Shown: positions 1-64,000 of the stretch, piece by piece
How positions within the stretch are numbered: the first letter of the stretch is position 1
Layout: every line of letters begins with the position of its first letter
DNA from: Solirubrobacterales bacterium
GTDB taxonomy: Bacteria > Actinomycetota > Thermoleophilia > Solirubrobacterales > 70-9
Assembly (NCBI GenBank): GCA_009691195.1
Contig: SHVA01000008.1
Location: 1,785-65,784 of the forward strand
Direction: 5' to 3'
DNA length: 64,000 nucleotides
Notes under the pieces: model-generated
What the model was told of the DNA's origin: nothing
Seen by the model: only the letters and a program-made list of their open reading frames with translations
The model's database searches: none
Position numbers and translations under genes: made by a program

Positions 1-526
1 CCTGCTCCGCCGGGATCTGTTCGCCGAGCAGCATCATCTCGTTGACCTTCTTCCGCGGAACGTTGCGGTAGATGATCGACATGATCATGTAGGGGAAGGC
101 GCCGACGTTGATCTCGGGGGTGCCGAAGCGGGCGCCCTCCCGTGCGATCACGAGGTCGCAGGAGAGCGCCAGCCCCATCCCGCCGGCGAGCACGTGGCCG
201 TTGGCCGCGCAGAGCGAGGGCTTGCCCAGGCGCGGCATCACCCTGAAGAACTCGAGGAACAGATCGGAGGCGAAGTGCTTGTCCACCAGCGGCACGTCAG
301 CGGCGAACCCTCCGAGGTCGGCTCCCGCGCAGAACACCTTTTCACCGGCGCCGGTCAGCACCACGGCGCGAACCGCGTCGTCCTCGCGCGCGGCCTTGAT
401 CGCGTCCACGAGCTGGCTCAGCAGCTCGCCGTTGAGCGCGTTGCGCTGCTCCGGGCGGTTCAGCGTCACGGTGGCGACGCCGTCGGCGACCTCGTACAGC
501 AGCTCCTTGTCACCCGTGCCGGCCAT
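1..526 (-). CDS. enoyl-CoA hydratase/isomerase (crotonase) family protein, C-terminus cut by window edge
   Basis: My translation of the minus strand from the ATG at 526 gives MAGTGDKELLYEVADGVATVTLNRPEQRNALNGELLSQLVDAIKAA...VLTGAGEKVFCAGADL...ANGHVLAGGMGLALSCDLVIAREGARFG, a typical crotonase. It is absent from the ORF track because it runs off the window. Confidence 0.85.
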   Translation of the reverse strand, partial: MAGTGDKELLYEVADGVATVTLNRPEQRNALNGELLSQLVDAIKAAREDDAVRAVVLTGAGEKVFCAGADLGGFAADVPLVDKHFASDLFLEFFRVMPRLGKPSLCAANGHVLAGGMGLALSCDLVIAREGARFGTPEINVGAFPYMIMSIIYRNVPRKKVNEMMLLGEQIPAEQ

Positions 527-555
527 GGGCGGCAGCGTAGTTGATTCGGCGCCCG

Positions 556-578
556 ATTAGGAAGTGAGACGTTCTACT
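556..578. promoter_or_regulatory. 23-nt AT-rich palindromic motif, copy A (ATTAGGAAGTGAGACGTTCTACT), putative operator
   Basis: It lies in the divergent spacer between the crotonase (start 526) and MMPL (start 669). It matches copy B at 3458-3480 in 19 of 23 positions. Half-sites are AGTAGrA with a 9-nt spacer. Confidence 0.45.
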
Positions 579-668
579 GATCGCGAGCGCTCAGGAGCTC
601 GTCAGAAGGCGGTAGGCGCCCCCAAGCCGGCTTCCACGGCGTCCGCGGAGCCGAAGTAGGATCGCGCA

Positions 669-2765
669 GTGTTCGAGGAGATAGCCCACCGCGCCTACCT
701 GCATCGCGGCAGGTGGGTGGCGATATCGGTGCTGGGCGTTTTCGGCGCGGTGGTGATCGCCGCGGGGGTCTTCGACGCCGTCAAGCCGTTCGGCTTCCGC
801 GATCCTGACTCCGAGAGCTCACGCGCCTTCAACCGGCTCGAGGACGCCAGCGGTGAGAAGGCGCTGCCGGGGGTCCTGCTGCTGGTCGAGCCCCAGGCGC
901 GCGTCGCCAGCGCCGACGGGCGCAGGGCGATCCAGCGGACGGCTCGCGAGCTGGCGCGGATCGAGGGCATCGCCAGGGTCGTGACGCCCGCGCCGCACGG
1001 CGCGCTCACCTCCGAGAACGGGCGGCTCGCGCTCGTCGAAGGATTCCTGGAGGCCTCGGAGGACGATCCCTCGGAGGTCGGCGACCGCGTCCTCTCCACG
1101 TTCGAGAATCGGCCGGGCGTCGAGGCGGGGGGCGAGGCCGTCGCCTCCAGCCAGCTCAACCAGACGACCGAGGACGATCTTCGCCGAATCGAGCTGTTCG
1201 CCGCGCCGATCCTGTTCCTGCTCTCACTGCTGATCTTCAGGGGGCTGGTCGCGGCCACGCTGCCGCTGATCGTGGGCGCGACCTCGATCATCCTCACCCT
1301 GTTCATGCTGAAGCTGCTGACGGGGATCGTCGAGATCGACGTGTTCGCGATCAACATCGTCACCGGCCTCGGCCTCGGCCTCGCGATCGACTACAGCCTC
1401 TTCGTTGTCTCTCGCTATCGCGAGGAGATCGATCGCCAGGGGGCGACCGGCGCAGCGCTGAGGTCGACGATGGCCGCAGTGGGGCCGATGGTGGGCTTCA
1501 GCGGGCTCACGGTGGCGGTTGCCCTGGTGTCTCTCGTGGTCTTCCCCCAGCGGTTCCTGTACTCGATCGGGATCGGGGGGGCGCTGGTGGCGCTGCTCTC
1601 CGCCCTCGTCGTGGTCACGGTGCTGCCGGCGCTGCTCGCGCTGCTCGGCGACAGGGTCAACGCCCTGGCGCCCCCCGGCCTCCAGCGCCGAACGGGCAGT
1701 CGGCGCTGGTACCGGTTCGCGCGGGCGGTGATGCGGCACCCGCTGCCGGTGGTGACGATCGTCGCGGCGGTCATGATCGTCGCCGGCCTCCCCTTCCTGC
1801 GGGTCGCGCTGACCCGGGCCGACAGTCGGGTGCTGCCCGCCGACGCGAGCGCGCGGCAGGTGGACGTCGTGATCAAGTCCAAGTTCGCCGCCAATCCCTC
1901 AGACCAGATCGTGGTGGTCCTCGACACCCAGGGCTCGGCCTCGGCGGGCTCCCCGCAGGCCGCCGGCCGCGAGCTGGTCGGCGACGAGGCGGTGGCGGTG
2001 GTGCTGGCGCCGAGGCCCGTCGACGGCGTCTCGCGCGTCGATGGGGAGCTGTCGGCCGAGCCCTACTCCGACCGCGCCCTGGACGCGGTCCAGAGGGCGA
2101 GGTCCCTGGACTGGGGATCGCCGGCGCTGGTGGGCGGACCATCCGCGGAACTGGCTGACCAGGGCGCCAGCCTCTCGTCCCACCTGCCCCTGGCGATGGC
2201 GATCATCGTCCTCTCGACGCTGACGATCCTGTTCGTGATGACGAGGTCGGTGACGCTGCCCTTGGCGGCGCTGCTGATGAACTTCCTCACGGTCAGCGTC
2301 GCCTTCGGCGTCCTCGTGCTGATCTTCCAGGACGGCCGTTTCGAGGAGGTGCTGGACTACATGAGCGGGGGCGCGCTCGACACCTCGATGCCGATCCTCC
2401 TGTTCGCCGTCACCTTCGGCCTCTCGACCGACTACGGCGTGTTCCTGCTCCAGAGGATCAAGGAGGCCCGCGAGGCCGGGGCGGATGACGCCCAGGCGGT
2501 GGCACTCGGCCTCGAGCGCAGCGGCCGCATCATCACCGCCGCGGCGCTGCTGTTCGCGGTCGCGATGGGCGCCTTCGTCTTCTCGGACCTGATCTACATC
2601 AAGCAGGTCGCGGTCGGCACGGCCGTCGCGGTCCTGGTTGACGCGACGCTGGTGCGCGGTCTGCTGTTCCCGGCGCTGATGCGGCTGCTCGGGCCCTGGG
2701 CCTGGTGGGCACCCCGCCGGATGCGGCGCGACGCGCCGCCCAAGAAGAGCGTCGCCTCGAGTTGA
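669..2765 (+). CDS. MMPL family (RND-like) membrane transporter
   Basis: 698-aa ORF with a GTG start. Two multi-TM blocks carry GLGLAIDYSLFVVSRYREE and GLSTDYGVFLLQRIKE motifs typical of MMPL proteins. It is a paralog of 8654-10765 and 21028-23238. Confidence 0.85.
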   Translation: MFEEIAHRAYLHRGRWVAISVLGVFGAVVIAAGVFDAVKPFGFRDPDSESSRAFNRLEDASGEKALPGVLLLVEPQARVASADGRRAIQRTARELARIEGIARVVTPAPHGALTSENGRLALVEGFLEASEDDPSEVGDRVLSTFENRPGVEAGGEAVASSQLNQTTEDDLRRIELFAAPILFLLSLLIFRGLVAATLPLIVGATSIILTLFMLKLLTGIVEIDVFAINIVTGLGLGLAIDYSLFVVSRYREEIDRQGATGAALRSTMAAVGPMVGFSGLTVAVALVSLVVFPQRFLYSIGIGGALVALLSALVVVTVLPALLALLGDRVNALAPPGLQRRTGSRRWYRFARAVMRHPLPVVTIVAAVMIVAGLPFLRVALTRADSRVLPADASARQVDVVIKSKFAANPSDQIVVVLDTQGSASAGSPQAAGRELVGDEAVAVVLAPRPVDGVSRVDGELSAEPYSDRALDAVQRARSLDWGSPALVGGPSAELADQGASLSSHLPLAMAIIVLSTLTILFVMTRSVTLPLAALLMNFLTVSVAFGVLVLIFQDGRFEEVLDYMSGGALDTSMPILLFAVTFGLSTDYGVFLLQRIKEAREAGADDAQAVALGLERSGRIITAAALLFAVAMGAFVFSDLIYIKQVAVGTAVAVLVDATLVRGLLFPALMRLLGPWAWWAPRRMRRDAPPKKSVASS

Positions 2766-2783
2766 GGGGGGTCCGCCCGCGGG

Positions 2784-3386
2784 CTAAGCGGGGGTGCTGC
2801 GTGGGTCGCCGCTGCCGCTGAGCGAGAGGACCGGAGATCCTTCGCGATCGAGAGCGCGCAACATCGCTTCGACCACGCGGCGGTCGAACTGGCTGCCCGC
2901 TCCCTTGAGCAGCTCCTCGCGGGCGACCGCCGGGCCCAGGGCGGGCCGGTAGACGCGGTCGGCGGTCATCGCCTCGTAGGCGTCGGCGACGGCGAGGATC
3001 GACGCCTCGAGCGGGATCTCATCGCTGTTGAGCTGCTTGGGGTAGCCCTGACCGTCGGGGTGCTCATGGTGGCCGAGGATCCATTCACGGACGGGGAACA
3101 GTTCGGGATCGGCGGTCATCACCTGCTTCGCGACCCTGGGGTCAGCGATCATGACGACGTGGCCCGAGGGGCCGAGCTTGAGCGAGAAGATCTTGCCGTG
3201 GCGCTCGCGACAGCGTTCCATCAGCTCCATCGGCCGGCGCATCCACTGCATCGTCTGCAGCGCGCGCGGAGACCCGGGGCCGGGCGGAAGACGCTCTCCC
3301 TGACCCCCCTGACCGTTGAAGCTGCTTCCTTGCAGGCCCTCGGACATCTGGCCAAAGATCGTACGGATCGGCACCCACAGTGGCAA
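2784..3386 (-). pseudogene. in-frame chimeric ORF: cytochrome P450 N-terminal fragment fused to the C-terminal part of an HD-GYP domain
   Basis: Residues 30-98 (ERLPPGPGSPRALQTMQWMRRPMELMERCRERHGKIFSLKLGPSGHVVMIADPRVAKQVMTADPELF) read like a P450 N-terminus. Residues 100-200 (WILGHHEHPDGQGYPKQLNSDEIPLEASILAVADAYEAMTADRVYR...) are the HHExxDGxGYP half of HD-GYP. The heme-binding region and the HD motif are both absent. Confidence 0.6.
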
Positions 3387-3457
3387 CGCCCTCCGCCGGA
3401 AAGCAACAAATGTTCCAGTCCGGGCCCCGCGCCGCGCCGCGTGCGGACCCTGGCGAC

Positions 3458-3480
3458 AGTAGGAAGTAAGAAGTCCTACT
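3458..3480. promoter_or_regulatory. 23-nt palindromic motif, copy B (AGTAGGAAGTAAGAAGTCCTACT), putative operator
   Basis: Perfect 7-bp arms AGTAGGA/TCCTACT with a 9-nt spacer, located 66 nt upstream of the acyl-CoA dehydrogenase GTG. It matches copy A at 556-578 in 19 of 23 positions. Confidence 0.45.
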
Positions 3481-3545
3481 ATTCACGTTGCGAGCACGAC
3501 GCCCGCGCGAGTTCAGCCGAGGAAAGCGACAGAAGGAGCAAAGCC

Positions 3546-4754
3546 GTGGCCAGCGCCCCCTCCAGCGTGATCAAGCCGGACCATGCGGCAAGCCGCAAGC
3601 ACATGATCTTCACCGACGAGCACGAGGCGCTGCGCGAGTCGATGCAGGCCTGGGTCCTGAAGGAGGTCACCCCCAACCGGCACGACTGGGAGGAGAACTA
3701 CTGGCCCGACTCGATCCTCAAGCGCGCCGGCGACCTCGGCTTCCTCGGGCTCTGCTTCCCGGAGGAGTACGGCGGCCAGGGCGGCGACTACTACTACTCG
3801 CTGGTCCGGGCCGAGTGCCTGAGCTACTCGGGCTGCGGCGGCCTCAACATGGGCTTCGCGGTCCACACCGACATGGCGACGCCGCCGATCCACCTGCTCG
3901 GCAGCGAAGAGCTCAAGCAGCGCTACCTCCCCGCCTCCATCGCCGGGGACAAGATCTCGTGCCTCGGCATCACCGAGCCGGGCGCGGGATCCGACGTGGC
4001 GGGCATTCGCACCACGGCTATCCGCGACGGTGACGAGTACGTGATCAACGGCTCCAAGACCTTCATCACCAACGCCCCGCGCGCCGACTACATCGTGCTC
4101 GTCACCAAGACCGACCCGGAAAAGGGCCACGACGGGATCACCCTCTTCGTCGTCGACCTCAAGGACGACGACGGCAACCCGGTCCCCGGCTTCAGCGTCT
4201 CAGCCGAGCTGGAGAAGATGGGGATGCACGCCTCCGACACCGGTGAGATCGCCTTCGAGGACGTCCGCGTCCCGGTCGAGAACATGCTGGGCGAGGAGGG
4301 CAAGGGCTTCTACCACATCTCCTGGGAGCTCCAGGGAGAGCGGCTGGTCGCGGCCGCCGGCTGCGTCTCGGGCGCCGAGCGGATGTTCGAGCGCACGCTC
4401 GAGTACGCGCTCGAGCGCGAGGCCTTCGGACGGCCGATCGGGCGCTTCCAGGCAATCCGGCACAAGTTCGCCGAGATGTCGACCCAGATCGAGGCCGCGA
4501 AGCAGTTCACCTACGCGACCGCCCGGCGCTTCGCCAACGGCGAGTACCCGGTCCGCGAGATCTCGCAGGCGAAGCTCTTCACCTCGCGGATGATCTGCGA
4601 CGTCGCCGACGAGTGCATCCAGATCCACGGCGGCTACGGCTACATGAAGGAGTACGAGATCGAGCGCGCCTACCGCGACGCCCGGCTCAACCGGATCGGC
4701 GCCGGCACCGACGAGATCATGCTCGAGGTCATCGGCCGCAGCTACGGGCTCTAG
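3546..4754 (+). CDS. acyl-CoA dehydrogenase
   Basis: This is the C-terminal 400 aa of ORF 3060-4754. Motifs: ITEPGAGSDVAGIRT, NGSKTFITN, QIHGGYGYMKEY. GTG 3546 is preceded by GAAGGAG at 7-nt spacing; the alternative start is ATG 3603. Confidence 0.9.
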   Translation: MASAPSSVIKPDHAASRKHMIFTDEHEALRESMQAWVLKEVTPNRHDWEENYWPDSILKRAGDLGFLGLCFPEEYGGQGGDYYYSLVRAECLSYSGCGGLNMGFAVHTDMATPPIHLLGSEELKQRYLPASIAGDKISCLGITEPGAGSDVAGIRTTAIRDGDEYVINGSKTFITNAPRADYIVLVTKTDPEKGHDGITLFVVDLKDDDGNPVPGFSVSAELEKMGMHASDTGEIAFEDVRVPVENMLGEEGKGFYHISWELQGERLVAAAGCVSGAERMFERTLEYALEREAFGRPIGRFQAIRHKFAEMSTQIEAAKQFTYATARRFANGEYPVREISQAKLFTSRMICDVADECIQIHGGYGYMKEYEIERAYRDARLNRIGAGTDEIMLEVIGRSYGL

Positions 4755-5155
4755 CGCCCGGCCACCTTCTTGTAGGCCTCGAAGTTCTCCTCGGCGGTCT
4801 CGACGATTGCCCTCACCTCGGTGACCCCGCCCCGAATCGGTGCCTTCCGGGCCCACTCGACCGCCTCGTCGAGGTCCGCGCACTCGAAGATCCAGTAGCC
4901 GGCGATCTGCTCCTTGGATTCTGCGTAGGGGCCGTCGGTGACGACGACGACGACGACGACGTCGCCGTCCTCGCCGTAGCGCAAGGTCCGCGCGCAGGAG
5001 CTCGGCCCGAGGCCGTCGCCGCCGACCACCACACCGGCCTTCTCGAGCGCGCCATTGAACTCGTTCATCTCCGAGACGATCGTCTCCATCTCCTCGGGCG
5101 TCACAGCCGCGATCACGGACTCGTCGGCGATCAGGGAGACCATGTACTTGCTCAT
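4751..5155 (-). CDS. YCII/DGPF domain protein
   Basis: MSKYMVSL...TDGPYAESKEQIAGYWIFECADLDEAVEWARKAP. ATG 5155 lies 8 nt after AGGAGG. Paralog of 6464-6823. Confidence 0.8.
   Translation of the reverse strand: MSKYMVSLIADESVIAAVTPEEMETIVSEMNEFNGALEKAGVVVGGDGLGPSSCARTLRYGEDGDVVVVVVVTDGPYAESKEQIAGYWIFECADLDEAVEWARKAPIRGGVTEVRAIVETAEENFEAYKKVAGR
4940..4960 (-). repeat. perfect (GTC)7 trinucleotide repeat encoding Val7 inside the DGPF gene
   Basis: The plus strand reads GACGACGACGACGACGACGAC and translates as DGD-VVVVVVV-TDGP. The paralog has GGDRTLTDGP at the same place. Confidence 0.95.
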
Positions 5156-5175
5156 CGTTTCCACCTCCTGTTGCG

Positions 5176-5231
5176 AGCGGCGCCGTTCGCCGCTTTCACC
5201 CTAACGACGAGCGGGAAGCGCCCGATCGACG
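5176..5231 (-). promoter_or_regulatory. ECF-type promoter box (CGTCGAT-N15-CGTC) plus 5'-UTR hairpin, copy 2, upstream of DGPF gene 4751-5155
   Basis: On the minus strand: CGTCGATCGGGCGCTTCCCGCTCGTCGTTAGGGTGAA followed by hairpin AGCGGCG-AACGG-CGCCGCT (5194-5176). Box and layout are nearly identical to 6842-6897. Confidence 0.55.
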
Positions 5232-6563
5232 TTTATTCCGCGAGCTCCTCGATCCGGCGCTCCAGGAAGGCCCCTGGACGGGGTTGGTGCTGAGCTCCAG
5301 CCCGCGGCGGTAGGCCGCGACGGCCTCACCGTTGCGCCCGAGGCGGCCGAGCAGGTCGGCGCGGCTGACGTGGAAGGGGGCGTAGCGATCGAGGCCCTCG
5401 ATCGCGTCGATCAGCTCCAGGCCGGCCTCGGGTCCCTCGTCCATCGCCACCGCGATCGCGCGGTTGAGCTCGATCACAGGCGAGGGCTGGATCCGCGTCA
5501 GCTGCCCGTAGAGGAGGCCGATCCGGCGCCAGTCGGTCTGCTCGGCAGCCTCGACGCGGGCGTGTTCGGCGGCGATCCTGGCTTGGATCGAGTACGGGCC
5601 GACGACGCCCGCCAACAGGTCAACGAGGGCCAGGCCCTCGGTGATCTGGCCACGGTCCCAACGCGAGCGGTCCTGGTCGGACAGCAGCACCATCTCGCCC
5701 GATTCGTCGAGCCGGGCCAGGCGCCGTGAGTGCTGCAGGAGCATCAGGGCCAGCAGCGCCCTCGCCTCAGGGTCGCCGGGCAGGGTCTCGTTCAGCACCC
5801 GAGCGAGCCGGATCGCCTCGTCGGCGAGCTCTGAACGGATCAAGGCGTCCGAGCTCGAGGCGAAGTAGCCCTCGTTGAAGACGAGGTAGAGCGTCGCCAG
5901 CACCGAGGTGAGTCGCTCGGGGAGCTGCTCGGCCGACGGCACCTCATAGGGGATGCCGGCGTCCCTGATCTTGGCCTTGGCCCGGACCAGGCGCTGCGCC
6001 ATGGTCGCCTCCGAGGTCAGGAAGGCGCTTGCAATCTCGGCGGTGGTCAGGCCGCCGAGCGTGCGCAGGGTGAGCGCGACCCGGGCCTGCGGGCGCAGTG
6101 CCGGGTGGCAGCAGGTGAAGATCAGGCGAAGGCGGTCGTCGGGCACATCGGTCGCCTCCGCCCCGGCCTCGACCTCCTCGGCGCCCGGCGCCAGGGCCTC
6201 GAGCCCCTCCAGCACCTCCACCTTGACCCGAAGCGTCTGATCGCGGCGGAGCCGGTCGATCGCCTTGTTGCGGGCGACCCTGGTGATCCAGGCGCCCGGG
6301 TTGTCGGGGACCCCGTCGGCGGGCCAGCGCTCGAGCGCGACCACGAAGGCCTCCTGAACGGCCTCCTCGGCGGCGTCGAAATTGCCGAGGAGCCGGATCA
6401 GGGTCGCGACCGCCCGCCCCGACTCATGCCGGAACAGGCGGTCGACGAGTTGATCGGAGCCCTCTATGACTCGTCGAAGACCATCACCGGCCGCACCTCG
6501 ACCGCGCCGGCCCGCGAGGGGATCCTCTTCGCCCAGTCGAGCGCCTCGTCGAGGTCCTTGCAA
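5196..6563 (-). CDS. ECF sigma factor with long C-terminal TPR-like extension (ECF42-like); 3' end apparently frameshifted, start uncertain
   Basis: Sigma-2 region (RLFRHESGRAVATLIRLLGNFDAAEEAVQEAF...AWITRVARNKAIDRLRR), sigma-4 region (LGGLTTAEIASAFLTSEATMAQRLVRAKAKI) and a roughly 200-aa helical tail, flanked by two DGPF genes. The only canonical start is TTG 6563, which overlaps the upstream gene by 100 nt. Confidence 0.8.
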   Translation of the reverse strand: MQGPRRGARLGEEDPLAGRRGRGAAGDGLRRVIEGSDQLVDRLFRHESGRAVATLIRLLGNFDAAEEAVQEAFVVALERWPADGVPDNPGAWITRVARNKAIDRLRRDQTLRVKVEVLEGLEALAPGAEEVEAGAEATDVPDDRLRLIFTCCHPALRPQARVALTLRTLGGLTTAEIASAFLTSEATMAQRLVRAKAKIRDAGIPYEVPSAEQLPERLTSVLATLYLVFNEGYFASSSDALIRSELADEAIRLARVLNETLPGDPEARALLALMLLQHSRRLARLDESGEMVLLSDQDRSRWDRGQITEGLALVDLLAGVVGPYSIQARIAAEHARVEAAEQTDWRRIGLLYGQLTRIQPSPVIELNRAIAVAMDEGPEAGLELIDAIEGLDRYAPFHVSRADLLGRLGRNGEAVAAYRRGLELSTNPVQGPSWSAGSRSSRNKRRSGASRSSLG

Positions 6564-6823
6564 TCGAGAACGTAGAAGCCGCCGACCTGCTCCTTCGACT
6601 CCGCGAAGGGGCCGTCGGTGAGCGTGCGGTCGCCGCCGTTCTCCGGGATCCGCACCGTTGTCGCCGTGGCGCTCGGCTGCAACCCCTCACCGGCGACGAA
6701 GGCGCCCTTGTCGACCGTCTCCTGGCTGTACGCGGCCCAGCGGTCCATCTCCGCCTTCATCTGCTCGGGAGTGGCGTCCTCCATCCCGCCCTCGGGCCCG
6801 AAGATCGTGAGCATGTACTTCAT
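6464..6823 (-). CDS. YCII/DGPF domain protein
   Basis: MKYMLTIFGPEGG...LTDGPFAESKEQVGGFYVLDCKDLDEALDWAKRIP, with GGAGGG RBS before ATG 6823. Confidence 0.85.
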   Translation of the reverse strand: MKYMLTIFGPEGGMEDATPEQMKAEMDRWAAYSQETVDKGAFVAGEGLQPSATATTVRIPENGGDRTLTDGPFAESKEQVGGFYVLDCKDLDEALDWAKRIPSRAGAVEVRPVMVFDES

Positions 6824-6841
6824 GATTCCCTCCTTTTTCGT

Positions 6842-6897
6842 GCAGCGCTCATGCGCTGCTTCACCCTAACGACGAACGGGATGGGCCCGGATCGACA
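6842..6897 (-). promoter_or_regulatory. ECF-type promoter box (TGTCGAT-N16-CGTC) plus 5'-UTR hairpin, copy 1, upstream of the DGPF-sigma operon
   Basis: On the minus strand: TGTCGATCCGGGCCCATCCCGTTCGTCGTTAGGGTGAA followed by hairpin GCAGCGC-ATGA-GCGCTGC (6859-6842), then AAAAAGGAGGG and the ATG. Confidence 0.55.
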
Positions 6898-7362
6898 GGC
6901 TCAGGTAAGAATCCCTTCATCGGCGCCAACCTCGACCACATCCGCAGCTACTACGAGGCCCTCAACACCGGCGACGCGGACGCCGTCGCCGGGCACTTCA
7001 GCGACGACGCGGTCCACTACTACACGCGCCTGGGGCCCCACCGCGGCCGCGAGATCGCCGACAACGCGGCCTGGGGCGTGGCGCAGGTGGACGGGCAGTG
7101 GCGGCTGGAGCACGGGATCGAGTCCGGGGACGAGGCCGTGATCGAGTGGACGATGACCTGGCGCGACCCGAAGTCAGGTGAGGAGCGCCTCAACCGGGGC
7201 ACCGAGTGGTTCCGGCTTCGCGACGGCAGGATCGCCGAGGTCCGCGCATACCACCACGGGGACCGCAAGAACCCGAGCGGCGACCTGCTCGGCTTCGACC
7301 ACGCCGCCCGCGGCCACACCACGATGGCGGACTGGAAGCCTCCGGCGGGAGGGAAACGATGA
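6881..7362 (+). CDS. SnoaL-like / NTF2-fold protein; N-terminal part has no canonical in-frame start (probable 1-nt indel)
   Basis: The frame of 7078-7362 extends upstream as NPFIGANLDHIRSYYEALNTGDADAVAGHFSDDAVHYYTR, a typical SnoaL N-terminal helix, with no ATG/GTG/TTG back to the stop at 6823. ATG 6881 lies in the neighbouring frame. The stop overlaps the next start (ATGA, 7359-7362). Confidence 0.6.
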
Positions 7363-8537
7363 CGGTGATCAAGGACTCGGGCGAGCGGTCGCTGCCCACT
7401 CCCTTCACCCAGGAGCACCAGGAGCTGCGGGAGTCGATCCGCCGCTTCGTGGAGAGCGAGATCGCACCCCACGTCGACGAGTGGGAGCAGGCGCGCTGGT
7501 TCCCTGACGAGCTCTTCCTGCGCTGCGGCGAGCTCGGCTTCCTGGGCCTCAAGTACCCCGAGGAGCTGGGCGGCCAGGGGGGCGACTACCTCCACGACGC
7601 CGTCTGGGTCGAGGAGCTGGCGCGCTCGGGCGCATCGGGCGGGGTCGCCGCGGGGCTCGGCGCCCACACGGGCATCGCCACCCCGCCCGTGTTCAGGTTC
7701 GGCACCCCCGACCAGCATCAGCGCTTCATCGTCCCGGCGATCAAGGGAGAGCGGATAGGCGCCCTCGGCATCACCGAGCCGGGCGCGGGCTCGGACGTGG
7801 CCGGCATCCGCACCTTTGCCCGCAAGGTGAACGGCGGCTACGTCGTCAACGGCTCCAAGACCTTCATCACCAACGGCGTCCGAGCCGACTTCCTCGTCTG
7901 CGCCCTGAAGACCACCGAGGAGGGCGGCCACCACGGCCTCAGCTTCCTGATCCTCGAGAAGGAGATGCCCGGCTATGAGGTGACGGCCAAGCTCGAGAAG
8001 CTCGGCTGGCACTCGTCAGACACCGGCGAGCTGTCGTTCACCGACGTCGAGGTGCCCGACGAGAACCTGCTCGGCGAGGAGAACGGCGGCTTCTACCTGA
8101 TCATGGCCAACTTCCAGTGGGAGCGGCTGCTGATGGCGCTCGGGGCCGTCGGCGCGATGAAGCGCCTGCTCGAGACGGCGATCGAATACGCCGGCGAGCG
8201 CCAGGCCTTCGGGCGGCCGATCGGCCGCTTCCAGGCGATTCGCCACAAGGTCGCAGAGCTGTCGATCAAGGCCGAGGTCGGGCAGGCGATGACCTACAAC
8301 GCCCTGCGGCTCTTCTGCGAGGGCCAGGACGCCCTCAAGGAGGTGACCCAGGCCAAGCTCTTCACCCAGCGGGCCTGCGTCGAGGTCGCCGACGAGGTCG
8401 TCCAGATCCACGGCGGCTACGGCTACATGCGCGAGTACGGCGTCGAGCGCGCCCTCCGCGACGCCCGCCTGGGCCCGATCGGCGGCGGAACCGACGAGAT
8501 CATGAAGGAGATCCTCGCCAAGCAGTACGGGCTCTAG
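7359..8537 (+). CDS. acyl-CoA dehydrogenase (paralog of 3546-4754)
   Basis: MTVIKDSGERSLPTPFTQEHQELRES...ITEPGAGSDVAGIRT...QIHGGYGYMREY. GGGAGGG RBS, ATGA overlap with the upstream gene. Confidence 0.9.
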   Translation: MTVIKDSGERSLPTPFTQEHQELRESIRRFVESEIAPHVDEWEQARWFPDELFLRCGELGFLGLKYPEELGGQGGDYLHDAVWVEELARSGASGGVAAGLGAHTGIATPPVFRFGTPDQHQRFIVPAIKGERIGALGITEPGAGSDVAGIRTFARKVNGGYVVNGSKTFITNGVRADFLVCALKTTEEGGHHGLSFLILEKEMPGYEVTAKLEKLGWHSSDTGELSFTDVEVPDENLLGEENGGFYLIMANFQWERLLMALGAVGAMKRLLETAIEYAGERQAFGRPIGRFQAIRHKVAELSIKAEVGQAMTYNALRLFCEGQDALKEVTQAKLFTQRACVEVADEVVQIHGGYGYMREYGVERALRDARLGPIGGGTDEIMKEILAKQYGL

Positions 8538-8653
8538 GAACCGGTGGCCAAGGTCCGGGGGGGCGGGTGAGTAGGATCGCCGATTCAATTTCTGGTCCGG
8601 GACCGATTGCTTCCGGGTTTGCATAACGAAACGACCTCACGGGAAATGGATCC

Positions 8654-10765
8654 ATGGGACAACGACTGAGCTCACTGGCCCGGATCCCGGGTGGCCGCCG
8701 CACCAAGTTCGCCATGATCGGCGTCTGGCTGCTGATCGTGTTCGCGATCGGGCCGCTGTCGAACAAGTTCGAGGACGCCCAGAAGAACGACCCCGCCGAT
8801 TACCTCCCCGGCAACGCCGAGTCGGTCGAGGCCCTGAACAAGGTCAACGAGCTTCCCTCGGGCGAGGAGGCCGACGCGATCACCGTCTTCAATCGCGATG
8901 GTGGGCTGACCGCCGCCGACGCGGCGACCATCGCCAAGGACCGCGCGGAGATCAACGCCAACCGCCGCGAGGGCCAGCGGCCGACCAGGCCCCCCGTCGT
9001 CTCCGACGACAAGACGACGGCCCTCCTGTTCACGCCGATTCAGGTCGAGAACGGCACCAACAAGGCGGGCGAGCGGCTCGTCGACGTCACCGACGACATC
9101 AAGGACACGATCTCCGACAGCCCCGAGGGCCTCGAGGCGAGGGTGACCGGCCCCGCTGGCTTCTCGGCCGATGCGATCGCCGTCTTCAACGACATCAACG
9201 GCACGCTTCTCTACGCGACCGCGCTGCTCGTCCTGATCCTGCTGATCGTCATCTATCGCAGCCCGATCTTCTGGGTGATCCCCTTCTTCTCCGTGCTGAT
9301 CGCCGAGACGGTCACGCGCGGCCTCGGCTACCTGCTTGCGGACGCCGGGGTCACCGTCACCGGCCAGTCGGGCGGGATCCTGCCCGTGCTCGTGTTCGGG
9401 GCGGGGACCGACTACGCCCTGTTGCTCGTCTCGAGATACAGGGAGGAGCTGCGCCATCACGACGACAAGCACGAGGCGATCCTGGTCGCTCTGCGGACGG
9501 CGGGCCCGGCGATCCTCGCCTCCGGCCTGACCGTGATGGCCGCCCTGCTGACGCTGACGCTCGCCGAGGTCAACGGCACCGCCGGCCTCGGGCCGATCGG
9601 GGCCATGGGCGTCTTCATCGCGATGATCTCGATGCTGACCCTGCTGCCGGCCCTGCTGACGCTCGCGGGCAGGCGCGCGTTCTGGCCCTTCATCCCGAGG
9701 GTGGGGACGACCGGCGCCGATGAGACCCACGGGCGCTGGCGCAAGATCGCCGAGTGGGTCGGGCGAGGGCCTCGCCGTGTCTGGATCGGGACGCTCGCCC
9801 TGCTGCTCTTCTTCTGCCTGGGGCTGACCCAGGTCAACACCGACCTCACCAGCGGCAACAGCTTCCGCGGCGACGTCGAGTCGGTCGAGGGCCAGAAGCT
9901 CGTCAATGAGGGCTTCCCGGCCGGGGCCAACGCTCCCACCAACGTCTTCGTCACCGACCCGGCGAAGGTGCCCGCGGTCAGAAGGGCGCTCCAGGGAGCG
10001 CCGGGCGTGGCCGAGGTCGGCGCCATGGAGCGCGGGGAGTCCGGCGTCAACATCCAGGTGACACTCGACCAGGATCCCTACAGCACGGCCGCCTTCGACC
10101 TGATTCCCGGGATTCGTGACCGGGTACACGCGGTCGCCGGCGACGACGTGCTCGTAGGCGGCCCAACCGCCGAGGAACGAGACCTCAGGGTCTCCAGCAC
10201 CCGCGACAACCGGCTGATCGTCCCGATCGCGCTGATCGTCGTCTTCTTCATCCTCGCCGCCCTGCTGAGGGCGGTGGTCGCGCCGCTGGTCCTGATCGGG
10301 ACCGTGATCGTCTCCTTCGCGGCGGCTCTGGGAATCGGAGCCTTCTTCTTCGAGCACGTCTTCGACTTCGCGGGCATGGACCCGTCGCTGCCGTTGTTCG
10401 CCTTCATCTTCCTGGTCGCGCTGGGCATCGACTACAACATCTTCCTGATGGCGCGCGTCCGGGAGGAGACGCTGAAGGAGGGGACGCGGCTCGGCATGAT
10501 CCGCGGGCTGGCCGTCACCGGAGGAGTGATCACCTCGGCCGGCCTGGTCCTGGCGGGGACCTTCTCGGCGCTGGCGGTGCTGCCGCTGGTCGGCCTCACC
10601 GAGATCGGCTTCACGGTCGCGATCGGCGTCCTGATCGACACCTTCATCGTGCGCTCGCTGCTGGTGCCGGCCCTGGTGCTCGAGATCGGCGACCGGGTCT
10701 GGTGGCCCTCCGCGCTGGCAAGGACCGCCGGCGATGACGGGCAGCAGCCCGCCGCCGGGGACTGA
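8654..10765 (+). CDS. MMPL family membrane transporter
   Basis: 703 aa with GAGTDYALLLVSRYREEL and ALGIDYNIFLMARVREE motifs and 12 predicted TM segments. Confidence 0.88.
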   Translation: MGQRLSSLARIPGGRRTKFAMIGVWLLIVFAIGPLSNKFEDAQKNDPADYLPGNAESVEALNKVNELPSGEEADAITVFNRDGGLTAADAATIAKDRAEINANRREGQRPTRPPVVSDDKTTALLFTPIQVENGTNKAGERLVDVTDDIKDTISDSPEGLEARVTGPAGFSADAIAVFNDINGTLLYATALLVLILLIVIYRSPIFWVIPFFSVLIAETVTRGLGYLLADAGVTVTGQSGGILPVLVFGAGTDYALLLVSRYREELRHHDDKHEAILVALRTAGPAILASGLTVMAALLTLTLAEVNGTAGLGPIGAMGVFIAMISMLTLLPALLTLAGRRAFWPFIPRVGTTGADETHGRWRKIAEWVGRGPRRVWIGTLALLLFFCLGLTQVNTDLTSGNSFRGDVESVEGQKLVNEGFPAGANAPTNVFVTDPAKVPAVRRALQGAPGVAEVGAMERGESGVNIQVTLDQDPYSTAAFDLIPGIRDRVHAVAGDDVLVGGPTAEERDLRVSSTRDNRLIVPIALIVVFFILAALLRAVVAPLVLIGTVIVSFAAALGIGAFFFEHVFDFAGMDPSLPLFAFIFLVALGIDYNIFLMARVREETLKEGTRLGMIRGLAVTGGVITSAGLVLAGTFSALAVLPLVGLTEIGFTVAIGVLIDTFIVRSLLVPALVLEIGDRVWWPSALARTAGDDGQQPAAGD

Positions 10766-10788
10766 GCTGAGTAGGCGACAATCCTGCC

Positions 10789-12465
10789 GTGAGTAGACGC
10801 ACGGCACGCATAGCGCTGGCGCTTGCGGCGGGGATCGCCCTCGCCGACGCGTCGATCGTCACGCTGGGGCTCCCCTCGATCCTGCTCGAGCTGGGCTCGA
10901 GCGTCGAGGTGGTGGCACTCGTCCTGATCGTCTACACCGGCGTGCTCGCCGTGGCACTCCCGGCCGCGGCCTGGCTTGCGGGGCGAACGGGGCCGGCGCG
11001 CCTGGGCGTCTGGGGGATCGCCGTCTTCGCGGCGTCCTCGCTCGCATGCGGCCTGGTGAGCTCGATCGAGCCGCTGCTGATGCTGCGTGCGGTCCAGGGC
11101 GTCGGCGGCGCCGCGGCGCTGGTGGCGTCCTTCTCACTGCTCGACGGGGGCGAGCCGGGGCCGGGGCGGCGGCTCTGGGTCGCCGCCGCCGTGTTCGGCT
11201 CTGCTGCCGGCCCGGCGCTGGGCGGCGCGCTGACCGAGGCCTTCGACTGGCGCGCGATCTTCCTGGCGCAGGCGCCGATCGCCCTCCCGGCCGGCTTCGT
11301 CTGCCTCGCCGCGGCTCGCGGCGAACGCGCCCGGCCGCGCCCGGCCGCGCCCCGCGAGCCGGCGGCCCGCTGGCCCGCGTCGCTGATCGCGGCGCTGGCG
11401 ATGCTCTCCGCGTCACTGACCGCCGTCGTCTTCCTCGTCGTCCTGCTGCTGGTCGCCGGCTGGAGCGTGGACCCGTTGGCGGCGGCGCTCGCGGTCACGG
11501 TGCTGCCGGTCGCTGCGGCCTTCAGCTCGCGAGTGAGCGGCCCGGCCTCGACCAGGGCAGTCGTGGGCTGCCTGCTGGTCGCCGGGGGCGTCACCTCGCT
11601 CGCCTTCCTGCCCACGGCCTCGCCCTGGTGGACCGTGCTTCCCCAGCTCCTCGCCGGCGCTGGGGTGGGCCTCGCCCTCCCCACCCTCGCCGGCGAATTG
11701 CTCCCCGAGCGCAACGCGCGCCAGGCGGCCGGCCTGCTGTCGGTCCGCCACGCCGGGATCGCCCTGGCGCTGGTCGTGCTGGCGCCGGTGGTCTCCTCGC
11801 ACCTCGACTCCGCCATCGCCGATGCGCGCGAGCAGGGCACGGCGGTGCTGCTCGATGCCCGCCTGCCCCCCGACCGCAAGATCGACCTCGCGCCCCAGCT
11901 GTTCGCCGACGTCCAGACCGACGATCCGCGGGGCGAGCTTCAGCGCTCGCTGCAGGAGGCGCGCGCCGACGCGGACCCCGACGACGCCGCAGAGCTCGGG
12001 CGGATCTCGGATCGCCTCGATGACGTGGTCGTCGGTGGGGTCCAGTCGGCCTTCAGGATCGCCTTCATCGTCACCGGGAGCCTTGCCCTGCTGGCGGCGA
12101 TCCTTCTGGTCGTCGCGATGCCGGCGGTGAGGCTCCGAGGGGGCACGGCGATCGCCGGGGCCGCCGCCGCGGCACTCGCCCTTACGTTCCTCTACTTCGC
12201 GATCGACGCGAACGGCGGCACCGAGGAGGTTCCCATCGCCGACCCCTGCCGGCAGCGCGGCCTGCCCGAGACCGGCGGCATCGGAGGGATCCTCCAGGAC
12301 GTCTCGCTGTCGTCGCTCGATCGCGCCGCCTGCGAGTTCGGCTCGAGTCGCGAGGAGCTGCTGCTCGCCCTTTTTGATGACGACCTCGCCAAGGAGTACG
12401 AGCAGGAGCACGGCCACGACCCGCAGTCGATCACCGACCTCGGGCCGGCGCTGTTCGGCCTCTGA
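10789..12465 (+). CDS. MFS-like membrane protein with atypical C-terminal half
   Basis: GTG start 23 nt after the MMPL stop. The N-terminal 330 aa are Ala/Leu-rich TM helices with an MFS-like pattern (LMLRAVQGVGGAA). This is followed by a charged soluble insert, two more TM helices and an acidic tail. Confidence 0.55.
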   Translation: MSRRTARIALALAAGIALADASIVTLGLPSILLELGSSVEVVALVLIVYTGVLAVALPAAAWLAGRTGPARLGVWGIAVFAASSLACGLVSSIEPLLMLRAVQGVGGAAALVASFSLLDGGEPGPGRRLWVAAAVFGSAAGPALGGALTEAFDWRAIFLAQAPIALPAGFVCLAAARGERARPRPAAPREPAARWPASLIAALAMLSASLTAVVFLVVLLLVAGWSVDPLAAALAVTVLPVAAAFSSRVSGPASTRAVVGCLLVAGGVTSLAFLPTASPWWTVLPQLLAGAGVGLALPTLAGELLPERNARQAAGLLSVRHAGIALALVVLAPVVSSHLDSAIADAREQGTAVLLDARLPPDRKIDLAPQLFADVQTDDPRGELQRSLQEARADADPDDAAELGRISDRLDDVVVGGVQSAFRIAFIVTGSLALLAAILLVVAMPAVRLRGGTAIAGAAAAALALTFLYFAIDANGGTEEVPIADPCRQRGLPETGGIGGILQDVSLSSLDRAACEFGSSREELLLALFDDDLAKEYEQEHGHDPQSITDLGPALFGL

Positions 12466-12543
12466 GCATCCGGACTGGCCACGCGGCCAGCAAACCCGCA
12501 AGAATCCCGCCCCGAACTTCCACCCCACGGACAAGGAGCGATT

Positions 12544-13380
12544 TTGGGACTGCTCGACGGAAAAAGCGCCATCGTCACCGGCTCGGCTCGCGGCATCGGC
12601 CGCGCCACGGCCGAGCTCTTCTGCAGCCAGGGCGCGAAGGTGCTGATCAACGACCTCGATGGCGACATCGCCGAGCAGGCGGCGGGCGAGATCGACGGCG
12701 AGACGGCCGTCTTCGCCGGCGACCTGACGAAGCCGGGCGCCGCCGACGAGCTCGTCAAGGCGGCCAACGACGCATTCGGTGAGGTCGACATCGTCGTCAA
12801 CAACGCCGGCTACACCTGGGACGGCGTCGTCCACAAGATGAGTGACGAGCAGTTCCAGGCGATGCTCGACATCCACACGGTGGTGCCCTTCCGCGTGATC
12901 CGCGCCCTGGCGCCCGCCTGGCGCGAGGCCGGCAAGGCCGAGAAGGCGGAGGGCAAGGAGCGCTTCCGCAAGATCGTCAACATCAGCTCGGTCTCGGGCA
13001 CGATGGGCAACGCCGGCCAGTCCAACTATTCGGCCGCCAAGGCGGGGGTCACGGGCCTGACCAAGACGGTCGCCAAGGAATGGGGCGGCTTCAAGATCAA
13101 CTGCAACGCGATCGCCTTCGGCTTCGTCGAGACGCGCCTGACCCAGGCCAAGGAAAAGGGCGAGAAGATGCAGGCCGCGGGTGACAGCGGCGAGCAGGTC
13201 GAGCTCGGCATCCCCGAGCAGATGCGGACGATGGCCTCGATGATGATCCCGCTCGGCCGTCCCGCATCGCCGGAGGAGGCAGCGGGCCCGGTGCTGCTGC
13301 TCTGCTCGGACTACGCGAACTACATCCACGGCCAGGTCATCAACGTCACCGGTGGCCAGTTCACCGGGATGTACTCCTAG
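12544..13380 (+). CDS. SDR family oxidoreductase (FabG-like)
   Basis: TTG start after AAGGAG. TGSARGIGRA, NNAG and YSAAK motifs. Confidence 0.85.
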   Translation: MGLLDGKSAIVTGSARGIGRATAELFCSQGAKVLINDLDGDIAEQAAGEIDGETAVFAGDLTKPGAADELVKAANDAFGEVDIVVNNAGYTWDGVVHKMSDEQFQAMLDIHTVVPFRVIRALAPAWREAGKAEKAEGKERFRKIVNISSVSGTMGNAGQSNYSAAKAGVTGLTKTVAKEWGGFKINCNAIAFGFVETRLTQAKEKGEKMQAAGDSGEQVELGIPEQMRTMASMMIPLGRPASPEEAAGPVLLLCSDYANYIHGQVINVTGGQFTGMYS

Positions 13381-13388
13381 GAGTTGCG

Positions 13389-13652
13389 ATGCCGGTGAAG
13401 CTCCACAGGTGCGGCGTCATGTGGGTGAAGATCGACGCCCACCCCTGCTGGGCGGTGCAGAAGGCGCTCGATGAGAAGGGGATCGACTACGAGATCGTCA
13501 AGGAGGCGACGTTCCCGCGATCCAAGCGGACCGAGGTGACCGAGAAGACCGGGCAGAGCCTGCTGCCGGTGCTCGAGCTGGATGACGGCCGCTGGATCCG
13601 CGAGGACGGCAAGACCCTGGCCGCCAAGATCCGCTCCGGCGAGCTGCCCTGA
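13389..13652 (+). CDS. glutaredoxin-like / GST N-terminal (thioredoxin-fold) small protein
   Basis: 87 aa: KLHRCGVMWVKIDAHPCWAVQKALDEKGIDYEIV...LLPVLELDDGRWI. Thioredoxin-fold pattern with a single Cys. Confidence 0.55.
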   Translation: MPVKLHRCGVMWVKIDAHPCWAVQKALDEKGIDYEIVKEATFPRSKRTEVTEKTGQSLLPVLELDDGRWIREDGKTLAAKIRSGELP

Positions 13653-14350
13653 AGCGGGCGGCCGCCGCTCTCGCGGCCCTGGCCCTCGCCGCGGCGGCGG
13701 GTTGCGGCTCCGACGACGCGGCCGGCCCCTCGGGCGATACTGGGATGGAAGTGAGCGGCGGCCAGGCGATCAGGGTGGCGGCGCTCGGCGACTCGATCAC
13801 GGCCGGCTCGCCGGCCTGGGACCCGGACCCCGGCATCCGCGCACGCCTCGGTGGAGGCGATGAGCGCAGCCAGTACGAGCACTGGGCGACGCTGAAGGAC
13901 CCCCGCCTGCAGTTCAACAACTGCGGCGTCTTCGGCCAGCGCACCGATGAGATCGCCGGGCGCCTGCGGGTCTGCGCCAAGGGCGCCGACGCGGTCGTGA
14001 TCCAGGGCGGCATCAACGACATCGCCCAGGGGCTGCCGGTCGAGGCCGCGGCCGAGAACCTCCGGATCACGGTCAAGGAGGCCGAGCGGATGGGCCTCGC
14101 GGTCGCGATCACCGACGTGCTGCCCTGGAACAACGGCCACCCGGCGGCCGACCCGCAGATCGAGAAGCTCAACCGCCTGATCGCCGGGATCGCGCGGGAC
14201 TACGAGGTGCCGCTGCTGCCCTTCCACGACACCCTCGAGGACCCCGACCGGCCCGGGACGATGCGCGAGGAATGGACCGCCGACGGCGACCACCCCTCGG
14301 TCGAGGGCTACCGCCGCCTCGGCGAGATCGCCTTTCAGCTCCCGGGCTGA
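13649..14350 (+). CDS. SGNH/GDSL hydrolase, probable lipoprotein (canonical ATG only at 13745; signal peptide would need CTG 13649)
   Basis: IRVAALGDSITAG block I and DGDHPS block V. The same frame upstream encodes LKRAAAALAALALAAAAGC, a lipobox signal, with no ATG/GTG/TTG back to the stop at 13583. Confidence 0.7.
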   Translation: MKRAAAALAALALAAAAGCGSDDAAGPSGDTGMEVSGGQAIRVAALGDSITAGSPAWDPDPGIRARLGGGDERSQYEHWATLKDPRLQFNNCGVFGQRTDEIAGRLRVCAKGADAVVIQGGINDIAQGLPVEAAAENLRITVKEAERMGLAVAITDVLPWNNGHPAADPQIEKLNRLIAGIARDYEVPLLPFHDTLEDPDRPGTMREEWTADGDHPSVEGYRRLGEIAFQLPG

Positions 14351-15327
14351 GCCGCGAGGCGCTCGGCGGCGCGCTCGATCTGCCCGAGGGAGGAGGCCTC
14401 GGTGACCCCGGCGAGGCCCAGCCCGGCGAGGTCGCCATCGCTGAGATCGGCCGCGCCGACGATCGCGTGACAGGGCGTGCCCGCCCCGCGGCAGCGGGCG
14501 GCGACCTCGGAGACGACCTTGCCCTCGAGCGTCCCGGCGTCGAGCCGTCCCTCGCCGGTGACGACCGGCGAGGCGCTCGCCAGACGGCTGTCGAAGCCGA
14601 GCGCATCGAAGACGAAGGGTGCGCCCGCGACCAGGGAGGCGCCGAGGTGCGCCCAGAGGCCGCCCGCGAGGCCTCCGGCGGCGCCGGTCAGCGGCCTGCC
14701 GCGCGGATCGCGCGGAGCGGCGGCCGCCAGCTCCGAGAGGCGGTCCTCGAGCCGCTTCACCGTCCCCTCGTCCGCCCCCTTCTGCGGACCGAATGCCTGC
14801 GCCGCCCGCTCGAAGGGGACCCGCACGTCGCAGAGGACCTTCAGCCTCGGCTTGGCCGCGGCCGCCGCCAACGCCGACAGCGCGCCGGCGCCGCCGTCGG
14901 TGGTCGCGGAGCCGCCCGCCGCGACCAGCACCTCGCTCGCCCCGGCCTCGGCGGCGAGGGCGATCAGCTCGCCGGTGCCGCGGGTGGACGCCAGCCAGGC
15001 ATCGCGCTCGGGCTCGGGCACGAGCGGGAGGCCGCTCGCCGCGGCGACCTCGACCACGGCGCGACCGTCGGGGAGCATCGTGAAGCCCGCCTCCACCTGC
15101 CGGCCGAGCGGATCGTGAACGCTCGCGCTGCGAAGCTCGCCTCCGAGTGCCTGTGACAGGACCTCGGCGGTTCCCTCGCCCCCGTCGGCCAGCGGCAGCT
15201 CATCGCACCTGACGCCGGCGCGCTCGAGCCCCCGCGCGATCGCGCCCGCCGCCTCGGCGGCCGTGTGCGTCCCCTTGAAGGAGTCCGGCGCCGCGAGGGC
15301 CGCCGCGCCCGCCGTTGTGGCTCTCAC
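14335..15327 (-). CDS. glycerate kinase
   Basis: AAPDSFKGTHTAAEAA...LPLADGGEGT...AAGGSATTDGGAGAL. GTG 15327 was chosen because the longer ORF would overlap the upstream SDR gene. Confidence 0.8.
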   Translation of the reverse strand: MRATTAGAAALAAPDSFKGTHTAAEAAGAIARGLERAGVRCDELPLADGGEGTAEVLSQALGGELRSASVHDPLGRQVEAGFTMLPDGRAVVEVAAASGLPLVPEPERDAWLASTRGTGELIALAAEAGASEVLVAAGGSATTDGGAGALSALAAAAAKPRLKVLCDVRVPFERAAQAFGPQKGADEGTVKRLEDRLSELAAAAPRDPRGRPLTGAAGGLAGGLWAHLGASLVAGAPFVFDALGFDSRLASASPVVTGEGRLDAGTLEGKVVSEVAARCRGAGTPCHAIVGAADLSDGDLAGLGLAGVTEASSLGQIERAAERLAAQPGS

Positions 15328-15349
15328 GGGAGAGCGGGCAGGACGCCGC

Positions 15350-16201
15350 CTAGCCCTTCCGCTCCTCGGCCAGCGGCTCGCCGCCCTCGTCTGAGGCGCC
15401 ACGCGGCGGCCATGAGCCGAACCAGTTGTCACGGGCGCCGTCCATCGTGATCACGCAGCCGCTGTAGAAGTCGCCCGCCGGGGAGGCCAGGTAGGCCATC
15501 AGCCAGGCCATCTCCTCCTCGGTCCCCATCCGCCCCAGCGGGATCGTCCCGGCGACGTTGTCGACCACCTCCTGAGGGTACTTGGTCCGCAGCGTCTCCG
15601 TGTCGAACTGGCCCGGCGCAACCGCCACCAGCCGGATCCCGAACCGCGACCACTCGATCGAGAGGGTGCGCATCATGTTCTCGACGGCGGCGCGGGCGGC
15701 GCCCGAGTGGACCATGCCCGGCATCCCGTTGTGCGGGGAGAGGGTCACGCTGATCACCTTTCCGCTCTCCTGGGGGATGAAGGCCTTGGTGGCCGCGGCG
15801 TGGGTCATCAGCCAGGTGCCCATGACATTGAGCTCGATCACGGTGCGAAAGCCCTTCGGGGAGATCGCCTCCGCGGGGCTGAGGAACTGTCCTCCGGCGT
15901 TGTTGACGAGCAGGTCCAGCTTGCCGTGACGCTCGATCACCCCGTCCATCAGCGTCTCGACTGCCTCCTCGTCGCGGATGTCGGCGGCGAACGTCTCGGC
16001 CTTGCCGCCGGCCTCGGAGACCGCCGCGACCATCTCCTCGAGCGGCTCGGGCCGCCGGCCGCAGCCGACCACGACCGCCCCCAGGGAGGCCAGCTCCAGC
16101 GCGGTCGCCAGCCCGAGGCCCGTTCCGGCGCCCGAGACCAGGCAGACCTGGCCCTCGAGCAGGTCGGGCGCGAAGATCTTGGAGGGGCTGCGGTCGGCCA
16201 T
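15350..16201 (-). CDS. SDR family oxidoreductase (enoyl/dienoyl-CoA reductase-like)
   Basis: MADRSPSKIFAPDLLEGQVCLVSGAGTGLGLA...NNAGGQF. ATG 16201 lies inside the longer ORF 15350-16693. Confidence 0.8.
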   Translation of the reverse strand: MADRSPSKIFAPDLLEGQVCLVSGAGTGLGLATALELASLGAVVVGCGRRPEPLEEMVAAVSEAGGKAETFAADIRDEEAVETLMDGVIERHGKLDLLVNNAGGQFLSPAEAISPKGFRTVIELNVMGTWLMTHAAATKAFIPQESGKVISVTLSPHNGMPGMVHSGAARAAVENMMRTLSIEWSRFGIRLVAVAPGQFDTETLRTKYPQEVVDNVAGTIPLGRMGTEEEMAWLMAYLASPAGDFYSGCVITMDGARDNWFGSWPPRGASDEGGEPLAEERKG

Positions 16202-16267
16202 CGCCGTGGCCAGGATATTCGCGATCGCGAGGGCACCCGGTCCGCCCCCGGGTCTACCCTCCCCGCA

Positions 16268-17179
16268 ATGAGCGTGAAGGCGATCGCCACACCTCTCGCT
16301 GGCGCGCTCCCCGGCGGCAGCGAGGGAGCCACCGTGGTGGTCGAGCCGATGATCGCCGGCACCGTGACCCAGCCGCGAGCGTGGTTCGAACGCGACGAGG
16401 GCAGGCTGTGGCGGCTTCGCGCGCGTGGCTTCCGCGTGGCCGAGGAGGACCATTGGACCGTCCCCGTCCCCGCCTACCTGGTCCGCCATCCGACCGCCGG
16501 CAACGTGCTCGTGGACGTCGGGCTCCACCCGTCGATCCGCTCCGACCCCCGCCTGAACGCCGGGCGCATCATCGCCCGCTTCACCCGCCCCTCGCTCGAG
16601 TCGGGAATGGACGTCCCCTCGCAGCTGCGGGCCAAGGGCGTCGAGCCGGGTGAGATCTCGGTGGTGGTGATGACCCACCTGCACTTCGACCACGCCTCGG
16701 CCATCTCGGAGTTCCCGGACGCCACGTTCGTGATCAGCGCCGCCGAGTGGGAGGCGGCGACCACACTGCGGCGACCGACGTCACACGGCTACCGCCGCCG
16801 CCACTACGACCACCTCTTCGACTACCGCACCGTGGATTTCGAGGGTGACGCCGTCGGCTCCTACGGGTCCTTCGGCCGGACCTTCGACCTGTTCGGTGAC
16901 GGCAGCGTCAGGCTCGCCTTCACGCCCGGACACTCGACCGGCCACCAGTCGGTGATCCTGCGCCTCCCCCGCCGGGACTTCGTCGTCGCGGGCGACGTCG
17001 CCTACACCTGGGGCCAGCTCGAGGGCGGTCCCGAGCAACCCCTTTCCCAGGACCTCCACAACTGGCGGCGCTCACTGCATGAGCTTCAGCACTACCACCG
17101 CGACTACCCCTACGCGGTCATCGTCCCGGGCCACGACGCCGAGTTCCACGCCAAGCTCGAGCCCCGCTACGCGGAGTAG
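16268..17179 (+). CDS. MBL-fold metallo-hydrolase (lactonase-like)
   Basis: MSVKAIATPL...VVVMTHLHFDHASA...TPGHSTGH. ATG 16268 lies inside ORF 15707-17179. Confidence 0.8.
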   Translation: MSVKAIATPLAGALPGGSEGATVVVEPMIAGTVTQPRAWFERDEGRLWRLRARGFRVAEEDHWTVPVPAYLVRHPTAGNVLVDVGLHPSIRSDPRLNAGRIIARFTRPSLESGMDVPSQLRAKGVEPGEISVVVMTHLHFDHASAISEFPDATFVISAAEWEAATTLRRPTSHGYRRRHYDHLFDYRTVDFEGDAVGSYGSFGRTFDLFGDGSVRLAFTPGHSTGHQSVILRLPRRDFVVAGDVAYTWGQLEGGPEQPLSQDLHNWRRSLHELQHYHRDYPYAVIVPGHDAEFHAKLEPRYAE

Positions 17180-17584
17180 ATGTCACGAGGGAACGTCGAG
17201 ATCGTGCGGGAGTTCCTGGAGGCGCTGTTCGATCGCCGGGACTTCGACGATGCCCTTCGATTCACCGATCCCGATCTCGAGCTGGACTGGACCGAGTCAA
17301 GGGCACCGTACGCCGGCGTGACTCGGGGCGCTCGGGCCGCAAAGGAGATCTGGGAGCTGATCGCGGAGTCGTGGCGTGACGTCAAGGTCGAGCGGGACCT
17401 CACCGATTGTGGGCAGGGCGTCGTGGTCGCGGAGCAGTCGATACTCGGGCAGGGACGAAGCAGCGGCGTCGAGGTCCGGGCCACCGGCGCCACGATCTGG
17501 AAGCTCCGCGACGGCAAGATCGTCAGCGGCAAGCTCTTTCAGAGCAAGGCGGAAGCGATCGAAGCCGTCGGAAAGCCGGAGTGA
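17180..17584 (+). CDS. SnoaL-like / NTF2-fold protein
   Basis: 134 aa: NVEIVREFLEALFDRRDFDDALRF...IWKLRDGKIVSGKLF. The ATG directly abuts the stop of the MBL gene. Confidence 0.7.
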   Translation: MSRGNVEIVREFLEALFDRRDFDDALRFTDPDLELDWTESRAPYAGVTRGARAAKEIWELIAESWRDVKVERDLTDCGQGVVVAEQSILGQGRSSGVEVRATGATIWKLRDGKIVSGKLFQSKAEAIEAVGKPE

Positions 17585-17610
17585 GCCGGACCGACCGGAG
17601 GCCCTAGGGC

Positions 17611-18405
17611 TCAGCGGCGCGCTTCGGCCGCGTCGGGCGCGGGTGAGCCCGGCGGCAGGCCCTCGCGAAGCGCGCGCAGGACCCCGCGGCGCCCGTTCTC
17701 CTCGAGGGCGACGTACATGGCGCGGACGCGGTCGAAGACCTGGTTGGCGACCTCCTGCTGCTCCTCCCGGCTGGGTTCCTCCTTGGCCGGAAAGGCCAGC
17801 GGCTCGCCGTACTGGATCGTGACCTTCGGGAACTGCATCCGCTTCCAGCCGCGGACGTGGGCGGAGCCGTGGATGGCGACCGGGACGACCGGCGCGCCGG
17901 ACTCGAGCGCGAGCTTGCCGACGCCGCGCTTGGGCTCCCCCAGGGCGCCGGTACGCGAGCGCCCTCCCTCGGCGTACATGAGCACCGCGCCTCCGCGTTC
18001 GAGCACGGTGTGGGCCGTCTTGAAGGCCTCGTCGTCGCGGAAGCCCCTGCGGATGGGAAAGACCCCGCCGTGCTTGAGGACGTACTTGATCGCCGGGTTG
18101 GTGAAGAGCTGGGACTTGGCCATGAACTGCACCTTCCGCCGCATGAAAACGGCGGCGAAGAAGTGGTCCATCTGGCTGAAGTGGTTGGGGGTGACGATCA
18201 CGGGGCCGGTGGGCGGCACGTTCTCGACGCCGATCGCCCGAGCCCGGTAGGCGCCGACGGTGGGTGGCGTCAGCACCAGCCTGACGCCGTCGTAGATCCA
18301 GCCGATGCCGTTGCGGGCCGCCTGATGGTACTGGTCGAAGTAGGCAGGGTCCCGGGGGTCCTTGTAGACCTGCGGCTTCAAGTCCTTTGGGTTCACTTCT
18401 GCCAT
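17611..18405 (-). CDS. 1-acyl-sn-glycerol-3-phosphate (lysophospholipid) acyltransferase
   Basis: Acyltransferase motifs NHFSQMDH, FPIRRG and YAEGGRSRTG. Confidence 0.85.
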   Translation of the reverse strand: MAEVNPKDLKPQVYKDPRDPAYFDQYHQAARNGIGWIYDGVRLVLTPPTVGAYRARAIGVENVPPTGPVIVTPNHFSQMDHFFAAVFMRRKVQFMAKSQLFTNPAIKYVLKHGGVFPIRRGFRDDEAFKTAHTVLERGGAVLMYAEGGRSRTGALGEPKRGVGKLALESGAPVVPVAIHGSAHVRGWKRMQFPKVTIQYGEPLAFPAKEEPSREEQQEVANQVFDRVRAMYVALEENGRRGVLRALREGLPPGSPAPDAAEARR

Positions 18406-18487
18406 TTGTTCAGGCGCGAGCCGGCCCTCGCAGGCGCGCGTGATGTCTTCTACCCCTCATACGCGGGCGGTTACGGCCCGGTTCAGC

Positions 18488-19948
18488 CTACTTCTCGCCC
18501 GATTCCCGTGCCCAGCCCCGCGAGCGCTCCAGCGCCGCTCGCCAGCGCCCCAGCAGGCGCTCTCGCTCGGCCTCGGGCATCGCCGGCTCGTAGCTCGCGC
18601 GCCTGCGCCACATCTGCCGAACTCCCTCGACGTCCCAGAGGCCGGTGGCGATCCCGGCGAGGTAGGCGGCGCCGAGTGCCGTCGTCTCGGCCACCTCGGG
18701 GACGACCACCGGCGCCCCGAGCACATCGGCCTGGAACTGCATCAGCCAGCCGTTGGCGACCGCGCCCCCGTCGGCCTTGAGAAGCTCGAGCCTCTTGCCC
18801 GCGGCCGCCTCCTGCGCGCGAACGGCATCGACGGTCTGGTAGGCGATGGCCTCCAGCGCCGCCCGCGCGAGGTGCGCCCGGCCGGTCCCGCGGGTGAGCC
18901 CCACGATGGTCCCCCGGGCGTAGGGGTCCCAGTGGGGGGAGCCGAGGCCCGTCAGGGCCGGCACGAAGTAGACGTCGTCGTTGGAGTGCAGCGACGCGGC
19001 GAGCTCGGAGGTCTCGGCGGCGTCGGCGATGATCCCGAGCCCGTCGCGCAGCCACTGGACCGCGGCGCCGGTGACGAAGACGGCGGCCTCCAGCGCGTAG
19101 GTGACCTCGCCCCCCAGGCCCCAGGCAACGGTGGTCAGCAGGCCCTCGCCCGGCTCCGGGGCGTCGGCGCCGGTGTTGAGCAGCACGAAGCTGCCCGTCC
19201 CGTAGGTGTTCTTGGCCTCTCCCGGGCGCTGGCAGGCCTGACCGAAGAGCGCCGCCTGCTGGTCACCGGCGATGCCGGCCACCGGCACCTCTCCCCCGAA
19301 CTCAGTGGTCGTTCCGTAAACCTCGGCCGACGGCACCGGCTCGGGAAGGCGCTCCGGGTCCACGCCCAACAGCCCGCAGAGGTCGGGATCCCAGCGAAGC
19401 CCGTGGATGTCGAACAGCATCGTGCGCGAGGCGTTCGAGTAGTCGGTCAGGTGGCGCCCGGTGAGCTTGAAGGCCAGCCAGGAGTCGATCGTGCCGAAGA
19501 CCGCGCCCTCGACCTCGGCGTTGCGCAACAGCCACTCGATCTTGGTGCCGGAGAAGTAGGGGTCGATCACGAGCCCGGTTCGCTCCCGCACCAGCTCCTC
19601 GTGGCCGGCCTCCCGCAGCTCGTCGCAGCGCTCGGCGGTCCGGCGGTCCTGCCAGACCAGCGCCCGGTGCATGGGCTCACCCGTCGCGGGGTCCCAGGCG
19701 ACCACCGTCTCGCGCTGGTTGGCGATGCCGATTCCCTTCAGGTCGCGGCCGGCGATCCCGGCCGCGTCCAGGGCCTCGCCGGCGACCCGCCTGGTCAGCT
19801 CCCAGATCTCGGCCGCGTCGTGCTCGACCCAGCCGGGGCGGGGGAAGTGCTGCTCGAACTCGCTGTAGCCGCGCCCGGCCTCGCGGCCCTCGGCATCGAA
19901 GACGATGCAGGTGGTGCCGGTCGTCCCCTGGTCGATAGCGAGGATCAC
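18488..19948 (-). CDS. glpK: glycerol kinase
   Basis: MILAIDQGTTGTTCIVFD...VAWDPATGEP...FGTIDSWL...GDQQAALFGQ. 486 aa. Confidence 0.93.
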   Translation of the reverse strand: MILAIDQGTTGTTCIVFDAEGREAGRGYSEFEQHFPRPGWVEHDAAEIWELTRRVAGEALDAAGIAGRDLKGIGIANQRETVVAWDPATGEPMHRALVWQDRRTAERCDELREAGHEELVRERTGLVIDPYFSGTKIEWLLRNAEVEGAVFGTIDSWLAFKLTGRHLTDYSNASRTMLFDIHGLRWDPDLCGLLGVDPERLPEPVPSAEVYGTTTEFGGEVPVAGIAGDQQAALFGQACQRPGEAKNTYGTGSFVLLNTGADAPEPGEGLLTTVAWGLGGEVTYALEAAVFVTGAAVQWLRDGLGIIADAAETSELAASLHSNDDVYFVPALTGLGSPHWDPYARGTIVGLTRGTGRAHLARAALEAIAYQTVDAVRAQEAAAGKRLELLKADGGAVANGWLMQFQADVLGAPVVVPEVAETTALGAAYLAGIATGLWDVEGVRQMWRRRASYEPAMPEAERERLLGRWRAALERSRGWARESGEK

Positions 19949-20016
19949 GGGGCGGAAGCTATCGGCCGCGCCGGGACGTCGGCGTGCCGCTGCACGGGGG
20001 GATATTGTTCCGCCCC

Positions 20017-20229
20017 GTGCCCGACATCGAAGCTCACATCACGGGGACCGTCTGGAAGATCGAGGTCAAGGTCGGCGATGACGTCGCCGAGGGCGACACG
20101 GTCGTCATCCTCGAGTCGATGAAGATGGAGATGCCGGTCGAGGCCGAGGACGACGGCAAGGTCGCCGAGATCAAGTGCGAGGAGGGCCAGTCCGTCTCCG
20201 AGGGCGACGTCCTCGTCGTCCTCGAGTAG
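20017..20229 (+). CDS. free-standing biotinyl/lipoyl carrier domain protein (BCCP-like)
   Basis: PDIEAHITGTVWKIEVKVGDDVAEGDTVVILESMKMEMPVEAEDDGKVAEI, with an E-S-M-K-M biotinylation motif. Start is GTG 20017, or GTG 19984 as in the track. Confidence 0.8.
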   Translation: MPDIEAHITGTVWKIEVKVGDDVAEGDTVVILESMKMEMPVEAEDDGKVAEIKCEEGQSVSEGDVLVVLE

Positions 20230-20231
20230 GG

Positions 20232-21023
20232 ATGCCGGACAAGCTCGTCCTCGACTACCCGGCCGAGGCCGTCGCACGCCTGACCCTCAACCGGCCGGAG
20301 TCGCGCAACGCGCTCGACCACGAGACGCTCAACGTCCTCGCGGAGGCGATGCCATCCCTCGATCGCGGGATCGAGGTCCGCTGCGTGGTCCTGACCGGAG
20401 CCGGCAAGGCGTTCTCGGCCGGCTACGACATCGCCGGGATCCCGGACGAGAGCTTTGAGCGCGACGCCGAATCGCTGGTCGCACACCCCTTCGCCGCCGC
20501 GCTCGAAGCCGTCGCCGACCACCCCTGGCCGGTGCTGGCGGCGATCAACGGCCACGCGCTCGGCGGCGGGCTCGAGCTGGCGCTGAGCTGCGACCTCCGC
20601 GTCTGCGCCGCCGGCGCCAAGCTGGGGATGCCGCCGGCCAAGCTCGGCCTGATCTATGGCCACACGGGCCTGCAGCGATTCATCGACACGATCGGCGTCC
20701 CGCGCACCAAGGAGCTCTTCCTCACCGGCCGCAACGTGGACGCCGCCCGGGCCGAGGCGATCGGCCTGGTGAACGAGACGGTGGACGACGCCGAGGTCGA
20801 GTCCCATTCCATCGAGCTGGCGACCGAGATCGCCGCCAACGCGCCCCTCTCAATGAAGGGGAACAAGCTGGCGATCGACACGCTCAATTCCTTCAAGCGC
20901 CTGACGCCAGAGCAGGAGCGGGAGCTGATCGAGCTGCGCGAGTTCTGCTTCGCCTCCGAGGACTTCCGCGAGGGCATCCGCGCCTTCAGCGAGAAGCGCA
21001 GGCCCGACTGGAAGGGCCGCTAG
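20232..21023 (+). CDS. crotonase-fold protein (enoyl-CoA hydratase / acyl-CoA decarboxylase-like)
   Basis: MPDKLVLDYPAEAVARLTLNRPESRNAL...GAGKAFSAGYDI...INGHALGGGLELALSCDL...SEDFREGIRAFSEKRRPDW. The ATG is 2 nt after the BCCP stop. Confidence 0.85.
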   Translation: MPDKLVLDYPAEAVARLTLNRPESRNALDHETLNVLAEAMPSLDRGIEVRCVVLTGAGKAFSAGYDIAGIPDESFERDAESLVAHPFAAALEAVADHPWPVLAAINGHALGGGLELALSCDLRVCAAGAKLGMPPAKLGLIYGHTGLQRFIDTIGVPRTKELFLTGRNVDAARAEAIGLVNETVDDAEVESHSIELATEIAANAPLSMKGNKLAIDTLNSFKRLTPEQERELIELREFCFASEDFREGIRAFSEKRRPDWKGR

Positions 21024-21027
21024 GCCC

Positions 21028-23238
21028 TCAGTCCGGCTTCGCGGCTGACTCGACGACCGGGTGCTCGCCGGTGTCCTCGCCGAGGGCGCTACCGCCGCCG
21101 GCGGCCGTCGAGGGCCACCAGATCTTGTCCCCGAGGAGCTCCACGGCGGCGGGGACCATGATCGTCCTCACGATGAACGTGTCCAGGAGGATGCCGAGCG
21201 CAACCATGAAACCGAGGTCGAAGGTGAAGGTGACCGGCAGGGTCATCAGCACCGAGAAGGTGCCGGCGAGGATGATCCCGGCGCTGGTGATGACGGGGCC
21301 GGTGGCCGCCAGGGCCCGCAGCATCCCCTCGCGGGTGCCGTGCTGACGGGCCTCCTCGCGGACCCGGGCCATCAGGAAGATCGTGTAGTCGATCCCAAGC
21401 GCGACGAGGAAGATGAACGCGAAGGTGGGGATCGACGCGTCGATCCCGGCGTCGCCGACGACGAAGCGGATGAAAAGGAATGAGAGGCCGAGCGTGCAGA
21501 GGAAGGACAGGACCACGCTGGCGATCAGGACCAGCGGCGCGATCAGCGCCCGCAGCAGGATCGCGAGGATGATCGCGATCAGCAGCAGCGCCAGCGGGGC
21601 GATCAGCTCGAGGTCGCTCTTGGTGGCCTTGTTGAAGTCGTAGTTGATCGCGGTCGTGCCGCCGACCAGGCCGGTCACCCCGGGCGCGACCTCACTGACG
21701 GAGTCGCGCAGCTCGGGGACGATCTCGAGCGACGAGGACTTCAGCGGGTCGTCCTCCAGCACGAGGTTTATCGAGGCCGTCGAGCCGTCCTCGGAGACCT
21801 GGCCGTTGGGGAAGGCGCGGGCGACCCCGTTGACCCCCCCGAGCTCGGCCACGGCCCTGGTGACGTCGGCGCGTGAGACCTGACCGTTCTCGTCGGTGAC
21901 GAGCACGGTCATCGGGGCGAGGGTGCCCTGCGGGAAGGCGGTGCCGAGCACCTTGAAGCCGTCCACGCTCTCGGTCTGCTTCTTGAAGAAGGTGGTGGTG
22001 CTGTAGTCGACCTTGTAGGCCAGGATCCCGAGGCTGCCCGCTAGGAAGAGGGCGACGGTGACGATCAGGGCCGGCAGCGGCCGCGCCAGGACCCGGTCGC
22101 CGATCCGGCGCCAGAGTCCCTGGCGGGGGACAGCCGCGCCCTCGGGATCGCAGGCGACGGTCCGGCGGCGGGGCCAGAAGCCCGCCCGGCCGAAGATCGT
22201 CAGCAACGCGGGGAGAAGGGTGAGGCCTGCCGTCATCGCGCTGAAGACTCCGATCGCGGCCACCGGGCCGAGCGAGTTGGTGTTGCCGGCGTCCGCGAGC
22301 CTCAGCACCAGCATCGCGAGGGTGACGGTGAGGCCGCTCGCCAGGATCGCCGGGCCCGAGCGGGAGATCGCGTGGGCCATCGCCTCGTGCTTGTCATCGA
22401 GGCGCCGCAGCTCCTCCCTGTATCTCGAGACGAGTAACAGGCAGTAGTCGGTCCCCACCCCGAACATCAGCACGATCAGGATGCTGGTGCTGTTCGATGA
22501 GACCGTCTCGCCCGACTTGGCCAGCAGGTAGATGAACCCCTGGGTGACCGTGTAGGCGAAGAAGACGACTATCAGCGGGGTCACGGCGACGAGCACTGAG
22601 CGGTAGATCACTCCCAGCAGCACCAGCACCAGGATCACCGTGGCGAACAGAAGCTTGGTGTCGATCGAGCCGAAGACCTCCTCGGCGTCGGCGCTGAAGC
22701 CGATGTCGCCGGTGACGTAGACGTCGAGGCCCTCGTCGGTCCGCTCGTCGGTGATGTCGCGGACGTTCGTGCCCCAATCACCGGCGTGCTCGAAGTCGGT
22801 GGGGACGGTCAGCACCGTGTAGGCGACCGAGCCATCCTCGGAGACCAGCTCTGAGGGCGAGCCCGGCGCAAAGGGAACGGCCGGCCTCTGGGTCAGCGGG
22901 ATCTCGTCCTTGCCCGCCGCCTCGATGGCGGCGGCGTTCGCGGCGATCTCGCGCTTGTCGGCGGCGGTGAGCCCGCCGTCGCGCTCGTAGACGATCAGCC
23001 CCTGGGTCGTCTCCCCCGCCTTGAAATCATCGTTGAGGCGCCGCACGACCTCGGTCGACTCGGCGCTCGGCGGCAGGAAGGACTCGGTGTCGTCGGTGGT
23101 CTCGTGGGCGAGCTTGGCGCCCACGGGCATCATCACCACGAAGGCGATCAGCCAGAGGGCGAGCATCGCCCACTTGGTGCGGCGGCCGGCGACGAGTAAG
23201 GCGAGCGTTTTCACGAGTCCGCCAGGGTAGCCACCCAC
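21028..23238 (-). CDS. MMPL family membrane transporter
   Basis: 736 aa with GVGTDYCLLLVSRYREEL and ALGIDYTIFLMARVREE. Closest paralog of 8654-10765. Confidence 0.88.
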   Translation of the reverse strand: MGGYPGGLVKTLALLVAGRRTKWAMLALWLIAFVVMMPVGAKLAHETTDDTESFLPPSAESTEVVRRLNDDFKAGETTQGLIVYERDGGLTAADKREIAANAAAIEAAGKDEIPLTQRPAVPFAPGSPSELVSEDGSVAYTVLTVPTDFEHAGDWGTNVRDITDERTDEGLDVYVTGDIGFSADAEEVFGSIDTKLLFATVILVLVLLGVIYRSVLVAVTPLIVVFFAYTVTQGFIYLLAKSGETVSSNSTSILIVLMFGVGTDYCLLLVSRYREELRRLDDKHEAMAHAISRSGPAILASGLTVTLAMLVLRLADAGNTNSLGPVAAIGVFSAMTAGLTLLPALLTIFGRAGFWPRRRTVACDPEGAAVPRQGLWRRIGDRVLARPLPALIVTVALFLAGSLGILAYKVDYSTTTFFKKQTESVDGFKVLGTAFPQGTLAPMTVLVTDENGQVSRADVTRAVAELGGVNGVARAFPNGQVSEDGSTASINLVLEDDPLKSSSLEIVPELRDSVSEVAPGVTGLVGGTTAINYDFNKATKSDLELIAPLALLLIAIILAILLRALIAPLVLIASVVLSFLCTLGLSFLFIRFVVGDAGIDASIPTFAFIFLVALGIDYTIFLMARVREEARQHGTREGMLRALAATGPVITSAGIILAGTFSVLMTLPVTFTFDLGFMVALGILLDTFIVRTIMVPAAVELLGDKIWWPSTAAGGGSALGEDTGEHPVVESAAKPD

Positions 23239-23278
23239 CCGGGCCGTAGTGTGCGGTCATCATGTACGGGGCGGGCGC

Positions 23279-24406
23279 TCAGCGTAGGCCGCGGCGGAGC
23301 TCGATCACGCGGTCCACCGATGCCTCGAAGTGGCCGCGGTCCAGCTCGTGGGCAGCGAGCTTGCGCCGCAGCGCCTCGGCGACCCTGACGGCGGTGCCGC
23401 AGCCGCGCGAGTAGAGCAGCAGGTCGGCTCCGGACTTCACGGCCAGGACGCCCGTCGCCACCGGCCCGGCGACCGAAAGGGCAGCCGGGGTCTCTAGGGC
23501 GTCGGTGACGGTCACTCCCCTGAAGCCGAGCCGGCCCCTGAGCTCGCCCGTCGCGATCGCCTTGGTCAGTACCGCGGGCCGCTTGCCGCTGCCGAACGCC
23601 GGATAGCCGGCGGAGTCGAGCATCACCAGCCCGCCTCCCGCGTCGCCGAAGGCGCGAAAGGGAACCTCGTCAACGCCGCGGATGGTCTTCTTGGAGAGGC
23701 GGATCGCAGTCGCCCGCAGGTCGGTGTTCCCGGTCGCCGCGCCGAGGCCGGGGAAGTGCTTGGCGGTCGCCGCGACGCCGTGGTTCTGGAGGCCCCTGGC
23801 GAAGGCGACGCCCACGTCGGCCACCCGTCTGGGCTTGCCCGAGAACGAGCGGTCCTGCGCCCGGATGAAGCCCCCGGGCCGCCCCACGTCGAGGACGGGG
23901 GCCAGGTCGACGTTGACTCCGACGCCCGTCAGGCTCTTGGCGGTCGCGGTGCCCTGGCTCTTGGCGAGGGCCGCGCCCATCGTCCCCATCTGCGCCGCGG
24001 AGTAAGCCGGCGGGCCGGAGAACCGCTTGACCAGGCCGCCCTCCTGGTCGGTCATCACCAGAACGGGCGGATGTAGGCCGGGGGGCCGCTTGACGGCCTG
24101 GAGGGAGCGCGCAAGCCGCCGCACCTGGGAGCGGCTGCTGACGTTCTGCGAGAAGAGGATCACCCCGGCCAGCTCGCCGCGGCTGATCATCTTCTTCAGT
24201 CCGGCGGGGGCGCTGGTGCCGTCGAACGCGCAGACCAGGCGCTGACCCGCGAGCTGGCGGTTGGTGAGCGCGGCCGCCGAGATCGTCGTTTCGGCATCGG
24301 GGCGCGTGAAGGCACCGCCGCTGGCAGCGAGGCCCAGGCCGGCCACGACCGCCAGCGCCGGTGCCAGGACAGCCGTGGCCGCGCTCCGTGTCCCGCCGGG
24401 CGTCAT
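23279..24406 (-). CDS. secreted glycoside hydrolase family 3 N-terminal domain protein (beta-N-acetylhexosaminidase-like)
   Basis: Signal peptide, then VMTDQEGGLVKRF, GVNVDLAPVLDV and KHFPGLG motifs. The start is ATG 24406 or TTG 24415. Confidence 0.8.
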   Translation of the reverse strand: MTPGGTRSAATAVLAPALAVVAGLGLAASGGAFTRPDAETTISAAALTNRQLAGQRLVCAFDGTSAPAGLKKMISRGELAGVILFSQNVSSRSQVRRLARSLQAVKRPPGLHPPVLVMTDQEGGLVKRFSGPPAYSAAQMGTMGAALAKSQGTATAKSLTGVGVNVDLAPVLDVGRPGGFIRAQDRSFSGKPRRVADVGVAFARGLQNHGVAATAKHFPGLGAATGNTDLRATAIRLSKKTIRGVDEVPFRAFGDAGGGLVMLDSAGYPAFGSGKRPAVLTKAIATGELRGRLGFRGVTVTDALETPAALSVAGPVATGVLAVKSGADLLLYSRGCGTAVRVAEALRRKLAAHELDRGHFEASVDRVIELRRGLR

Positions 24407-24496
24407 CACCGCCAATGATGACCGGCTGCGGCGGGCGGCGCGGCGGCGTCCGGGGGCGTTCGTAGCCTGGGATCAATTCGCGAGCGAAACGGAGGG

Positions 24497-25660
24497 TTGA
24501 TGGCGTCGCTGATCAGTTTCGAGGAGGCGCGCGAGCTCGGAGCGCTCGAGGACCACGACCGGATCTCCGACCTCGTGGAGCGCGCCTGGACCGTGCGCCA
24601 GGAACGCTTCGGCGACTCCACCGACATGTGCTCCCTCGTCAACGCCAAGTCGGGTGGATGCGCGGAGGACTGCGGCTTCTGCGCCCAGTCGCGCTACGCC
24701 GAGGCGGACACGCCGATGCACGCGATGATGGAGCCAGAGCAGATCCTGGAGCACGCCAAGGCGGCCGAGGCCGCCGGCGCCCACCGCTTCTGCATGGTCA
24801 CCCAGGGCCAGGGCCTCTCCAAGCGCGACTTCAGCAAGATCCTCGAGGGCGCGGAGCTGGTGGCCGAGCACACCAACCTCAAGCGCTGTGCCTCGGTCGG
24901 CCACATGTCGGTCGACCGGGCCAAGCAGCTCAAGCAGGCCGGGATCCAGCGCGTCCACCACAACGTCGAGACGGCGCGCTCCTACTACGACGAGGTCAGC
25001 ACCACGGTCCGCTACGAGGGCCGCACCCGGACCATCGACGCGGTCAAGGAGGCGGGGCTCGAAACCTGCGTCGGCGGGATCCTCAACCTGGGCGAGTCGC
25101 CCCGGCAGAGGGTGGAGATGGCCTTCGAGCTGGCCGACGTCGACCCCGACTCGGTCCCGATCAACCTGCTCAACCCGCGAACCGGTACCAAGTTCGGCGA
25201 CCGCGAGCTGATGGACCCCTGGGAGGTGATCAAGTGGGTCGCGATCTTCCGGCTGATCCTCCCCGACGCGCTCTTCCGCCTCTGCGGGGGCAGGGTCGAG
25301 AACCTCGGTGAGCTGCAGCCGCTCGCCGTGCGGGCGGGCCTCAACGGGGTGATGATGGGCAACTTCCTCACCACGCTCGGCGTCGAGCCCGAGGAGGACC
25401 GGCGCAGCTTCGAGGAGCAGGGCCTCAACGTGGCCCGCCAGCCAGACAACGGCGCCAACCCCAGGCCCGACAACCGCTCCGGCTGGCTCGAGGGGGAGAC
25501 GCCGGCGACGCCGATCGACGAGCTGATCGACAACCAGGCCGAGGCCAACTTCTGGGATCCCTCGACCCAGCTCAAGGTGATCAAGAAGAAGGGCCGGGTC
25601 CCCGACTACCCCGACCGCCCCTCCGATCGGGAGGCACAGCCCGCGGGCTGGGGCGACTAG
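24497..25660 (+). CDS. bioB: biotin synthase with extended C-terminal tail
   Basis: Radical-SAM CAEDCGFCAQS motif, then HNVETA and GGILNLGE. About 75 aa follow the conserved ...EEQGLNV end. Confidence 0.92.
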   Translation: MMASLISFEEARELGALEDHDRISDLVERAWTVRQERFGDSTDMCSLVNAKSGGCAEDCGFCAQSRYAEADTPMHAMMEPEQILEHAKAAEAAGAHRFCMVTQGQGLSKRDFSKILEGAELVAEHTNLKRCASVGHMSVDRAKQLKQAGIQRVHHNVETARSYYDEVSTTVRYEGRTRTIDAVKEAGLETCVGGILNLGESPRQRVEMAFELADVDPDSVPINLLNPRTGTKFGDRELMDPWEVIKWVAIFRLILPDALFRLCGGRVENLGELQPLAVRAGLNGVMMGNFLTTLGVEPEEDRRSFEEQGLNVARQPDNGANPRPDNRSGWLEGETPATPIDELIDNQAEANFWDPSTQLKVIKKKGRVPDYPDRPSDREAQPAGWGD

Positions 25661-25666
25661 CGCCCA

Positions 25667-26884
25667 ATGCTCGATCTCGAAGAGAGCCTCGAGTGGCTCA
25701 GGTCGGAGGGCCTGCACCGGCGCATGCGGGTCGTCTCCTCGCCCCAGGGACCGAGCGTCCTGCTCGACGGCCGGCCCGTGCTGCTGCTCTGCTCCAACAA
25801 CTACCTCGGGCTCGCAGACCACCCCAACGTCCGTCGCGCCGCCTCCGAGGCCGCGAGCCGCTGGGGCGCCAGCGCCGGCTCCTCGCGCCTGATTTCCGGG
25901 CACATGGGGCCCCACGCCGAGCTGGAGGATTCGCTGGCGGACCTCCACGGCGCGCCGTCGGCCCTGCTGTTCGGCTCCGGCTACCTCGCCAACACGGGGA
26001 CGATCCCCGCGCTCGCGGGTCGTGACGAGGTGGTCTTCTCCGATGAGCTCAACCACGCCAGCCTTATCGACGGCTGCCGCCTGGCCCGGGCCGAAACGTT
26101 CATCTACCGCCACGCCGACGTCGACCACCTCGAGTGGGGCCTGCGGAAGGCGGGCGGGCGGGCGGCGCTGATCGTCAGCGACAGCGTCTTCTCGATGGAC
26201 GGCGACGTCGCGCCGCTCGAGCGCCTGGCCGAGCTTGCCGAGCGCCACGGCTGCCGGCTGATGGTCGACGAGGCTCACGCCACCGGCTGCGTCGGCCCCG
26301 GCGGCAGGGGCGTGGTCGCCGAGGCCGGCCTCGATGACCGGGTGGACGTGATCGTCGGGACGCTCGGCAAGTCGCTGGGCGGCTACGGCGCCTACGTCTG
26401 CGGATCGGCGCAGCTGACCGACTACCTGCTCAACACCGCCCGCCCGTTCATCTTCTCGACCGCGCTGCCCCCGCCGGTCGTCGCCGCCGCCCAGGCCGCA
26501 ATCGAGGTGCTGCTGTCGCGGCCCAAGCGCGTCGAGCGCCTCCAGGCGAACGCGACCACGCTCAGGGAGGCGCTGCGCGCCGAGGGCCTGCGGCTCGGCG
26601 AGTCCGAGACGCAGATCGTCCCCCTCCTGGTCGGCGAGGCCGACGACGCGATGGCCCTCTGCGAGGGGGCGCTCGCGCGCGGGGTGTTCGCGCAGGCGAT
26701 CCGGCCGCCGACGGTCGCGGCCGGGACCTGCCGCCTGCGGCTCACCACGATGGCCACCCATCGCGTCAACGACCTGCGCAAGGCGGCCTCCGTGCTCGGC
26801 GAGGTCGCGCGCGATCTCGGCCTCGCTTCGGCCTCCGCACCGCCCAGGCGTGACAACGTGGTGCCCCTGCGCCGCGTCGCCTGA
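25667..26884 (+). CDS. bioF: 8-amino-7-oxononanoate synthase
   Basis: LCSNNYLGLADHP...DELNHASLIDG...SDSVFSMDGD...GTLGKSLG. PLP-dependent acyltransferase pattern. Confidence 0.9.
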   Translation: MLDLEESLEWLRSEGLHRRMRVVSSPQGPSVLLDGRPVLLLCSNNYLGLADHPNVRRAASEAASRWGASAGSSRLISGHMGPHAELEDSLADLHGAPSALLFGSGYLANTGTIPALAGRDEVVFSDELNHASLIDGCRLARAETFIYRHADVDHLEWGLRKAGGRAALIVSDSVFSMDGDVAPLERLAELAERHGCRLMVDEAHATGCVGPGGRGVVAEAGLDDRVDVIVGTLGKSLGGYGAYVCGSAQLTDYLLNTARPFIFSTALPPPVVAAAQAAIEVLLSRPKRVERLQANATTLREALRAEGLRLGESETQIVPLLVGEADDAMALCEGALARGVFAQAIRPPTVAAGTCRLRLTTMATHRVNDLRKAASVLGEVARDLGLASASAPPRRDNVVPLRRVA

Positions 26885-26922
26885 GCGCGGGGGCGCCCGC
26901 CGCACCTAAGCTTGGCCGCTCC

Positions 26923-27546
26923 GTGGTGCTGACCGAGATCAGGCCGAGACTCTGGCGGTGGAGCGTCCGCCACCCCGAGGCGACCCTGAACCCGGCGCCC
27001 GGGAGCGCCTCCGACTGGCCGCCCGAGGTCGGCTGCGTGGCCTGCGCGCTGCCGGACGCGTTCGTCTTCATCGACCCCCTGGTCCCCTCCGACGGCACCA
27101 AGGAGTTCTGGTCCGAGCTGGAGGGCCTGGTCAAAGCCCACGGCAAGCCGGTGCTGGCGCCGACCACGATCAAGTTCCACAGGCGCAGCCGCGATGAGTT
27201 CGTCCGTCGCTTCGGCGCCTCGACGTCCCGGGCGCGGGCGGCCTTGCCCACCGGCATCAAGGGGATCCCGATCCCGGGGGCGGGAGAGACGATGTTCTGG
27301 CTCGAGGGCGATCGCACGCTGGTTCCCGGTGACCGCCTGTTGGGTGACGGAGCGGGAGGGCTGCGGACCTGCCCCGAGTCCTGGCTGGGCTACCTCGCGA
27401 GCGGCATTACCGTCGACGGCCTCCGGGCGGCGATGCGGCCGCTGCTCGAGCATCCGGTGGAGGCCGTCCTCGTATCGCACGGAGAGCCGGTGCTCGAGGG
27501 CGGACGCGCTGCGATCGCCGCCGCGCTCGGCGAAGATGACGCCTGA
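26923..27546 (+). CDS. unknown protein embedded in the biotin operon (possibly a degenerate MBL-like fold)
   Basis: 207 aa with a GTG start. RLWRWSVRHPE...FVFIDPLVP...TTIKFHRRS...VLVSHGEPV. No HxHxDH motif. The stop shares its A with the bioD ATG (TGATG). Confidence 0.5.
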   Translation: MVLTEIRPRLWRWSVRHPEATLNPAPGSASDWPPEVGCVACALPDAFVFIDPLVPSDGTKEFWSELEGLVKAHGKPVLAPTTIKFHRRSRDEFVRRFGASTSRARAALPTGIKGIPIPGAGETMFWLEGDRTLVPGDRLLGDGAGGLRTCPESWLGYLASGITVDGLRAAMRPLLEHPVEAVLVSHGEPVLEGGRAAIAAALGEDDA

Positions 27547-28229
27547 TGCGGGGAGTCTTCGTCACGGGCACCGGGACCGAGGTCGGCAAGACGGTCGTCG
27601 CGGCCGTGATCGCTCGCATGTCGGCCGCCTCGGGCGCCTCGGTGAATGTCTTCAAGCCGGCGGTCAGCGGCCTCGACGACTATCCGACGGTGCCGCTCGC
27701 CGGCCGGGTCTGGTCCAACGCCCCGCGACTCCCCGACCACCTGCTGTTGATGCTCGCCGCCGAGAGCTCCCAGAGCGAGGACGAGATCGCTCCCTATCGC
27801 TTCGGCCCGGCGGTCTCCCCCCATCTGGGCGCCGAGCTGGCCGCTGCGCCGATCGAGCCGGCGAAGCTGCTCGAAGCGGCCACCGAGGCCGGCGCAGGGG
27901 CGGACCTGCTCGTTTGCGAGGGGGTGGGCGGCTTCCTGGTGCCGCTCGCCGACGACTACCTGGTCCGCGACCTGGCGCGGGCGCTGGAGCTGCCGATCGT
28001 GATCGCCGCGGGTCCCGGGCTGGGCACCATCAACCACACGCTGCTCACGGTCGAGGCGGTGCGGTCGGCCGGGCTGGAGGTGTTGATGGTGGTCCTGACC
28101 CCGTGGCCGGAGGTACCCGGCGAGCTCGAGCTCAGCAACCTTCGATCCATCGAACGCCTCGCCGCCGTCCCGGTGAAGACGCTTCCGACCCTCGATCTCA
28201 CCCGGCCCGAGAGCTGGCCGCGGCTCTAG
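27546..28229 (+). CDS. bioD: dethiobiotin synthase
   Basis: MRGVFVTGTGTEVGKTVVAAVIA... P-loop, then CEGVGGFLVPL. Confidence 0.9.
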   Translation: MRGVFVTGTGTEVGKTVVAAVIARMSAASGASVNVFKPAVSGLDDYPTVPLAGRVWSNAPRLPDHLLLMLAAESSQSEDEIAPYRFGPAVSPHLGAELAAAPIEPAKLLEAATEAGAGADLLVCEGVGGFLVPLADDYLVRDLARALELPIVIAAGPGLGTINHTLLTVEAVRSAGLEVLMVVLTPWPEVPGELELSNLRSIERLAAVPVKTLPTLDLTRPESWPRL

Positions 28230-28233
28230 CGGC

Positions 28234-29739
28234 CTAGGCGAACTCGGCGCCCGTCGCGGTATCGCTGCGGGCGGGGGCCGAGGCCTTCGCTGCCTGGGAG
28301 TCCTCGGCCTGGGCCTGACTCCCGGACCGGATCATCGATACCGCGATCACGGCTCCCGCCGCGGCGACCGCGGTCGAGAGCCGCATCGAGCTCGAGAGCG
28401 CGTGGACGAAGGTCTCCTTGGCCTGCTCGGGGGCCGAGCCCAGCCTGGCGGGGTTGAGGTCCCCCGCCTTTGACTGGAACAGGGCACCGGTCGCGGCGAC
28501 GCCGAAGCTTCCGCCGACCATCCGGCTCATCGACAGCAGCCCCGACGCGATCCCGGCCTTGTTGGTCGAGACCGCGTTCATCGCGGCCGTTGACATCGGC
28601 GACATCACCAGCGCGATGCCGGCGCCCATCAGGATGAAGGCGGGCAGCAGGTCGATGTACTCGGTCGTGGTCGTGATCTGCGTCTGCAGGTAGAGCGAGG
28701 CGGCGACGATCGAGAGCCCCGCGGTGATCGGCCAGCGGGCGCCGATCCGGTCCGTCAGCCGTCCCGAAAGCGGCGCGATGATCACGATCATGAGCGTCGT
28801 CGGCAGGAAGCGGATGCCGGCCTCGAGCGGCGAGTAGCCGAGGATGTCCTGCATGTAGAGCGCCAGGAAGAAGAACATCCCCAGCATCGAGAAGGTGACG
28901 ACGAAGGCGACCACCGTGGCACCGATGAAGGTGCGGTCACGGAAGAGCCCGAACTCGACCATCGGTGCCTTGACCCGAAGCTCGACCAGGATGAACAGGG
29001 CTCCGATCAGGATGGAGCCGGCGATCAGCGAGACGATCGCGGGCGAGCCCCAACCCCAGCTGTTGCCCTCGACCAGCGCCAGGACGAGCGCCGTCAGCGA
29101 CCCGGTCAGGGTCAGCACCCCGAGGTAGTCGACCTCGCGCCCGACGGTCGTGTCGCGAGACTCGCGCACCGCGAACACCGAGGCGACGACCGCTCCGATC
29201 CCCACGGGGACGTTGAGATAGAAGATCGACTGCCAGGAGACGTTCTCGGTCAGGAAGCCGCCGACCACGGGACCGACCGCCAGCGCCAGCGCCGAGACGC
29301 CGGCCCAGGTGCCGATCGCACGGCCGCGCTCGCGCGCGGGGAAGGCGTCGGTGATGATCGACAGGGTCGCGGGCATCATGAAGGCGGCACCGACGCCCTG
29401 GACCACGCGCGCCGCGACCAGCATCCAGATCTCGGTTGAGAGCCCGGCGGCTGCGGATGAGAGCGTGAAGACGGTGACGCCGAAGATGAAGCCGCGGCGG
29501 CGGCCGAAGATGTCTCCGAGGCGCCCGCCCGTGGCGAGCAGCACCGCGAAGGAGAGCGTGAAGCCGTTGATGGTCCACTCGAGGCCGGAGAGGCTGGCGC
29601 CGAGGTCGCGCTGGATCGACGGCAGGGCCACATTGACCACCGTGTTGTCGAGCATGATCATGAACAGGGCGAAGCACATCGCTCCGAGCGTCCACCACTT
29701 GCGGTTGTCTTCGGTGATCAGGTGGCGGTAGCGCGTCAT
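28234..29739 (-). CDS. MFS transporter, DHA2 (EmrB/QacA, 14-TMS) family
   Basis: WWTLGAMCFALFMIMLDNTVVNVALPSIQRDL...GGRLGDIFGRRR. 501 aa. Confidence 0.88.
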   Translation of the reverse strand: MTRYRHLITEDNRKWWTLGAMCFALFMIMLDNTVVNVALPSIQRDLGASLSGLEWTINGFTLSFAVLLATGGRLGDIFGRRRGFIFGVTVFTLSSAAAGLSTEIWMLVAARVVQGVGAAFMMPATLSIITDAFPARERGRAIGTWAGVSALALAVGPVVGGFLTENVSWQSIFYLNVPVGIGAVVASVFAVRESRDTTVGREVDYLGVLTLTGSLTALVLALVEGNSWGWGSPAIVSLIAGSILIGALFILVELRVKAPMVEFGLFRDRTFIGATVVAFVVTFSMLGMFFFLALYMQDILGYSPLEAGIRFLPTTLMIVIIAPLSGRLTDRIGARWPITAGLSIVAASLYLQTQITTTTEYIDLLPAFILMGAGIALVMSPMSTAAMNAVSTNKAGIASGLLSMSRMVGGSFGVAATGALFQSKAGDLNPARLGSAPEQAKETFVHALSSSMRLSTAVAAAGAVIAVSMIRSGSQAQAEDSQAAKASAPARSDTATGAEFA

Positions 29740-30254
29740 CGGCGCAACCTGCGTTCATGGTTTCGGTAGATCTCGGCGATCTCGTCGCGCTTCACGAGCG
29801 CGTCGAGTGCCGTCTCAAGTTTCTTCCGCTCGGGAGCGGTCAGTGTGGCCGCGAAGTCCTCGAGGCCGGCCAGGCGGGCGGAGAGGATCCTGTCGGCGAT
29901 CCGCCGACCCTTGGCGCTCAGGGTGACGCGGCGGACGCGCCGGTCCTCGGCGTCCTCGACGCGGGTCGCGAGGCCCTTCTTGACCAGGCCCTCGGCCGCG
30001 CGACTGGCGGAGGGGGGAGAAATCCCGAGCGTCTCGGAGAGGGCGGTGACGGTGGAGCTGGACTCGGGCTCCTGCAGCGTCATAAGCGTCTTCATCTGGA
30101 CGAATGTGAGGCCGCTCTCGTCGATCACCTGAAGGACGTCGCCGCCACGGCCACCGAAGCAGTGGATCATCACCGAGCCGAGGCGCAGGGCCAACTCGGT
30201 GTCGGCGTCGCTCGCCTTGGGGGGCAGAGGGGTTGACTTCGTCGCTGCTTCCAT
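29736..30254 (-). CDS. MarR family transcriptional regulator
   Basis: ATG 30254 lies inside ORF 29736-30359. Winged-helix region LTFVQMKTLMTLQE...VTALSETLGISPPSASRAAEGLVKKGLATRVEDAEDRRVRRVTLSAKG. The stop overlaps the MFS ATG (ATGA). Confidence 0.85.
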   Translation of the reverse strand: MEAATKSTPLPPKASDADTELALRLGSVMIHCFGGRGGDVLQVIDESGLTFVQMKTLMTLQEPESSSTVTALSETLGISPPSASRAAEGLVKKGLATRVEDAEDRRVRRVTLSAKGRRIADRILSARLAGLEDFAATLTAPERKKLETALDALVKRDEIAEIYRNHERRLRR

Positions 30255-30286
30255 TTTAGGAAAGGTTACAGGCCTAAAAGCTTTCC
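30254..30286. promoter_or_regulatory. AT-rich nested inverted repeats in the marR/crcB divergent spacer (putative MarR operator)
   Basis: TTTTAGG (30254-30260) pairs with CCTAAAA (30273-30279), and GGAAAG (30259-30264) pairs with CTTTCC (30281-30286). This is the only strongly AT-rich stretch in this neighbourhood. Confidence 0.45.
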
Positions 30287-30300
30287 ACAACTGAATAGGT

Positions 30301-30714
30301 ATGACGTGCGTCACACAAGCCCGTCCTGGCTCGCCGCAATCATCCTGGCCCGTGACCATCGTCGCCCTCGCGATCGCCGGCGCGGCGGGAGTGCTCGCCC
30401 GCTATGGCATCTCCAACGCCTTCCACGGCGCCACCCTCTCGTGGGCGACCGTCGCGATCAACGTCGTCGGCTCCTTCCTCCTGGGCTGCCTGATCGTGAT
30501 GCCCGCGAGCTGGATCTCCGGGGATGCGCGAACCGTGCTCGGGGTGGGCCTGCTCGGAGGGTTCACGACCTTCTCCACCTTCTCCGTCCAGGCGTTCCTC
30601 GACTTCGAGACGGGAGAGCCGTTGAGGGCCCTCGCCTACATCGCGGCGTCCGTCCTGCTGGGCCTGGCGGCTGCCGCGGCCGGCTACTACCTCACGCGCT
30701 CCCTGGTCCATTGA
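30301..30714 (+). CDS. crcB: fluoride ion channel CrcB/FluC
   Basis: LARYGIS...INVVGSFLLG...GLLGGFTTFSTFS. The start may instead be GTG 30352. Confidence 0.88.
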   Translation: MTCVTQARPGSPQSSWPVTIVALAIAGAAGVLARYGISNAFHGATLSWATVAINVVGSFLLGCLIVMPASWISGDARTVLGVGLLGGFTTFSTFSVQAFLDFETGEPLRALAYIAASVLLGLAAAAAGYYLTRSLVH

Positions 30715-30766
30715 GCAGGCGCCCTCAGGCGCGGTTCCGCCGCGGCGACAACTATCGTCGCCCGCG

Positions 30767-32107
30767 GTGAGGGAGACAATCGACGCCCAGGTCGACGAGA
30801 GCCATCTCTGGCATCCGTTCACGCAGATGGAGGACTGGGCCGACGACGAGGCGCTGGTGATCGAGCGGGCCGAGGGCTGCGAGCTGATCGACACCGAGGG
30901 TCGCCGCTACCTCGACGGGGTCTCATCGTTGTGGTGCAACGTCCACGGCCACCGCCACCCGCTGATAGACCGGGCGATACGCGACCAACTCGACCGCGTC
31001 GCGCACTCGACCATGCTCGGGCTCTCGCACCCCGGCGCAGAGGAGCTCGCCTCGAGGCTCGTCGAGATCGCACCCCCCGGCCTCTCGCGCGTCTTCTACT
31101 CCGACTCCGGCTCGACCGCCACCGAGGTGGCGCTGAAGATGGCCTTCCAGTACTGGCAGCAGCTCGGCGGCCAGCACGTCCGCCGCAAGTCCTTCGTCAG
31201 CCTGCGCAACGCCTACCACGGGGACACGATCGGATCGGTCTCCGTCGGCGGCATCGACCTCTTCCACGGCAAGTACCGCCCGCTGCTGTTCGGCACCCAC
31301 CAGGCCGAGCCGGGCGACATCGACGAGATGGCGCGGATCGTCGCGACGCACGAGGAGGAGATCGCGGCCGTGATCGTCGAGCCGCTGGTCCAGGGCGCCG
31401 CCGGCATCCTGGTGCACCCGCCCGGCTACCTCCGGGCCGTTCGCGAGATCTGCGACCGGCACGGCCTCTTCCTGATCTGCGACGAGGTCGCGACGGGCTT
31501 CGGCCGGACCGGAACCATGTTCGCCTGCGAGCGCGAGCGGGTGGCGCCTGACTTCCTCTGCCTGGCGAAGGGCCTCACGGGCGGCTACATGCCGCTCGCG
31601 GCGACCCTGACCACCGAGCGGATCTACGAGGGCTTTCTCGGCTCCTACGAGGAGTACCGCACCTTCTTTCACGGGCATACCTACACCGGCAACCCGCTCG
31701 CCTGCGCGGCGGCCATCGCCTGCCTGGACACGTTCAGGGAGGAGCGGACGCTGCTGCGCCTGCAGCCCAAGATCCGAATGCTCGGGGAGATGCTCGACCA
31801 GATGGGCGAGATGCCCGAGGTCGCCGAGGTTCGCCGGCAGGGCTTCATGGTCGGCATAGACCTCGGCGAGCACGACCCGGGCCTCCAGCTCGGTCACCGC
31901 GTCACCCTCGAGGCGCGCCGGCGCGGCGCGATCGTTCGCCCGCTCGGCAACGTGATCGTGTTGATGCCACCGCTGTCGATCTCCAAGCAGGAGCTGGTGA
32001 GGCTGGTCGCGATCACCGGGGCTTCGATTCGCGCCGCCTCCGCGGAGCTGGCCGGCGAGCCGGAGGCGTCGGGGCGCATCGGCGCGGCCCTGCTCGAAGC
32101 GGCGTAG
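30767..32107 (+). CDS. bioA: adenosylmethionine-8-amino-7-oxononanoate aminotransferase
   Basis: LWHPFTQM...YSDSGSTATEVALKMA...DEVATGFGRTG...LAKGLTGGY. GTG start. Confidence 0.9.
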   Translation: MRETIDAQVDESHLWHPFTQMEDWADDEALVIERAEGCELIDTEGRRYLDGVSSLWCNVHGHRHPLIDRAIRDQLDRVAHSTMLGLSHPGAEELASRLVEIAPPGLSRVFYSDSGSTATEVALKMAFQYWQQLGGQHVRRKSFVSLRNAYHGDTIGSVSVGGIDLFHGKYRPLLFGTHQAEPGDIDEMARIVATHEEEIAAVIVEPLVQGAAGILVHPPGYLRAVREICDRHGLFLICDEVATGFGRTGTMFACERERVAPDFLCLAKGLTGGYMPLAATLTTERIYEGFLGSYEEYRTFFHGHTYTGNPLACAAAIACLDTFREERTLLRLQPKIRMLGEMLDQMGEMPEVAEVRRQGFMVGIDLGEHDPGLQLGHRVTLEARRRGAIVRPLGNVIVLMPPLSISKQELVRLVAITGASIRAASAELAGEPEASGRIGAALLEAA

Positions 32108-32286
32108 GACGAACCGCTCGGCCGGCGGGTCCTGTCCGGTGCGGTGCGGTACCCCCCCGCCTGCGGTATGGGAATGTCCTCGGCGGGGCCTCCGTGTGGG
32201 CCGAACGGCCTACAACACCGGCCACCCGCCGGAGGAGCGTCTCGACACTTCCGATGATGAAACACCCGTTCGTGCGTAGTCCCGGT

Positions 32287-32829
32287 ATGAGCAGCGTCGC
32301 AGCCATGGTGCCCACCCCCACCCAGCCAGCCGAAGTCACGTCCACCGGAGACCTCGTATTCGAGGAGCTTTATCGCGAGAGCCGGGACGATGTATTTGCG
32401 TATGTCGCCGGATTGCTGAGGGATCGGTCGGCGGCGGAGGAGGTGACGGCTCAGGCGTTCGAGCGGGCCTATCGCAAGCGAGGGCAGTTCCGGCGGGCAC
32501 GTGGAAGCGGACGGGCTTGGTTGTTCGGGATCGCTCGCAACGCAGCGCTGGATGAGCTGCGGCGGCGGTCGAAGCTGGCGCCGATGCCGGAGGCCGAGCA
32601 GGGCTCGGCCGATCCTGACCCCGGCGAGGTGGCGGTCCGCCTTTGTGCGCTACGTGACGCCATCGCGACCCTGAACGCACGAGAGCGCGAGCTGGTCGCC
32701 CTCAAGTTCTTCGCCGGCCTCTCCAACGCCGAGATCGCCCAGGTGATCGGCGTCAGCGAGACCAACGCCGGCAGCAAATTGCACCGAACGATCGAGAAGC
32801 TGAGGAGGCATGCAAATGAGGCTGCGTGA
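32287..32829 (+). CDS. ECF sigma factor
   Basis: FEELYRESRDDVFAYVAGLL...AWLFGIARNAALDELRRR...LSNAEIAQVIGVSETNAGSKLHRTIEKLR. ATG 32287 lies inside ORF 32194-32829. Confidence 0.85.
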   Translation: MSSVAAMVPTPTQPAEVTSTGDLVFEELYRESRDDVFAYVAGLLRDRSAAEEVTAQAFERAYRKRGQFRRARGSGRAWLFGIARNAALDELRRRSKLAPMPEAEQGSADPDPGEVAVRLCALRDAIATLNARERELVALKFFAGLSNAEIAQVIGVSETNAGSKLHRTIEKLRRHANEAA

Positions 32830-34036
32830 GCGTGAGCTCGACCCCGAGGTCCGCCGCCGGCTGACGGCGGTCGACGCCTCCCTCGCCGGCGAGCCGGTCG
32901 ACCCCGAGCTGGCCGACCTCGCGGCGTTCGCCACCGAGCTCCGCGACGACGCCCCGCCGGTCGATCCGCGCTTCGCCGCGGAGCTGGATGCCCTCGTCGC
33001 CGAGGGCTTCCCCACAGCGCAGCCGGACTTTGGTGGACCCGTGAAGCCGCCTTCGAACAGGGCCAGGACTCGTTTCGCTTCGTTGCACAGGCGCCCCCTG
33101 CTCCCGATTCTCGCCGGCGCGACAACGATCGTGATCGTCGCGGGGGTGGTGGCAGCGACGCAATTCCACGCTGGTACGGGCGACTTCGAGTCCGGCGACT
33201 CGTTGCTCCGCAAGCAGCTCTCCGAGGAGCCCGCGCCGCCGGGCACAGCCGACGTAACAGAGAGCCTTCGTCGGCTGGATGCGAAACGAGGAAGCGACAA
33301 GGCGATCGTCGAGGCCAGCGCGACGAGCGACGCTGCAGCACGGGTAAACCGCCCCCACACCGCCAAGGACCGGCGCTTCGAGCAGCAGGCCGCATCGCTG
33401 ACGCTGTCGGCCGATCCCGCCCAGGTCCAGGACGTCTCCGGCGAGGTTCGGGACGTGGCCGAGCGCTACGACGGCTTCGTCCAGGATTCGGCCGTCAGCG
33501 TCAACGGCGACAGGGCGCGGGCGAGCTTCAGCCTGCTGGTCCCGGCCGCCAACCTGCAGGCGGCGATCTTGGACCTCTCCGACCTCGCCAACGTCACCGC
33601 CAGCGACTTCAACACCGACGACGTCACCGGCAGCTACGCGACCGCGGGCAAGCGCCTCAGCGCCGCCCGGGCCGAGGTGCAGAAGCTGCTCCGCAAGCTC
33701 GAGGACGCGAGCTCGGTGTCAGAGGCGGCAAGCCTGCGCCAGCAGCTCCAGATCGCGCGGGGCGAGCTCGCGTCGGCCCGCGGTGGGCTCCGCGACGTCA
33801 AGCAGTCGGTCAACTACGCGCCGATCAGCCTCACGATCACCGGCAGCGGCGACGGGGACGGCTGGTCGATCGGCGACGCCGCCAAGGACGCCGTGGACGT
33901 GCTCGAGGCGGTCGGCGGAGCGATCCTGATCGCGCTCGCAGTGCTGGTCCCCGTCGGCCTGGTCGGCGGCGTGATCTGGCTGGCGGGGACGCGGCTGGTC
34001 AGGCGCCGTCGCGAGAGCGTGCTCGACCAGGACTGA
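32810..34036 (+). CDS. membrane protein with DUF4349-like extracytoplasmic domain, putative anti-sigma factor
   Basis: It overlaps the sigma gene by 20 nt and has a GAGGAGG RBS. Acidic N-terminal segment, TM helix (LLPILAGATTIVIVAGVVAA), coiled-coil-rich domain and a C-terminal TM helix. No HxxxCxxC motif. Confidence 0.6.
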   Translation: MQMRLRERELDPEVRRRLTAVDASLAGEPVDPELADLAAFATELRDDAPPVDPRFAAELDALVAEGFPTAQPDFGGPVKPPSNRARTRFASLHRRPLLPILAGATTIVIVAGVVAATQFHAGTGDFESGDSLLRKQLSEEPAPPGTADVTESLRRLDAKRGSDKAIVEASATSDAAARVNRPHTAKDRRFEQQAASLTLSADPAQVQDVSGEVRDVAERYDGFVQDSAVSVNGDRARASFSLLVPAANLQAAILDLSDLANVTASDFNTDDVTGSYATAGKRLSAARAEVQKLLRKLEDASSVSEAASLRQQLQIARGELASARGGLRDVKQSVNYAPISLTITGSGDGDGWSIGDAAKDAVDVLEAVGGAILIALAVLVPVGLVGGVIWLAGTRLVRRRRESVLDQD

Positions 34037-34039
34037 GCC

Positions 34040-34225
34040 CTACTCCTCGTAGGGCTCGAAGTCGGTCTTGCGGGCGCCGCAGACCGGGCAGAACCAGTCG
34101 TCGGGGATTTCGGCGAAGGCGGTTCCGGGCGGCACGCCGCCGTCGGGGTCGCCCTCCGCGGGGTCGTAGATGAATCCGCAGGAGGTGCAGATCCATAGCT
34201 TTGCGGTCTCGGTGCCGGCCTCCAT
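34040..34225 (-). CDS. rubredoxin
   Basis: [61 protein letters not shown], with two CxxC pairs. ATG 34225 lies inside ORF 34040-34387. Confidence 0.9.
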
Positions 34226-34281
34226 CGGGCGGGAGAGTAGCGAAGCCTCCCGCGGCGGGTGTCCTCTAGGGTGACGCCGAC

Positions 34282-34941
34282 GTGGCCGGGCGCAGCGGCG
34301 AATCCCCGAAGGACCTTCCGCCCGAGGCCGGCGGCGAGCCACTGCGCGCGCCGGATGAGGAGCCGGCCCAGCCGCGCGCCGCGTCAACGGTGCTCGTCCT
34401 GCGACGCGGCGGTCGCCACAAGGACCGGGGGCTCGAGGTCTGCATGGTCCAGCGCAATCCCGAGGCCCGCTTCATGCCAGGGGTCTGGGTGTTTCCCGGC
34501 GGCGCGGTGGACGACGCCGACGGCAGCGGCGAGGAGGCGAACCGCGTCTGCGCGGTCCGGGAGCTGAGCGAGGAGGCCTCGATGGTGGTCGACCCGGGCG
34601 AGCTGGTCGCCTACTCGCGCTGGATCACCCCGCGGGCGGTGCCTATCCGCTTCGACACCCGCTTCTACCTGGCGCTCGGCCCGGCCCACTCTCCCCCCGA
34701 GGCCGACGGCAGCGAGACCGTCGACGCCGGCTGGTTTGCGCCAAGGGACGCTCTCGACCGCCACGAGCGCGGCGAGATGAGCATCGTTTTCCCCACCATT
34801 AAGCACCTCGAGAGCCTGCTCGAGTTCGCGAGCGCCGATGAGGCGCTGGAGGCGGCGCGCCGCCGAGAGGTCCGCCCCGTCGAGCCCCGCATCGTCGGCG
34901 AGGGCAACCACGCCCGCGTCGTCCTCGACGATCCGGAATAG
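34282..34941 (+). CDS. NUDIX hydrolase family protein
   Basis: Nudix-box-like [28 protein letters not shown]. 219 aa, GTG start. Confidence 0.75.
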
Positions 34942-34949
34942 TCCCGACG

Positions 34950-35252
34950 ATGACGTCGAGCCTTCCGCCAGAAGCGAGGGAAGCCTTCGAGCGCTTCGTC
35001 ACCTGCGAGTACACGACGGTCGCCGGCGCCCGCCAGCCGATCACCTGGCCGCTGACCCCGTACTACTCCGACGGCGGCCCGACGATCGATGGGACGACGG
35101 GCCTCGGCTACCCGAAGAAGGCCGACGACGCCGCCGGCCACCCCAGCGTCTCGAGGCTGTTCTCGGACCCGACCGGGTCCGGGGTCCTCAGCCGCTTCTC
35201 GCGCTTCCGCCGCACCGCCAAGAAACGGCCGGCCGAGCGCGCGGAGGCCTAG
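34950..35252 (+). pseudogene. truncated pyridoxamine 5'-phosphate oxidase (PPOX/FMN-binding split barrel) family gene
   Basis: The N-terminal 75 aa (FVTCEYTTVAGARQPITWPLTPYY...HPSVSRLFSDPTGSG) look like this family. The ORF then ends in an Arg-rich tail (LSRFSRFRRTAKKRPAERAEA), and no other frame continues the domain. Confidence 0.5.
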
Positions 35253-35935
35253 GCCGAAGCGGCGGAGTCCGGAAAAGGCTCCAGCCCGGCGTGCCAGGGA
35301 CCGGGTTGGTAGGGGTGGAGGTTGTCCTCTTCCAGCTCGCGCCGCAGGCGCTCGAAGATGCCACCGGCGGAGTGCAGCGACTGCTTCAGCTCGGCCTCGG
35401 AGCGCTCGCGCATTCGCCAGTGGAAGAAGAGCTGGGCATCGGTGATGCCGAAGTCGACCTCCACCGGGATTCGGGTTATCCAGTCGATGAAGGAGGGGCT
35501 GAACAACTCGCGCAGCGCAATCGGATCGTGGTCGCGGGGGACCGTGGCGATGAACCGCTTGTTGAAGTCAACGCTCTCGAACTCGACTCGCCTTCGGGAG
35601 CGGCGGTCCAGCGTGTCTCCCGCCGTCCGCTCGATCGACTCGACGTTGAAGATCGGCACCACTCGGGCGAGATCGGGCATGTGGGCCTTGGCGAGGACCG
35701 CGTTGGGCAGGACCTCCTTGCGGAACATCTTCCCCTGCTCCCGCTCGTCCGCGTCACAGGACGCCCCCCAGAACCCGTCCACGAGCTCGCCCGTGAGCCG
35801 GTTGCTGCCACCCGGGCAGAGCGCCGCGGGCCCGCCCTTGGGGTTGAGGCCCCCCACCGGCTCGTAGCGCAGGTCGCGAGACCCGGCGTAGGCGGAGACA
35901 AGCCCCGCCCATTCCTGGGCGCCGGCCGCCGGCAT
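35249..35935 (-). CDS. hypothetical protein (228 aa), translationally coupled to Fe-ADH
   Basis: The ATG shares one base with the ADH stop (TGATG). It contains VEFESVDFNKRFIATVPRDHDPIALRELFSPSFIDWI, weakly reminiscent of DUF3137-type proteins. No TM helices. Confidence 0.55.
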   Translation of the reverse strand: MPAAGAQEWAGLVSAYAGSRDLRYEPVGGLNPKGGPAALCPGGSNRLTGELVDGFWGASCDADEREQGKMFRKEVLPNAVLAKAHMPDLARVVPIFNVESIERTAGDTLDRRSRRRVEFESVDFNKRFIATVPRDHDPIALRELFSPSFIDWITRIPVEVDFGITDAQLFFHWRMRERSEAELKQSLHSAGGIFERLRRELEEDNLHPYQPGPWHAGLEPFPDSAASA

Positions 35936-37140
35936 CAGAGGGCCTGCCTGTAGAGCTCCTCGAAGTCCTCCGGAACCAGCTCGCGGGCGTTGGTGAGGCT
36001 GCAGCCGTCGCCCATCGCTCCCTCGACCAGGTCGGCAATCCCCTCCTCGGGCACTCCAACTTCCGAGAGGCGCTGCGGCAGGCCCATGCGAGTGGTCAGC
36101 TCGCCGACCCAGCCGGCCAGAGATCCACCGACATCAGCGTCGGACCCGCCCGCCTCGGCGCCGAGCGACTCGGCGACATCGCGGTAGCGATCAGCGATCT
36201 CGGGGCCGCCCGCCGCGTTGAAGCGGATCACGTGCGGAAGGTTGATCGAGTTCGCGACCCCGTGCGGAACCCCGTACATGGCGCCCGCCGGGTGCGACAT
36301 CGAGTGCGCGGCCCCGAGCCCCGAGGTGCCACCGGCGCCGGGCACGATCGCCAGCGAGGCCGCGACGAGCATGTTCCCCCGGGCCTCCTCGTTGGAGGGG
36401 TCCTCAACCGCCGCGGGCAGGTTGTCTCGCATCATCCGCAGCGCTTGCAGCGCGAAGGCCTCGCCGTGCGGGCTCCACAGGGGGCCCGTGTAGCCCTCGA
36501 TCGCATGCGTCATCGCGTCCATCCCCGTTGCGGCCGCGAGGGCGGCGGGCAGCGTTCGCGTGGACTCCGGGTCGAGGATGGCGAGCCGGGGGAACAGCGG
36601 GAAGTCCGCGATCAGGATCTTCTCCCTGCGCTCGCTGTCCTTGATCACCGCCCCGAAGGAGACCTCCGAGCCGGTACCCGCGGTGGTCGGGATGCAGGCC
36701 AGCGGCGCGACCGCCAGTGGCGCGCCCATGCCCTCGTCCTCACGGGGTAGGGCGTAGATCCCCTCGTAGTCGAGCAGCGAGCCGCCGTGCGTGAAGACGG
36801 CGTTGGCGGCCTTGGCCGTGTCCATCACCGAGCCGCCGCCGACGGCGAGGAAGGAGTCGGCTCCGGCCTCCTTCGCCGCTTCGGCGCAGGCGGCCACGGT
36901 CACAGCCGAGGAGTCCTGAGCGATCTCGGAGAAGACGGCCGCGGGCTCCAACGCCCCATCGGCGAGCCCCTGCTCGACCTTGGCCACGAGGCCCGTCTCG
37001 AGCAGGATCCCGTCGGTGACGATCAGGGGGCGCTTGGCGCCCTCCTTCGCGAACTCGAAGCCGACGCCCTCGATCATCCCGCGGCCGGCGACCACCCGGG
37101 TGGGATGGGCGAACTGGTAGTAGTCCTTGAACTGGCTCAA
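35935..37140 (-). CDS. iron-containing (group III) alcohol dehydrogenase
   Basis: GGGSVMDTAKA motif and His-rich metal site (AHSMSHPAG...HG). TTG start overlapping the SCP2 stop (TTGA). Confidence 0.88.
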   Translation of the reverse strand: MSQFKDYYQFAHPTRVVAGRGMIEGVGFEFAKEGAKRPLIVTDGILLETGLVAKVEQGLADGALEPAAVFSEIAQDSSAVTVAACAEAAKEAGADSFLAVGGGSVMDTAKAANAVFTHGGSLLDYEGIYALPREDEGMGAPLAVAPLACIPTTAGTGSEVSFGAVIKDSERREKILIADFPLFPRLAILDPESTRTLPAALAAATGMDAMTHAIEGYTGPLWSPHGEAFALQALRMMRDNLPAAVEDPSNEEARGNMLVAASLAIVPGAGGTSGLGAAHSMSHPAGAMYGVPHGVANSINLPHVIRFNAAGGPEIADRYRDVAESLGAEAGGSDADVGGSLAGWVGELTTRMGLPQRLSEVGVPEEGIADLVEGAMGDGCSLTNARELVPEDFEELYRQAL

Positions 37141-37556
37141 GCGACGTTGACGAGCTCTGTCTTGCCGTCGGCCTCGAGCATCGCCTTGTAGCGGGGATAG
37201 ACGGGCTTGGTCAGCGGGACGAGCTTGAGGATCTTGGGCACCGGGCCCTTCGCCTTGATCTGGCCACGAGCGAGCGCAACCGTGACGTTGACCTTGCCGA
37301 GCCAGAAGCGATGGGCGGTATCCGCGTCCATGCTCATCTGGACCTCGGGCTCCATCTCCGTCTCACCGAAGTCGACCTGGGAGGGCTGCCCCTCCTGAAG
37401 CCTGGTGGTGATCACCGAGTCGGGGTCGCGGAAGCTGTACTGGATGATCGTGTTCGCCTTGCGGAACTTCGGCGCGAGCTCCTCATCCTCGCCAAGCTGC
37501 TGAATCAGCTTGCCGATCGTGTCGTAGACCTCCTGGTCGCTGCTGAAGTACGCCAA
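37137..37556 (-). CDS. SCP2 sterol/lipid-carrier domain protein
   Basis: 139 aa: ...MSMDADTAHRFWLGKVNVTVALARGQIKAKGPVPKILKLVP. Typical SCP-2 C-terminal pattern. Confidence 0.75.
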   Translation of the reverse strand: MAYFSSDQEVYDTIGKLIQQLGEDEELAPKFRKANTIIQYSFRDPDSVITTRLQEGQPSQVDFGETEMEPEVQMSMDADTAHRFWLGKVNVTVALARGQIKAKGPVPKILKLVPLTKPVYPRYKAMLEADGKTELVNVA

Positions 37557-37618
37557 GTCTCTCTCCTCGTACGTCGCTTTCCTGGCCGAGTGGCCAATCC
37601 TTCCAGAACCAACCGCCT

Positions 37619-38056
37619 CTAGTCGAGGCCCTCTGACTCGGCCTCGGCCTGTCCCGGGGGCGCCTCAGCGATGTAGAAGCGGGTTCGCCCGATCTCCTCG
37701 TCGGCGACACGGACCAGGACCGCGTGGGGGCCCGCCTGGGAGAACGTCAGCCTGGTCCCGAGGGAGAGCACGACGCGCTGGTCCTGACCTTCGATCGAGC
37801 CGGCGGGCCTGCCGGTCTCGAGATCCATCCCGAGCTGGTCCCCGAGGATGCCGCCGTCGGGGTCCTCGGTGTGCAGGGTCAGCTCGTGCTTCATGTTGGT
37901 CTCGCCCCAGGGGACATCGAGCCCGAGGGCGATCCCGAAGCTCCACTCGTAGGGAAGGCTGGGCAGGCGGAGCATGTTCCAGCCCCCGCCCATCAGGTAG
38001 ATCTTTCCGTTGAGCGACTCGCTGTGGTCGTTGAGGACCAGGAAGGCGACGTCCAT
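37619..38056 (-). CDS. hypothetical protein (145 aa)
   Basis: Intact ORF sitting between the TetR and SCP2 genes on the same strand. Normal codon usage. I recognise no motif. Confidence 0.5.
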   Translation of the reverse strand: MDVAFLVLNDHSESLNGKIYLMGGGWNMLRLPSLPYEWSFGIALGLDVPWGETNMKHELTLHTEDPDGGILGDQLGMDLETGRPAGSIEGQDQRVVLSLGTRLTFSQAGPHAVLVRVADEEIGRTRFYIAEAPPGQAEAESEGLD

Positions 38057-38070
38057 CGTTCGAGCCTAGC

Positions 38071-38742
38071 TCAGGCGGGGCCGGAGCCGGCGAACTCGTC
38101 GGCCGGGATCACGCCCGGGTAGAGAGCGCCGGACCAGACCCGGGCGATCGGGTCGATGACCTGCTCTGGGGTGCGCTCACCCCTGGCGAGGTAGATGTAG
38201 CAGCAGCGCTCGTTCATCCAGACCAGCGTCTCGGCCGTGGCGCGAGGGTCGAGCGCACGCGGGATCAGCCCGGCCGCCTGCTCGGAGCGGATGTGGTCCG
38301 CGGTGGCGACGATGAAGCGCTCGGCGATGCCGAGCCAGACCTCGCGGACCTCGGCGTCGTAGGTAGAGACCTCGGTCGCGATCCGTAGCAGCTCGGCGTG
38401 CCCGGCGTAGACCCGGACCACGCCCTCGATCGCCTCCCGCACCAACTCGGCCGGGGGGCCCTCCCCGTGCCACCAGCGATCCGCCATCTCGTAGAGCTCG
38501 CGGTCGGCGTCGCCGAGGGCCGCGAGCAGCAGGTCGTGCTTGTCGCGGAAGTGGAGATAGAAGGCGCTGCGCGAGATCCCGGCGGCGCGGGAGATCTCGT
38601 CGACGGTCAGGTCCCTGAACGAGCCCTGCTCAGCGAGCTTGAGAGCGGCTGCCAGCACCTCGGCGCGCACCCGCTCGCGCTTGCGGCGCCTGGAGTCCCG
38701 ATCGACGGTGGCTCGCGGGGCGGGAGGGCTGCCTGCTTCCAT
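38071..38742 (-). CDS. TetR family transcriptional regulator
   Basis: ATG 38742 lies inside ORF 38071-39780. HTH region VLAAALKLAEQGSFRDLTVDEISRAAGISRSAFYLHFRDKHDLL. Confidence 0.88.
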   Translation of the reverse strand: MEAGSPPAPRATVDRDSRRRKRERVRAEVLAAALKLAEQGSFRDLTVDEISRAAGISRSAFYLHFRDKHDLLLAALGDADRELYEMADRWWHGEGPPAELVREAIEGVVRVYAGHAELLRIATEVSTYDAEVREVWLGIAERFIVATADHIRSEQAAGLIPRALDPRATAETLVWMNERCCYIYLARGERTPEQVIDPIARVWSGALYPGVIPADEFAGSGPA

Positions 38743-38755
38743 GCGGACAGAGTAA

Positions 38756-38803
38756 CGATCTGTCAGACGGAGCGTTAGACAGATCGTCTGACACTTTGTC
38801 AGC
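38756..38803. promoter_or_regulatory. putative TetR operator cluster
   Basis: Perfect 9-bp inverted repeat CGATCTGTC (38756-38764) / GACAGATCG (38778-38786). GTCAGAC (38762-38768) pairs with GTCTGAC (38786-38792). A third, related site TGTCAGC lies at 38797-38803. Confidence 0.55.
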
Positions 38804-38877
38804 AAAGCTGGTAGATTTCCGTGACCCGCAACGTCCGGCAGGCGCCCCGACGCGCGAGCTGCCGAGAGGAGTCGACA

Positions 38878-39804
38878 ATGGCCGAGACACTCGAGGAGCT
38901 TGCTCTCCAGGGCGATCCCGGGACGCTGACCAGCGAGGACCGGGCTTCGAAGATCCAGTTGCTCAACCCCCAGCAGCTCTACGAGCTCTGGGAGAAGCAG
39001 CACTGGCTGGCCCACGAGATCGACTTCTCGGTCGACAGGGAGCAGTGGGCGAACTTCAGCGACGAGGAGCGCGACTACTTCACCTGGGGAATGTCGGGCT
39101 TCTTCATCGGCGAGGAGCGGGTCACGACCCAGTTCTCGGGCCTCCTGATGGCCTACGAGGACGAGTCGGAGGAGGCCTTCCTCGCCACGCAGCAGGTCGA
39201 TGAGGCGCGCCACACCCAGTTCTTCGACCGCTTCTACCGCGAGGTGATCGGCATCGACGACCCCAAGTGGGAGACGAGGCTCGCCCGCGTCCGCGAGGAG
39301 CTCAACGACTCCTTCGCAGAGCTCTTCGACAAGGCCCTGGTCGAGGCCAACCAACGGCTGATTTCCGACCCCTCGAGCATCGAGGCCAAGGTCGACTACG
39401 TGACGATCTACCGCATGGTGATCGAGGGGACGCTCGCCCTCACCGGCCAGTACACGATGACCGACTACCTCGAGAAGAACGAGCTGCTCCCCGGCTTCGT
39501 CGAGGGCTTCAACAAGGTCGCCCGCGATGAGCACCGCCACGTGGCCTACGGCACCTGGTTCCTGAAGCAGAAGTGCGGCTCCGACCCGGAGCTCGGCGCG
39601 CTGATGCAGGCGCGTCTGCAGGAGCTGCTGCCGGTCGCCGGCGGGGTACTCGTCCCCAAGGGCGCCGACCCCAACGACTGGGAGATGCTCGGCTACACCG
39701 CGGCCGAGATCAACGAGTTCGCCTTCAAGGCCCTGACGCGGAGGCTGAAGGCGATCGGGGTACCGCTCGTCGCAGAACACGCGGGCAACGGGGTGGCGGT
39801 CTGA
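38878..39804 (+). CDS. R2-like (ribonucleotide reductase small-subunit fold) di-metal carboxylate oxidase, radical Tyr absent
   Basis: ATG after GAGGAG. Ligand pattern FFIGEE ... VDEARH ... MVIEGT ... RDEHRH. Phe sits 4 residues after the first His (RHTQFF). Confidence 0.75.
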
Positions 39805-39986
39805 TGACCGCCACCCTCGAGGTCACCGCCTGGATCTGTGAGTCCTGCGGCTTCGTCTACGATCCCGCCGACGGTGACCCGGACGGCGGCATCCCCGCGG
39901 GCACCGCCTTCGCCGAGATCCCCGACGACTGGTTCTGCCCCGTCTGCGGGGCCCGCAAGAAGGACTTCGTCCCCTACAGCGGCTAG
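39804..39986 (+). CDS. rubredoxin
   Basis: [60 protein letters not shown]. The ATG shares one base with the R2-like stop (TGATG). Confidence 0.9.
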
Positions 39987-39996
39987 CCCGGCGCGG

Positions 39997-40749
39997 CTAG
40001 CGCCTCTTGTGCTTCTTGGGCGGCCTCGGGAGCTTGAGCGCGCCTGAAACGGCGGCCTCGGCCCGATTGCCCGCGAGATCGGAGATCGCCATGCCCAGCT
40101 TCAGCTTGAGACGGTGGCCGCGGTGCTTCTGCAGGGCGGTGGCCTTGGATGCGAGCGCGCGGGCTCCCCGCTTGGTCAGCGGGAGGGTCACGAACCGCTT
40201 GCCGGCCGAGAGGTAGGTGCGCTCGGCCGTCCCGACCTCGACACCTGCGCTGACGGCGCTGAGGGCGATGTCCGCGGCCTCGCTCGGGTTGACCACCAGC
40301 TGAAGCCTGCGCTTGCCTAGAACCGCCTTGGTCGTGGTGCTGCGCAGCGAGACCGCCCCGGTGGGAGGTATCACGTCGGGCGGCAGCGGCTCGCCCTCGG
40401 CGGTGACCTCGAGGGTGGCCGTCATCTCGGGGTAGCCGGGGTCGTGAAAGAGGTAGGTCCCCTCGCTGAGGAACGGCGCGCCGCGCACGAGGCGCTCGCC
40501 GCCCGCCGCAATCGCCGGCGCCGAGAACAGCGGCGCATCGTCCAGGTCGAGGTCATCGGAGGCGACCGCGTGCTCGAGGAAGGGGTCCCGGTTGGCGAAG
40601 GTGACCAGCGCCCCCTGGTCGATCGTGTAGGTCGGCAGCGCGTACTCCTGGAGGAACACGGCCTTGATCTGGGTGCCGGCGGAGGCGCCGGCGGGGGCGG
40701 CGAGCAGCAGCAGGCAGGCCGCCGCGAGGACGATGTGCGGGCGCTTCAT
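39997..40749 (-). CDS. secreted cupredoxin-like protein with degenerate copper site
   Basis: Signal peptide MKRPHIVLAAACLLLLAAPAGASA. TYTIDQGALVTFANRDPFLEHAV...[20 protein letters not shown] resembles a plastocyanin-like fold, but no Cys is present. Basic C-terminal tail. Confidence 0.55.
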   Translation of the reverse strand: MKRPHIVLAAACLLLLAAPAGASAGTQIKAVFLQEYALPTYTIDQGALVTFANRDPFLEHAVASDDLDLDDAPLFSAPAIAAGGERLVRGAPFLSEGTYLFHDPGYPEMTATLEVTAEGEPLPPDVIPPTGAVSLRSTTTKAVLGKRRLQLVVNPSEAADIALSAVSAGVEVGTAERTYLSAGKRFVTLPLTKRGARALASKATALQKHRGHRLKLKLGMAISDLAGNRAEAAVSGALKLPRPPKKHKRR

Positions 40750-40758
40750 GGCTCTAGT

Positions 40759-40785
40759 CGAAACAACCCGGCCGGGCCGGGGTTG
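40759..40785 (-). terminator. probable intrinsic terminator downstream of sodA
   Basis: On the minus strand, a GC-rich stem CAACCCCGG/CCGGGTTG (one bulge) is followed by TTTCG. Confidence 0.45.
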
Positions 40786-40832
40786 CGGCTGCCGGGCGCC
40801 CCGCCTGCGCCCGGCCGGCCGCCTTCCTCTCG

Positions 40833-41441
40833 TCAGCCCTGTGCGGCGGCGAAGTGCTCGCCGGCCTTGGCCCAGTTGACGACGTTCCACCAGGCGTCGA
40901 GGTAGTCGGGCCGCTTGTTCTGGTACTTGAGGTAGTAGGCGTGCTCCCAGACGTCGACGCCGATGATCGGCGAGTTGCCGTCGGAGACCGGGGTGTCTTG
41001 GTTGGCGGTCGAAACCACGGCGAGGCCAGACCCGTCGTGGATCAGCCACGCCCAGCCGGACCCGAACCGACCGATGCCCGCGTTCTTGAGCTCTTCCTGC
41101 AGCGACGCGAAGTCACCGAACTTGCCGGAGATGGCGGAAGCGAGGTCGCCCTCCGGCTCGCCACCTCCGTCGGGGCTCATGATCTCCCAGAAGAAGCTGT
41201 GGTTCGAGTGGCCGCCGGCGTTGTTGCGCACGGGGCCCTGCTTGTCCGCGGGCAGGCTGGAGAGATTCTGCAAGACCTCGTTGACCGGCTTGTCGGCCCA
41301 CTCGGTGCCCTCGAGCGCGGCGTTCGCCTTGTCGACGTAGGCCTGGTGGTGCTTGTCGTGGTGAACGCGCATGGTGGCCTCGTCGATGTGGGGCTCGAGC
41401 GCGTTGTAGTCGTAAGCAAGATCGGGAACCTCGTATGCCAT
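40833..41441 (-). CDS. sodA: Fe/Mn superoxide dismutase
   Basis: LPDLAYDYNALEPHIDEATMRVHHDKHH...GSGWAWL...DVWEHAYYLKYQNKRPDY. Confidence 0.93.
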   Translation of the reverse strand: MAYEVPDLAYDYNALEPHIDEATMRVHHDKHHQAYVDKANAALEGTEWADKPVNEVLQNLSSLPADKQGPVRNNAGGHSNHSFFWEIMSPDGGGEPEGDLASAISGKFGDFASLQEELKNAGIGRFGSGWAWLIHDGSGLAVVSTANQDTPVSDGNSPIIGVDVWEHAYYLKYQNKRPDYLDAWWNVVNWAKAGEHFAAAQG

Positions 41442-41489
41442 CTCTTCTCCTTCGCTGAAAATTCGATTCTGCGACGTAATCTAGCGGCA

Positions 41490-42206
41490 GTGAAGAGTAG
41501 GCCACCCGGCGGAGGGACCTGGACGGGAGTGCTGGTGACGCTGGGCGGCATCGCGCTCCTGGCTGCGTGCGTGCTCGCCATTCCGCCCCTTCGCGACGCC
41601 TTCCAGAACGCGATCAGCGGCGACCACGACGCGGTGCGCGAGGACCTTCAGAAGCCGGCCGGCGTGGCCCTCGTCATCGGTTTGGCGATCATCCACACGA
41701 TCGTCTGGTACCCGGCCGAGATCCTCGACACGGCCGCCGGCTACGTCTACGGCTTCTGGCCGGCGCTGCCGCTGATCATGGCCTGCTGGGTCGCCTCAGG
41801 GCTGCTCGCGTACATGATCGGCCGCCACGCCGCCCGCCCGCTGCTCTACCGGCTGGTCGGGGAAGAGCGCTTCGAGCGGCTCGAAGCCCTGGTCGAGCGC
41901 GGCGGCGTCACCTTCCTGCTGGTGGCTCGCCTGGTCCCGATCGTCCCCTTCAGCCTCACCGGCTACGTCGCCGGAGCCGCGCGGGTGCCGCTGGGCCGCT
42001 TCACGTGGACCACCGCCGTCGGCTACCTGCCGATCACGGCCTTCTTCATCTACGTCGGAAGCAGGCTCGAGGAGTTGTCACCGACGGACCCGGTGATCCT
42101 GCTGGGCACCGGCGCCCTGCTGCTCTCGGTGCTCGGCGTCCGCTTCCTGACGCCCCGGTTCACTCACGAGCGCGCCGACAGGGCCGACGCGCGCAGGGGC
42201 AGCTAG
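41490..42206 (+). CDS. TVP38/TMEM64 (DedA/VTT-domain) membrane protein
   Basis: GTG 41490 lies inside ORF 40854-42206. ...YPAEILDTAAGYVYGFWPAL...LVARLVPIVPFSLTGYVAGAARVPLGRF. Confidence 0.7.
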   Translation: MKSRPPGGGTWTGVLVTLGGIALLAACVLAIPPLRDAFQNAISGDHDAVREDLQKPAGVALVIGLAIIHTIVWYPAEILDTAAGYVYGFWPALPLIMACWVASGLLAYMIGRHAARPLLYRLVGEERFERLEALVERGGVTFLLVARLVPIVPFSLTGYVAGAARVPLGRFTWTTAVGYLPITAFFIYVGSRLEELSPTDPVILLGTGALLLSVLGVRFLTPRFTHERADRADARRGS

Positions 42207-43297
42207 CCGGCCGGCGCCGGATCCGGCGCCAGCGGCTCGATCGCTGCGAGCCGCCGCGCGAGATCCTCGAGGTCCTGCGCTCGCTCCTCGAGCAGCCGCT
42301 CGGCCGCCTCGTCGAGTCCCCGCAGAGCGGCCGAGCTCGCATCATCGAGCCCGAACCCCGGCGGCAGCGCGATCTGGAAACGGTAGTAGCGAGGGCCCCT
42401 CCCCATCTGCCCGGCGTCGGGCAGTGGTGCGCCGGGCTCGTGGTTGAGCAGAATCTCCGACCAATGGTCCGCGGCATCTGACTGGCCGTCGAGGAACGCC
42501 GCCACCAGCGGCGGCTCCCCGTCGCGCGGCAGGATCCAGCCGAGCTGTCCCCAGCGCCTGACCCGCCGCTGCTCGTATGGCGTCTGGTGCTGGCCGGTTC
42601 CGAGCGAGACGACCAGCAGGTCGTCTGTCGTCAGCGCGGAGCGGCCCTCGCCCACGCGCTTGAGCGCCTCCACGACCGCGGCCACCGTCGGGTTGGCCGA
42701 GAAGACCCCGCCGTCGACCAGCGCGCGGGAGCCGACGCCGTGCGAGGGAAAGTAGGTCGGCGCCGCTGCCGTCGCCAGCGCTGCGTCGATCATCGGTACG
42801 TCGCGGTCGGGCGAGTCGCGGGCGCGCCAGCGCTTGAAGAAGTGCGGCCCCGGCTCGGCCATGTCGTAGGAGGTGACGACCACCTCGCGGAGAGCCTCGG
42901 AGAGGCGGGCGTCGCCGATCCGGTCCCTCAGCACCCGCTCGAGCTCGTCTGCCGAGTAGCGGGGCCCAAGCCAGCCGAAGCCGGTCAGGAGCCGCCGCAG
43001 GAGGCCGACGTGGAAGATGGCCGGCCCGTCGTCGACGTAGAAGCTGGCGAGGTCCTCGCCGCTGAGCCGGGGCCGGCTCGAGCCGCTGGATCGGGGGGCC
43101 GCCAGCCCAAGGGCCAAGAGCCCGCCGGTCGAGGTGCCCGCCAGCAGCTGGAAGCAGTCCGCGATCCGCCTCTCCTGCCCGGCCTCGGCGCTGACCAGCT
43201 GCTCGAGCCGGGCGATCACCCGCGCGGCGATCAGGCCGCGAATGCCGCCTCCGTCAACGGAGAGGATGCGAAAGGGTGCGCCTGCGCCGGGGCTCAA
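42203..43297 (-). CDS. patatin-like phospholipase
   Basis: FRILSVDGGGIRG, AGTSTGG and VDGGVFSANP motifs. TTG 43297 overlaps the stop of the upstream NTF2-like gene (TTGA) and follows AGGAG. Confidence 0.8.
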   Translation of the reverse strand: MSPGAGAPFRILSVDGGGIRGLIAARVIARLEQLVSAEAGQERRIADCFQLLAGTSTGGLLALGLAAPRSSGSSRPRLSGEDLASFYVDDGPAIFHVGLLRRLLTGFGWLGPRYSADELERVLRDRIGDARLSEALREVVVTSYDMAEPGPHFFKRWRARDSPDRDVPMIDAALATAAAPTYFPSHGVGSRALVDGGVFSANPTVAAVVEALKRVGEGRSALTTDDLLVVSLGTGQHQTPYEQRRVRRWGQLGWILPRDGEPPLVAAFLDGQSDAADHWSEILLNHEPGAPLPDAGQMGRGPRYYRFQIALPPGFGLDDASSAALRGLDEAAERLLEERAQDLEDLARRLAAIEPLAPDPAPAG

Positions 43298-43758
43298 CGC
43301 TCCTGGCGGAACCGGGCCAGGTCGCCGAGGGCGCGCTTTCGCACCGAGTGGCGGAGCGGAGGGGCCCAACCGAGCAGCAGGCCCGTGGGGCCGAGCGCCT
43401 GACGGGCCCAGGCGTAGAAGGAGAAGGAATCGACGTGCTCGACGATCCTGCCGTCGGTGAACCGGAACTCGGCCTTGACGTCGTTGACCACCGCCCGGCC
43501 CGTCGAGAAGGTGTAGCGCGCGATCCAGCGCGCCGTGCCGGCGTCGCCATTGGCCGAGTGCTCCATCAGCGAGACCTTGAGGTCCTCGGCGCGGCCGGTG
43601 AGCATCCGCCACATGTCGCCGGGCTCGTCACCGCTGAGCTCGCCGAAGACGGGATCGTGGAACCTCGCGCCGGGCCCGTAGGAAGCTGCCATCGCCTCGC
43701 CGTCATGGCGATCGAACGCCTCATAGAAGTTGCGGATCAGCTCCGCGTTGTCTGCCAC
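43294..43758 (-). CDS. SnoaL-like / NTF2-fold protein
   Basis: VADNAELIRNFYEAFDRHDGEAMAASYGPGARFHDPVFG...FRFTDGRIVEHVD. GTG 43758 was chosen because the longer ORF would run into the tRNA. Confidence 0.7.
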   Translation of the reverse strand: MADNAELIRNFYEAFDRHDGEAMAASYGPGARFHDPVFGELSGDEPGDMWRMLTGRAEDLKVSLMEHSANGDAGTARWIARYTFSTGRAVVNDVKAEFRFTDGRIVEHVDSFSFYAWARQALGPTGLLLGWAPPLRHSVRKRALGDLARFRQER

Positions 43759-43818
43759 CGGTGGGGACGCTATCCCAACGGGCCTCTTCGGCCAGTCCCG
43801 CTCTATCCTTCCCCGCCT

Positions 43819-43892
43819 CGGGGCGTGGCGCAGCCTGGTAGCGCGCACCGTTCGGGTCGGTGAGGTCCTCGGTTCAAATCCGAGCGCCCCGA
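43819..43892 (+). tRNA. tRNA-Pro (anticodon CGG)
   Basis: Manual cloverleaf. Acceptor CGGGGCG/CGCCCCG, D-arm GCGC-AGCCTGGTA-GCGC, anticodon arm CACCG-TTCGGGT-CGGTG, T-arm CTCGG-TTCAAAT-CCGAG, discriminator A. CCA is not encoded. Confidence 0.9.
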
Positions 43893-43911
43893 TATAGGCG
43901 GACTTGATGAT

Positions 43912-44526
43912 CTAGGGGAGCGCGGCGCGCACGGCCTCTGTGGCCGCGGCGCCCGCGGCGTCCAGCGACTGGGTGTCGCGGGTTGCTCGGCTGAGAACGA
44001 AGGCACCCTCCAGCCCGGCGAGCATGGAGAGCGCGAGCTCCCGCGAGCGGGCCTCGGGGATGCCGGCGGCCGTGAAGCGGCTCGTCGCGGCCGAGGTCCA
44101 GCTCTCGAACACCTCGGCGGTGGCCTTTCTCAGCGTCTCGTTGCTGCTCGCCACCTCGAGCGCCACGGTCTCGATCGGGCAGGCGTCCTCGTAGCCGGTC
44201 TGCCTGAGGGTCTCGGCCGCGCCGGCGAAGAAGTGGCTGACGCCGGTTGGGACATCGGGGGCTGCGTCCATGATCGCCTCGAACAGCGCGCCGTACATGG
44301 CTCCGGAGGAGAGGATCACCTCGGTGCCGAGCTCCTCCTTGCCGCCGGGAAAGTGGTGGTAGAGGGAGCCGAAGGGGGCGTTCGCCTCGGCGACGATCTG
44401 CTTCATCCCGGTGCCCGTGTAGCCGTAGCGCCGGAAGAGCCCGGCGGTGGTCTCCATGATGCGTTCCTTGGTGCCCGGCAACTCGCCCCTCCTCCTTCGC
44501 TGCGCCGATGATATGTTCTCGGTCAC
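43912..44526 (-). CDS. TetR/AcrR family transcriptional regulator
   Basis: ERIMETTAGLFRRYGYTGTGMKQIVAEANAPFGSLYHHFPGGKEEL. Confidence 0.88.
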   Translation of the reverse strand: MTENISSAQRRRRGELPGTKERIMETTAGLFRRYGYTGTGMKQIVAEANAPFGSLYHHFPGGKEELGTEVILSSGAMYGALFEAIMDAAPDVPTGVSHFFAGAAETLRQTGYEDACPIETVALEVASSNETLRKATAEVFESWTSAATSRFTAAGIPEARSRELALSMLAGLEGAFVLSRATRDTQSLDAAGAAATEAVRAALP

Positions 44527-44543
44527 TAGAGCGATCTATCTAG
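44526..44543. promoter_or_regulatory. imperfect palindrome CTAGA-N8-TCTAG in a 30-nt divergent spacer (putative TetR operator)
   Basis: CTAGAGCGATCTATCTAG matches its own reverse complement at 14 of 18 positions. It sits between the TetR start (44526) and the membrane protein start (44557). Confidence 0.4.
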
Positions 44544-44556
44544 TCTAGGAGGCAGC

Positions 44557-45054
44557 ATGAGCGGAGGCAACGTCAGCGCAGGAGCCAGGGCCGACTGGCG
44601 GTCGGCCGTGTCCGGCTGGATGGGCGACGACGAGCGGCGCCTCTCGATCCTGAAGGCGATCGTCGCCTTCAGCGTGGTCTCGACCACCCTGCACTACACC
44701 CACAACTTCGTCGCGATCGACCGCTATCCCGCCGACCTCGTCCCGGGGCCGGTCACCCAGGTCGCGATCATCGTCTCCTGGCCGCTGTTCACCGCGATCG
44801 GGCTCTACGGCTACAGGCTCTACTCCGAGCGCCGCTACTCCACGGCCCACGTCTGCCTCTTGGTCTACTCGATGCTCGGGATCACCACCGTGGGCCACTT
44901 CCTGGATGGATCGCCTGACATCGCCGCCTTTTGGTACGGGACGATCTTCACCGACTTCCTGGCGGGCACGGCGTTGGTCGTGTTCACGGCGGCGTCGGCG
45001 CTGGTGGTCCGCCCCAAGGACGGGGGACTGGACGCCGGCGACCGCGTCGGTTAG
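44557..45054 (+). CDS. hypothetical integral membrane protein (4 predicted TM helices)
   Basis: 165 aa with AGGAGG RBS and hydrophobic segments (ILKAIVAFSVVSTTL, VAIIVSWPLFTAIGLYGY, VCLLVYSMLGITTVG, FLAGTALVVFTAASALVV). Confidence 0.6.
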   Translation: MSGGNVSAGARADWRSAVSGWMGDDERRLSILKAIVAFSVVSTTLHYTHNFVAIDRYPADLVPGPVTQVAIIVSWPLFTAIGLYGYRLYSERRYSTAHVCLLVYSMLGITTVGHFLDGSPDIAAFWYGTIFTDFLAGTALVVFTAASALVVRPKDGGLDAGDRVG

Positions 45055-45088
45055 CCTTCCCCACGCTTAGGGGAACGAGCACTGACGG

Positions 45089-45108
45089 GGCGCCGGGGGG
45101 CGCCTTTG
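45089..45108 (+). terminator. weak terminator-like hairpin GGCGCC-GGGG-GGCGCC-TTTG
   Basis: It lies 35 nt after the membrane-protein stop and directly before the metalloprotease ATG. The T-tract is short. Confidence 0.3.
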
Positions 45109-45110
45109 CC

Positions 45111-46148
45111 ATGACCCAGAGGACCCTTCGCATATCGATCGCCGTGCTCGCCGTCGCGATCTTCGCCATCGGCGCACTCGGGGCGAGCGCCGGCGCCAAG
45201 AAGCCCAAGAAGCACCCGAAGGACGCCGACCATGACGCCCTCCCCTACAAGTGGGAGACGGGCAACACCCCGACGGGGCTCAACCTGAAGAAGTGGAAGG
45301 CGAGCCCCGGCCACCGGGACATCTTCGTCCAGCTCGACTTCCAGAAGGCCTCGCTCCGCCAGGCGCTGCCCTGTGGCGAGCTCGACGCCCTCTACAACGC
45401 CTTCGCCTCGGCGCCGCTCACGAACCCCGACGGGAAGAAGGGCATACGGCTCCACCTCGACGCCGGAAAGACCTGCCCCAGCCGCAAGTACGATCTCGGC
45501 GGTTCGAAGCTCTTCAACGTGCCCGACTGCGCCAGCCAGGGCCAGGTCTTCCTGGCGGACCAGCTCGCCGCCAAGCGAGTGGGTGCCTTCCACATCTCCG
45601 GCATCTACGACGGCTGCAGCGGCGGCGAGGGAGGCGCGGCCACCTTCCTGGGCGTGCAGAGCGTCGTCTCGACGGACTCTGGAAGCATCGACCACGTGCT
45701 CATGCACGAGCTTGGGCACAACCTCGGCCTCGATCACATGTCGACGCCGCAGCCGAACCGGCTCAGCGTGATGACGACCCGTTTGTTCACCTCGACCACC
45801 GGCTCCGGCCCAACGCCCGTGCTGGACTACCAGCGCTTCGACATCCCGGCCCTCGACGAGTCCCAGCTCTCCGAGCCGGCGGGCCTGGGTACCGCCGCGG
45901 CGCACAAGTTCTTCGTGCGGTGGTCGTGCCCGCCTGCCTCGCTCGCGCAGGACAACAGCTGGCCCGGCGACGCAAACGTCGACTGGAACTGCAACTCGCC
46001 GAGCCCGTTCCCGATGGACCTCACGATCGACCCAGACCCCGTCCAGGCCGACATCAATCGCGATGGGGACATGACCGACGTCTTCCCCGCCACCCACAAC
46101 GAGTGGCCGACGCTGCAGCTTCGCTCCGGCGGCCAGATCGGCCCCTGA
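45111..46148 (+). CDS. secreted metzincin-type zinc metalloprotease
   Basis: ATG 45111 lies inside ORF 44931-46148. Signal peptide, HELGHNLGLDH zinc motif, downstream SVM Met-turn candidate, and a C-terminal DINRDGDMTD calcium-loop-like motif. Confidence 0.75.
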   Translation: MTQRTLRISIAVLAVAIFAIGALGASAGAKKPKKHPKDADHDALPYKWETGNTPTGLNLKKWKASPGHRDIFVQLDFQKASLRQALPCGELDALYNAFASAPLTNPDGKKGIRLHLDAGKTCPSRKYDLGGSKLFNVPDCASQGQVFLADQLAAKRVGAFHISGIYDGCSGGEGGAATFLGVQSVVSTDSGSIDHVLMHELGHNLGLDHMSTPQPNRLSVMTTRLFTSTTGSGPTPVLDYQRFDIPALDESQLSEPAGLGTAAAHKFFVRWSCPPASLAQDNSWPGDANVDWNCNSPSPFPMDLTIDPDPVQADINRDGDMTDVFPATHNEWPTLQLRSGGQIGP

Positions 46149-46157
46149 GCCGCCGGG

Positions 46158-46862
46158 CTAGCTGACCGCGTCGATCGCCGCCACGATCTCCTCCTGGGAT
46201 GGCGACTCGATCAGCTCCCTGCTTCGAAGCGGCCCGGTGACCACGACGGCGGGTTCGCCGGGAAAGCGCCGCTCCGTCGCGAGGTCCCCGTCGGCCTCGA
46301 CGGTCTTGGCGACCGAGGGATCGTCGAAGTCCTCCTTCCACTTCTCGAAGTCGAGCTCGAGCACCCCGTTGGCGACGCCCGCGAGGTAGTCCTCGCTGAC
46401 GACGCCGGCCTTGAGCTCGTCGAGGTTGGCCATGAAGATCTCGATGTACTGCCACTGGCGGTCCTGGATCCCGGCCGAGGTCGCGGCGTAGGCCCCGACC
46501 TGGGTGTTGCGGTCACCCAGCGAGAAGTGCCTGAACTGGAGCTTGACGTCGCCATCGCGCACGTACGGCTCGATCAGGGGGTTGATCGTGTCCTGCTGCC
46601 ACTCGGCGCAGCGCTCGCACTGGACGTCATTGAAGACCTCGACGGTGACCTCGCTGTCGGAGTCGCCCAGGAACTGCCCCTCCTGCTGAATCCCGCCCAT
46701 CAGCTTCTGGGTGGACCCGGCTCCGGAGATCTCGATCTGCCGATCCGAGCCGTCGTCGAGGGAGAGGCTGGCGATCACGGCGATCAGGACGAAGACGCCG
46801 AAACCGGCCAGGATCGCTCCCACCAGCCGGGGCCGGCGGTGGAGAGGCTGCTGCTCGCTCAC
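46158..46862 (-). CDS. DsbA-like thioredoxin-fold protein, membrane anchored
   Basis: GTG 46862 overlaps the upstream stop (GTGA). TM helix LVGAILAGFGVFVLIAVIASL. CERC active site within FNDVQCERCAEW. Confidence 0.75.
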   Translation of the reverse strand: MSEQQPLHRRPRLVGAILAGFGVFVLIAVIASLSLDDGSDRQIEISGAGSTQKLMGGIQQEGQFLGDSDSEVTVEVFNDVQCERCAEWQQDTINPLIEPYVRDGDVKLQFRHFSLGDRNTQVGAYAATSAGIQDRQWQYIEIFMANLDELKAGVVSEDYLAGVANGVLELDFEKWKEDFDDPSVAKTVEADGDLATERRFPGEPAVVVTGPLRSRELIESPSQEEIVAAIDAVS

Positions 46863-47107
46863 CCGGCGACGGCCTTGTAGTAGCGGACCGCGAGGCCCGT
46901 CAGCAGCGTGCGGAAGGTCTCCTCGACCGAGCTCCCGGAGGCCTTGGCCCATGCCTCCAGACCCTGGCTCTCGATCGCCTCGCTGCGGGCGACCACCTCG
47001 TCCACCAGCTCGGGATGCTGGTCGCAGAAGAAGGCCCCCATCGAGTAGAGGTCGGTGTCCATCAGCGACTCGAGGAACGAGCCGGCGGCCGGGTCAGGCG
47101 TGCTCAT
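46859..47107 (-). CDS. hypothetical small protein (82 aa)
   Basis: MSTPDPAAGSFLESLMDTDLYSMGAFFCDQHPELVDE... Translationally coupled to the DsbA-like gene. Confidence 0.45.
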   Translation of the reverse strand: MSTPDPAAGSFLESLMDTDLYSMGAFFCDQHPELVDEVVARSEAIESQGLEAWAKASGSSVEETFRTLLTGLAVRYYKAVAG

Positions 47108-47162
47108 CGCGCCTGGAATGCTAGTCGCGGAGCGCCCGCGGCCCCCGGGATACCCTGCCCCG

Positions 47163-47921
47163 GTGGCCAACCGCGACGAGATCGTCGCCTTCTGCGACGA
47201 GCTGCTCGAGGTCGAGGAGTTTTCCGACTACGGGCCCAACGGCCTGCAGGTGCCCGGGGCGGCCGAGGTCACCCGGGTCGCCTCGGCGGTCTCGGCCAAC
47301 CTCGAGACCCTCCAGGGCGCGATCGCCGCGGGGGCCCAGCTCGTCCTCGCCCACCACGGCCTCTTCTGGGAGTTTCACCCGCGGGCGCTGTCGGGCCCCA
47401 TGACCGAGCGCCTACGCACCCTGCTCGACGCCGACGCCTCGCTCGCGGGCTACCACCTGCCCCTCGACGCCCATCCCGAGGCAGGCAACAACGTGCTGCT
47501 CTGCGAGGGCCTCGGCTTCGAGCCGGGCGGCCGCATCGGTGAGGCCGGCGGCAGGCAGGTCGGCTTCGTCGGCCATAGCCCCGACGCGGTGCCGATCGAC
47601 GAGCTGCTGGCGCGCGTCAAGGGGCTCATCGGCCGCGAGCCGCTGCTTCAGGGCGCCGGGCCGAGCGAGGTCAGCTCGATCGGGATCGTCTCGGGGTCCG
47701 CCAGCTCCTCGATCCACGAGGCGGCGGAACTCGGCCTCGACGCCTTCCTCACCGGCGAGCCCGCCGAGCACGCGATGGCCGACGCCCGGGAGGCGGGGCT
47801 CCATTTCATCGCCGCCGGCCACTACGCCACCGAGACGTTGGGCATCCGCCGCCTCGGGGAGCTGGTGGCCGAGCGCTTCGGCGTCGAGCACGGGTTCATC
47901 GACGTGCCGAACCCCGTCTGA
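47163..47921 (+). CDS. Nif3-like dinuclear metal center protein (GTP cyclohydrolase 1 type 2 homolog)
   Basis: GTG 47163. ...SDYGPNGLQV...LVLAHHGLFW...GYHLPLDAHPE...AAGHYATE. Confidence 0.85.
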   Translation: MANRDEIVAFCDELLEVEEFSDYGPNGLQVPGAAEVTRVASAVSANLETLQGAIAAGAQLVLAHHGLFWEFHPRALSGPMTERLRTLLDADASLAGYHLPLDAHPEAGNNVLLCEGLGFEPGGRIGEAGGRQVGFVGHSPDAVPIDELLARVKGLIGREPLLQGAGPSEVSSIGIVSGSASSSIHEAAELGLDAFLTGEPAEHAMADAREAGLHFIAAGHYATETLGIRRLGELVAERFGVEHGFIDVPNPV

Positions 47922-47947
47922 GGGGCCGCTATTTGCGGGCAAATCGG

Positions 47948-47975
47948 TTGACACGTCAGCACGAGGCGATATACA
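47948..47975 (+). promoter_or_regulatory. near-consensus sigma-70-type promoter (TTGACA-N16-TATACA)
   Basis: TTGACA at 47948-47953 and TATACA at 47970-47975, in a locally AT-richer spacer 35 nt upstream of the small ORF's ATG. Confidence 0.5.
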
Positions 47976-48009
47976 TGTTTCGTGTAGCCGTAGACGAGAG
48001 GAGAGATCG

Positions 48010-48192
48010 ATGGCCGTTCACCTGACGCCCGCGGAACTCGCTGACGAGATGGAGTTGGAGCGTCGCGAGTTGATCGCCCAGTGCCAGGCAATGTCGGTAC
48101 CAATCTTCAACGGTCGCATCGACAAGACGCTCTATCTCGCCTCCCTCCGTGCATTCGAGGGCAGCGAGAAGCAGCACATCACCGCCGCCTAG
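48010..48192 (+). CDS. hypothetical small protein (60 aa), weak excisionase/MerR-like HTH resemblance
   Basis: ATG after GAGAGGAGAG. MAVHLTPAELADEMELERRELIAQCQAMSVPIFNGRIDKTLY... Confidence 0.5.
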   Translation: MAVHLTPAELADEMELERRELIAQCQAMSVPIFNGRIDKTLYLASLRAFEGSEKQHITAA

Positions 48193-48203
48193 CCTCGCGC
48201 CGC

Positions 48204-48231
48204 CACAGGCTGGCCGCGCAGCCAGCCTGTG
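48204..48231 (+). other. perfect 11-bp stem-loop (CACAGGCTGGC-CGCGCA-GCCAGCCTGTG) between the small ORF and fadD
   Basis: Seen directly. No U-tract follows it, so this is either a terminator without a tail or a regulatory or processing hairpin. Confidence 0.5.
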
Positions 48232-48245
48232 AATAGACTGCGGGA

Positions 48246-50072
48246 ATGGAGATCGCATCCGCGCCAGCCGACACGGCCCCCGCGGGCGCCCAGACGGGCA
48301 CCCAGAGCAAGACGATGGCCGACCTGCTGCCGCTGGCCGCCAAGCGCCACGCGGACCTGAAGGCGGTCACCTACAAGGACGAGTCGGGAAGCTGGGCCTC
48401 GGTCTCCTACGCCGAGATGGGCGAGATCGTCAAACGCCTCTCGCTCGGCCTGATCGACCTCGGGGTAGGCCTCGGCGACAAGGTCTCGATCCTCGGGAAC
48501 ACCCGCCCGGAGTGGACCTACTTCGACTTTGCCGCGCTCAGCGCGGGCGCAACCGTCGCACCGATCTACCAGACCAACTCTGCCGAGGAGTGCCAGTACG
48601 TGCTCGAGAACTCCGACGCCAAGCTGGTGATCGTCGAGGACGCCGAGCAGCTCGAGAAGGTGCGGGCCGTCCGCCACAAGCTCCCCAAGCTGGAGCAGGT
48701 GATCCTGATGGAGGGGTCGAGCGAGGACGCGATCTCGACGGACCAGCTCGTGGAGCGCGGCTCGGGACGCAGCGACGCCGAGTGGGAGGAGCGCTGGAGC
48801 TCAGTCAGCCCGGACGACATCTGCACCTTGATCTACACCTCGGGCACGACGGGGCCTCCCAAGGGCTGCATCATCTCCCACGGGAACTACCGCGCGATGG
48901 TCTCGATGGCCCTCGAGCAGAGCGTGCTCGAGCAGGGCTCGACCACCTACCTCTTCCTTCCCCTCGCGCACTCCTTCGCGATGTTGATCCAGCTTCTCAG
49001 CGTTGACCTCGGCGGCAACATCGCCTACTGGGAGCGCGACCCGCTCAAGATCGTCCCGAACCTGACCGAGGTGCGGCCCGAGTACTTCCCGTCCGTCCCC
49101 CGGATCTTCGAGAAGATCTACACCACCGCCACCGCCGGCGTCGAGAAGGACGGCGGGCTCAAGAAGGTGGTCTTCAACCGGGCGATCGGGGTGGGGCGCA
49201 AGGCGCGCGAGCGCGAGCGGGCCGGCAAGCCGCTCGGCTTCCTGCTCCGCAAGCAGTACGAGTTCGCCGACAAGCAGGTCCTCTCCAAGATCAGGGGCCT
49301 GTTCGGCGGCAACATCCGCAACTGCGTCACCGGCGCAGCGCCGATCAATCCGGAGATCCTGCGCTTCTTCGACGCTGCCGGCGTCCTCATCCTCGAGGGG
49401 TGGGGCATGACCGAGACGTCCACCGCGGCGTCGATCTCGCGGCCGGACGCGTTCAAGTTCGGGACCATCGGCCGTCCCTTCAGGGGCTGCGAGATCAAGA
49501 TCGCCGACGACGGGGAGATCCTCGTCAAGGGCCCGAACGTGTTCCAGGGCTACTACAAGAACGAGGCGGCGACGAAGGAGGCGATCGTCGACGGCTGGCT
49601 CCACACCGGCGACGTCGGAGAGATCGACTCCGACGGCTACATCAAGATCACCGGCCGCAAGAAGGACATCATCATCACCGCGGGCGGCAAGAACATCACC
49701 CCGGCCAACCTCGAGGCCGAGATCAAGCAGAGCCAATGGGTCTCGCAGTGCGTGGTGATCGGCGATCGGCGACCCTACCTGGTGGCGCTGATCACGCTCG
49801 ACATCGAGGAGTGCGCGAAGCTCGCCGAGGAGAAGGCCTGGCCGGCCGGCTCGGCGGAGCTGGCCAAGAACCCCGGGATGCGCGAGCTGGTCCAGGAGCA
49901 CCTCGACAAGGTCAACGAGAAGTTCGCCCGGGTCGAGCAGGTGAAGAAGTTCGAGCTGCTCCCCGAGGACCTCTCACAGGAGAGCGGCGAGCTGACTCCG
50001 ACCCTGAAGGTCAAGCGCAACATCGTCGCCGACAGGTACGACGCGCAGGTCGAGGGGCTGTACGCGGGCTAG
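48246..50072 (+). CDS. long-chain fatty-acid-CoA ligase (AMP-dependent synthetase)
   Basis: IYTSGTTGPPKGC, EGWGMTE, GWLHTGDVGEIDSDGYIKITGRKKD and GKNITP motifs. The start may instead be ATG 48315. Confidence 0.88.
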   Translation: MEIASAPADTAPAGAQTGTQSKTMADLLPLAAKRHADLKAVTYKDESGSWASVSYAEMGEIVKRLSLGLIDLGVGLGDKVSILGNTRPEWTYFDFAALSAGATVAPIYQTNSAEECQYVLENSDAKLVIVEDAEQLEKVRAVRHKLPKLEQVILMEGSSEDAISTDQLVERGSGRSDAEWEERWSSVSPDDICTLIYTSGTTGPPKGCIISHGNYRAMVSMALEQSVLEQGSTTYLFLPLAHSFAMLIQLLSVDLGGNIAYWERDPLKIVPNLTEVRPEYFPSVPRIFEKIYTTATAGVEKDGGLKKVVFNRAIGVGRKARERERAGKPLGFLLRKQYEFADKQVLSKIRGLFGGNIRNCVTGAAPINPEILRFFDAAGVLILEGWGMTETSTAASISRPDAFKFGTIGRPFRGCEIKIADDGEILVKGPNVFQGYYKNEAATKEAIVDGWLHTGDVGEIDSDGYIKITGRKKDIIITAGGKNITPANLEAEIKQSQWVSQCVVIGDRRPYLVALITLDIEECAKLAEEKAWPAGSAELAKNPGMRELVQEHLDKVNEKFARVEQVKKFELLPEDLSQESGELTPTLKVKRNIVADRYDAQVEGLYAG

Positions 50073-50572
50073 CCGCTCGACGGGCCGGCGATCCGGCTCA
50101 TGCGGGCGGAGCGGGAGAGGCCGCCGGGCGAGTTGGGGTTGCCGTCGAGTGCCGGGTCGGCGCGGTAGACGATCCTCATCGTCACCGCCAGCGGGTACTC
50201 GCGGACCGCGCGGATGTAGAGCGGCGTCACCGAGTCACAGGCCTTGACGTTGGCCTCGACCTTGGAGCCGCGGAAGACGTGCCTGCAGCCGTTGGGCCCC
50301 GCGCTCGCGACCATCTTCAACGGCTTCCCCCCGACCATCAGCTTGGCCAGGACCGTCTCGTTGTGGGGGTAGAAGTCCTCGGCCGAGCGCCATCCCTGCG
50401 ACCAGCCGCTCACGACCAGGGAGGTCTTGCAGTTGACCGGCCGGCAGGGAGCGTTGTCGGGATCCGCGCCGGCGCTCACCGTCCCGGGAAGGGCGAGCCC
50501 CACGGCGAGAGCCGCCACCACGAGCAACGGGGCGCGCAGGGCGCGCCTCGACCTGAAGGAGAGGAGTTCCAT
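50069..50572 (-). CDS. secreted hypothetical protein, 4 Cys
   Basis: Signal peptide MELLSFRSRRALRAPLLVVAALAVGLALPGTVSA. No recognisable domain. Confidence 0.55.
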   Translation of the reverse strand: MELLSFRSRRALRAPLLVVAALAVGLALPGTVSAGADPDNAPCRPVNCKTSLVVSGWSQGWRSAEDFYPHNETVLAKLMVGGKPLKMVASAGPNGCRHVFRGSKVEANVKACDSVTPLYIRAVREYPLAVTMRIVYRADPALDGNPNSPGGLSRSARMSRIAGPSSG

Positions 50573-50648
50573 CGCGACTCACTTCTCTCCCGACCCGCGG
50601 CCCCCTCCGCCGGGGCCGCAAATGCAAGCGATCGTGCGGGCGCCCCGG

Positions 50649-51914
50649 CTACTCCGCGGCGGACCCCGACTGCCGCAACAGCGCGCCGGTGGTCTGCTCG
50701 AGCACGCGGCGCCAGACCGAGATCTCCTCGGTCTCAACGGTGTCGAGGACCTGTTCCACCCTGCGGCCGGAGATCTCGATGCCGTGGCGGGCTGCGATCT
50801 CGCGGTAGCGCTCGTAGTCGCGAGCCAGCTTCACCGTGACCGACTCGAAGCCGTGCTTGGCGATCCTGAGGCGGGACGAATAGTCGAGGATCGAGGTGCC
50901 GAACATGAGCTCATCGTCGTGCTCCGGCTCGATCAGGATGATGTCCACGTCGGGGAAGCGCTGGTTCCAGGACTCGATCGCGAGGTGGAGGCGATTGTGG
51001 GCCATCATCCGGAAGGCCTGGTTGCCGATCGCGGGCATGCCGAGGTCGGAGACCCGCCTCACGCGCGACCCGAACACGGTCGGGATCCGCTTCTCGAAGT
51101 TGTTGACGTAGGGGACCAGGGGATTGACCACGACGATGAACTTGGCGCCGGCCTCGACGGCTACGTCCACGTTCGTGGTCGAGGCGATACCGCCGTCCAT
51201 CAGCTGCCGCCCCTTGAGCTCATAGGGCTCATAGACCACCGGCAGCGCGGTGGAGGCCGCGACGGCGCGGGAGATCGGGACGTCGTCCCAGTCGTCCTTC
51301 CCGAGCACGACCCGCTCGGCGGTGTCGAGGTCGGTCGCCGTGATCAACAGCTCACGATCGAGCTCGCGGAAATCGTTGCTGCGATCGGGGTCGGAGAGGA
51401 CCTCGCGCATGTACGTCTCGATGCCCCGGTTGTGGTAGATCCCGGACGGCATCCCCTCCGCGATCCCCATCGCGACGTCCATCAGCGAGATCTCGCCGAC
51501 GTGGGAGGCGACGTGCCTCAGGGTCGCGACCACGCGCAGGGGCAGCTTCGCCACGCGCCCGGCGAAGCCACGGTAGTTGGGCCGCAACAGCGTCCGCAAC
51601 GCCGGGTCCTCGAACGGGGAGGGAAGCGCCTTGTTGAGGACCCTCATCATCTTCTCGGGGGTGACGCCGTTGGCGACCATGCTGGCGACGAATGAGCCCG
51701 CGGAGGTGCCGACGTAGACATCGAAGTCGTTGACGGTCCGGTTCACGGCGAGCAGGTCGAACGCTCGCAGCGCGCCGATCTCGTAGACCCCACCGGTGAA
51801 GCCGCCGCCGCCCAGCACCAGAGCCGTCTTGGCGGCGCCGCGCCGTGAGCGCCCGCGGATTCGCGAGGCTCGAGCCCTCCCGTCCGGGCCGTCGAGCTGG
51901 ACCACCTTCCCCAT
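50649..51914 (-). CDS. patatin-like phospholipase
   Basis: ATG 51914 lies inside ORF 50649-52295. LVLGGGGFTGGVYEIG, GTSAGS and LMDGGI motifs. Confidence 0.82.
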   Translation of the reverse strand: MGKVVQLDGPDGRARASRIRGRSRRGAAKTALVLGGGGFTGGVYEIGALRAFDLLAVNRTVNDFDVYVGTSAGSFVASMVANGVTPEKMMRVLNKALPSPFEDPALRTLLRPNYRGFAGRVAKLPLRVVATLRHVASHVGEISLMDVAMGIAEGMPSGIYHNRGIETYMREVLSDPDRSNDFRELDRELLITATDLDTAERVVLGKDDWDDVPISRAVAASTALPVVYEPYELKGRQLMDGGIASTTNVDVAVEAGAKFIVVVNPLVPYVNNFEKRIPTVFGSRVRRVSDLGMPAIGNQAFRMMAHNRLHLAIESWNQRFPDVDIILIEPEHDDELMFGTSILDYSSRLRIAKHGFESVTVKLARDYERYREIAARHGIEISGRRVEQVLDTVETEEISVWRRVLEQTTGALLRQSGSAAE

Positions 51915-52001
51915 GACCTCGAGCGTATAGCAGGCTGGTGGGCCGGCCAGGACGAGGTCGCGTCGAGGCGCGGCGCTACCCTGCCGCCGCCGACCTGTTG
52001 T

Positions 52002-53294
52002 ATGGCCGTGGCCCCAAACGAGACCCGATCGACCCTGCGCGCGCTCGCCGCTGCTGCGCTCCTGGCCCTTGTGGCCGGACCGCTCAGCGCCGCGTCGGCG
52101 TCCGCGGCGGCCCCCGACAGGCCCGGGCACACCTCGGAAGCCGTCTCTAAGTCGGGCTCGGCGACGAGCGCCGTCTCGGGCTCGGCGCTGCGCCGAGGGC
52201 TGCTGCGGCAGCTTCGCTACGGCGGAGGGGCCGGCGGAACCTGGGTTCAGGACCTCAGCAGCGGCAAGTCGCTGTTCAAGCGCTCGGACCGGCATGCGCT
52301 GATCATCGCCTCGAACATGAAGCTCTTCACCACGGCGACGGCGCTCGGCCGGCTGGGGCCCAAGACAAGGCTGCCGACGGAGCTGTGGGCCGCCGGGGAG
52401 CTGGATGGCAGCGTGGTCCGGGGCGACCTGATCCTCCGGGGTGGAGGCGACCCGCTGCTGGACGGCAAGGGTGTGGCCAAGCTCGGCGCCAAGCTTGTCT
52501 CCTCGGGGGTCAAGCGGATAACCGGCCGCCTGCTCTACGACGACAGCGTCTTTGACCGCAAGCCCTACCCGCCACAGCAGGGGATCACCGGCGGGCCGTA
52601 CCTGGGCCGCCTCTCAGGCCTCTCATTCCTCAAGGGAGCGCCGAGGCAGCCTGCTCGAAGCGCGGCCCGGGCGCTGATCTCCAATCTGCGAAAGCGGGGC
52701 GTGAAGCTGCGCGAGGGCACCGAGGCGCGAGCGACCAAGCCGGGCCTGCCCAACCGGGAGCTGCTCAACCAGGTCCGCTCGGCCACCATCCGGGAGCTGA
52801 TCGCCGCCACCAACGTCCCCTCCGACAACTTCCTCGCCGAGATGCTGATCAAGGCGATCGGCGCCGGCGTCTCCGGGCGCGGCACCACGGCCGCAGGAGG
52901 CAAGCTCGTCGCGGCCTTCGCCCGCAAGCGAGGCGCCGACGTCAGCGCCCTCAACGGCTCGGGCCTCAGCCGCGGCGTCCGCGCCTCGCCCCGCTCGATC
53001 GGGAGGCTGCTGGCCTCGATGCAGGCCGACGAGAAGCTGAGCGGCCCCTACCTCGACTCGCTCGCGGTCGCGGGCCGGACCGGCACCCTTTACGACCGCA
53101 TGCGGGGCACCGCGGCCGAGGGCAACTGCCGCGGCAAGACGGGGACGCTGACGGGCGACAGCGCCCTCTCGGGCTACTGCATGGTCGGCGGCCGAGTGCT
53201 CGCCTTCTCGATCCTGATGAACGGCGTGGACATCGACCGCGCCCACGTCGCCCAGGACCGGATGGCCGCGCTGATCGCGCGCTACCGGCCCTAG
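52002..53294 (+). CDS. dacB: D-alanyl-D-alanine carboxypeptidase/endopeptidase (PBP4, peptidase S13)
   Basis: Signal peptide. SNMK (SxxK), NGSGLS (SxN) and KTGT motifs. Confidence 0.85.
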   Translation: MAVAPNETRSTLRALAAAALLALVAGPLSAASASAAAPDRPGHTSEAVSKSGSATSAVSGSALRRGLLRQLRYGGGAGGTWVQDLSSGKSLFKRSDRHALIIASNMKLFTTATALGRLGPKTRLPTELWAAGELDGSVVRGDLILRGGGDPLLDGKGVAKLGAKLVSSGVKRITGRLLYDDSVFDRKPYPPQQGITGGPYLGRLSGLSFLKGAPRQPARSAARALISNLRKRGVKLREGTEARATKPGLPNRELLNQVRSATIRELIAATNVPSDNFLAEMLIKAIGAGVSGRGTTAAGGKLVAAFARKRGADVSALNGSGLSRGVRASPRSIGRLLASMQADEKLSGPYLDSLAVAGRTGTLYDRMRGTAAEGNCRGKTGTLTGDSALSGYCMVGGRVLAFSILMNGVDIDRAHVAQDRMAALIARYRP

Positions 53295-53303
53295 CCCGCT
53301 CGA

Positions 53304-56176
<2,873 letters not shown>

Positions 56177-56233
56177 AGCGTCGATTCTACGGTCGTGCGA
56201 GCTGCCCCCGCCCCAGCGGCGTGGGCCACTGCG

Positions 56234-56650
56234 TCAGCCGCTGGAGCGGAGCGTCTCAGCGGCTCTATCGAGGCCCGTCTGGGTCTGCGCGACCAGCCGC
56301 TGCACCCGCTCGCGATCCGCGCCGGCGCGGATCGCGTCAGGGATGCGGGCCGAGAGCGCGCGCTCGAGGCTCGCGGTGAGGGCGGGGTCGATGGGCTCGA
56401 GGGCGCCCCGCACGATCGAGAAGCGCTGCGTGTAGGCGCCGTCGAGCGTCGCCAGCGCCTGTGCCTTGTTCCCGGAGTCGTAGGCGGCGAGGGATGCGTC
56501 GAGCTCGACCTTCAGCCCGGGGATCTGGGCGAGCGCCCGTCCGTTGGTCGCCGGGGCCGACTGGTCGAACTCGGGCTCGGACTTCTCGCCGCACGCGGTC
56601 AGCGAGGCGGCGAGGGCCAGGGTGAGGACGATGGCGGGAATCTTCTTCAT
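56234..56650 (-). CDS. hypothetical lipoprotein
   Basis: ATG 56650 lies inside ORF 56234-57361. MKKIPAIVLTLALAASLTAC lipobox. Confidence 0.65.
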   Translation of the reverse strand: MKKIPAIVLTLALAASLTACGEKSEPEFDQSAPATNGRALAQIPGLKVELDASLAAYDSGNKAQALATLDGAYTQRFSIVRGALEPIDPALTASLERALSARIPDAIRAGADRERVQRLVAQTQTGLDRAAETLRSSG

Positions 56651-56711
56651 GGCTCGAGGGCCGGGAATGGCCGGACGGCCAATGCTAGATGCCGGTTCCA
56701 CCTGCGGCCCG

Positions 56712-57515
56712 TCACCCGGCCGTCTGGTAGCGGACGGAGGACAGGTGCAAGCCCTGAGCGCGCGCGGTGTCGCCCGCGTCCTCGCGGGGAGCGCCGTCGA
56801 GCAGCCGCTCGAGGCTCTCGATCGAGCGGCGTCCGCCGGCGACCTCCAGCATGGTCCCGACCAGCACCCGGACCATCCCCCGCATGAAGGCGTCAGCCTC
56901 GATCCAGAGCTCGAGCATCTCCCCGGGCCAGACATCCGGGGCCTCTCCTCCGAGCCGCGGGTCGAGCTTGGGCAGCGCCCATGCAGCCGGGCGCCATTCG
57001 CAGCGAATGACCTCACGCTCGAAGTGGACGTGGTCGGTTCGGGTGGGCGTGAAGGCGGTGAAGTCGTGCCTGCCCATGATCGCCTCGGCGCATGCGTCGA
57101 GCGCCCCGCGATCGATCCTGTGCCGCCACCAGAGCGACAGGCCCCGCTCGAAGGCGTTCGGGAGCCGCGAGGTCGCCAGCCGGTAGCAGTAGGTGCGAGA
57201 GAGCGCGTCGCGGCGAGCGTCGAAGCCGTCGGCTGCGGGCCCCGCCTCGAGCACGACCAGGTCGTGGCCGGTAGTGCCGTTGAGGGCGGCGACGAGATCG
57301 CCGGGAGCGGGCTCGCGCAGCTCGACGCTCGCCACCTGGCCCCAGGCGTGAACGCCCGCATCGGTGCGTCCGGCGACCGTCAGCTCCGCGGGGGCGTCCA
57401 GGACGCGCTCGAGCGCAGCCTCCAGCTCCTCCTGGACGGTGCGGCGCCCGGCCTGGGTCGCCCAGCCGGAGAAGTCCGTGCCCAGATATGCGAGGTCGAT
57501 TCTTGCCGTCGGCAT
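56712..57515 (-). CDS. truA: tRNA pseudouridine(38-40) synthase
   Basis: RIDLAYLGTDFSGWATQ...VAGRTDAGVHAWGQV. Start is ATG 57515 or GTG 57527. Confidence 0.9.
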   Translation of the reverse strand: MPTARIDLAYLGTDFSGWATQAGRRTVQEELEAALERVLDAPAELTVAGRTDAGVHAWGQVASVELREPAPGDLVAALNGTTGHDLVVLEAGPAADGFDARRDALSRTYCYRLATSRLPNAFERGLSLWWRHRIDRGALDACAEAIMGRHDFTAFTPTRTDHVHFEREVIRCEWRPAAWALPKLDPRLGGEAPDVWPGEMLELWIEADAFMRGMVRVLVGTMLEVAGGRRSIESLERLLDGAPREDAGDTARAQGLHLSSVRYQTAG

Positions 57516-57536
57516 CGTGCGCGACACTAGTGGCCG

Positions 57537-57766
57537 ATGGGTTACGACGATCCCGAGTCCGGTGAGGAGGCGGCCAGGAGTTTCGAGGCCGCGGCAATGC
57601 CGCAGGCGTCGAGGTCACCAACATCGTCCTGGTCGTGCTCGCCCTGATCCTCGCGATCATCGCGGCCAATGAGCTCCACGACTGGGCGGAGATCGCCGTC
57701 CTCGCCGCGATCATCGTGACCGTGGTGGGCTTCATGATCGCCCTCAGCCCCAGTCGCAGGGCCTAG
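57537..57766 (+). pseudogene. small membrane protein gene, apparently frameshifted (paralog of 57841-58098)
   Basis: The frame from ATG 57537 gives MGYDDPESGEEAARSFEAAA... and then terminates. The -1 frame continues AAGVEVTNIVLVVLALILAIIAANELHDWAEIAVLAAIIVTVVGFMIALSPSRRA, which aligns with the downstream paralog. Confidence 0.55.
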
Positions 57767-57840
57767 GAGCCGCTCTCGTGCGCAACGTCACTCAATCGGC
57801 GGCGCGATCCGCGTAGTCTGCATCCACTCGACCGAGAGGG

Positions 57841-58098
57841 ATGGATATGGCGAACATGAACGTGACCGACCGGACGCAGTTCGACCGTGAGGACCTGGCT
57901 GCGGGCGGAGAGGGAATCCGCCGAGGCTCCGAGAAGGGCGCCGCCATCTATAGCGTGATCGCTGCGGTGCTAGCCATCGGCCTCTGTGTCGTGGCCGTGG
58001 CGATGATCGACAGCTGGGCGCAGTGGCTGGTCCTCGGCGTGATCGTGATGACCATGGTCGGCTTCATGATCGCGGTCAGCCCGAACCGCCGGAGCTAG
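57841..58098 (+). CDS. small two-TM membrane protein
   Basis: 85 aa: ...AAIYSVIAAVLAIGLCVVAVAMIDSWAQWLVLGVIVMTMVGFMIAVSPNRRS. Confidence 0.6.
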   Translation: MDMANMNVTDRTQFDREDLAAGGEGIRRGSEKGAAIYSVIAAVLAIGLCVVAVAMIDSWAQWLVLGVIVMTMVGFMIAVSPNRRS

Positions 58099-58448
58099 AC
58101 CAGCTCGATGAACACCATCTCGGCCGAGTCCGAGCGACGCGGGCCGAGCTTGATGATCCGCGTGTAGCCGCCGTTGCGGGCCGCGTAGCGCGGGGCGATC
58201 TCCTCGAACAGCTTGTGGACCAGGAACTTGTCCTGGTTCAGCTTCGCCATCGCTCGGCGCCGCGAGTGCAGGTCGCCCCGCTTGGCGAGGGTGATCAGCT
58301 TCTCGAACTCCGGCTTGACCGCCTTCGCCTTTGGCTGGGTGGTCCTGATCCGCTCGTGCTCGATCAGCTGCTTCGAGAGGTTGCGCAGCAGGGACCTGCG
58401 GTGTCCCGCATCCCGGCTGAGCTTGTTTCTCTGCTTCGCGTGACGCAT
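58095..58448 (-). CDS. rplQ: 50S ribosomal protein L17
   Basis: MRHAKQRNKLSRDAGHRRSLLRNL...GGYTRIIKLGPRRSD. Confidence 0.95.
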   Translation of the reverse strand: MRHAKQRNKLSRDAGHRRSLLRNLSKQLIEHERIRTTQPKAKAVKPEFEKLITLAKRGDLHSRRRAMAKLNQDKFLVHKLFEEIAPRYAARNGGYTRIIKLGPRRSDSAEMVFIELV

Positions 58449-58469
58449 CTCGATCCCTCGCGCGCGGAG

Positions 58470-59450
58470 CTACTCGGGCCGTAGTGACAGGCCGCGGGCG
58501 CGGAGCGTCTCCTGAACCTCCTCGACCGACTTGCGGCCGAAGTTCGGGATCGCGTTCAACTCTGACTCGGACTTGCGCACCAGCTCGCCGACGGTCTGGA
58601 TGCCGGCTCGCTTGAGGCAGTTGTAGGAGCGCACACCAAGCTCGAGCTCCTCGATCAGGATCTCGTCGAGGCCGTCCGCGCTGGGGGCGCCGCCTCCGGT
58701 GGCCTCGGAGACGCCGCCGTCGGTCGGGAGCGGCACCTCTCCGGTGAGCTCGTCGACCCGGTCGGCCGTGGTGAAGATCCCCAGGCTCTTGATCAGGATC
58801 TCGGCGGCGTCGCGCAGGGCGGCGCCGGGCTCAATCGAGCCGTCGGTCTCGACCTCGAGCGCGAGCTTGTCGAAGTCGGTCCGCTGCCCGACCCGGGCCG
58901 AATCCACCGAGTAGGTGGCGCGACGGATCGGCGAGAAGATCGAGTCGATCGGGACTACCCCGATCGGCTGCTCGTCCTGCTTGTTCTCGTCCGCTGGTGA
59001 ATAGCCGCGTCCGCGCCCGATCGTCAGATACATCTCGAGCCTGGTCCGCTTCTCCAGCGTGGCGATCGGAGCCTCGGGGTTGAGGATCTCGACGCCCGCG
59101 GGCAAGTCGATGTCCTTGGCCTTGATCTCGCCGGGGCCGGTTGCGACCAGCGGCGTCTCAACCTCGTCGGCGTCGGTGTGCATGCGCACAACGATGTCCT
59201 TGAGGTTCAGCACGAGGTCGGTGACGTCCTCCTTGAGCCCCGAGATCGTCGAGAACTCGTGGGCGACTCCCTCGATGCGGACGCTGGTGATCGCGGCGCC
59301 GCCGAGCGAGGAGAGCAGCACTCGCCGAAGGCTGTTTCCGAACGTGTAGCCGAAGCCCTTGTCGAGCGGCTCGATCGTGAACGTGCCCTTGTTGTCGGTC
59401 ACGTCATCGGCGGTGATCTTGGGGACTTGGAACTCTGGCAGGGTGGTCAT
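58470..59450 (-). CDS. rpoA: DNA-directed RNA polymerase subunit alpha
   Basis: FTIEPLDKGFGYTFGNSLRRVLLSSL...ELELGVRSYNCLKRAGIQTVGELV. Confidence 0.96.
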   Translation of the reverse strand: MTTLPEFQVPKITADDVTDNKGTFTIEPLDKGFGYTFGNSLRRVLLSSLGGAAITSVRIEGVAHEFSTISGLKEDVTDLVLNLKDIVVRMHTDADEVETPLVATGPGEIKAKDIDLPAGVEILNPEAPIATLEKRTRLEMYLTIGRGRGYSPADENKQDEQPIGVVPIDSIFSPIRRATYSVDSARVGQRTDFDKLALEVETDGSIEPGAALRDAAEILIKSLGIFTTADRVDELTGEVPLPTDGGVSEATGGGAPSADGLDEILIEELELGVRSYNCLKRAGIQTVGELVRKSESELNAIPNFGRKSVEEVQETLRARGLSLRPE

Positions 59451-59485
59451 CGCATCCTCGGCTTCTGATCTTTGGGTGTTTGAAA

Positions 59486-60106
59486 CTACTTCGAGTACAG
59501 CTCGACGATGAGCTGTTCATCGACCGGCGCTGAGATCTCGCCACGCTCGGGCTGACGAAGAATCTTCGCTGTGAGCGAGTCGTGATCCGCCTGCAGCCAG
59601 GCCGGAACTCCGGAGGTGAGTTCGGTCGCGTTGCGGACGATGCCCGCTGAAGCGGACCCGGCCTTGATCGCGATTATGTCGGCGGGCTTGACCTGGTAAG
59701 AGGGGATGTTCACGCGGCGGCCGTTGATCGTCCAGTGGCCATGGCGAACAAGCTGCCTCGCCTGGCGCCTGGAGGCGGCAAAGCCGAGCCGCACGAGAAC
59801 GTTGTCGAACCGGCACTCGAGCAGGCGCAGCAGGTTCTCGCCGGTTACGCCCTCCTGGCCGCTGGCCTTGTCGTAGTAGCTGCGGAACTGCTTCTCGAGG
59901 ACCTGGTAGTAGCGGCGCGCCTTCTGCTTCTCGCGCAGCTGAACCCGGTACTCGGACTGGCGCATGCGCCCGCGGCCGTGCTCGCCCGGCGGGTAGGAGC
60001 GGCGCTCGACGCCGCACTTGTCGGTGAAGCAGCGTGAGCCCTTGAGGAACAGCTTCTGTCCCTCGCGGCGGCACTGCTTGCACTGCGGTGAAGTGTCTCT
60101 GGCCAT
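59486..60106 (-). CDS. rpsD: 30S ribosomal protein S4
   Basis: CKQCRREGQKLFLKGSRC...LERRLDNV-like region and S4 domain. Confidence 0.95.
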   Translation of the reverse strand: MARDTSPQCKQCRREGQKLFLKGSRCFTDKCGVERRSYPPGEHGRGRMRQSEYRVQLREKQKARRYYQVLEKQFRSYYDKASGQEGVTGENLLRLLECRFDNVLVRLGFAASRRQARQLVRHGHWTINGRRVNIPSYQVKPADIIAIKAGSASAGIVRNATELTSGVPAWLQADHDSLTAKILRQPERGEISAPVDEQLIVELYSK

Positions 60107-60117
60107 CTGCGCCTGCC

Positions 60118-60510
60118 TCAGACCCGTCGCCGCTTGCGGGGGCGGCAGCCGTTGTGGGCCTGCGGGGTGACGTCCTTGACCGTGGTTACGTCGAGGCCGG
60201 CGGCCTGCAGCGAGCGGATCGCCGTCTCGCGTCCCGACCCGGCGCCCTTGGCGAAGACCTCGACGCGCTCGAGGCCGTGCTCCATGCCCTTGCGGGCGGC
60301 GGAGTCCGCCGTCACCTGGGCCGCAAAGGGGGTGCTCTTGCGAGAGCCCTTGAAGCCGGCGCTCCCCGCGGACTCCCAGGCGATCACGTTGCCCTCGGGG
60401 TCGGTCAGGGTGACGATCGTGTTGTTGAAGGACGTCTTGATGTGCGCCTGGCCGTAGGCGATGTTCTTCTTCGCCTTGCGGCGGCCCTTCGGCTTTTTCG
60501 TTTGAGCCAA
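60118..60510 (-). CDS. rpsK: 30S ribosomal protein S11
   Basis: [46 protein letters not shown]. Confidence 0.96.
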
Positions 60511-60519
60511 GTTCGTCTC

Positions 60520-60903
60520 CTACTTCTTGGTCGGGGCCTTCTTCTTGCCCGCGATGCTCATCCGGCGCGGGCCCTTGCGGCCGCGCGCGTTGGTCTTCGT
60601 CCGCTGGCCCCTGACCGGCAGTCCACGCCTGTGGCGCATCCCCCGGTACGCGCCGATCTCCTGAAGTCGCTTGACGTTCTGCGAGCGCTCGCGCCTGAGG
60701 TCACCCTCGACGTCCTCGGCCTCGACCGCGTCGCGAAGCTTGATGACCTCTTCCTCGGTCAGGTCCTTGACGTAGGTGTCCGGATCGACGCCCGCCTTCT
60801 TCAGGATCTTCTGGGCGCTCGAACGGCCGATGCCATAGACGTAGGTGAGGCCTATCTCGACCCTCTTGTTGAGGGGGACGTTGACTCCGGCGATGCGCGC
60901 CAT
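60520..60903 (-). CDS. rpsM: 30S ribosomal protein S13
   Basis: [34 protein letters not shown]...[15 protein letters not shown]. Confidence 0.96.
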
Positions 60904-61016
60904 CAGCCCTGCCGCTGCTTGTGGCGGGGATTAGGGCAGATCACGAGAACGGCGCCGCCGCGGCGGATAACCTTGCATTTCTCGCATATCGGTTTCACGG
61001 ATGCTCGGACCTTCAT
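60903..61016 (-). CDS. rpmJ: 50S ribosomal protein L36
   Basis: My translation: [37 protein letters not shown]. It is too short for the ORF track. The stop shares one base with the rpsM ATG. Confidence 0.93.
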
Positions 61017-61072
61017 CGTCCCTTCCTACGTCGTATCTGGCTGAGAATGCCCGCCCGATCCCATGAGTTGGA

Positions 61073-61112
61073 CCGCGGGCATGAAACTTCGGCCGGGTTG
61101 GCCGACCCGCGG
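61073..61112. other. two-tier GC-rich hairpin in the rpmJ/ltrA spacer
   Basis: CCGCGGG (61073-61079) pairs with CCCGCGG (61106-61112), enclosing TCGGCC-GGGTT-GGCCGA (61089-61105). Confidence 0.45.
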
Positions 61113-61241
61113 AATACTAGCAGCGCACGACTGGCCCACGCCTGAGCTTCGGCGCCTGCGGCGGGTCCGCGGCGACCCGGCGCGCGGTTAGTCTTCGGCC
61201 CATGGAAGGGGGCTCCAAGCGCGACGCAGGGGGAGGAGCGG

Positions 61242-62390
61242 GTGACGCCGCTCGAGCTCTTCTTCGACCTCGTATTCGTGCTCTCGTTCACCCAGGTGAC
61301 GGCGATGCTGGCCGCCGACCCCAGCTGGGAGACCGTGGGCCAGGGAATGCTGATCCTGGCCGCGGTCTGGTGGGCGTGGTGCGCCTTCGCGTGGCTGACC
61401 AACACCGTCGATCCGAACGAAAACCTCAATCGGATCGCCGTTTTCACCGCGATGGCGGCGATGCTGATCGTCTCGCTCAGCCTCCCGGAGGCCTTCGAGG
61501 AGCTCGGGCTGCTCTTCGGCGTCTCCTACTTCGTGGTCCGGGCGATCCACCTGCTGATCTACGTTCGCGGCTCCAGGGCCGAGGCCGACAACGACAACCT
61601 GGGGGCGATCATGCGCCTCGCCCCGGGAATGATGGTCGGCTCGGCGCTGCTGGTGGTCGCCGGCCTGGTGGACGAGGGCGGCGCCCGAACCTCGATCTGG
61701 ATCATTGCGGTGCTGATCGACTGGCTGACGCCGCTTCTGTTCGGCACCGAGGGTTTCAAGCTCCACCCCGCCCACTTCGCGGAGCGCTACGGGCTGATCA
61801 TCATCATCGCCCTCGGGGAGTCGCTGGTCGCGATCGGCGCCGGCGCCGGCTTCGACCTGAACTCCGGCGAGGTGGCCGCGGCCCTGCTCGGGATAGCCGC
61901 CGTGGGGGCACTGTGGTGGGCCCACTTCGACGTGGTCGCCATCGTGGCCGAGCGGCGGCTCACTGAGGCGCCGCCCGGTGAGCAGGCGCCGCTCGCGCGT
62001 GACTCCTACACCTACCTGCACTTCCCCATGATCGCCGGGATCGTCCTCTTCGCCTTCGCGTTGAAGAAGACCCTCGAGCACGTCGAGGAGCCTCTGGCGA
62101 TCGTGCCCGCGGTCGCCCTCTGCGGCGGCGTCGCGCTCTACCTGCTCGGCCAGATCGCCTTCCGCCTCCGAACCGTCGGGACGCTCAACCGGCAGCGCCT
62201 GATCGCAACGGCCGTCTGCCTCGCCCTGATCCCGCTCGCCCATGAGGCCGACCCACTGGTGGCCCTCGGCGCGGTCACCGCGACGCTCGTGCTCCTGACC
62301 GCCTACGAGGCCATCGCCCTGCGCGAGGCGCGCGAACGCGTACGAGCCAACCCCTCGGCCGCCCTGGCCGAGGTGCGCGGGCGGAGCTAG
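61242..62390 (+). CDS. low temperature requirement protein A (LtrA) family membrane protein
   Basis: GTG after GGAGGAG. TPLELFFDLVFVLSFTQVT...WWAWCAFAWLTN...ERYGLIIIIALGESLV. Confidence 0.8.
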   Translation: MTPLELFFDLVFVLSFTQVTAMLAADPSWETVGQGMLILAAVWWAWCAFAWLTNTVDPNENLNRIAVFTAMAAMLIVSLSLPEAFEELGLLFGVSYFVVRAIHLLIYVRGSRAEADNDNLGAIMRLAPGMMVGSALLVVAGLVDEGGARTSIWIIAVLIDWLTPLLFGTEGFKLHPAHFAERYGLIIIIALGESLVAIGAGAGFDLNSGEVAAALLGIAAVGALWWAHFDVVAIVAERRLTEAPPGEQAPLARDSYTYLHFPMIAGIVLFAFALKKTLEHVEEPLAIVPAVALCGGVALYLLGQIAFRLRTVGTLNRQRLIATAVCLALIPLAHEADPLVALGAVTATLVLLTAYEAIALREARERVRANPSAALAEVRGRS

Positions 62391-62397
62391 GCCGCAG

Positions 62398-63165
62398 CTA
62401 GTCCTCGTGCCAGGGGGTGAGGATGCGGGGGCCGTCGGCGGTGATCGCGACGGTGAACTCGAAGTGCGCGGCGAGGGAACCGTCCTGGGAGTAGACGGAC
62501 CATCCGTCGCTGCCCATCCGCACCTCGGCGCCGCCCGAGCTGACCATCGGCTCAATGGCGAGGACCATTCCCTCCTCCAGCAGCGGGCCCTTGCCCGGAT
62601 CGCCGAAGTTGGGGATCTGCGGATCCTCGTGCATCTCGCGGCCGACGCCGTGTCCGACCAGCGTGCGGATCACCGAGAGGCCGTCGGCCTCGGCGCGCTT
62701 CTGGACCGCGTGGGAGATGTCGCCGAGCCGGTTCCCGGCCTGCGCCTGCTCCACCGCCGCGAACAGGGACTCCCTGGTAGCGGTCAGCAGCGGCTCGGCC
62801 CCCTCCGGCGCCTCGCCGACCGGCACGGTGATCGCGGCGTCAGCCACCCAGCCCCCGAAGGTCACCCCGCAGTCGATCGAGATCAGATCGCCGCGCTTGA
62901 GCTCGATCGGGCCGGGGATGCCGTGAACGACCATGTCGTTGGGCGACGCGCAGATGGAGCCGGGAAAGTCCCGGTAGCCCTTGAACGAGGGCACGGCGTC
63001 CTGGGAGCGGATGAAGCGCTCGGCGGCCTCGTCGAGGTCCGCCGTGGTGATGCCTGGGCGGACCTTCGAGCGGAGCATCCGCAGGCAGCGCGCCTGGATC
63101 TCCCCGGCCGCGGCCATCGCCTCGACCTGCTCAGGGGTCTTTCGCACGATCATCCCCTGGTACAT
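62398..63165 (-). CDS. map: type I methionine aminopeptidase
   Basis: ...VVHGIPG...DCGVTFGGWVADAA...VGHGVGREMHE...LAIEPM...FEFTV. Confidence 0.95.
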   Translation of the reverse strand: MYQGMIVRKTPEQVEAMAAAGEIQARCLRMLRSKVRPGITTADLDEAAERFIRSQDAVPSFKGYRDFPGSICASPNDMVVHGIPGPIELKRGDLISIDCGVTFGGWVADAAITVPVGEAPEGAEPLLTATRESLFAAVEQAQAGNRLGDISHAVQKRAEADGLSVIRTLVGHGVGREMHEDPQIPNFGDPGKGPLLEEGMVLAIEPMVSSGGAEVRMGSDGWSVYSQDGSLAAHFEFTVAITADGPRILTPWHED

Positions 63166-63172
63166 GCAGGGC

Positions 63173-63847
63173 TCAAATCTCCTCCTCGCGGCGGATCGTC
63201 GCGAGCGTCCCCCGGATCTCGTCGGCCACCACGTCGGGCGGCCGGTCGCCGTCGACGTGCTGGAGGATGCCCTTCTCGTCGTAGTACGCGGCGAGGGGCG
63301 AGGTCTTCTCGTGGAACTGCTGGAGGCGGCGCTTGATCACCTCGGGCCTGTCATCGTCGCGCACGAGCAACTCGCTGCCGTCGAGGTCGCAGACGCCCTC
63401 CTCCTTGGGAGGGTTGAACTCGATATGGAAGACGTGCCCGTTGGCCGCGCACGTTCGCCTGCCGCCCAGGCGCCGGACGACCTCCTCGTCGGAGACCTCG
63501 ATCAGCAGCGCGGCCGAGAGCTTGCGCTCGAGGTCCTCCATCTCCTTGCCGAGGGCCTCCGACTGGGGGACGGTGCGCGGGAAGCCGTCGAGGATGAAGC
63601 CGTCCTGGGCCTCCTCGCGCTGAACCCGCTCCCCGATGATCTCGATGATCACCTCGTCTGGAACGAGGTCGCCGCGATCCATGTACTCCTTGGCCTTGAG
63701 GCCGATCTCGGTGCCCTCCTTGACCGCGGAGCGCAGGATGTCGCCGGTCGCGTAGTAGGGCAGGCGGAAGTCCTCCTGGAGGCGCTCTCCCTGGGTGCCC
63801 TTGCCGCTACCCGGCGGGCCGAGCAGGATCAAGTTGAGTTCGGACAT
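63173..63847 (-). CDS. adk: adenylate kinase
   Basis: LILLGPPGSGKGTQ...GDILR...GFILDGFPRT, plus a lid domain with C...H...C-D. Confidence 0.95.
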   Translation of the reverse strand: MSELNLILLGPPGSGKGTQGERLQEDFRLPYYATGDILRSAVKEGTEIGLKAKEYMDRGDLVPDEVIIEIIGERVQREEAQDGFILDGFPRTVPQSEALGKEMEDLERKLSAALLIEVSDEEVVRRLGGRRTCAANGHVFHIEFNPPKEEGVCDLDGSELLVRDDDRPEVIKRRLQQFHEKTSPLAAYYDEKGILQHVDGDRPPDVVADEIRGTLATIRREEEI

Positions 63848-63856
63848 CCGGTCTTG

Positions 63857-63999
63857 CTACTTCAGGAAACCCTCGTAGTTGCGCATCATCAGCTGCGCCT
63901 CGAGCTGCTTGACCGTGTCGAGCGCCACGCCAACGACGATCAGGATCGAGGTGCCGCCGAAGAAGAAGTTGGCCGAGGTCTGGCTGATCAGGATCGTCG
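63857..63999 (-). CDS. secY: preprotein translocase SecY, C-terminal end only (gene continues beyond window)
   Basis: My translation: ...[47 protein letters not shown] followed by a stop. Confidence 0.9.
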
Positions 64000-64000
64000 G

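What the first reader, a model, noticed from the sequence alone, without database searches (positions are those of the whole stretch)
35249..39986. Divergent TetR locus joining SCP2 carrier, Fe-ADH, two unknown proteins and an R2-like oxidase-rubredoxin pair: candidate undescribed lipid-oxidation module
Seen in sequence: five minus-strand genes follow each other closely. They are TetR (38742-38071), a 145-aa unknown (38056-37619), an SCP2-domain protein (37556-37137), a group III Fe alcohol dehydrogenase (37140-35935) and a 228-aa unknown (35935-35249). The gaps are 14 nt, 62 nt, a TTGA overlap and a TGATG overlap. Across a 135-nt spacer full of inverted repeats, the plus strand encodes an R2-like di-metal protein and a rubredoxin, again with a TGATG overlap. 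Established knowledge: SCP2 domains carry lipids and sterols. R2lox-type proteins bind long-chain fatty-acid ligands and have no assigned physiological reaction. Rubredoxins donate electrons to di-iron oxygenases. Inference: the seven genes form one ligand-controlled unit that binds, oxygenates and then dehydrogenates a hydrophobic substrate. I know of no described pathway with this composition.
Basis: partly seen in the sequence, partly recalled or inferred. Interest (0 to 1): 0.72.

Follow-up and report, generated by a model that had tools for sequence, protein, structure and literature searches.

The report
TetR-controlled R2lox–rubredoxin operon beside SCP2 module
The seven genes are real, but they are a lineage-specific patchwork of smaller modules rather than one conserved unit: a repressor-controlled R2lox oxidase with a rubredoxin, next to a separate sterol-carrier/alcohol-dehydrogenase module, whose combination fits the already proposed idea that R2lox enzymes hydroxylate long hydrocarbon chains.

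Summary
The window comes from a Solirubrobacterales MAG.

The seven genes are not a conserved unit.
- Across 80 Thermoleophilia genomes centred on the R2-like gene, DUF6941 and the 228-aa gene never co-occur with it. SCP2+Fe-ADH co-occur in 2/80, rubredoxin is adjacent in 4/80, and a divergent TetR is present in about 22/80.
- Across 80 loci centred on the 228-aa gene, its partner is SCP2 (about 55/80) and the R2-like gene is never seen.

What is robust:
1. An EthR-like TetR, a conserved TGACA-N3-TGTCA operator and an R2lox-family gene. The operator is present in 23/26 loci with the TetR versus 2/62 without. In close relatives the R2lox gene is followed by rubredoxin (6/10) or a GMC oxidoreductase (4/10).
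2. A separate SCP2-(Fe-ADH)-228aa module.

The functional idea still has outside support. The same SCP2 subfamily lies 0.3-10 kb from R2lox on 9/9 Mycobacteriales plasmids, together with ADH, ALDH, CoA ligase and ferredoxin/reductase. There R2lox sits where a P450 sits in sister cassettes.

R2lox with ferredoxin and sterol-carrier clusters, and an alkane-monooxygenase role, are already published. Verdict: a new variant of a known kind, of moderate interest.

The parts
38071..38742 (-). TetR-family repressor with an EthR-type ligand domain (223 aa), divergent from the R2lox gene
   Evidence: Pfam TetR_N 2e-13 + EthR_C 7e-17. The closest solved structure is M. tuberculosis EthR, 3e-17 over the full length. 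An orthologous divergent TetR is present in 26 of 88 R2 loci.
38743..38877 (.). Divergent promoter/operator spacer (135 nt) with nested palindromes
   Evidence: Inverted repeats I2 and I4. It holds the only sigma70-like promoter hit in 35000-40300: CTGACA-18-TAGATT at 38788-38817 on the + strand.
38788..38802 (.). Conserved operator palindrome CTGACActtTGTCAG (consensus T(T)GACA-N3-TGTCA(A/G)), overlapping the -35 of the R2lox promoter
   Evidence: Seen in the intergenic region of loci with a divergent TetR. Present in 23/26 TetR+ loci versus 2/62 TetR- loci, Fisher p = 8e-16. Unique in the 64-kb window.
38878..39804 (+). R2lox-family (R2-like ligand-binding oxidase) protein, 308 aa, Thermoleophilia-specific clade
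   Evidence: PDB sequence search: Mtb R2lox 3EE4 8e-28 and Gk R2lox 2e-25, versus NrdB at 1e-7 or worse. Foldseek ranks 1-34 are all R2lox. Ligands E79/E109/H112/E183/E218/H221 and Y178 are invariant, and V82 is kept. NCBIfam R2lox models are best but below cutoff, 156 vs 194 bits.
39804..39986 (+). Rubredoxin (60 aa), start overlapping the R2lox stop (TGATG)
   Evidence: Pfam Rubredoxin 3e-22. CxxC...CxxC is visible in the sequence. R2-Rbx adjacency is seen in 6/10 close relatives and 4/80 distant ones.
37619..38056 (-). DUF6941 protein (145 aa), a lineage-specific passenger downstream of TetR
   Evidence: Pfam DUF6941 3e-15. Only 30 homologues were found. It is absent from the 80 R2-centred, 80 228aa-centred and 4 close-relative loci tested. 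Homologues lie in unrelated contexts.
37137..37556 (-). SCP2-domain carrier protein (139 aa) of the subfamily found in actinobacterial hydrocarbon-oxidation cassettes
   Evidence: Pfam SCP2. 44% identity (2e-43) to the SCP2 of the R. opacus pROB01 R2lox cluster and 38% (1.5e-35) to the gene next to R2lox on pMyong1. Directly upstream of the 228-aa gene in about 55/80 loci.
35935..37140 (-). Group III iron-containing alcohol dehydrogenase (401 aa), an optional insert between SCP2 and the 228-aa gene
   Evidence: Pfam Fe-ADH + ADH_Fe_C. The closest solved structures are methanol dehydrogenase and FucO lactaldehyde reductase. Present between SCP2 and the 228-aa gene in the window and L085, and in 7/80 metagenome loci.
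35249..35935 (-). Conserved 228-aa protein with no family model, the constant partner of SCP2
   Evidence: At least 2,798 homologues, none with a Pfam domain. No PDB sequence hit. The AlphaFold model is unusable, pLDDT 37. The overlapping SCP2-228aa pair is seen in L081, L086, L087, L102 and most of L088-L167.
34040..34225 (-). Second ('resident') rubredoxin paralogue, divergent from NUDIX (34282-34941 +).
   Evidence: tblastn 77% identity to the R2-coupled rubredoxin and its translation. The NUDIX<->Rbx arrangement is conserved in 29 loci, the window included.

Best explanation
The region is a lineage-specific juxtaposition of independent modules inside a conserved chromosomal block of a Solirubrobacterales clade. 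The block runs bio genes - MFS/MarR - bioA-type aminotransferase - DUF4349 - Rbx<->NUDIX ... SodA - patatin.

Module 1 is a small regulon.
- An EthR-like TetR repressor binds the palindrome CTGACActtTGTCAG, which overlaps the -35 box of the divergent promoter.
- It thereby gates an operon that encodes an R2lox-family dimetal (probably Mn/Fe) oxidase and a rubredoxin whose start overlaps the R2lox stop.
- Inferred mechanism: a hydrophobic effector releases the repressor. Rubredoxin, reduced by a reductase encoded elsewhere, delivers electrons to the dimetal site. That lets the enzyme turn over as an O2-dependent hydroxylase of a long aliphatic chain (an alkane, a fatty acid or a related lipid).
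- In close relatives the rubredoxin slot is taken, or followed, by a GMC flavoprotein. That enzyme would oxidise the alcohol product.

Module 2 is SCP2-(Fe-ADH)-228aa.
- It is a separately conserved, start/stop-overlapping operon. The SCP2 carrier and the unknown 228-aa protein are the constant pair, and the Fe-ADH is an optional insert.
- In this window and a few close relatives it has come to lie next to, and possibly downstream in the same transcript as, the TetR gene.
- The two modules may therefore cooperate here: carrier, then hydroxylase, then alcohol dehydrogenase. Analogous gene sets do so in Mycobacteriales, haloarchaea and Geobacillus.

DUF6941 is a passenger.

Shown: gene identities, operator conservation, the modular structure and the cross-lineage co-occurrence. 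Inferred: metal content, substrate, rubredoxin-to-R2lox electron transfer, TetR effector and co-transcription.
For: Modularity
- R2-centred synteny in 80 genomes.
- 228aa-centred synteny in 80 metagenome loci.
- Ten close-relative loci.
- Contexts without R2.
- DUF6941 contexts.

TetR-operator-R2 link
- A conserved palindrome in loci with 57-80% R2 identity.
- 23/26 versus 2/62 association.
- Unique in the window, and it overlaps the only promoter-like site.
- EthR is the closest solved structure.
- MycoRegNet lists Rv0232-Rv0233 as a predicted operon in M. tuberculosis (PMC2724278), and pMyong1 has TetR-R2lox.

R2lox identity.

Electron carrier and alcohol oxidation
- R2-Rbx overlap in the window, L001, L081, L082, L179 and L182, and adjacency in L014, L019 and L021 in different contexts.
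- R2-GMC in L083/84, L085 and L181, and R2-Rbx-GMC-DUF547 in L182.
- Rhodococcus plasmids carry ADH-(R2lox)-FAD reductase-ferredoxin strings.

SCP2 link
- The same subfamily is involved.
- It lies 0.3-10 kb from R2lox on 9/9 Mycobacteriales R2lox plasmids.
- The same ADH-ALDH-SCP2-CoA ligase cassette sits next to P450 + 2Fe-2S ferredoxin + reductase where R2lox is absent.

Literature
- GkR2loxI alkane depletion activity and its ADH/ALDH/FACL cluster (PMC10867098).
- C16/C18 hydroxy-fatty-acid ligands, haloarchaeal ferredoxin/sterol-carrier clusters and hexadecane induction (PMC9314684).
Against: - No reductase for rubredoxin and no aldehyde dehydrogenase were found among the window genes scanned.
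- Most R2 orthologues in Thermoleophilia stand alone among housekeeping genes (aroKB, aroQ, pepP, ctaG). That fits a core, endogenous role better than a catabolic island.
- R2-coupled rubredoxins are not a dedicated lineage. Those of L081, L082 and L001 group with 'SodA-side' rubredoxins of loci that lack R2, so part of the adjacency may be positional inheritance.
- Synteny counts come from related genomes and are not independent.
- The published alkane-hydroxylase evidence for R2lox is weak: crude lysates and modest depletion, with an E202A/H205A mutant only slightly impaired. Redox cycling of GkR2loxI gave no product from bound fatty acids.
- The Fe-ADH is most similar to short-chain enzymes (methanol DH, FucO).
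- Terminator-like hairpins are no better than shuffled sequence, so transcript boundaries are undetermined.
Confidence: 0.55

Rival explanations
1. All seven genes form one TetR-controlled operon pair that binds (SCP2), oxygenates (R2lox + rubredoxin) and dehydrogenates (Fe-ADH) a lipid, with DUF6941 and the 228-aa protein as integral new components.
For: - Tight spacing and overlaps in the window.
- L102 has TetR-SCP2-228aa co-directional with a 40-nt gap.
- L085 has R2 divergent from SCP2-FeADH-228aa.
- No significant terminator lies between the DUF6941 and SCP2 genes.
Against: - DUF6941 and the 228-aa gene occur 0/80 times near R2.
- R2 occurs 0/80 times near the 228-aa gene, including about 23 loci with more than 3 kb of upstream flank.
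- The genes beyond TetR differ in every close relative.
- DUF6941 contexts are unrelated.
- No second operator copy exists in the window.
Confidence: 0.12
2. Pure synteny with no pathway. R2lox here is a core enzyme acting on endogenous lipids or another substrate. Its neighbours (rubredoxin, SCP2, Fe-ADH) are residents of a conserved chromosomal block that were brought adjacent by local rearrangement and have no functional coupling to it.
For: - The block SodA ... Rbx ... 228aa-NUDIX-DUF4349-AT3 exists without R2 (L150 group, L086, L087).
- Rubredoxin phylogeny follows position rather than R2 coupling.
- Distant R2 orthologues sit among housekeeping genes.
Against: - R2-Rbx start/stop overlap recurs in several genomes, and R2-Rbx adjacency also occurs in non-syntenic contexts (L014, L019, L021).
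- L182 has R2-Rbx-GMC in one string.
- R2lox recurs independently with FeS carriers, ADH and the same SCP2 subfamily in Mycobacteriales. The literature reports the same for haloarchaea.
Confidence: 0.25
3. An oxidative-stress module. The ferritin-like dimetal protein and the rubredoxin act like a split rubrerythrin (peroxide or O2 reductase) alongside the nearby SodA and NUDIX genes.
For: - SodA lies 1-3 kb downstream in 10/10 close relatives.
- A NUDIX<->rubredoxin pair is conserved.
- From general knowledge, rubrerythrins combine a ferritin-like di-iron domain with a rubredoxin-like domain.
Against: - The protein's sequence and fold match R2lox rather than rubrerythrin, and it keeps the Val/Tyr cross-link pair.
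- The regulator is EthR-like, which implies hydrophobic effectors.
- GMC oxidoreductase replaces or joins rubredoxin in relatives.
- SodA adjacency is explained by block synteny.
Confidence: 0.07
4. A bona fide class I ribonucleotide reductase beta subunit, as many database annotations state.
For: The Pfam family is Ribonuc_red_sm. JGI and NCBI name relatives 'ribonucleoside-diphosphate reductase beta chain'.
Against: - R2lox 8e-28 versus NrdB 1e-7 or worse in the PDB sequence search.
- Foldseek ranks 1-34 are R2lox.
- NCBIfam NrdB models score 41 bits or less against cutoffs of 237 or more.
- No conserved large-subunit neighbour was found in the 80 loci whose neighbours were clustered.
Confidence: 0.01

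Closest known systems
R2-like ligand-binding oxidases (MtR2lox Rv0233, PDB 3EE4/4AC8; GkR2loxI, PDB 4HR0; SeR2lox; SaR2loxI/II)
   Same: - Ferritin-like R2 fold.
- All six metal ligands and the Val-Tyr cross-link pair are present.
- These proteins are the best sequence and structure matches.
- A TetR regulator is adjacent, as in the predicted Rv0232-Rv0233 operon and on pMyong1.
   Different: - Only 26-35% identical to characterised members, and below every NCBIfam R2lox cutoff.
- It forms a Thermoleophilia-wide clade (more than 480 genome hits).
- It lacks the long acidic C-terminal extension of the Mycobacteriales proteins.
- Its start/stop-overlap pairing with rubredoxin was not found in the searchable literature.
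R2lox-centred hydrocarbon-oxidation clusters: G. kaustophilus GK2769-GK2782 (PMC10867098); haloarchaeal R2lox/ferredoxin/sterol-carrier clusters (Kumar et al. 2020, as cited in PMC9314684); Rhodococcus pROB01/pRB11/pR8L1 and Mycobacterium pMyong1 clusters (seen here)
   Same: - R2lox with an FeS electron carrier, an alcohol dehydrogenase and an SCP2 carrier of the same subfamily.
- A TetR regulator on pMyong1.
- A proposed long-chain aliphatic substrate.
   Different: - The carrier is rubredoxin rather than ferredoxin + reductase.
- The dehydrogenase is Fe-ADH (or GMC in relatives) rather than NDMA-dependent ADH.
- No ALDH or adjacent CoA ligase.
- The parts are not a conserved cluster within Thermoleophilia.
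AlkB-AlkG-AlkT and CYP153-ferredoxin-reductase alkane hydroxylase systems
   Same: - Works like them: an O2-activating hydroxylase fed by a small FeS protein, followed by ADH.
- In Mycobacteriales the ADH-ALDH-SCP2-FACL cassette is shared between P450-based and R2lox-based versions.
   Different: - The hydroxylase is a soluble ferritin-like dimetal protein. It is not a membrane histidine-rich di-iron AlkB and not a haem P450.
- No rubredoxin reductase lies in the window.
EthR-EthA (M. tuberculosis TetR repressor of a divergent monooxygenase gene)
   Same: - An EthR_C-type TetR, divergent from an oxygenase gene.
- Palindromic operator sites in the shared spacer.
   Different: - The controlled enzyme is an R2lox, not a flavin Baeyer-Villiger monooxygenase.
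- The operator is a compact TGACA-N3-TGTCA palindrome that overlaps the -35 box. Binding was not tested.

Membership tests
[quoted passage not shown] | Ferritin-like R2 fold, closer to R2lox than to RNR beta subunits | tested here: met
   phmmer against PDB gives R2lox 8e-28 to 4e-21 and NrdB at 1e-7 or worse. Foldseek on the AF2 model (pLDDT 71) puts R2lox at ranks 1-34, TM 0.66-0.75.
[quoted passage not shown] | Six metal ligands: Glu, Glu-x-x-His, Glu, Glu-x-x-His | tested here: met
   E79, E109/H112, E183 and E218/H221 are invariant in alignments with annotated R2lox proteins and with clade members down to 46% identity.
[quoted passage not shown] | Val and Tyr residues that form the ether cross-link | tested here: met
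   V82 and Y178 align with V71/Y162 of MtR2lox. The cross-link itself cannot be tested in silico. One clade member (L075) has Ile at the Val position.
[quoted passage not shown] | Scores above the curated NCBIfam R2lox thresholds | tested here: not met
   Best model NF006200 scores 156.5 bits against a cutoff of 194, and the other four models are also below cutoff. This is a divergent clade, annotated as 'hypothetical' or 'RNR beta'.
[quoted passage not shown] | Heterodinuclear Mn/Fe cofactor and a bound long-chain fatty-acid ligand in a hydrophobic channel | not testable with these tools
   This needs metal analysis and native mass spectrometry or crystallography.
Class I ribonucleotide reductase beta subunit (NrdB/NrdF) | Pairs with an alpha subunit gene and scores as NrdB | tested here: not met
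   NCBIfam NrdB models score 41 bits or less against cutoffs of 237-525. No recurrent large-subunit neighbour in the 80 loci whose neighbours were clustered. The radical tyrosine and the C-terminal R1-binding tail were not examined.
TetR/EthR-type repressor with a divergent target gene | TetR_N HTH plus EthR_C ligand domain, and a palindromic operator in the shared spacer that co-varies with the presence of the regulator | tested here: met
   Pfam. EthR 3e-17. Palindrome in 23/26 TetR+ loci versus 2/62 TetR- loci. DNA binding and the effector were not tested.
Rubredoxin | About 55-aa protein with two CxxC(G) knuckles | tested here: met
   C-E-S-C-G and C-P-V-C-G are visible in the sequence. 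Pfam 3e-22. NCBIfam RubredRD scores 82.8 bits, just under the cutoff of 90.
Three-component alkane hydroxylase (hydroxylase + rubredoxin/ferredoxin + NAD(P)H reductase) | A dedicated flavoprotein reductase encoded with the system | tested here: not met
   No rubredoxin-reductase-type flavoprotein was found among 37 window genes scanned with Pfam. Rhodococcus R2lox clusters do encode an FAD oxidoreductase + ferredoxin.
R2lox hydrocarbon-oxidation gene cluster (R2lox + FeS carrier + SCP2 + ADH + ALDH + acyl-CoA ligase) | R2lox, FeS carrier, SCP2 of the shared subfamily and an ADH within 10 kb | tested here: met
   The window genes span 35935-39986. SCP2 homology is 2e-43 and 1.5e-35 to the cluster SCP2s.
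R2lox hydrocarbon-oxidation gene cluster (R2lox + FeS carrier + SCP2 + ADH + ALDH + acyl-CoA ligase) | Aldehyde dehydrogenase and fatty-acid-CoA ligase in the cluster | tested here: not met
   No ALDH was found among the window genes scanned. The only AMP-binding enzyme is at 48246-50072, 8 kb away and separated by unrelated genes.
R2lox hydrocarbon-oxidation gene cluster (R2lox + FeS carrier + SCP2 + ADH + ALDH + acyl-CoA ligase) | Cluster composition conserved among orthologues in the same lineage | tested here: not met
   SCP2+ADH lie near R2 in 2/80 genomes. R2 lies near the SCP2-228aa pair in 0/80. In 10 close relatives the adjacent arrangement occurs in 2.

The most novel reading that the evidence does not exclude
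Rubredoxin (with a GMC flavoprotein in sister genomes) is the long-sought physiological redox partner of an R2lox. The TetR-gated R2lox-rubredoxin operon would then be a soluble Mn/Fe hydroxylase system for long aliphatic chains that is near-universal in Thermoleophilia. That class is named after the obligately n-alkane-utilising Thermoleophilum, for whose genome the literature lists a rubredoxin but no classical hydroxylase partner (PMC6741124). In that reading the conserved SCP2-228aa pair is a new two-protein lipid or hydrocarbon handling device that feeds it.
Probability: 0.25. Interest if true: 0.65.

Novelty: new variant of a known kind. Interest (0 to 1): 0.42.

Why it matters
The physiological reaction and electron donor of R2lox have been open questions since the first structure in 2009. 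Published functional evidence is thin.

This locus and its relatives offer natural operons that name candidate partners:
- rubredoxin;
- GMC oxidoreductase;
- in Rhodococcus, ferredoxin plus reductase;
- a specific SCP2 subfamily.

They also offer a defined TetR/operator pair whose effector should resemble the substrate. In Mycobacteriales, R2lox sits in the same ADH-ALDH-SCP2-CoA-ligase cassette slot as an alkane-type P450. That is comparative support for a hydroxylase role, and it makes the question directly testable by reconstitution.

The practical lesson for annotation is that this clade is mislabelled as 'RNR beta' or 'hypothetical'. The 228-aa partner of SCP2 is a large family (at least 2,798 members) with no model at all.

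Tried and rejected
1. AlphaFold2 of the 228-aa protein with a 32-sequence MSA gave pLDDT 36.8. The model is unusable, so no fold search was run.
2. PDB sequence searches for the 228-aa and DUF6941 proteins gave only chance-level hits.
3. An Rfam scan of 33900-41500 found nothing meaningful.
4. Terminator-like hairpins after Rbx, at the DUF6941 stop and after the 228-aa gene fold no better than shuffled sequence (z = +1.1, -1.7, +0.2). Transcript boundaries therefore cannot be inferred.
5. A rubredoxin NJ tree was built to ask whether R2-coupled copies form a dedicated lineage. They do not, but a ~55-aa protein gives low resolution.
6. I looked in the 64-kb window for a rubredoxin reductase, an ALDH and an adjacent CoA ligase. 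None were found among the 37 proteins scanned. A few small ORFs were not scanned.
7. The bona fide NrdB reading was rejected.
8. A split-rubrerythrin or oxidative-stress reading was considered because of SodA and NUDIX, and judged unlikely.
9. I could not retrieve Kumar et al. 2020 (the haloarchaeal clusters) from the library. It is cited only through PMC9314684.
10. Haloarchaeal and Streptomyces plasmid R2-like loci showed other contexts: fatty-acid synthase genes, MFS, ketosynthase. These were not pursued.

Full report
**1. Observation**

The window is about 70% G+C. The R2-like protein is 100% identical to a protein of a Solirubrobacterales MAG.

- TetR (TetR_N + EthR_C).
- SCP2.
- Group III Fe-ADH.
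- An R2-like protein whose best NCBIfam models are all 'R2-like ligand-binding oxidase'.
- A rubredoxin.

The '145-aa unknown' is a DUF6941 protein. The 228-aa protein has no family model.

The spacings and overlaps are as reported: 14 nt, 62 nt, TTGA, TGATG, a 135-nt divergent spacer and TGATG. The spacer contains nested palindromes.

**2. What the R2-like protein is**

- Against PDB sequences, the best hits are M. tuberculosis R2lox (8e-28) and Geobacillus R2lox (2e-25). True NrdB proteins start at 1e-7.
- An AlphaFold2 model (pLDDT 71, pTM 0.71) finds R2lox structures at Foldseek ranks 1-34. NrdB/R2c appears only from rank 35.
- The six metal ligands (E79, E109, H112, E183, E218, H221) and the cross-link tyrosine Y178 are invariant against annotated R2lox proteins and within the clade down to 46% identity. 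V82 is retained.
- The protein is nevertheless divergent. It is 26-35% identical to characterised members and scores below all NCBIfam R2lox cutoffs.
- It represents a large Thermoleophilia clade: more than 7,400 metagenomic relatives and more than 480 genome hits.

**3. Is the seven-gene neighbourhood conserved? No**

*R2-centred view.* I fetched 80 species-level genomes carrying an orthologue (46-74% identity, all Thermoleophilia) and mapped the window's proteins onto ±10 kb.

| Neighbour of R2 | Loci out of 80 |
|---|---|
| DUF6941 | 0 |
| 228-aa gene | 0 |
| SCP2 + Fe-ADH | 2 (L010, L011; 2.7 and 5.7 kb away) |
| Rubredoxin directly downstream | 4 |
| Divergent TetR | about 22 |

Unbiased clustering of all neighbouring ORFs found the TetR as the only recurrent adjacent gene. 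Otherwise the R2-like gene is usually monocistronic among housekeeping genes: aroK/B, aroQ, pepP, ctaG and a GT4 glycosyltransferase.

*Close relatives.* Ten loci with 75-100% R2 identity were compared.

| Feature | Loci out of 10 |
|---|---|
| SodA nearby (block synteny) | 10 |
| Rubredoxin after R2 | 6 |
| GMC oxidoreductase after R2 | 4 (L182 has R2-Rbx-GMC-DUF547) |
| Divergent TetR | about 6 |
| SCP2-FeADH-228aa adjacent | 2 (window and L085) |

L085 lacks the TetR altogether. The genes beyond the TetR differ in every case.

*Reciprocal view.* The 228-aa family has at least 2,798 members and no Pfam model. In 80 metagenome loci centred on it:
- SCP2 is directly upstream in about 55.
- Fe-ADH is inserted between the two in 7.
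- NUDIX<->rubredoxin-DUF4349-aminotransferase follows downstream in nearly all loci with enough flank.
- The R2-like gene is never present, including about 23 loci with more than 3 kb of upstream sequence.

L086 and L087 show the same pattern on long contigs.

DUF6941 has only 30 detectable homologues, and they lie in unrelated contexts.

The window therefore lies in a clade-specific syntenic block in which small modules have been shuffled.

**4. What is robust: the TetR-operator-R2lox regulon**

- Every inspected locus with the divergent TetR carries a palindrome of the form T(T)GACA-N3-TGTCA(A/G) just upstream of the R2-like gene.
- Quantitatively, it is present (one mismatch or fewer) in 23/26 TetR-positive loci and 2/62 TetR-negative loci (Fisher p = 8e-16). 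The loci are phylogenetically related, so this p-value overstates independence.
- In the window the element is CTGACActtTGTCAG at 38788-38802. It is unique in 64 kb.
- It coincides with the -35 hexamer of the only sigma70-like promoter match in the region.
- The regulator's closest solved relative is EthR, a repressor of a divergent monooxygenase gene with a lipid-like effector tunnel (3e-17).
- A regulator next to R2lox also occurs in mycobacteria: the predicted operon Rv0232-Rv0233 (PMC2724278) and TetR-R2lox on pMyong1.

**5. The rubredoxin**

The R2-coupled copy is one of two paralogues in the window. In this clade, rubredoxins occupy two 'resident' positions, one divergent from NUDIX and one on the SodA side, even where R2 is absent. 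R2-coupled copies are not monophyletic in a low-resolution tree.

Against pure hitch-hiking:
- The stop/start overlap recurs (window, L081, L082, L179, L182).
- R2-Rbx adjacency also occurs in non-syntenic contexts (L014, L019, L021).
- L182 strings R2-Rbx-GMC together.

I read this as a plausible but unproven redox partnership. No paper in the library mentions R2lox together with rubredoxin.

**6. Outside support for the functional idea**

Searching annotated plasmids with the window's proteins gave the strongest independent evidence.

| Plasmid | Gene order |
|---|---|
| R. opacus pROB01 | NDMA-ADH - R2lox - FAD oxidoreductase - ferredoxin - ALDH - SCP2 - fatty-acid-CoA ligase, co-directional |
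| pRB11 and pR8L1 | ADH - reductase - ferredoxin - R2lox |
| pMyong1 | TetR - R2lox - 'hypothetical' - CoA ligase - ADH |

- The window's SCP2 is a full-length homologue of the pROB01 SCP2 (44% identity, 2e-43) and of the pMyong1 'hypothetical' protein (38%, 1.5e-35).
- All 9 Mycobacteriales plasmids with an R2lox carry this SCP2 subfamily 0.3-10 kb away. These represent about four independent architectures.
- Where R2lox is absent, the same ADH-ALDH-SCP2-CoA-ligase cassette sits beside a P450 with a 2Fe-2S ferredoxin and an FAD reductase (R. erythropolis PR4 pREL1, M. chubuense NBB4, M. intracellulare).

R2lox thus occupies the hydroxylase slot of a hydrocarbon or fatty-chain oxidation cassette. 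In the window the functional roles are filled by non-orthologous parts: rubredoxin for ferredoxin, and Fe-ADH or GMC for NDMA-ADH.

**7. Literature**

- R2lox proteins co-purify with C16/C18 hydroxy-fatty acids, and their function is 'yet to be established' (PMC9314684).
- That paper already notes haloarchaeal clusters of R2lox with ferredoxin and sterol carrier/binding proteins, and induction by hexadecane (citing Kumar et al. 2020).
- A 2024 paper claims GkR2loxI is an alkane monooxygenase within an ADH/ALDH/CoA-ligase/beta-oxidation cluster. The evidence is modest crude-lysate data, and no electron donor is named (PMC10867098).
- Thermoleophilum album, type genus of the class, grows only on C13-C20 n-alkanes. 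Its genome analysis lists a rubredoxin, a flavin monooxygenase and an AlmA-like protein as alkane-degradation genes (PMC6741124).

**8. Mechanism proposed (inference)**

1. A hydrophobic effector releases the EthR-like TetR from the -35-overlapping palindrome.
2. R2lox and rubredoxin are co-expressed.
3. Rubredoxin, reduced by a reductase encoded elsewhere, re-reduces the dimetal site. None was found in the window.
4. The enzyme hydroxylates a long aliphatic chain.
5. The alcohol is oxidised by a GMC enzyme (relatives) or the Fe-ADH (here), and SCP2 shuttles the hydrophobic species.

Weak points:
- No ALDH or reductase is present locally.
- The Fe-ADH resembles short-chain enzymes.
- Most orthologues are solitary core genes.
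- Transcript boundaries are unresolved.

**9. Verdict**

- **Observation:** confirmed.
- **Interpretation:** partly supported. It is wrong about a single seven-gene unit and about DUF6941 and the 228-aa protein belonging to it. It is right that this is an R2lox rather than an RNR subunit, that it is TetR-controlled, and that carrier, FeS protein and alcohol-oxidising enzyme are plausible co-workers.
- **Novelty:** a new variant of a known kind. It consists of a Thermoleophilia R2lox clade with a defined TetR operator and rubredoxin or GMC partners.
- **Interest:** moderate (0.42). The main value is that it points to testable redox partners and an effector-sensing regulator for an enzyme family whose function is still unsettled.

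Noticed in passing
window 34040-34225 (-): A second rubredoxin paralogue (61 aa, 77% identical to the R2-coupled one), divergent from the NUDIX gene at 34282-34941. The NUDIX<->rubredoxin divergent pair is conserved in 29 loci counting the window, independently of R2lox.
   Followed up: yes
window 35249-35935 (-) and 37137-37556 (-); L086, L087, L102, L088-L167: SCP2 and the 228-aa protein form a widely conserved pair with overlapping stop/start. The 228-aa family has at least 2,798 members, no Pfam/NCBIfam model and no PDB relative. In L086 the pair follows four MlaD/Mce-like genes. Its function is unknown, and AF2 with a shallow MSA failed.
   Followed up: partly
L168 (R. opacus pROB01), L170, L172, L176 (R. 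erythropolis pREL1), L177, L178: In Mycobacteriales plasmids, an ADH-ALDH-SCP2-fatty-acid-CoA-ligase cassette is combined either with P450 + 2Fe-2S ferredoxin + reductase or with R2lox + ferredoxin + reductase. This looks like a hydroxylase 'slot swap'. I found no description of it in the searched literature.
   Followed up: partly
L169 6089-6499 (M. intracellulare subsp. yongonense pMyong1, WP_015388832.1): A gene annotated 'hypothetical protein' directly downstream of R2lox is a clear SCP2-subfamily homologue (38% identity, 1.5e-35 to the window's SCP2). This is an annotation gap.
   Followed up: yes
L182 126-3571; L083 4074-6657; L085 2596-5237; L181 8001-10689: In close relatives, a ~555-567-aa GMC-family oxidoreductase follows the R2lox gene, overlapping it in L083/L084 and taking the slot rubredoxin holds in the window. 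L182 has R2lox-rubredoxin-GMC-DUF547 in one string.
   Followed up: partly
L005, L010, L011 (about +910 from the R2 start): A second, shorter (~242-260 aa) R2-like paralogue lies directly downstream of the R2lox orthologue on the same strand, forming a tandem R2lox pair.
   Followed up: no
window 39997-~40800 (-): An ORF of about 230-270 aa with no Pfam hit lies between the rubredoxin and SodA (40833-41441 -). Pfam-less genes of similar length (225-246 aa) occupy the same position next to SodA in L081, L082, L085, L179, L180 and L181. Their homology to the window ORF was not tested, and the true start was not determined.
   Followed up: no
window 24497-32107: A biotin-synthesis gene set: BioB-like radical SAM 24497-25660, a 405-aa BioF-position gene 25667-26884 (inferred from synteny with L085, not scanned here), a 207-aa gene, a BioD-position gene 27546-28229 (inferred likewise) and a class III aminotransferase 30767-32107. 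It is interrupted by an MFS transporter/MarR pair (28234-30359). The same order is seen in L085.
   Followed up: no
window 669-12465, 21028-23238, 42203-43612, 50649-52295: The wider window is rich in lipid-related genes: three MMPL transporters (one with a sterol-sensing-domain hit), two acyl-CoA dehydrogenases, two patatin-like phospholipases and an AMP-binding enzyme (48246-50072). No link to the R2lox regulon was established.
   Followed up: no
L019 and L017 (upstream of R2): These are the only two loci with the TGACA-N3-TGTCA palindrome (one mismatch or fewer) but no divergent TetR. L019 has a TetR homologue 4.5 kb downstream, which suggests the regulator can act from a distance.
   Followed up: no

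Follow-up and report, generated by a model that had tools for sequence, protein, structure and literature searches.

A predicted R2lox-like oxidase gene overlaps a rubredoxin gene in a Solirubrobacterales bacterium

Analysis of a 64-kb stretch of DNA (the window) from a Solirubrobacterales bacterium, a soil actinobacterium, reveals a gene for a ferritin-fold protein, here called R2L, whose stop codon overlaps the start codon of a rubredoxin gene (Table 1). Judged from its sequence and predicted fold, R2L is an R2lox-like protein and no subunit of a ribonucleotide reductase (RNR), and the overlapping rubredoxin probably feeds electrons to it. The best reading, to which we attach a fair degree of confidence, is that R2L acts as an O2-activating lipid or alkane oxidase that is re-reduced by rubredoxin. 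Structural knowledge of R2lox proteins dates back to 2009, and PMC9314684 still calls the substrate, the reaction and the redox partner undetermined. None of the papers searched mentions both R2lox and rubredoxin. The R2L/rubredoxin pair provides a plausible natural electron donor for R2lox-type enzymes.

Table 1. Positions of genes and signals around R2L in the window.
Feature	Position	Strand	Remarks
Second rubredoxin	34040..34225	-	61 aa; 72% identical to the coupled copy; syntenic position
Iron-containing alcohol dehydrogenase (Fe-ADH)	35935..37140	-	401 aa; Fe-ADH 3.4e-43; start codon overlaps SCP2 stop codon
SCP2 lipid-carrier protein	37137..37556	-	139 aa; SCP2 1.9e-06
DUF6941 protein	37619..38056	-	145 aa; between TetR and SCP2
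TetR-family regulator, EthR-type C-terminal domain	38071..38742	-	223 aa; TetR_N 1.9e-13, EthR_C 7e-17; divergent from R2L
Operator-like palindrome	38755..38793	.	ACGATCTGTCAGACG/CGTTAGACAGATCGT plus CGTCTGACA repeat; repeat overlaps the -35 hexamer
Sigma-70-like promoter (predicted)	38788..38817	+	CTGACA-18-TAGATT, TG-extended; 5' of R2L-rubredoxin; 1 found vs 0.1 expected
Shine-Dalgarno-like site (strong)	38864..38871	+	GAGAGGAG; 6 nt 5' of ATG 38878; read from the sequence
R2L, R2lox-like ferritin-fold dimetal oxidase (predicted)	38878..39804	+	308 aa; ATG 38878, TGA 39802-39804
Rubredoxin	39804..39986	+	60 aa, acidic (net charge -7); ATG 39804-39806, TAG 39984-39986; PF00301 2.9e-22
Weak terminator-like hairpin	39990..40004	+	GGCGC-ggcta-GCGCC and T-rich tail; 4 nt past rubredoxin stop

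The predicted metal ligands of R2L are E79, E109/H112, E183 and E218/H221, with Glu rather than Asp in the first position, and are found in the motifs FFIGE79E, VDE109ARH112 (at +30), MVIE183GT (at +71-74) and RDE218HRH221 (at +35). In the alignment they superpose on the known ligands of the Mtb and Gk R2lox proteins. Direct reading and this alignment thus confirm the E/ExxH/E/ExxH pattern with Glu first that an earlier note on this DNA had described. The note had also placed Phe, not Tyr, at the radical site, i.e. four residues after H112 (Phe116 in RHTQFF); this residue is invariant in the clade of 79 Thermoleophilia homologues, without any conserved Tyr, and among 100 full-length 50%-cluster representatives 86 have Phe here. 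Val82 and Tyr178, likewise invariant in the clade, align with Val72 and Tyr162, the two residues of the ether cross-link in GkR2lox, the register being fixed by the sequence of the V72I mutant, and the channel-lining residues G78 and A187 (G68 and A171 in Gk) are conserved. Taken together, nine signature positions are unchanged in 79/79 clade members and intact in 66/100 representatives. Gln191 occupies the position of Gk Tyr175, which is Tyr in the solved Gk and Mtb R2lox structures but is a second-sphere residue and no formal definition of the family; Gln is found here in 77/79 clade members and 73/100 representatives. The start of the protein, MAETLE, recurs in aligned homologues, while its C-terminus, which lacks Tyr, differs between them in both length and sequence.

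R2L matches PF00268 with an E-value of 1.3e-17, and its best phmmer matches in the PDB are Mtb R2lox (3ee4, 8e-28), GkR2lox (4hr0, 2e-25), SeR2lox and SaR2lox. This is mirrored by the predicted fold: when the AF2 model (pLDDT 78, pTM 0.77) is compared with the PDB using Foldseek, the top 33 matches are all R2lox, ahead of any RNR including R2c, with TM-scores of 0.60-0.68 (query-normalised) and 0.64-0.74 (target-normalised). Profile placement, which the earlier note had proposed, also ranks R2lox models highest (92-156 bits). The best of these NCBIfam models, NF006200, gives 156.5 bits and remains below its cut-off of 194, and four others give 92-128 bits against cut-offs of 274-346, while RNR-beta models reach at most 41.5 bits (best NF005550, cut-off 309; cut-offs 237-525). 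The absence of an NrdA/NrdE-like gene from the 64 kb, stated earlier, holds as well: the called genes of at least 550 aa in the window encode three MMPL and two MFS proteins, one AMP-binding enzyme and LigA, and no class I RNR large subunit (NrdA/E). Neither the Pfam table for ±10 kb around R2L nor the recurrent neighbour families scanned at 80 related loci contain an RNR alpha subunit. Based on the closest sequence and fold matches, the Glu/Phe combination, the Val/Tyr pair, the low RNR-beta scores and the lack of an alpha gene nearby, we read R2L as R2lox-like. Scores below all NCBIfam R2lox cut-offs and Gln in place of Tyr175 indicate a divergent branch rather than a canonical member. This branch is large and fills Thermoleophilia, where its members are publicly labelled as RNR beta, with R2L homologues annotated as 'ribonucleotide-diphosphate reductase subunit beta'. 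Thousands of soil Thermoleophilia proteins that carry the annotation 'RNR beta chain' are almost certainly no RNR subunits.

The R2L/rubredoxin junction reads gtcTGATGacc, so that base 39804 is common to the TGA of R2L and the ATG of rubredoxin, exactly as the earlier note had it. The rubredoxin carries canonical Fe(Cys)4 motifs, C12-E-S-C15-G and C45-P-V-C48-G (CxxCG...CPxCG), and scores 78.9 bits on PF00301 (cut-off 23) and 82.8 bits on the NCBIfam model RubredRD, just below 90. No rubredoxin reductase of the Pyr_redox type is present in the ±10 kb Pfam table or in the other ORFs scanned in the 64-kb window.

The arrangement is not confined to this genome. Among the best 80 GTDB species-representative loci, eight have a rubredoxin gene directly 3' of R2L (L008, L024, L029, L031, L034, L043, L048 and L050), and a further locus, L001, also has one downstream. 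The stop and start codons overlap (TGATG or ATGA/GTGA) at 8 of 10 junctions, namely in the window, in L001 and in six of the GTDB loci. Two junctions lie outside this set: that of L043, whose overlap is inferred rather than read, and that of L024, where R2L and rubredoxin form a single ORF. On the clade tree the loci with rubredoxin are dispersed across at least two major subclades, the lineages being 57-75% identical, and their outer flanks differ from locus to locus; therefore the TetR-R2L-rubredoxin unit is what is conserved. Wherever rubredoxin is adjacent it lies downstream of R2L and never of other neighbours. By our own estimate the chance that a downstream neighbour is one of the 1-3 rubredoxins of a genome is about 1/2000.

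The 388-aa ORF at L024 was considered as evidence of a fusion and rejected. In a search against 5.8 billion proteins its best 120 matches are all of about 300 aa with PF00268 only, the nearest relative (92% identical) having 314 aa, so the fusion either stands alone or stems from an indel error in a long-read MAG. None of the long members (at least 340 aa) found in the top 150 50%-cluster representatives contains a rubredoxin motif.

Adjacency is, however, the minority state. The survey proposed in the earlier note finds it in other species, but R2L stands without an adjacent rubredoxin at 72 of the 80 related species loci (~90%). Among 80 sister-clade metagenome loci (~40% identity) no adjacent rubredoxin or ferredoxin was found, the sole possible case being a rubredoxin-motif ORF 1.2 kb downstream at L116. 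Given that most relatives and the sister-clade loci lack the adjacent gene, the enzyme would clearly be able to work with unlinked donors. Hence, of the earlier proposal of a ligand-binding oxidase with a dedicated one-electron donor, the R2lox-like part stands and the donor as a family rule does not: the dedicated rubredoxin is a lineage-specific arrangement. In syntenic relatives a GMC oxidoreductase takes the place of rubredoxin, which we count among the signs of a lipid substrate. Many relatives have R2L flanked by housekeeping genes (plsX, yceD, glyA and aro genes), which makes it less likely that R2L generally serves in an operon for alkane catabolism. In Baekduia-type loci a protein of about 300 aa (f7) without a Pfam, NCBIfam or PDB match is encoded 3' of R2L. 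Within R2L, Lys213 is present in 7 of 9 rubredoxin-bearing and 9 of 68 rubredoxin-less homologues, a comparison that ignores kinship and is a lead only.

Upstream, a divergent TetR gene is found at 34 of the best 80 related loci and at 9 of the 10 rubredoxin-bearing loci. In the window the 135-bp spacer between TetR and R2L contains the promoter-like site and the palindrome, which by its sequence is a probable candidate for the TetR binding site; most relatives with TetR likewise have TGACA(C)-n-(G)TGTCA palindromes between TetR and R2L. An Rfam scan of 33.8-40.3 kb gave no riboswitch or leader RNA. Within the explanation as a whole, we find it reasonably probable that R2L and rubredoxin form a bicistronic cassette controlled by TetR.

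On the other side of TetR, the SCP2 protein shares 44% identity (9e-45) with its counterpart in the R2lox operon of Rhodococcus opacus and belongs to the same subfamily. It is syntenic at three related loci (L002, L007 and L022), at the first two together with Fe-ADH; these two also retain the second rubredoxin at its syntenic position and have no R2L-adjacent copy. R2lox-SCP2 fusions account for 8 of 10 long representatives tested, and the fusions and the neighbouring SCP2 gene suggest that R2L may bind a lipid ligand in its predicted hydrophobic channel. ADH genes flank R2lox in Rhodococcus and Mycobacterium too. The DUF6941 family comprises three members, all copies of the same locus of this organism; seen nowhere else, the protein is probably outside the system.

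The sequences themselves show the family placement, the conserved catalytic residues, the recurrent gene overlap, the operator and promoter motifs and the SCP2 and ADH associations. The identity of the metals and of the substrate, the existence and direction of electron transfer from rubredoxin to R2L and an unlinked reductase are what we infer. After assembling a Mn/Fe (or Fe/Fe) centre, R2L would activate O2 to oxidise an aliphatic long-chain compound lodged in its hydrophobic channel, hydroxylation being the most likely reaction and alkanes, fatty acids or related lipids the conceivable substrates. The metals would end each turnover at +3/+3, and the co-translated acidic rubredoxin would return them to +2/+2 by giving two successive single electrons. 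An NAD(P)H-dependent reductase whose gene lies elsewhere would in turn recharge the rubredoxin. SCP2, whose gene is nearby and which is likely an accessory delivering hydrophobic substrate, could carry substrate or product, and Fe-ADH may oxidise the alcohol made by R2L. The TetR repressor would occupy the palindrome, which overlies the -35 box, until a hydrophobic ligand makes it let go.

C16/C18 hydroxy fatty acids co-purify with solved R2lox proteins, and a single 2024 report describes the degradation of C10-C22 alkanes by GkR2loxI in (crude) lysate with NADH (PMC10867098). Redox cycling of GkR2loxI gave no visible product (PMC9314684), so catalytic turnover of R2lox itself is not firmly established. 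This absence of a multi-turnover product would fit a rubredoxin acting as a maturation or maintenance factor, which supplies one-time electrons for Mn/Fe assembly and the Tyr-Val cross-link or rescues over-oxidised or mis-metallated R2L. Such a role would also agree with the order of an R2-family gene and a small one-electron Fe-S protein gene in nrdAB-yfaE, with the many clade members that do without a linked rubredoxin, and with the use of oxidising equivalents from O2 activation in R2lox cross-linking (PMC6399176, PMC6060897). Nevertheless, stoichiometric translational coupling exceeds the need for a factor required once per lifetime, and the reductase and ferredoxin chain beside the Rhodococcus R2lox, with ADH/ALDH/FACL downstream, points to sustained turnover; we consider the maturation role rather unlikely.

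Similarly, we think it improbable that the adjacency is an operonic convenience in which a general redox or oxidative-stress protein uses the R2L promoter without direct interaction. A superoxide dismutase gene 1 kb downstream, syntenic nearby in many relatives, would suit a stress function, but it is on the opposite strand and occurs with or without the adjacent rubredoxin. With a paralogue 4.7 kb upstream that is 72% identical, neither rubredoxin of the window need be specific, and the adjacent copy is missing in 72/80 related species. Mere convenience is, however, hard to reconcile with overlaps read at eight junctions in lineages only 57-75% identical and with different outer flanks, or with a rubredoxin that follows R2L and none of its other neighbours.

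R2 proteins of RNR have a conserved C-terminal tail with a pathway Tyr that binds the alpha subunit, whose gene is usually adjacent. A class Ic-type RNR small subunit (Mn/Fe) with alpha encoded elsewhere and rubredoxin as cofactor reductant would share the Glu/Phe signature, common to R2c, and the public name of the homologues, but is highly improbable for R2L in view of the RNR-beta scores (at most 41.5 bits against 92-156 for R2lox models), the rank of R2c structures under all 33 R2lox chains, the R2lox-specific Val/Tyr pair invariant in the clade, the absence of alpha from the window and from the recurrent neighbours of 80 related loci, and the Tyr-less, variable C-terminus, which conflicts with such a tail.

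With the rubredoxin-reduced oxidase as the preferred reading, the translationally coupled two-gene cassette is a minimal natural system in which to reconstitute R2lox-like turnover. Taken with the SCP2 fusions, which are frequent, and with the reductase-ferredoxin-R2lox operons of Rhodococcus, it argues that the family consists of multi-turnover lipid oxygenases and not of self-modifying proteins. A bolder proposal, possible but doubtful, is that the Thermoleophilia R2lox-like protein and an AlkG2-like rubredoxin form a soluble, AlkB-independent hydroxylase of long-chain alkanes or alkyl lipids, the Gln191 branch being a turning-over Mn/Fe monooxygenase with rubredoxin as natural reductant. 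For Thermoleophilum album, an obligate user of C13-C20 alkanes, an 'alkane-type' rubredoxin and no AlkB have been reported (PMC6741124). If true, the proposal would account for this rubredoxin without AlkB and would provide, for the first time for any R2lox, a defined chain of physiological electron transfer.

R2L shares with the solved R2lox proteins of Gk and Mtb the ferritin/R2 fold, the ligand set with Glu first, Phe, the Val/Tyr pair and the Gly/Ala channel residues. It differs from them in being only 29-34% identical, in scoring under all NCBIfam cut-offs and in Gln191 for Tyr175. Neighbours are shared as well, with TetR beside R2lox on Mycobacterium pMyong1 and SCP2 and alcohol dehydrogenase beside it in the Rhodococcus operons.

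In E. coli the gene order is nrdAB-yfaE, with yfaE just after nrdB, and as in the window an R2-family gene lies directly 5' of the gene for a small Fe-S protein. YfaE, however, is a 2Fe-2S ferredoxin that maintains the cofactor of a genuine RNR subunit, whereas the window carrier is a rubredoxin and R2L is not RNR. YfaE reduces the dimetal centre of E. coli R2, a diferric cluster (Wu et al. 2007, as listed in PMC8463856). The AlkB/AlkG/AlkT systems resemble the window in the order of a dimetal O2-activating hydroxylase gene and one or more rubredoxin genes, and in a TetR-family regulator at the locus. In alk systems rubredoxin is an obligate one-electron shuttle, and actinobacterial clusters are arranged as alkB-rubA-rubB-tetR. 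AlkB is a histidine-rich membrane protein without homology to R2L, which is soluble, ferritin-fold and carboxylate-bridged, and alk systems include the rubredoxin reductase AlkT, which has no counterpart among the window ORFs scanned.

The grouping of R2lox genes with a one-electron carrier is an idea already known from haloarchaea, where R2lox is found in gene clusters that include ferredoxin and sterol carrier proteins (PMC9314684). Haloarchaeal plasmid copies of R2lox have HTH and AAA ATPase neighbours, and no redox partner was found there. On three Rhodococcus plasmids (pROB01, pRB11 and pR8L1) the order is ADH - FAD reductase - FdxA ferredoxin - R2lox - ALDH - SCP2 - acyl-CoA ligase, and the R2lox is canonical (569.7 bits on NF006199, cut-off 286). 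As in the window, a one-electron iron-sulfur carrier directly adjoins R2lox, and the SCP2 subfamily and an alcohol dehydrogenase are present. In contrast to the window, where the carrier is a rubredoxin and reductase, ALDH and ligase are missing, these operons have a ferredoxin of the [4Fe-4S] type and a reductase to serve it, non-overlapping genes and a full alcohol-to-acyl-CoA pathway. Since FAD reductase and ferredoxin genes accompany R2lox in Rhodococcus, a dedicated electron carrier is a recurring theme, of which rubredoxin is the Thermoleophilia version.

R2L, the 308-residue R2lox-like protein, and the 60-residue rubredoxin encoded directly 3' of it lie on a chromosomal segment of 69.7% G+C that is most closely related, among public sequences, to MAGs of Solirubrobacterales and other Thermoleophilia. 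The junction of the two genes reads gtcTGATGacc, so that the R2L stop and the rubredoxin start have one base in common, as the earlier note had claimed. A longer reading of R2L from GTG 38821 is unlikely because MAETLE opens every homologue. The predicted ligands are E79, E109/H112, E183 and E218/H221, with Phe116 at H112+4, which bears out the ligand pattern, the Glu first ligand and the Phe previously read by eye. NrdA/NrdE, said to be missing from the 64 kb, are indeed absent from the window, where every gene of at least 550 aa is something else (three MMPL transporters, two MFS, one AMP-binding enzyme and LigA), and from the Pfam table covering +/-10 kb. The coupled rubredoxin is canonical (CxxCG...CPxCG; PF00301, 2.9e-22) and strongly acidic, with a net charge of -7. 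The position of a second rubredoxin gene is syntenic in two relatives (L002 and L007), both without the coupled copy. The window also holds an unusual abundance of lipid transport and lipid metabolism genes (Table).

Table. Features of the R2L locus and lipid-related genes in the window
Feature	Position	Strand	Remarks
R2L ORF	ATG 38878 to TGA 39802-39804	+	308 aa
Shine-Dalgarno-like GAGAGGAG	six bases 5' of ATG 38878	+	
Rubredoxin ORF	ATG 39804 to TAG 39986	+	60 aa
Second rubredoxin	34040..34225	-	monocistronic; 72% identical to coupled copy
Palindrome, 15-nt arms	38755-38787		within 135-bp TetR-R2L spacer
Sigma-70-like promoter	38788-38817		only one in region
MMPL	669-2765, 8654-10765, 21028-23214		
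Acyl-CoA DH	3546-4754, 7359-8537		
ECH	20232-21023		
Acyltransferase	17611-18396		
Patatin	42203-43297, 50649-52130		
AMP-binding	48246-50072		

Pfam recognises only the generic R2 domain in R2L (1.3e-17); the top five NCBIfam models are all R2-like ligand-binding oxidases (92-156 bits). The top PDB match is the Mycobacterium tuberculosis (Mtb) R2lox 3EE4 (8e-28), further matches comprise the Geobacillus (Gk) R2loxI series (2e-25), Saccharopolyspora 7QBP and both Sulfolobus R2lox, and true R2 proteins score 1e-7 or worse. With an AlphaFold model of R2L (47 homologues in the input; pLDDT 78, pTM 0.77), a structure search ranks 33 R2lox chains ahead of the first non-R2lox entry. Identity is 33% to Mtb, 34% to Gk and 29% to Rhodococcus R2lox. 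In an alignment with GkR2lox, whose register was set by the V72I mutant sequence among the PDB matches, V82 and Y178 of R2L fall on the Val72/Tyr162 ether cross-link pair, and the channel residues G68 and A171 correspond to G78 and A187. The nine-residue signature (E-V-E-H-F-Y-E-E-H) shows no variation across 79 Thermoleophilia homologues, and 66 of 100 full-length representatives of 50%-identity clusters retain it whole. Phe116 is thus invariant in the clade, and alignment brings no Tyr to the radical position.

Residue signature and fold therefore place R2L with R2lox, and the protein is R2lox-like by all catalytic hallmarks that could be tested. This upholds the R2lox-type reading of the earlier note, but not canonical membership. 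R2L misses all NCBIfam R2lox cut-offs (best 156.5 versus 194 bits), and Gk position 175, a Tyr in Gk and Mtb R2lox, is Gln191 in R2L (codon 39448-39450); 77 of the 79 clade members and 73 of the 100 representatives share the Gln. Because of these two differences we file R2L as a divergent R2lox-like branch. It sits in an extensive 'Gln-type' branch, as yet uncharacterised, which escapes curated models and is publicly labelled 'ribonucleoside-diphosphate reductase beta chain'. Five residues ahead of ligand E218 stands Lys213 (39514-39516), present in 7/9 rubredoxin-linked R2L versus 9/68 unlinked ones; this association was counted without phylogenetic control, and the residue could dock the acidic rubredoxin.

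The prevalence of the coupling was assessed in 80 species-representative genome loci, all Thermoleophilia, with R2L relatives 55-75% identical; neighbouring genes were called with a GC3-based caller, which reproduces database gene calls, and clustered. A same-strand rubredoxin lies directly 3' of R2L in eight of them (L008, L024, L029, L031, L034, L043, L048, L050) and likewise on a 475-kb metagenome contig (L001). The junction is TGATG in the window and L008 and ATGA/GTGA in L001, L029, L031, L034, L048 and L050; in L043 the rubredoxin start appears to overlap the R2L end by a few bases. In L024, a long-read MAG, both genes share one frame without an intervening stop (5995-7161, 388 aa). This apparent fusion may be an indel artefact; we treat it as unconfirmed, since no R2L-rubredoxin fusion occurs among the best 120 matches in a 5.8-billion-protein search seeded with the in-frame product.

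Neighbour-joining distributes the rubredoxin-bearing loci over two or more major subclades, their outer flanks vary, and a divergent TetR gene accompanies nine of the ten (window and L001 included). The conserved entity is therefore the TetR<>R2L-rubredoxin unit itself, a distribution compatible either with an ancestral cassette repeatedly lost or with a unit repeatedly gained. The adjacency is accordingly not unique to this genome, but with 72 of 80 close relatives lacking it the coupling is a minority state, and no adjacent rubredoxin or ferredoxin was found in 80 sister-clade loci of ~40% identity. Within the window's syntenic group the slot 3' of R2L holds the rubredoxin in the window, L001 and L008 and is empty in L007. 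A GMC oxidoreductase fills it in L002 (6981-8642) and L005/L006 (6992-8689); AlkJ, an alcohol dehydrogenase, is a member of the GMC family.

In 34/80 loci a TetR/EthR_C regulator gene diverges from R2L. An extra half-site of the palindrome in the window overlaps the -35 hexamer of the promoter, and most TetR-bearing relatives carry TGACA(C)-n-(G)TGTCA palindromes in this spacer. Beyond the rubredoxin stop lies a weak hairpin whose tail is T-rich; an Rfam scan found no element at the locus.

Upstream on the opposite strand follow genes for DUF6941, confined to this organism's locus, SCP2, an Fe-alcohol dehydrogenase (Fe-ADH) and a 228-aa unknown. L002 and L007 keep the last three in synteny, and L022 the SCP2 and Fe-ADH genes. 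The SCP2-R2lox link is independently supported by domain fusions, which are common among longer relatives of R2L (400-750 aa): of ten long R2lox-like representatives, eight join R2lox to SCP2 (P0129, P0147, P0159, P0162, P0170, P0180, P0239, P0252), and P0195 is an alpha/beta hydrolase-R2lox fusion. In other Thermoleophilia subclades R2L often lies amid housekeeping genes (plsX, yceD, glyA, sua5, aro), which makes constitutive lipid modification no less plausible a role than alkane catabolism.

Other neighbourhoods differ by subclade. In one subclade (L009-L013, L016, L027, L035 and L042) R2L, with or without TetR, stands between plsX and yceD, a fatty-acid/phospholipid synthesis neighbourhood. 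Beside R2L some subclades have either a CMAS-type methyltransferase or a flavin reductase gene in convergent orientation; in one Thermoleophilaceae subclade (L030, L032, L040, L051, L052, L055, L059) a convergent HpaC/StyB-like flavin-reductase gene overlaps the R2L 3' end by 20 nt (e.g. L040:6890-7381, minus strand) and is followed by an FAD_binding_2 flavoprotein, and the two may be an alternative electron source. A tandem shorter paralogue (242-260 aa, ~30% identical to the first copy) lies 3' in L015 (6917-7699), L022 (6914-7642), L023 (6911-7678) and L024 (7179-7952); read by eye, the L015 copy has the full ligand/Val/Tyr/Phe signature, and its best NCBIfam models are R2lox (87.6 bits versus a cut-off of 194). 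Baekduia-type loci (L045, L046, L049, L057, L069, L072) encode a conserved ~300-aa protein same-strand 3' of R2L (e.g. L072:5618-6547) with no match in Pfam, NCBIfam or PDB, and seven loci of one lower-GC sister clade (~55% G+C; L097-L100, L105, L120, L127) a fatty-acid-CoA-ligase homologue directly upstream on the same strand.

Homology, residue conservation, the recurring gene overlap, regulatory motifs and the SCP2/ADH/ferredoxin parallels are observed, whereas metal, substrate, electron-transfer step and reductase are inferred; the cassette probably works as follows. R2L would activate O2 at a Mn/Fe (or Fe/Fe) centre and act as an oxygenase on a long aliphatic chain. The co-translated acidic rubredoxin would re-reduce that centre in two one-electron steps per cycle and would itself be recharged by an NAD(P)H reductase encoded at another site. 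The hydrophobic substrate or product would travel on SCP2, Fe-ADH would oxidise an alcohol product and TetR would give ligand-responsive control. A YfaE-like maturation or maintenance role of the rubredoxin is conceivable though unlikely, and co-transcription of the two genes without direct interaction of their products is about equally so. A class Ic RNR identity of R2L is highly improbable, as no RNR-beta model scores above 41.5 bits, against 92-156 bits for R2lox models, and the window lacks NrdA/NrdE.

PMC9314684 describes the function and substrate of R2lox as undetermined; C16/C18 hydroxy fatty acids are reported there to co-purify with Gk and Sa R2lox, redox cycling yielded no product, and a conserved basic surface patch is a possible partner-binding site. 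Crude lysate with GkR2loxI and NADH is reported to remove C10-C22 alkanes, the electron supply being ascribed to unspecified host oxidoreductases (PMC10867098). Thermoleophilum album, of the same class as the window organism, is an obligate C13-C20 alkane user with an 'AlkG2-type rubredoxin' and an AlmA-like flavoprotein; AlkB is not listed (PMC6741124). 'R2lox' and 'rubredoxin' do not occur together in any paper of the searchable library, and the partnership, present in only ~10% of the clade, appears unreported. It varies an already noticed theme, that of R2lox genes adjoining one-electron carriers: haloarchaeal R2lox genes are clustered with ferredoxin and sterol-carrier genes and hexadecane-induced (PMC9314684). 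The finding is unsurprising to a specialist, yet useful, as a minimal, naturally coupled pair could permit direct testing of R2lox turnover, substrate and reductant, all long-standing questions.

Among plasmids with canonical R2lox, Mycobacterium pMyong1 carries TetR, R2lox, a hypothetical gene, acyl-CoA ligase and ADH, and Geobacillus pHTA426 MFS, R2lox and an adenylate-forming enzyme. On three Rhodococcus plasmids (R. opacus pROB01, pRB11 and pR8L1; L089, L091, L092) the cluster comprises, in two gene orders, NDMA-ADH, an NAD(P)/FAD oxidoreductase, ferredoxin FdxA, R2lox, aldehyde dehydrogenase, SCP2 and fatty-acid-CoA ligase, and resembles a full terminal-oxidation pathway equipped with an electron chain of its own. 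The SCP2 proteins of the window and pROB01 are 44% identical (9e-45), the two oxidases being less alike. The R2L-rubredoxin cassette would work like these ferredoxin-R2lox operons and, by analogy, may be likened to AlkB-rubredoxin systems.
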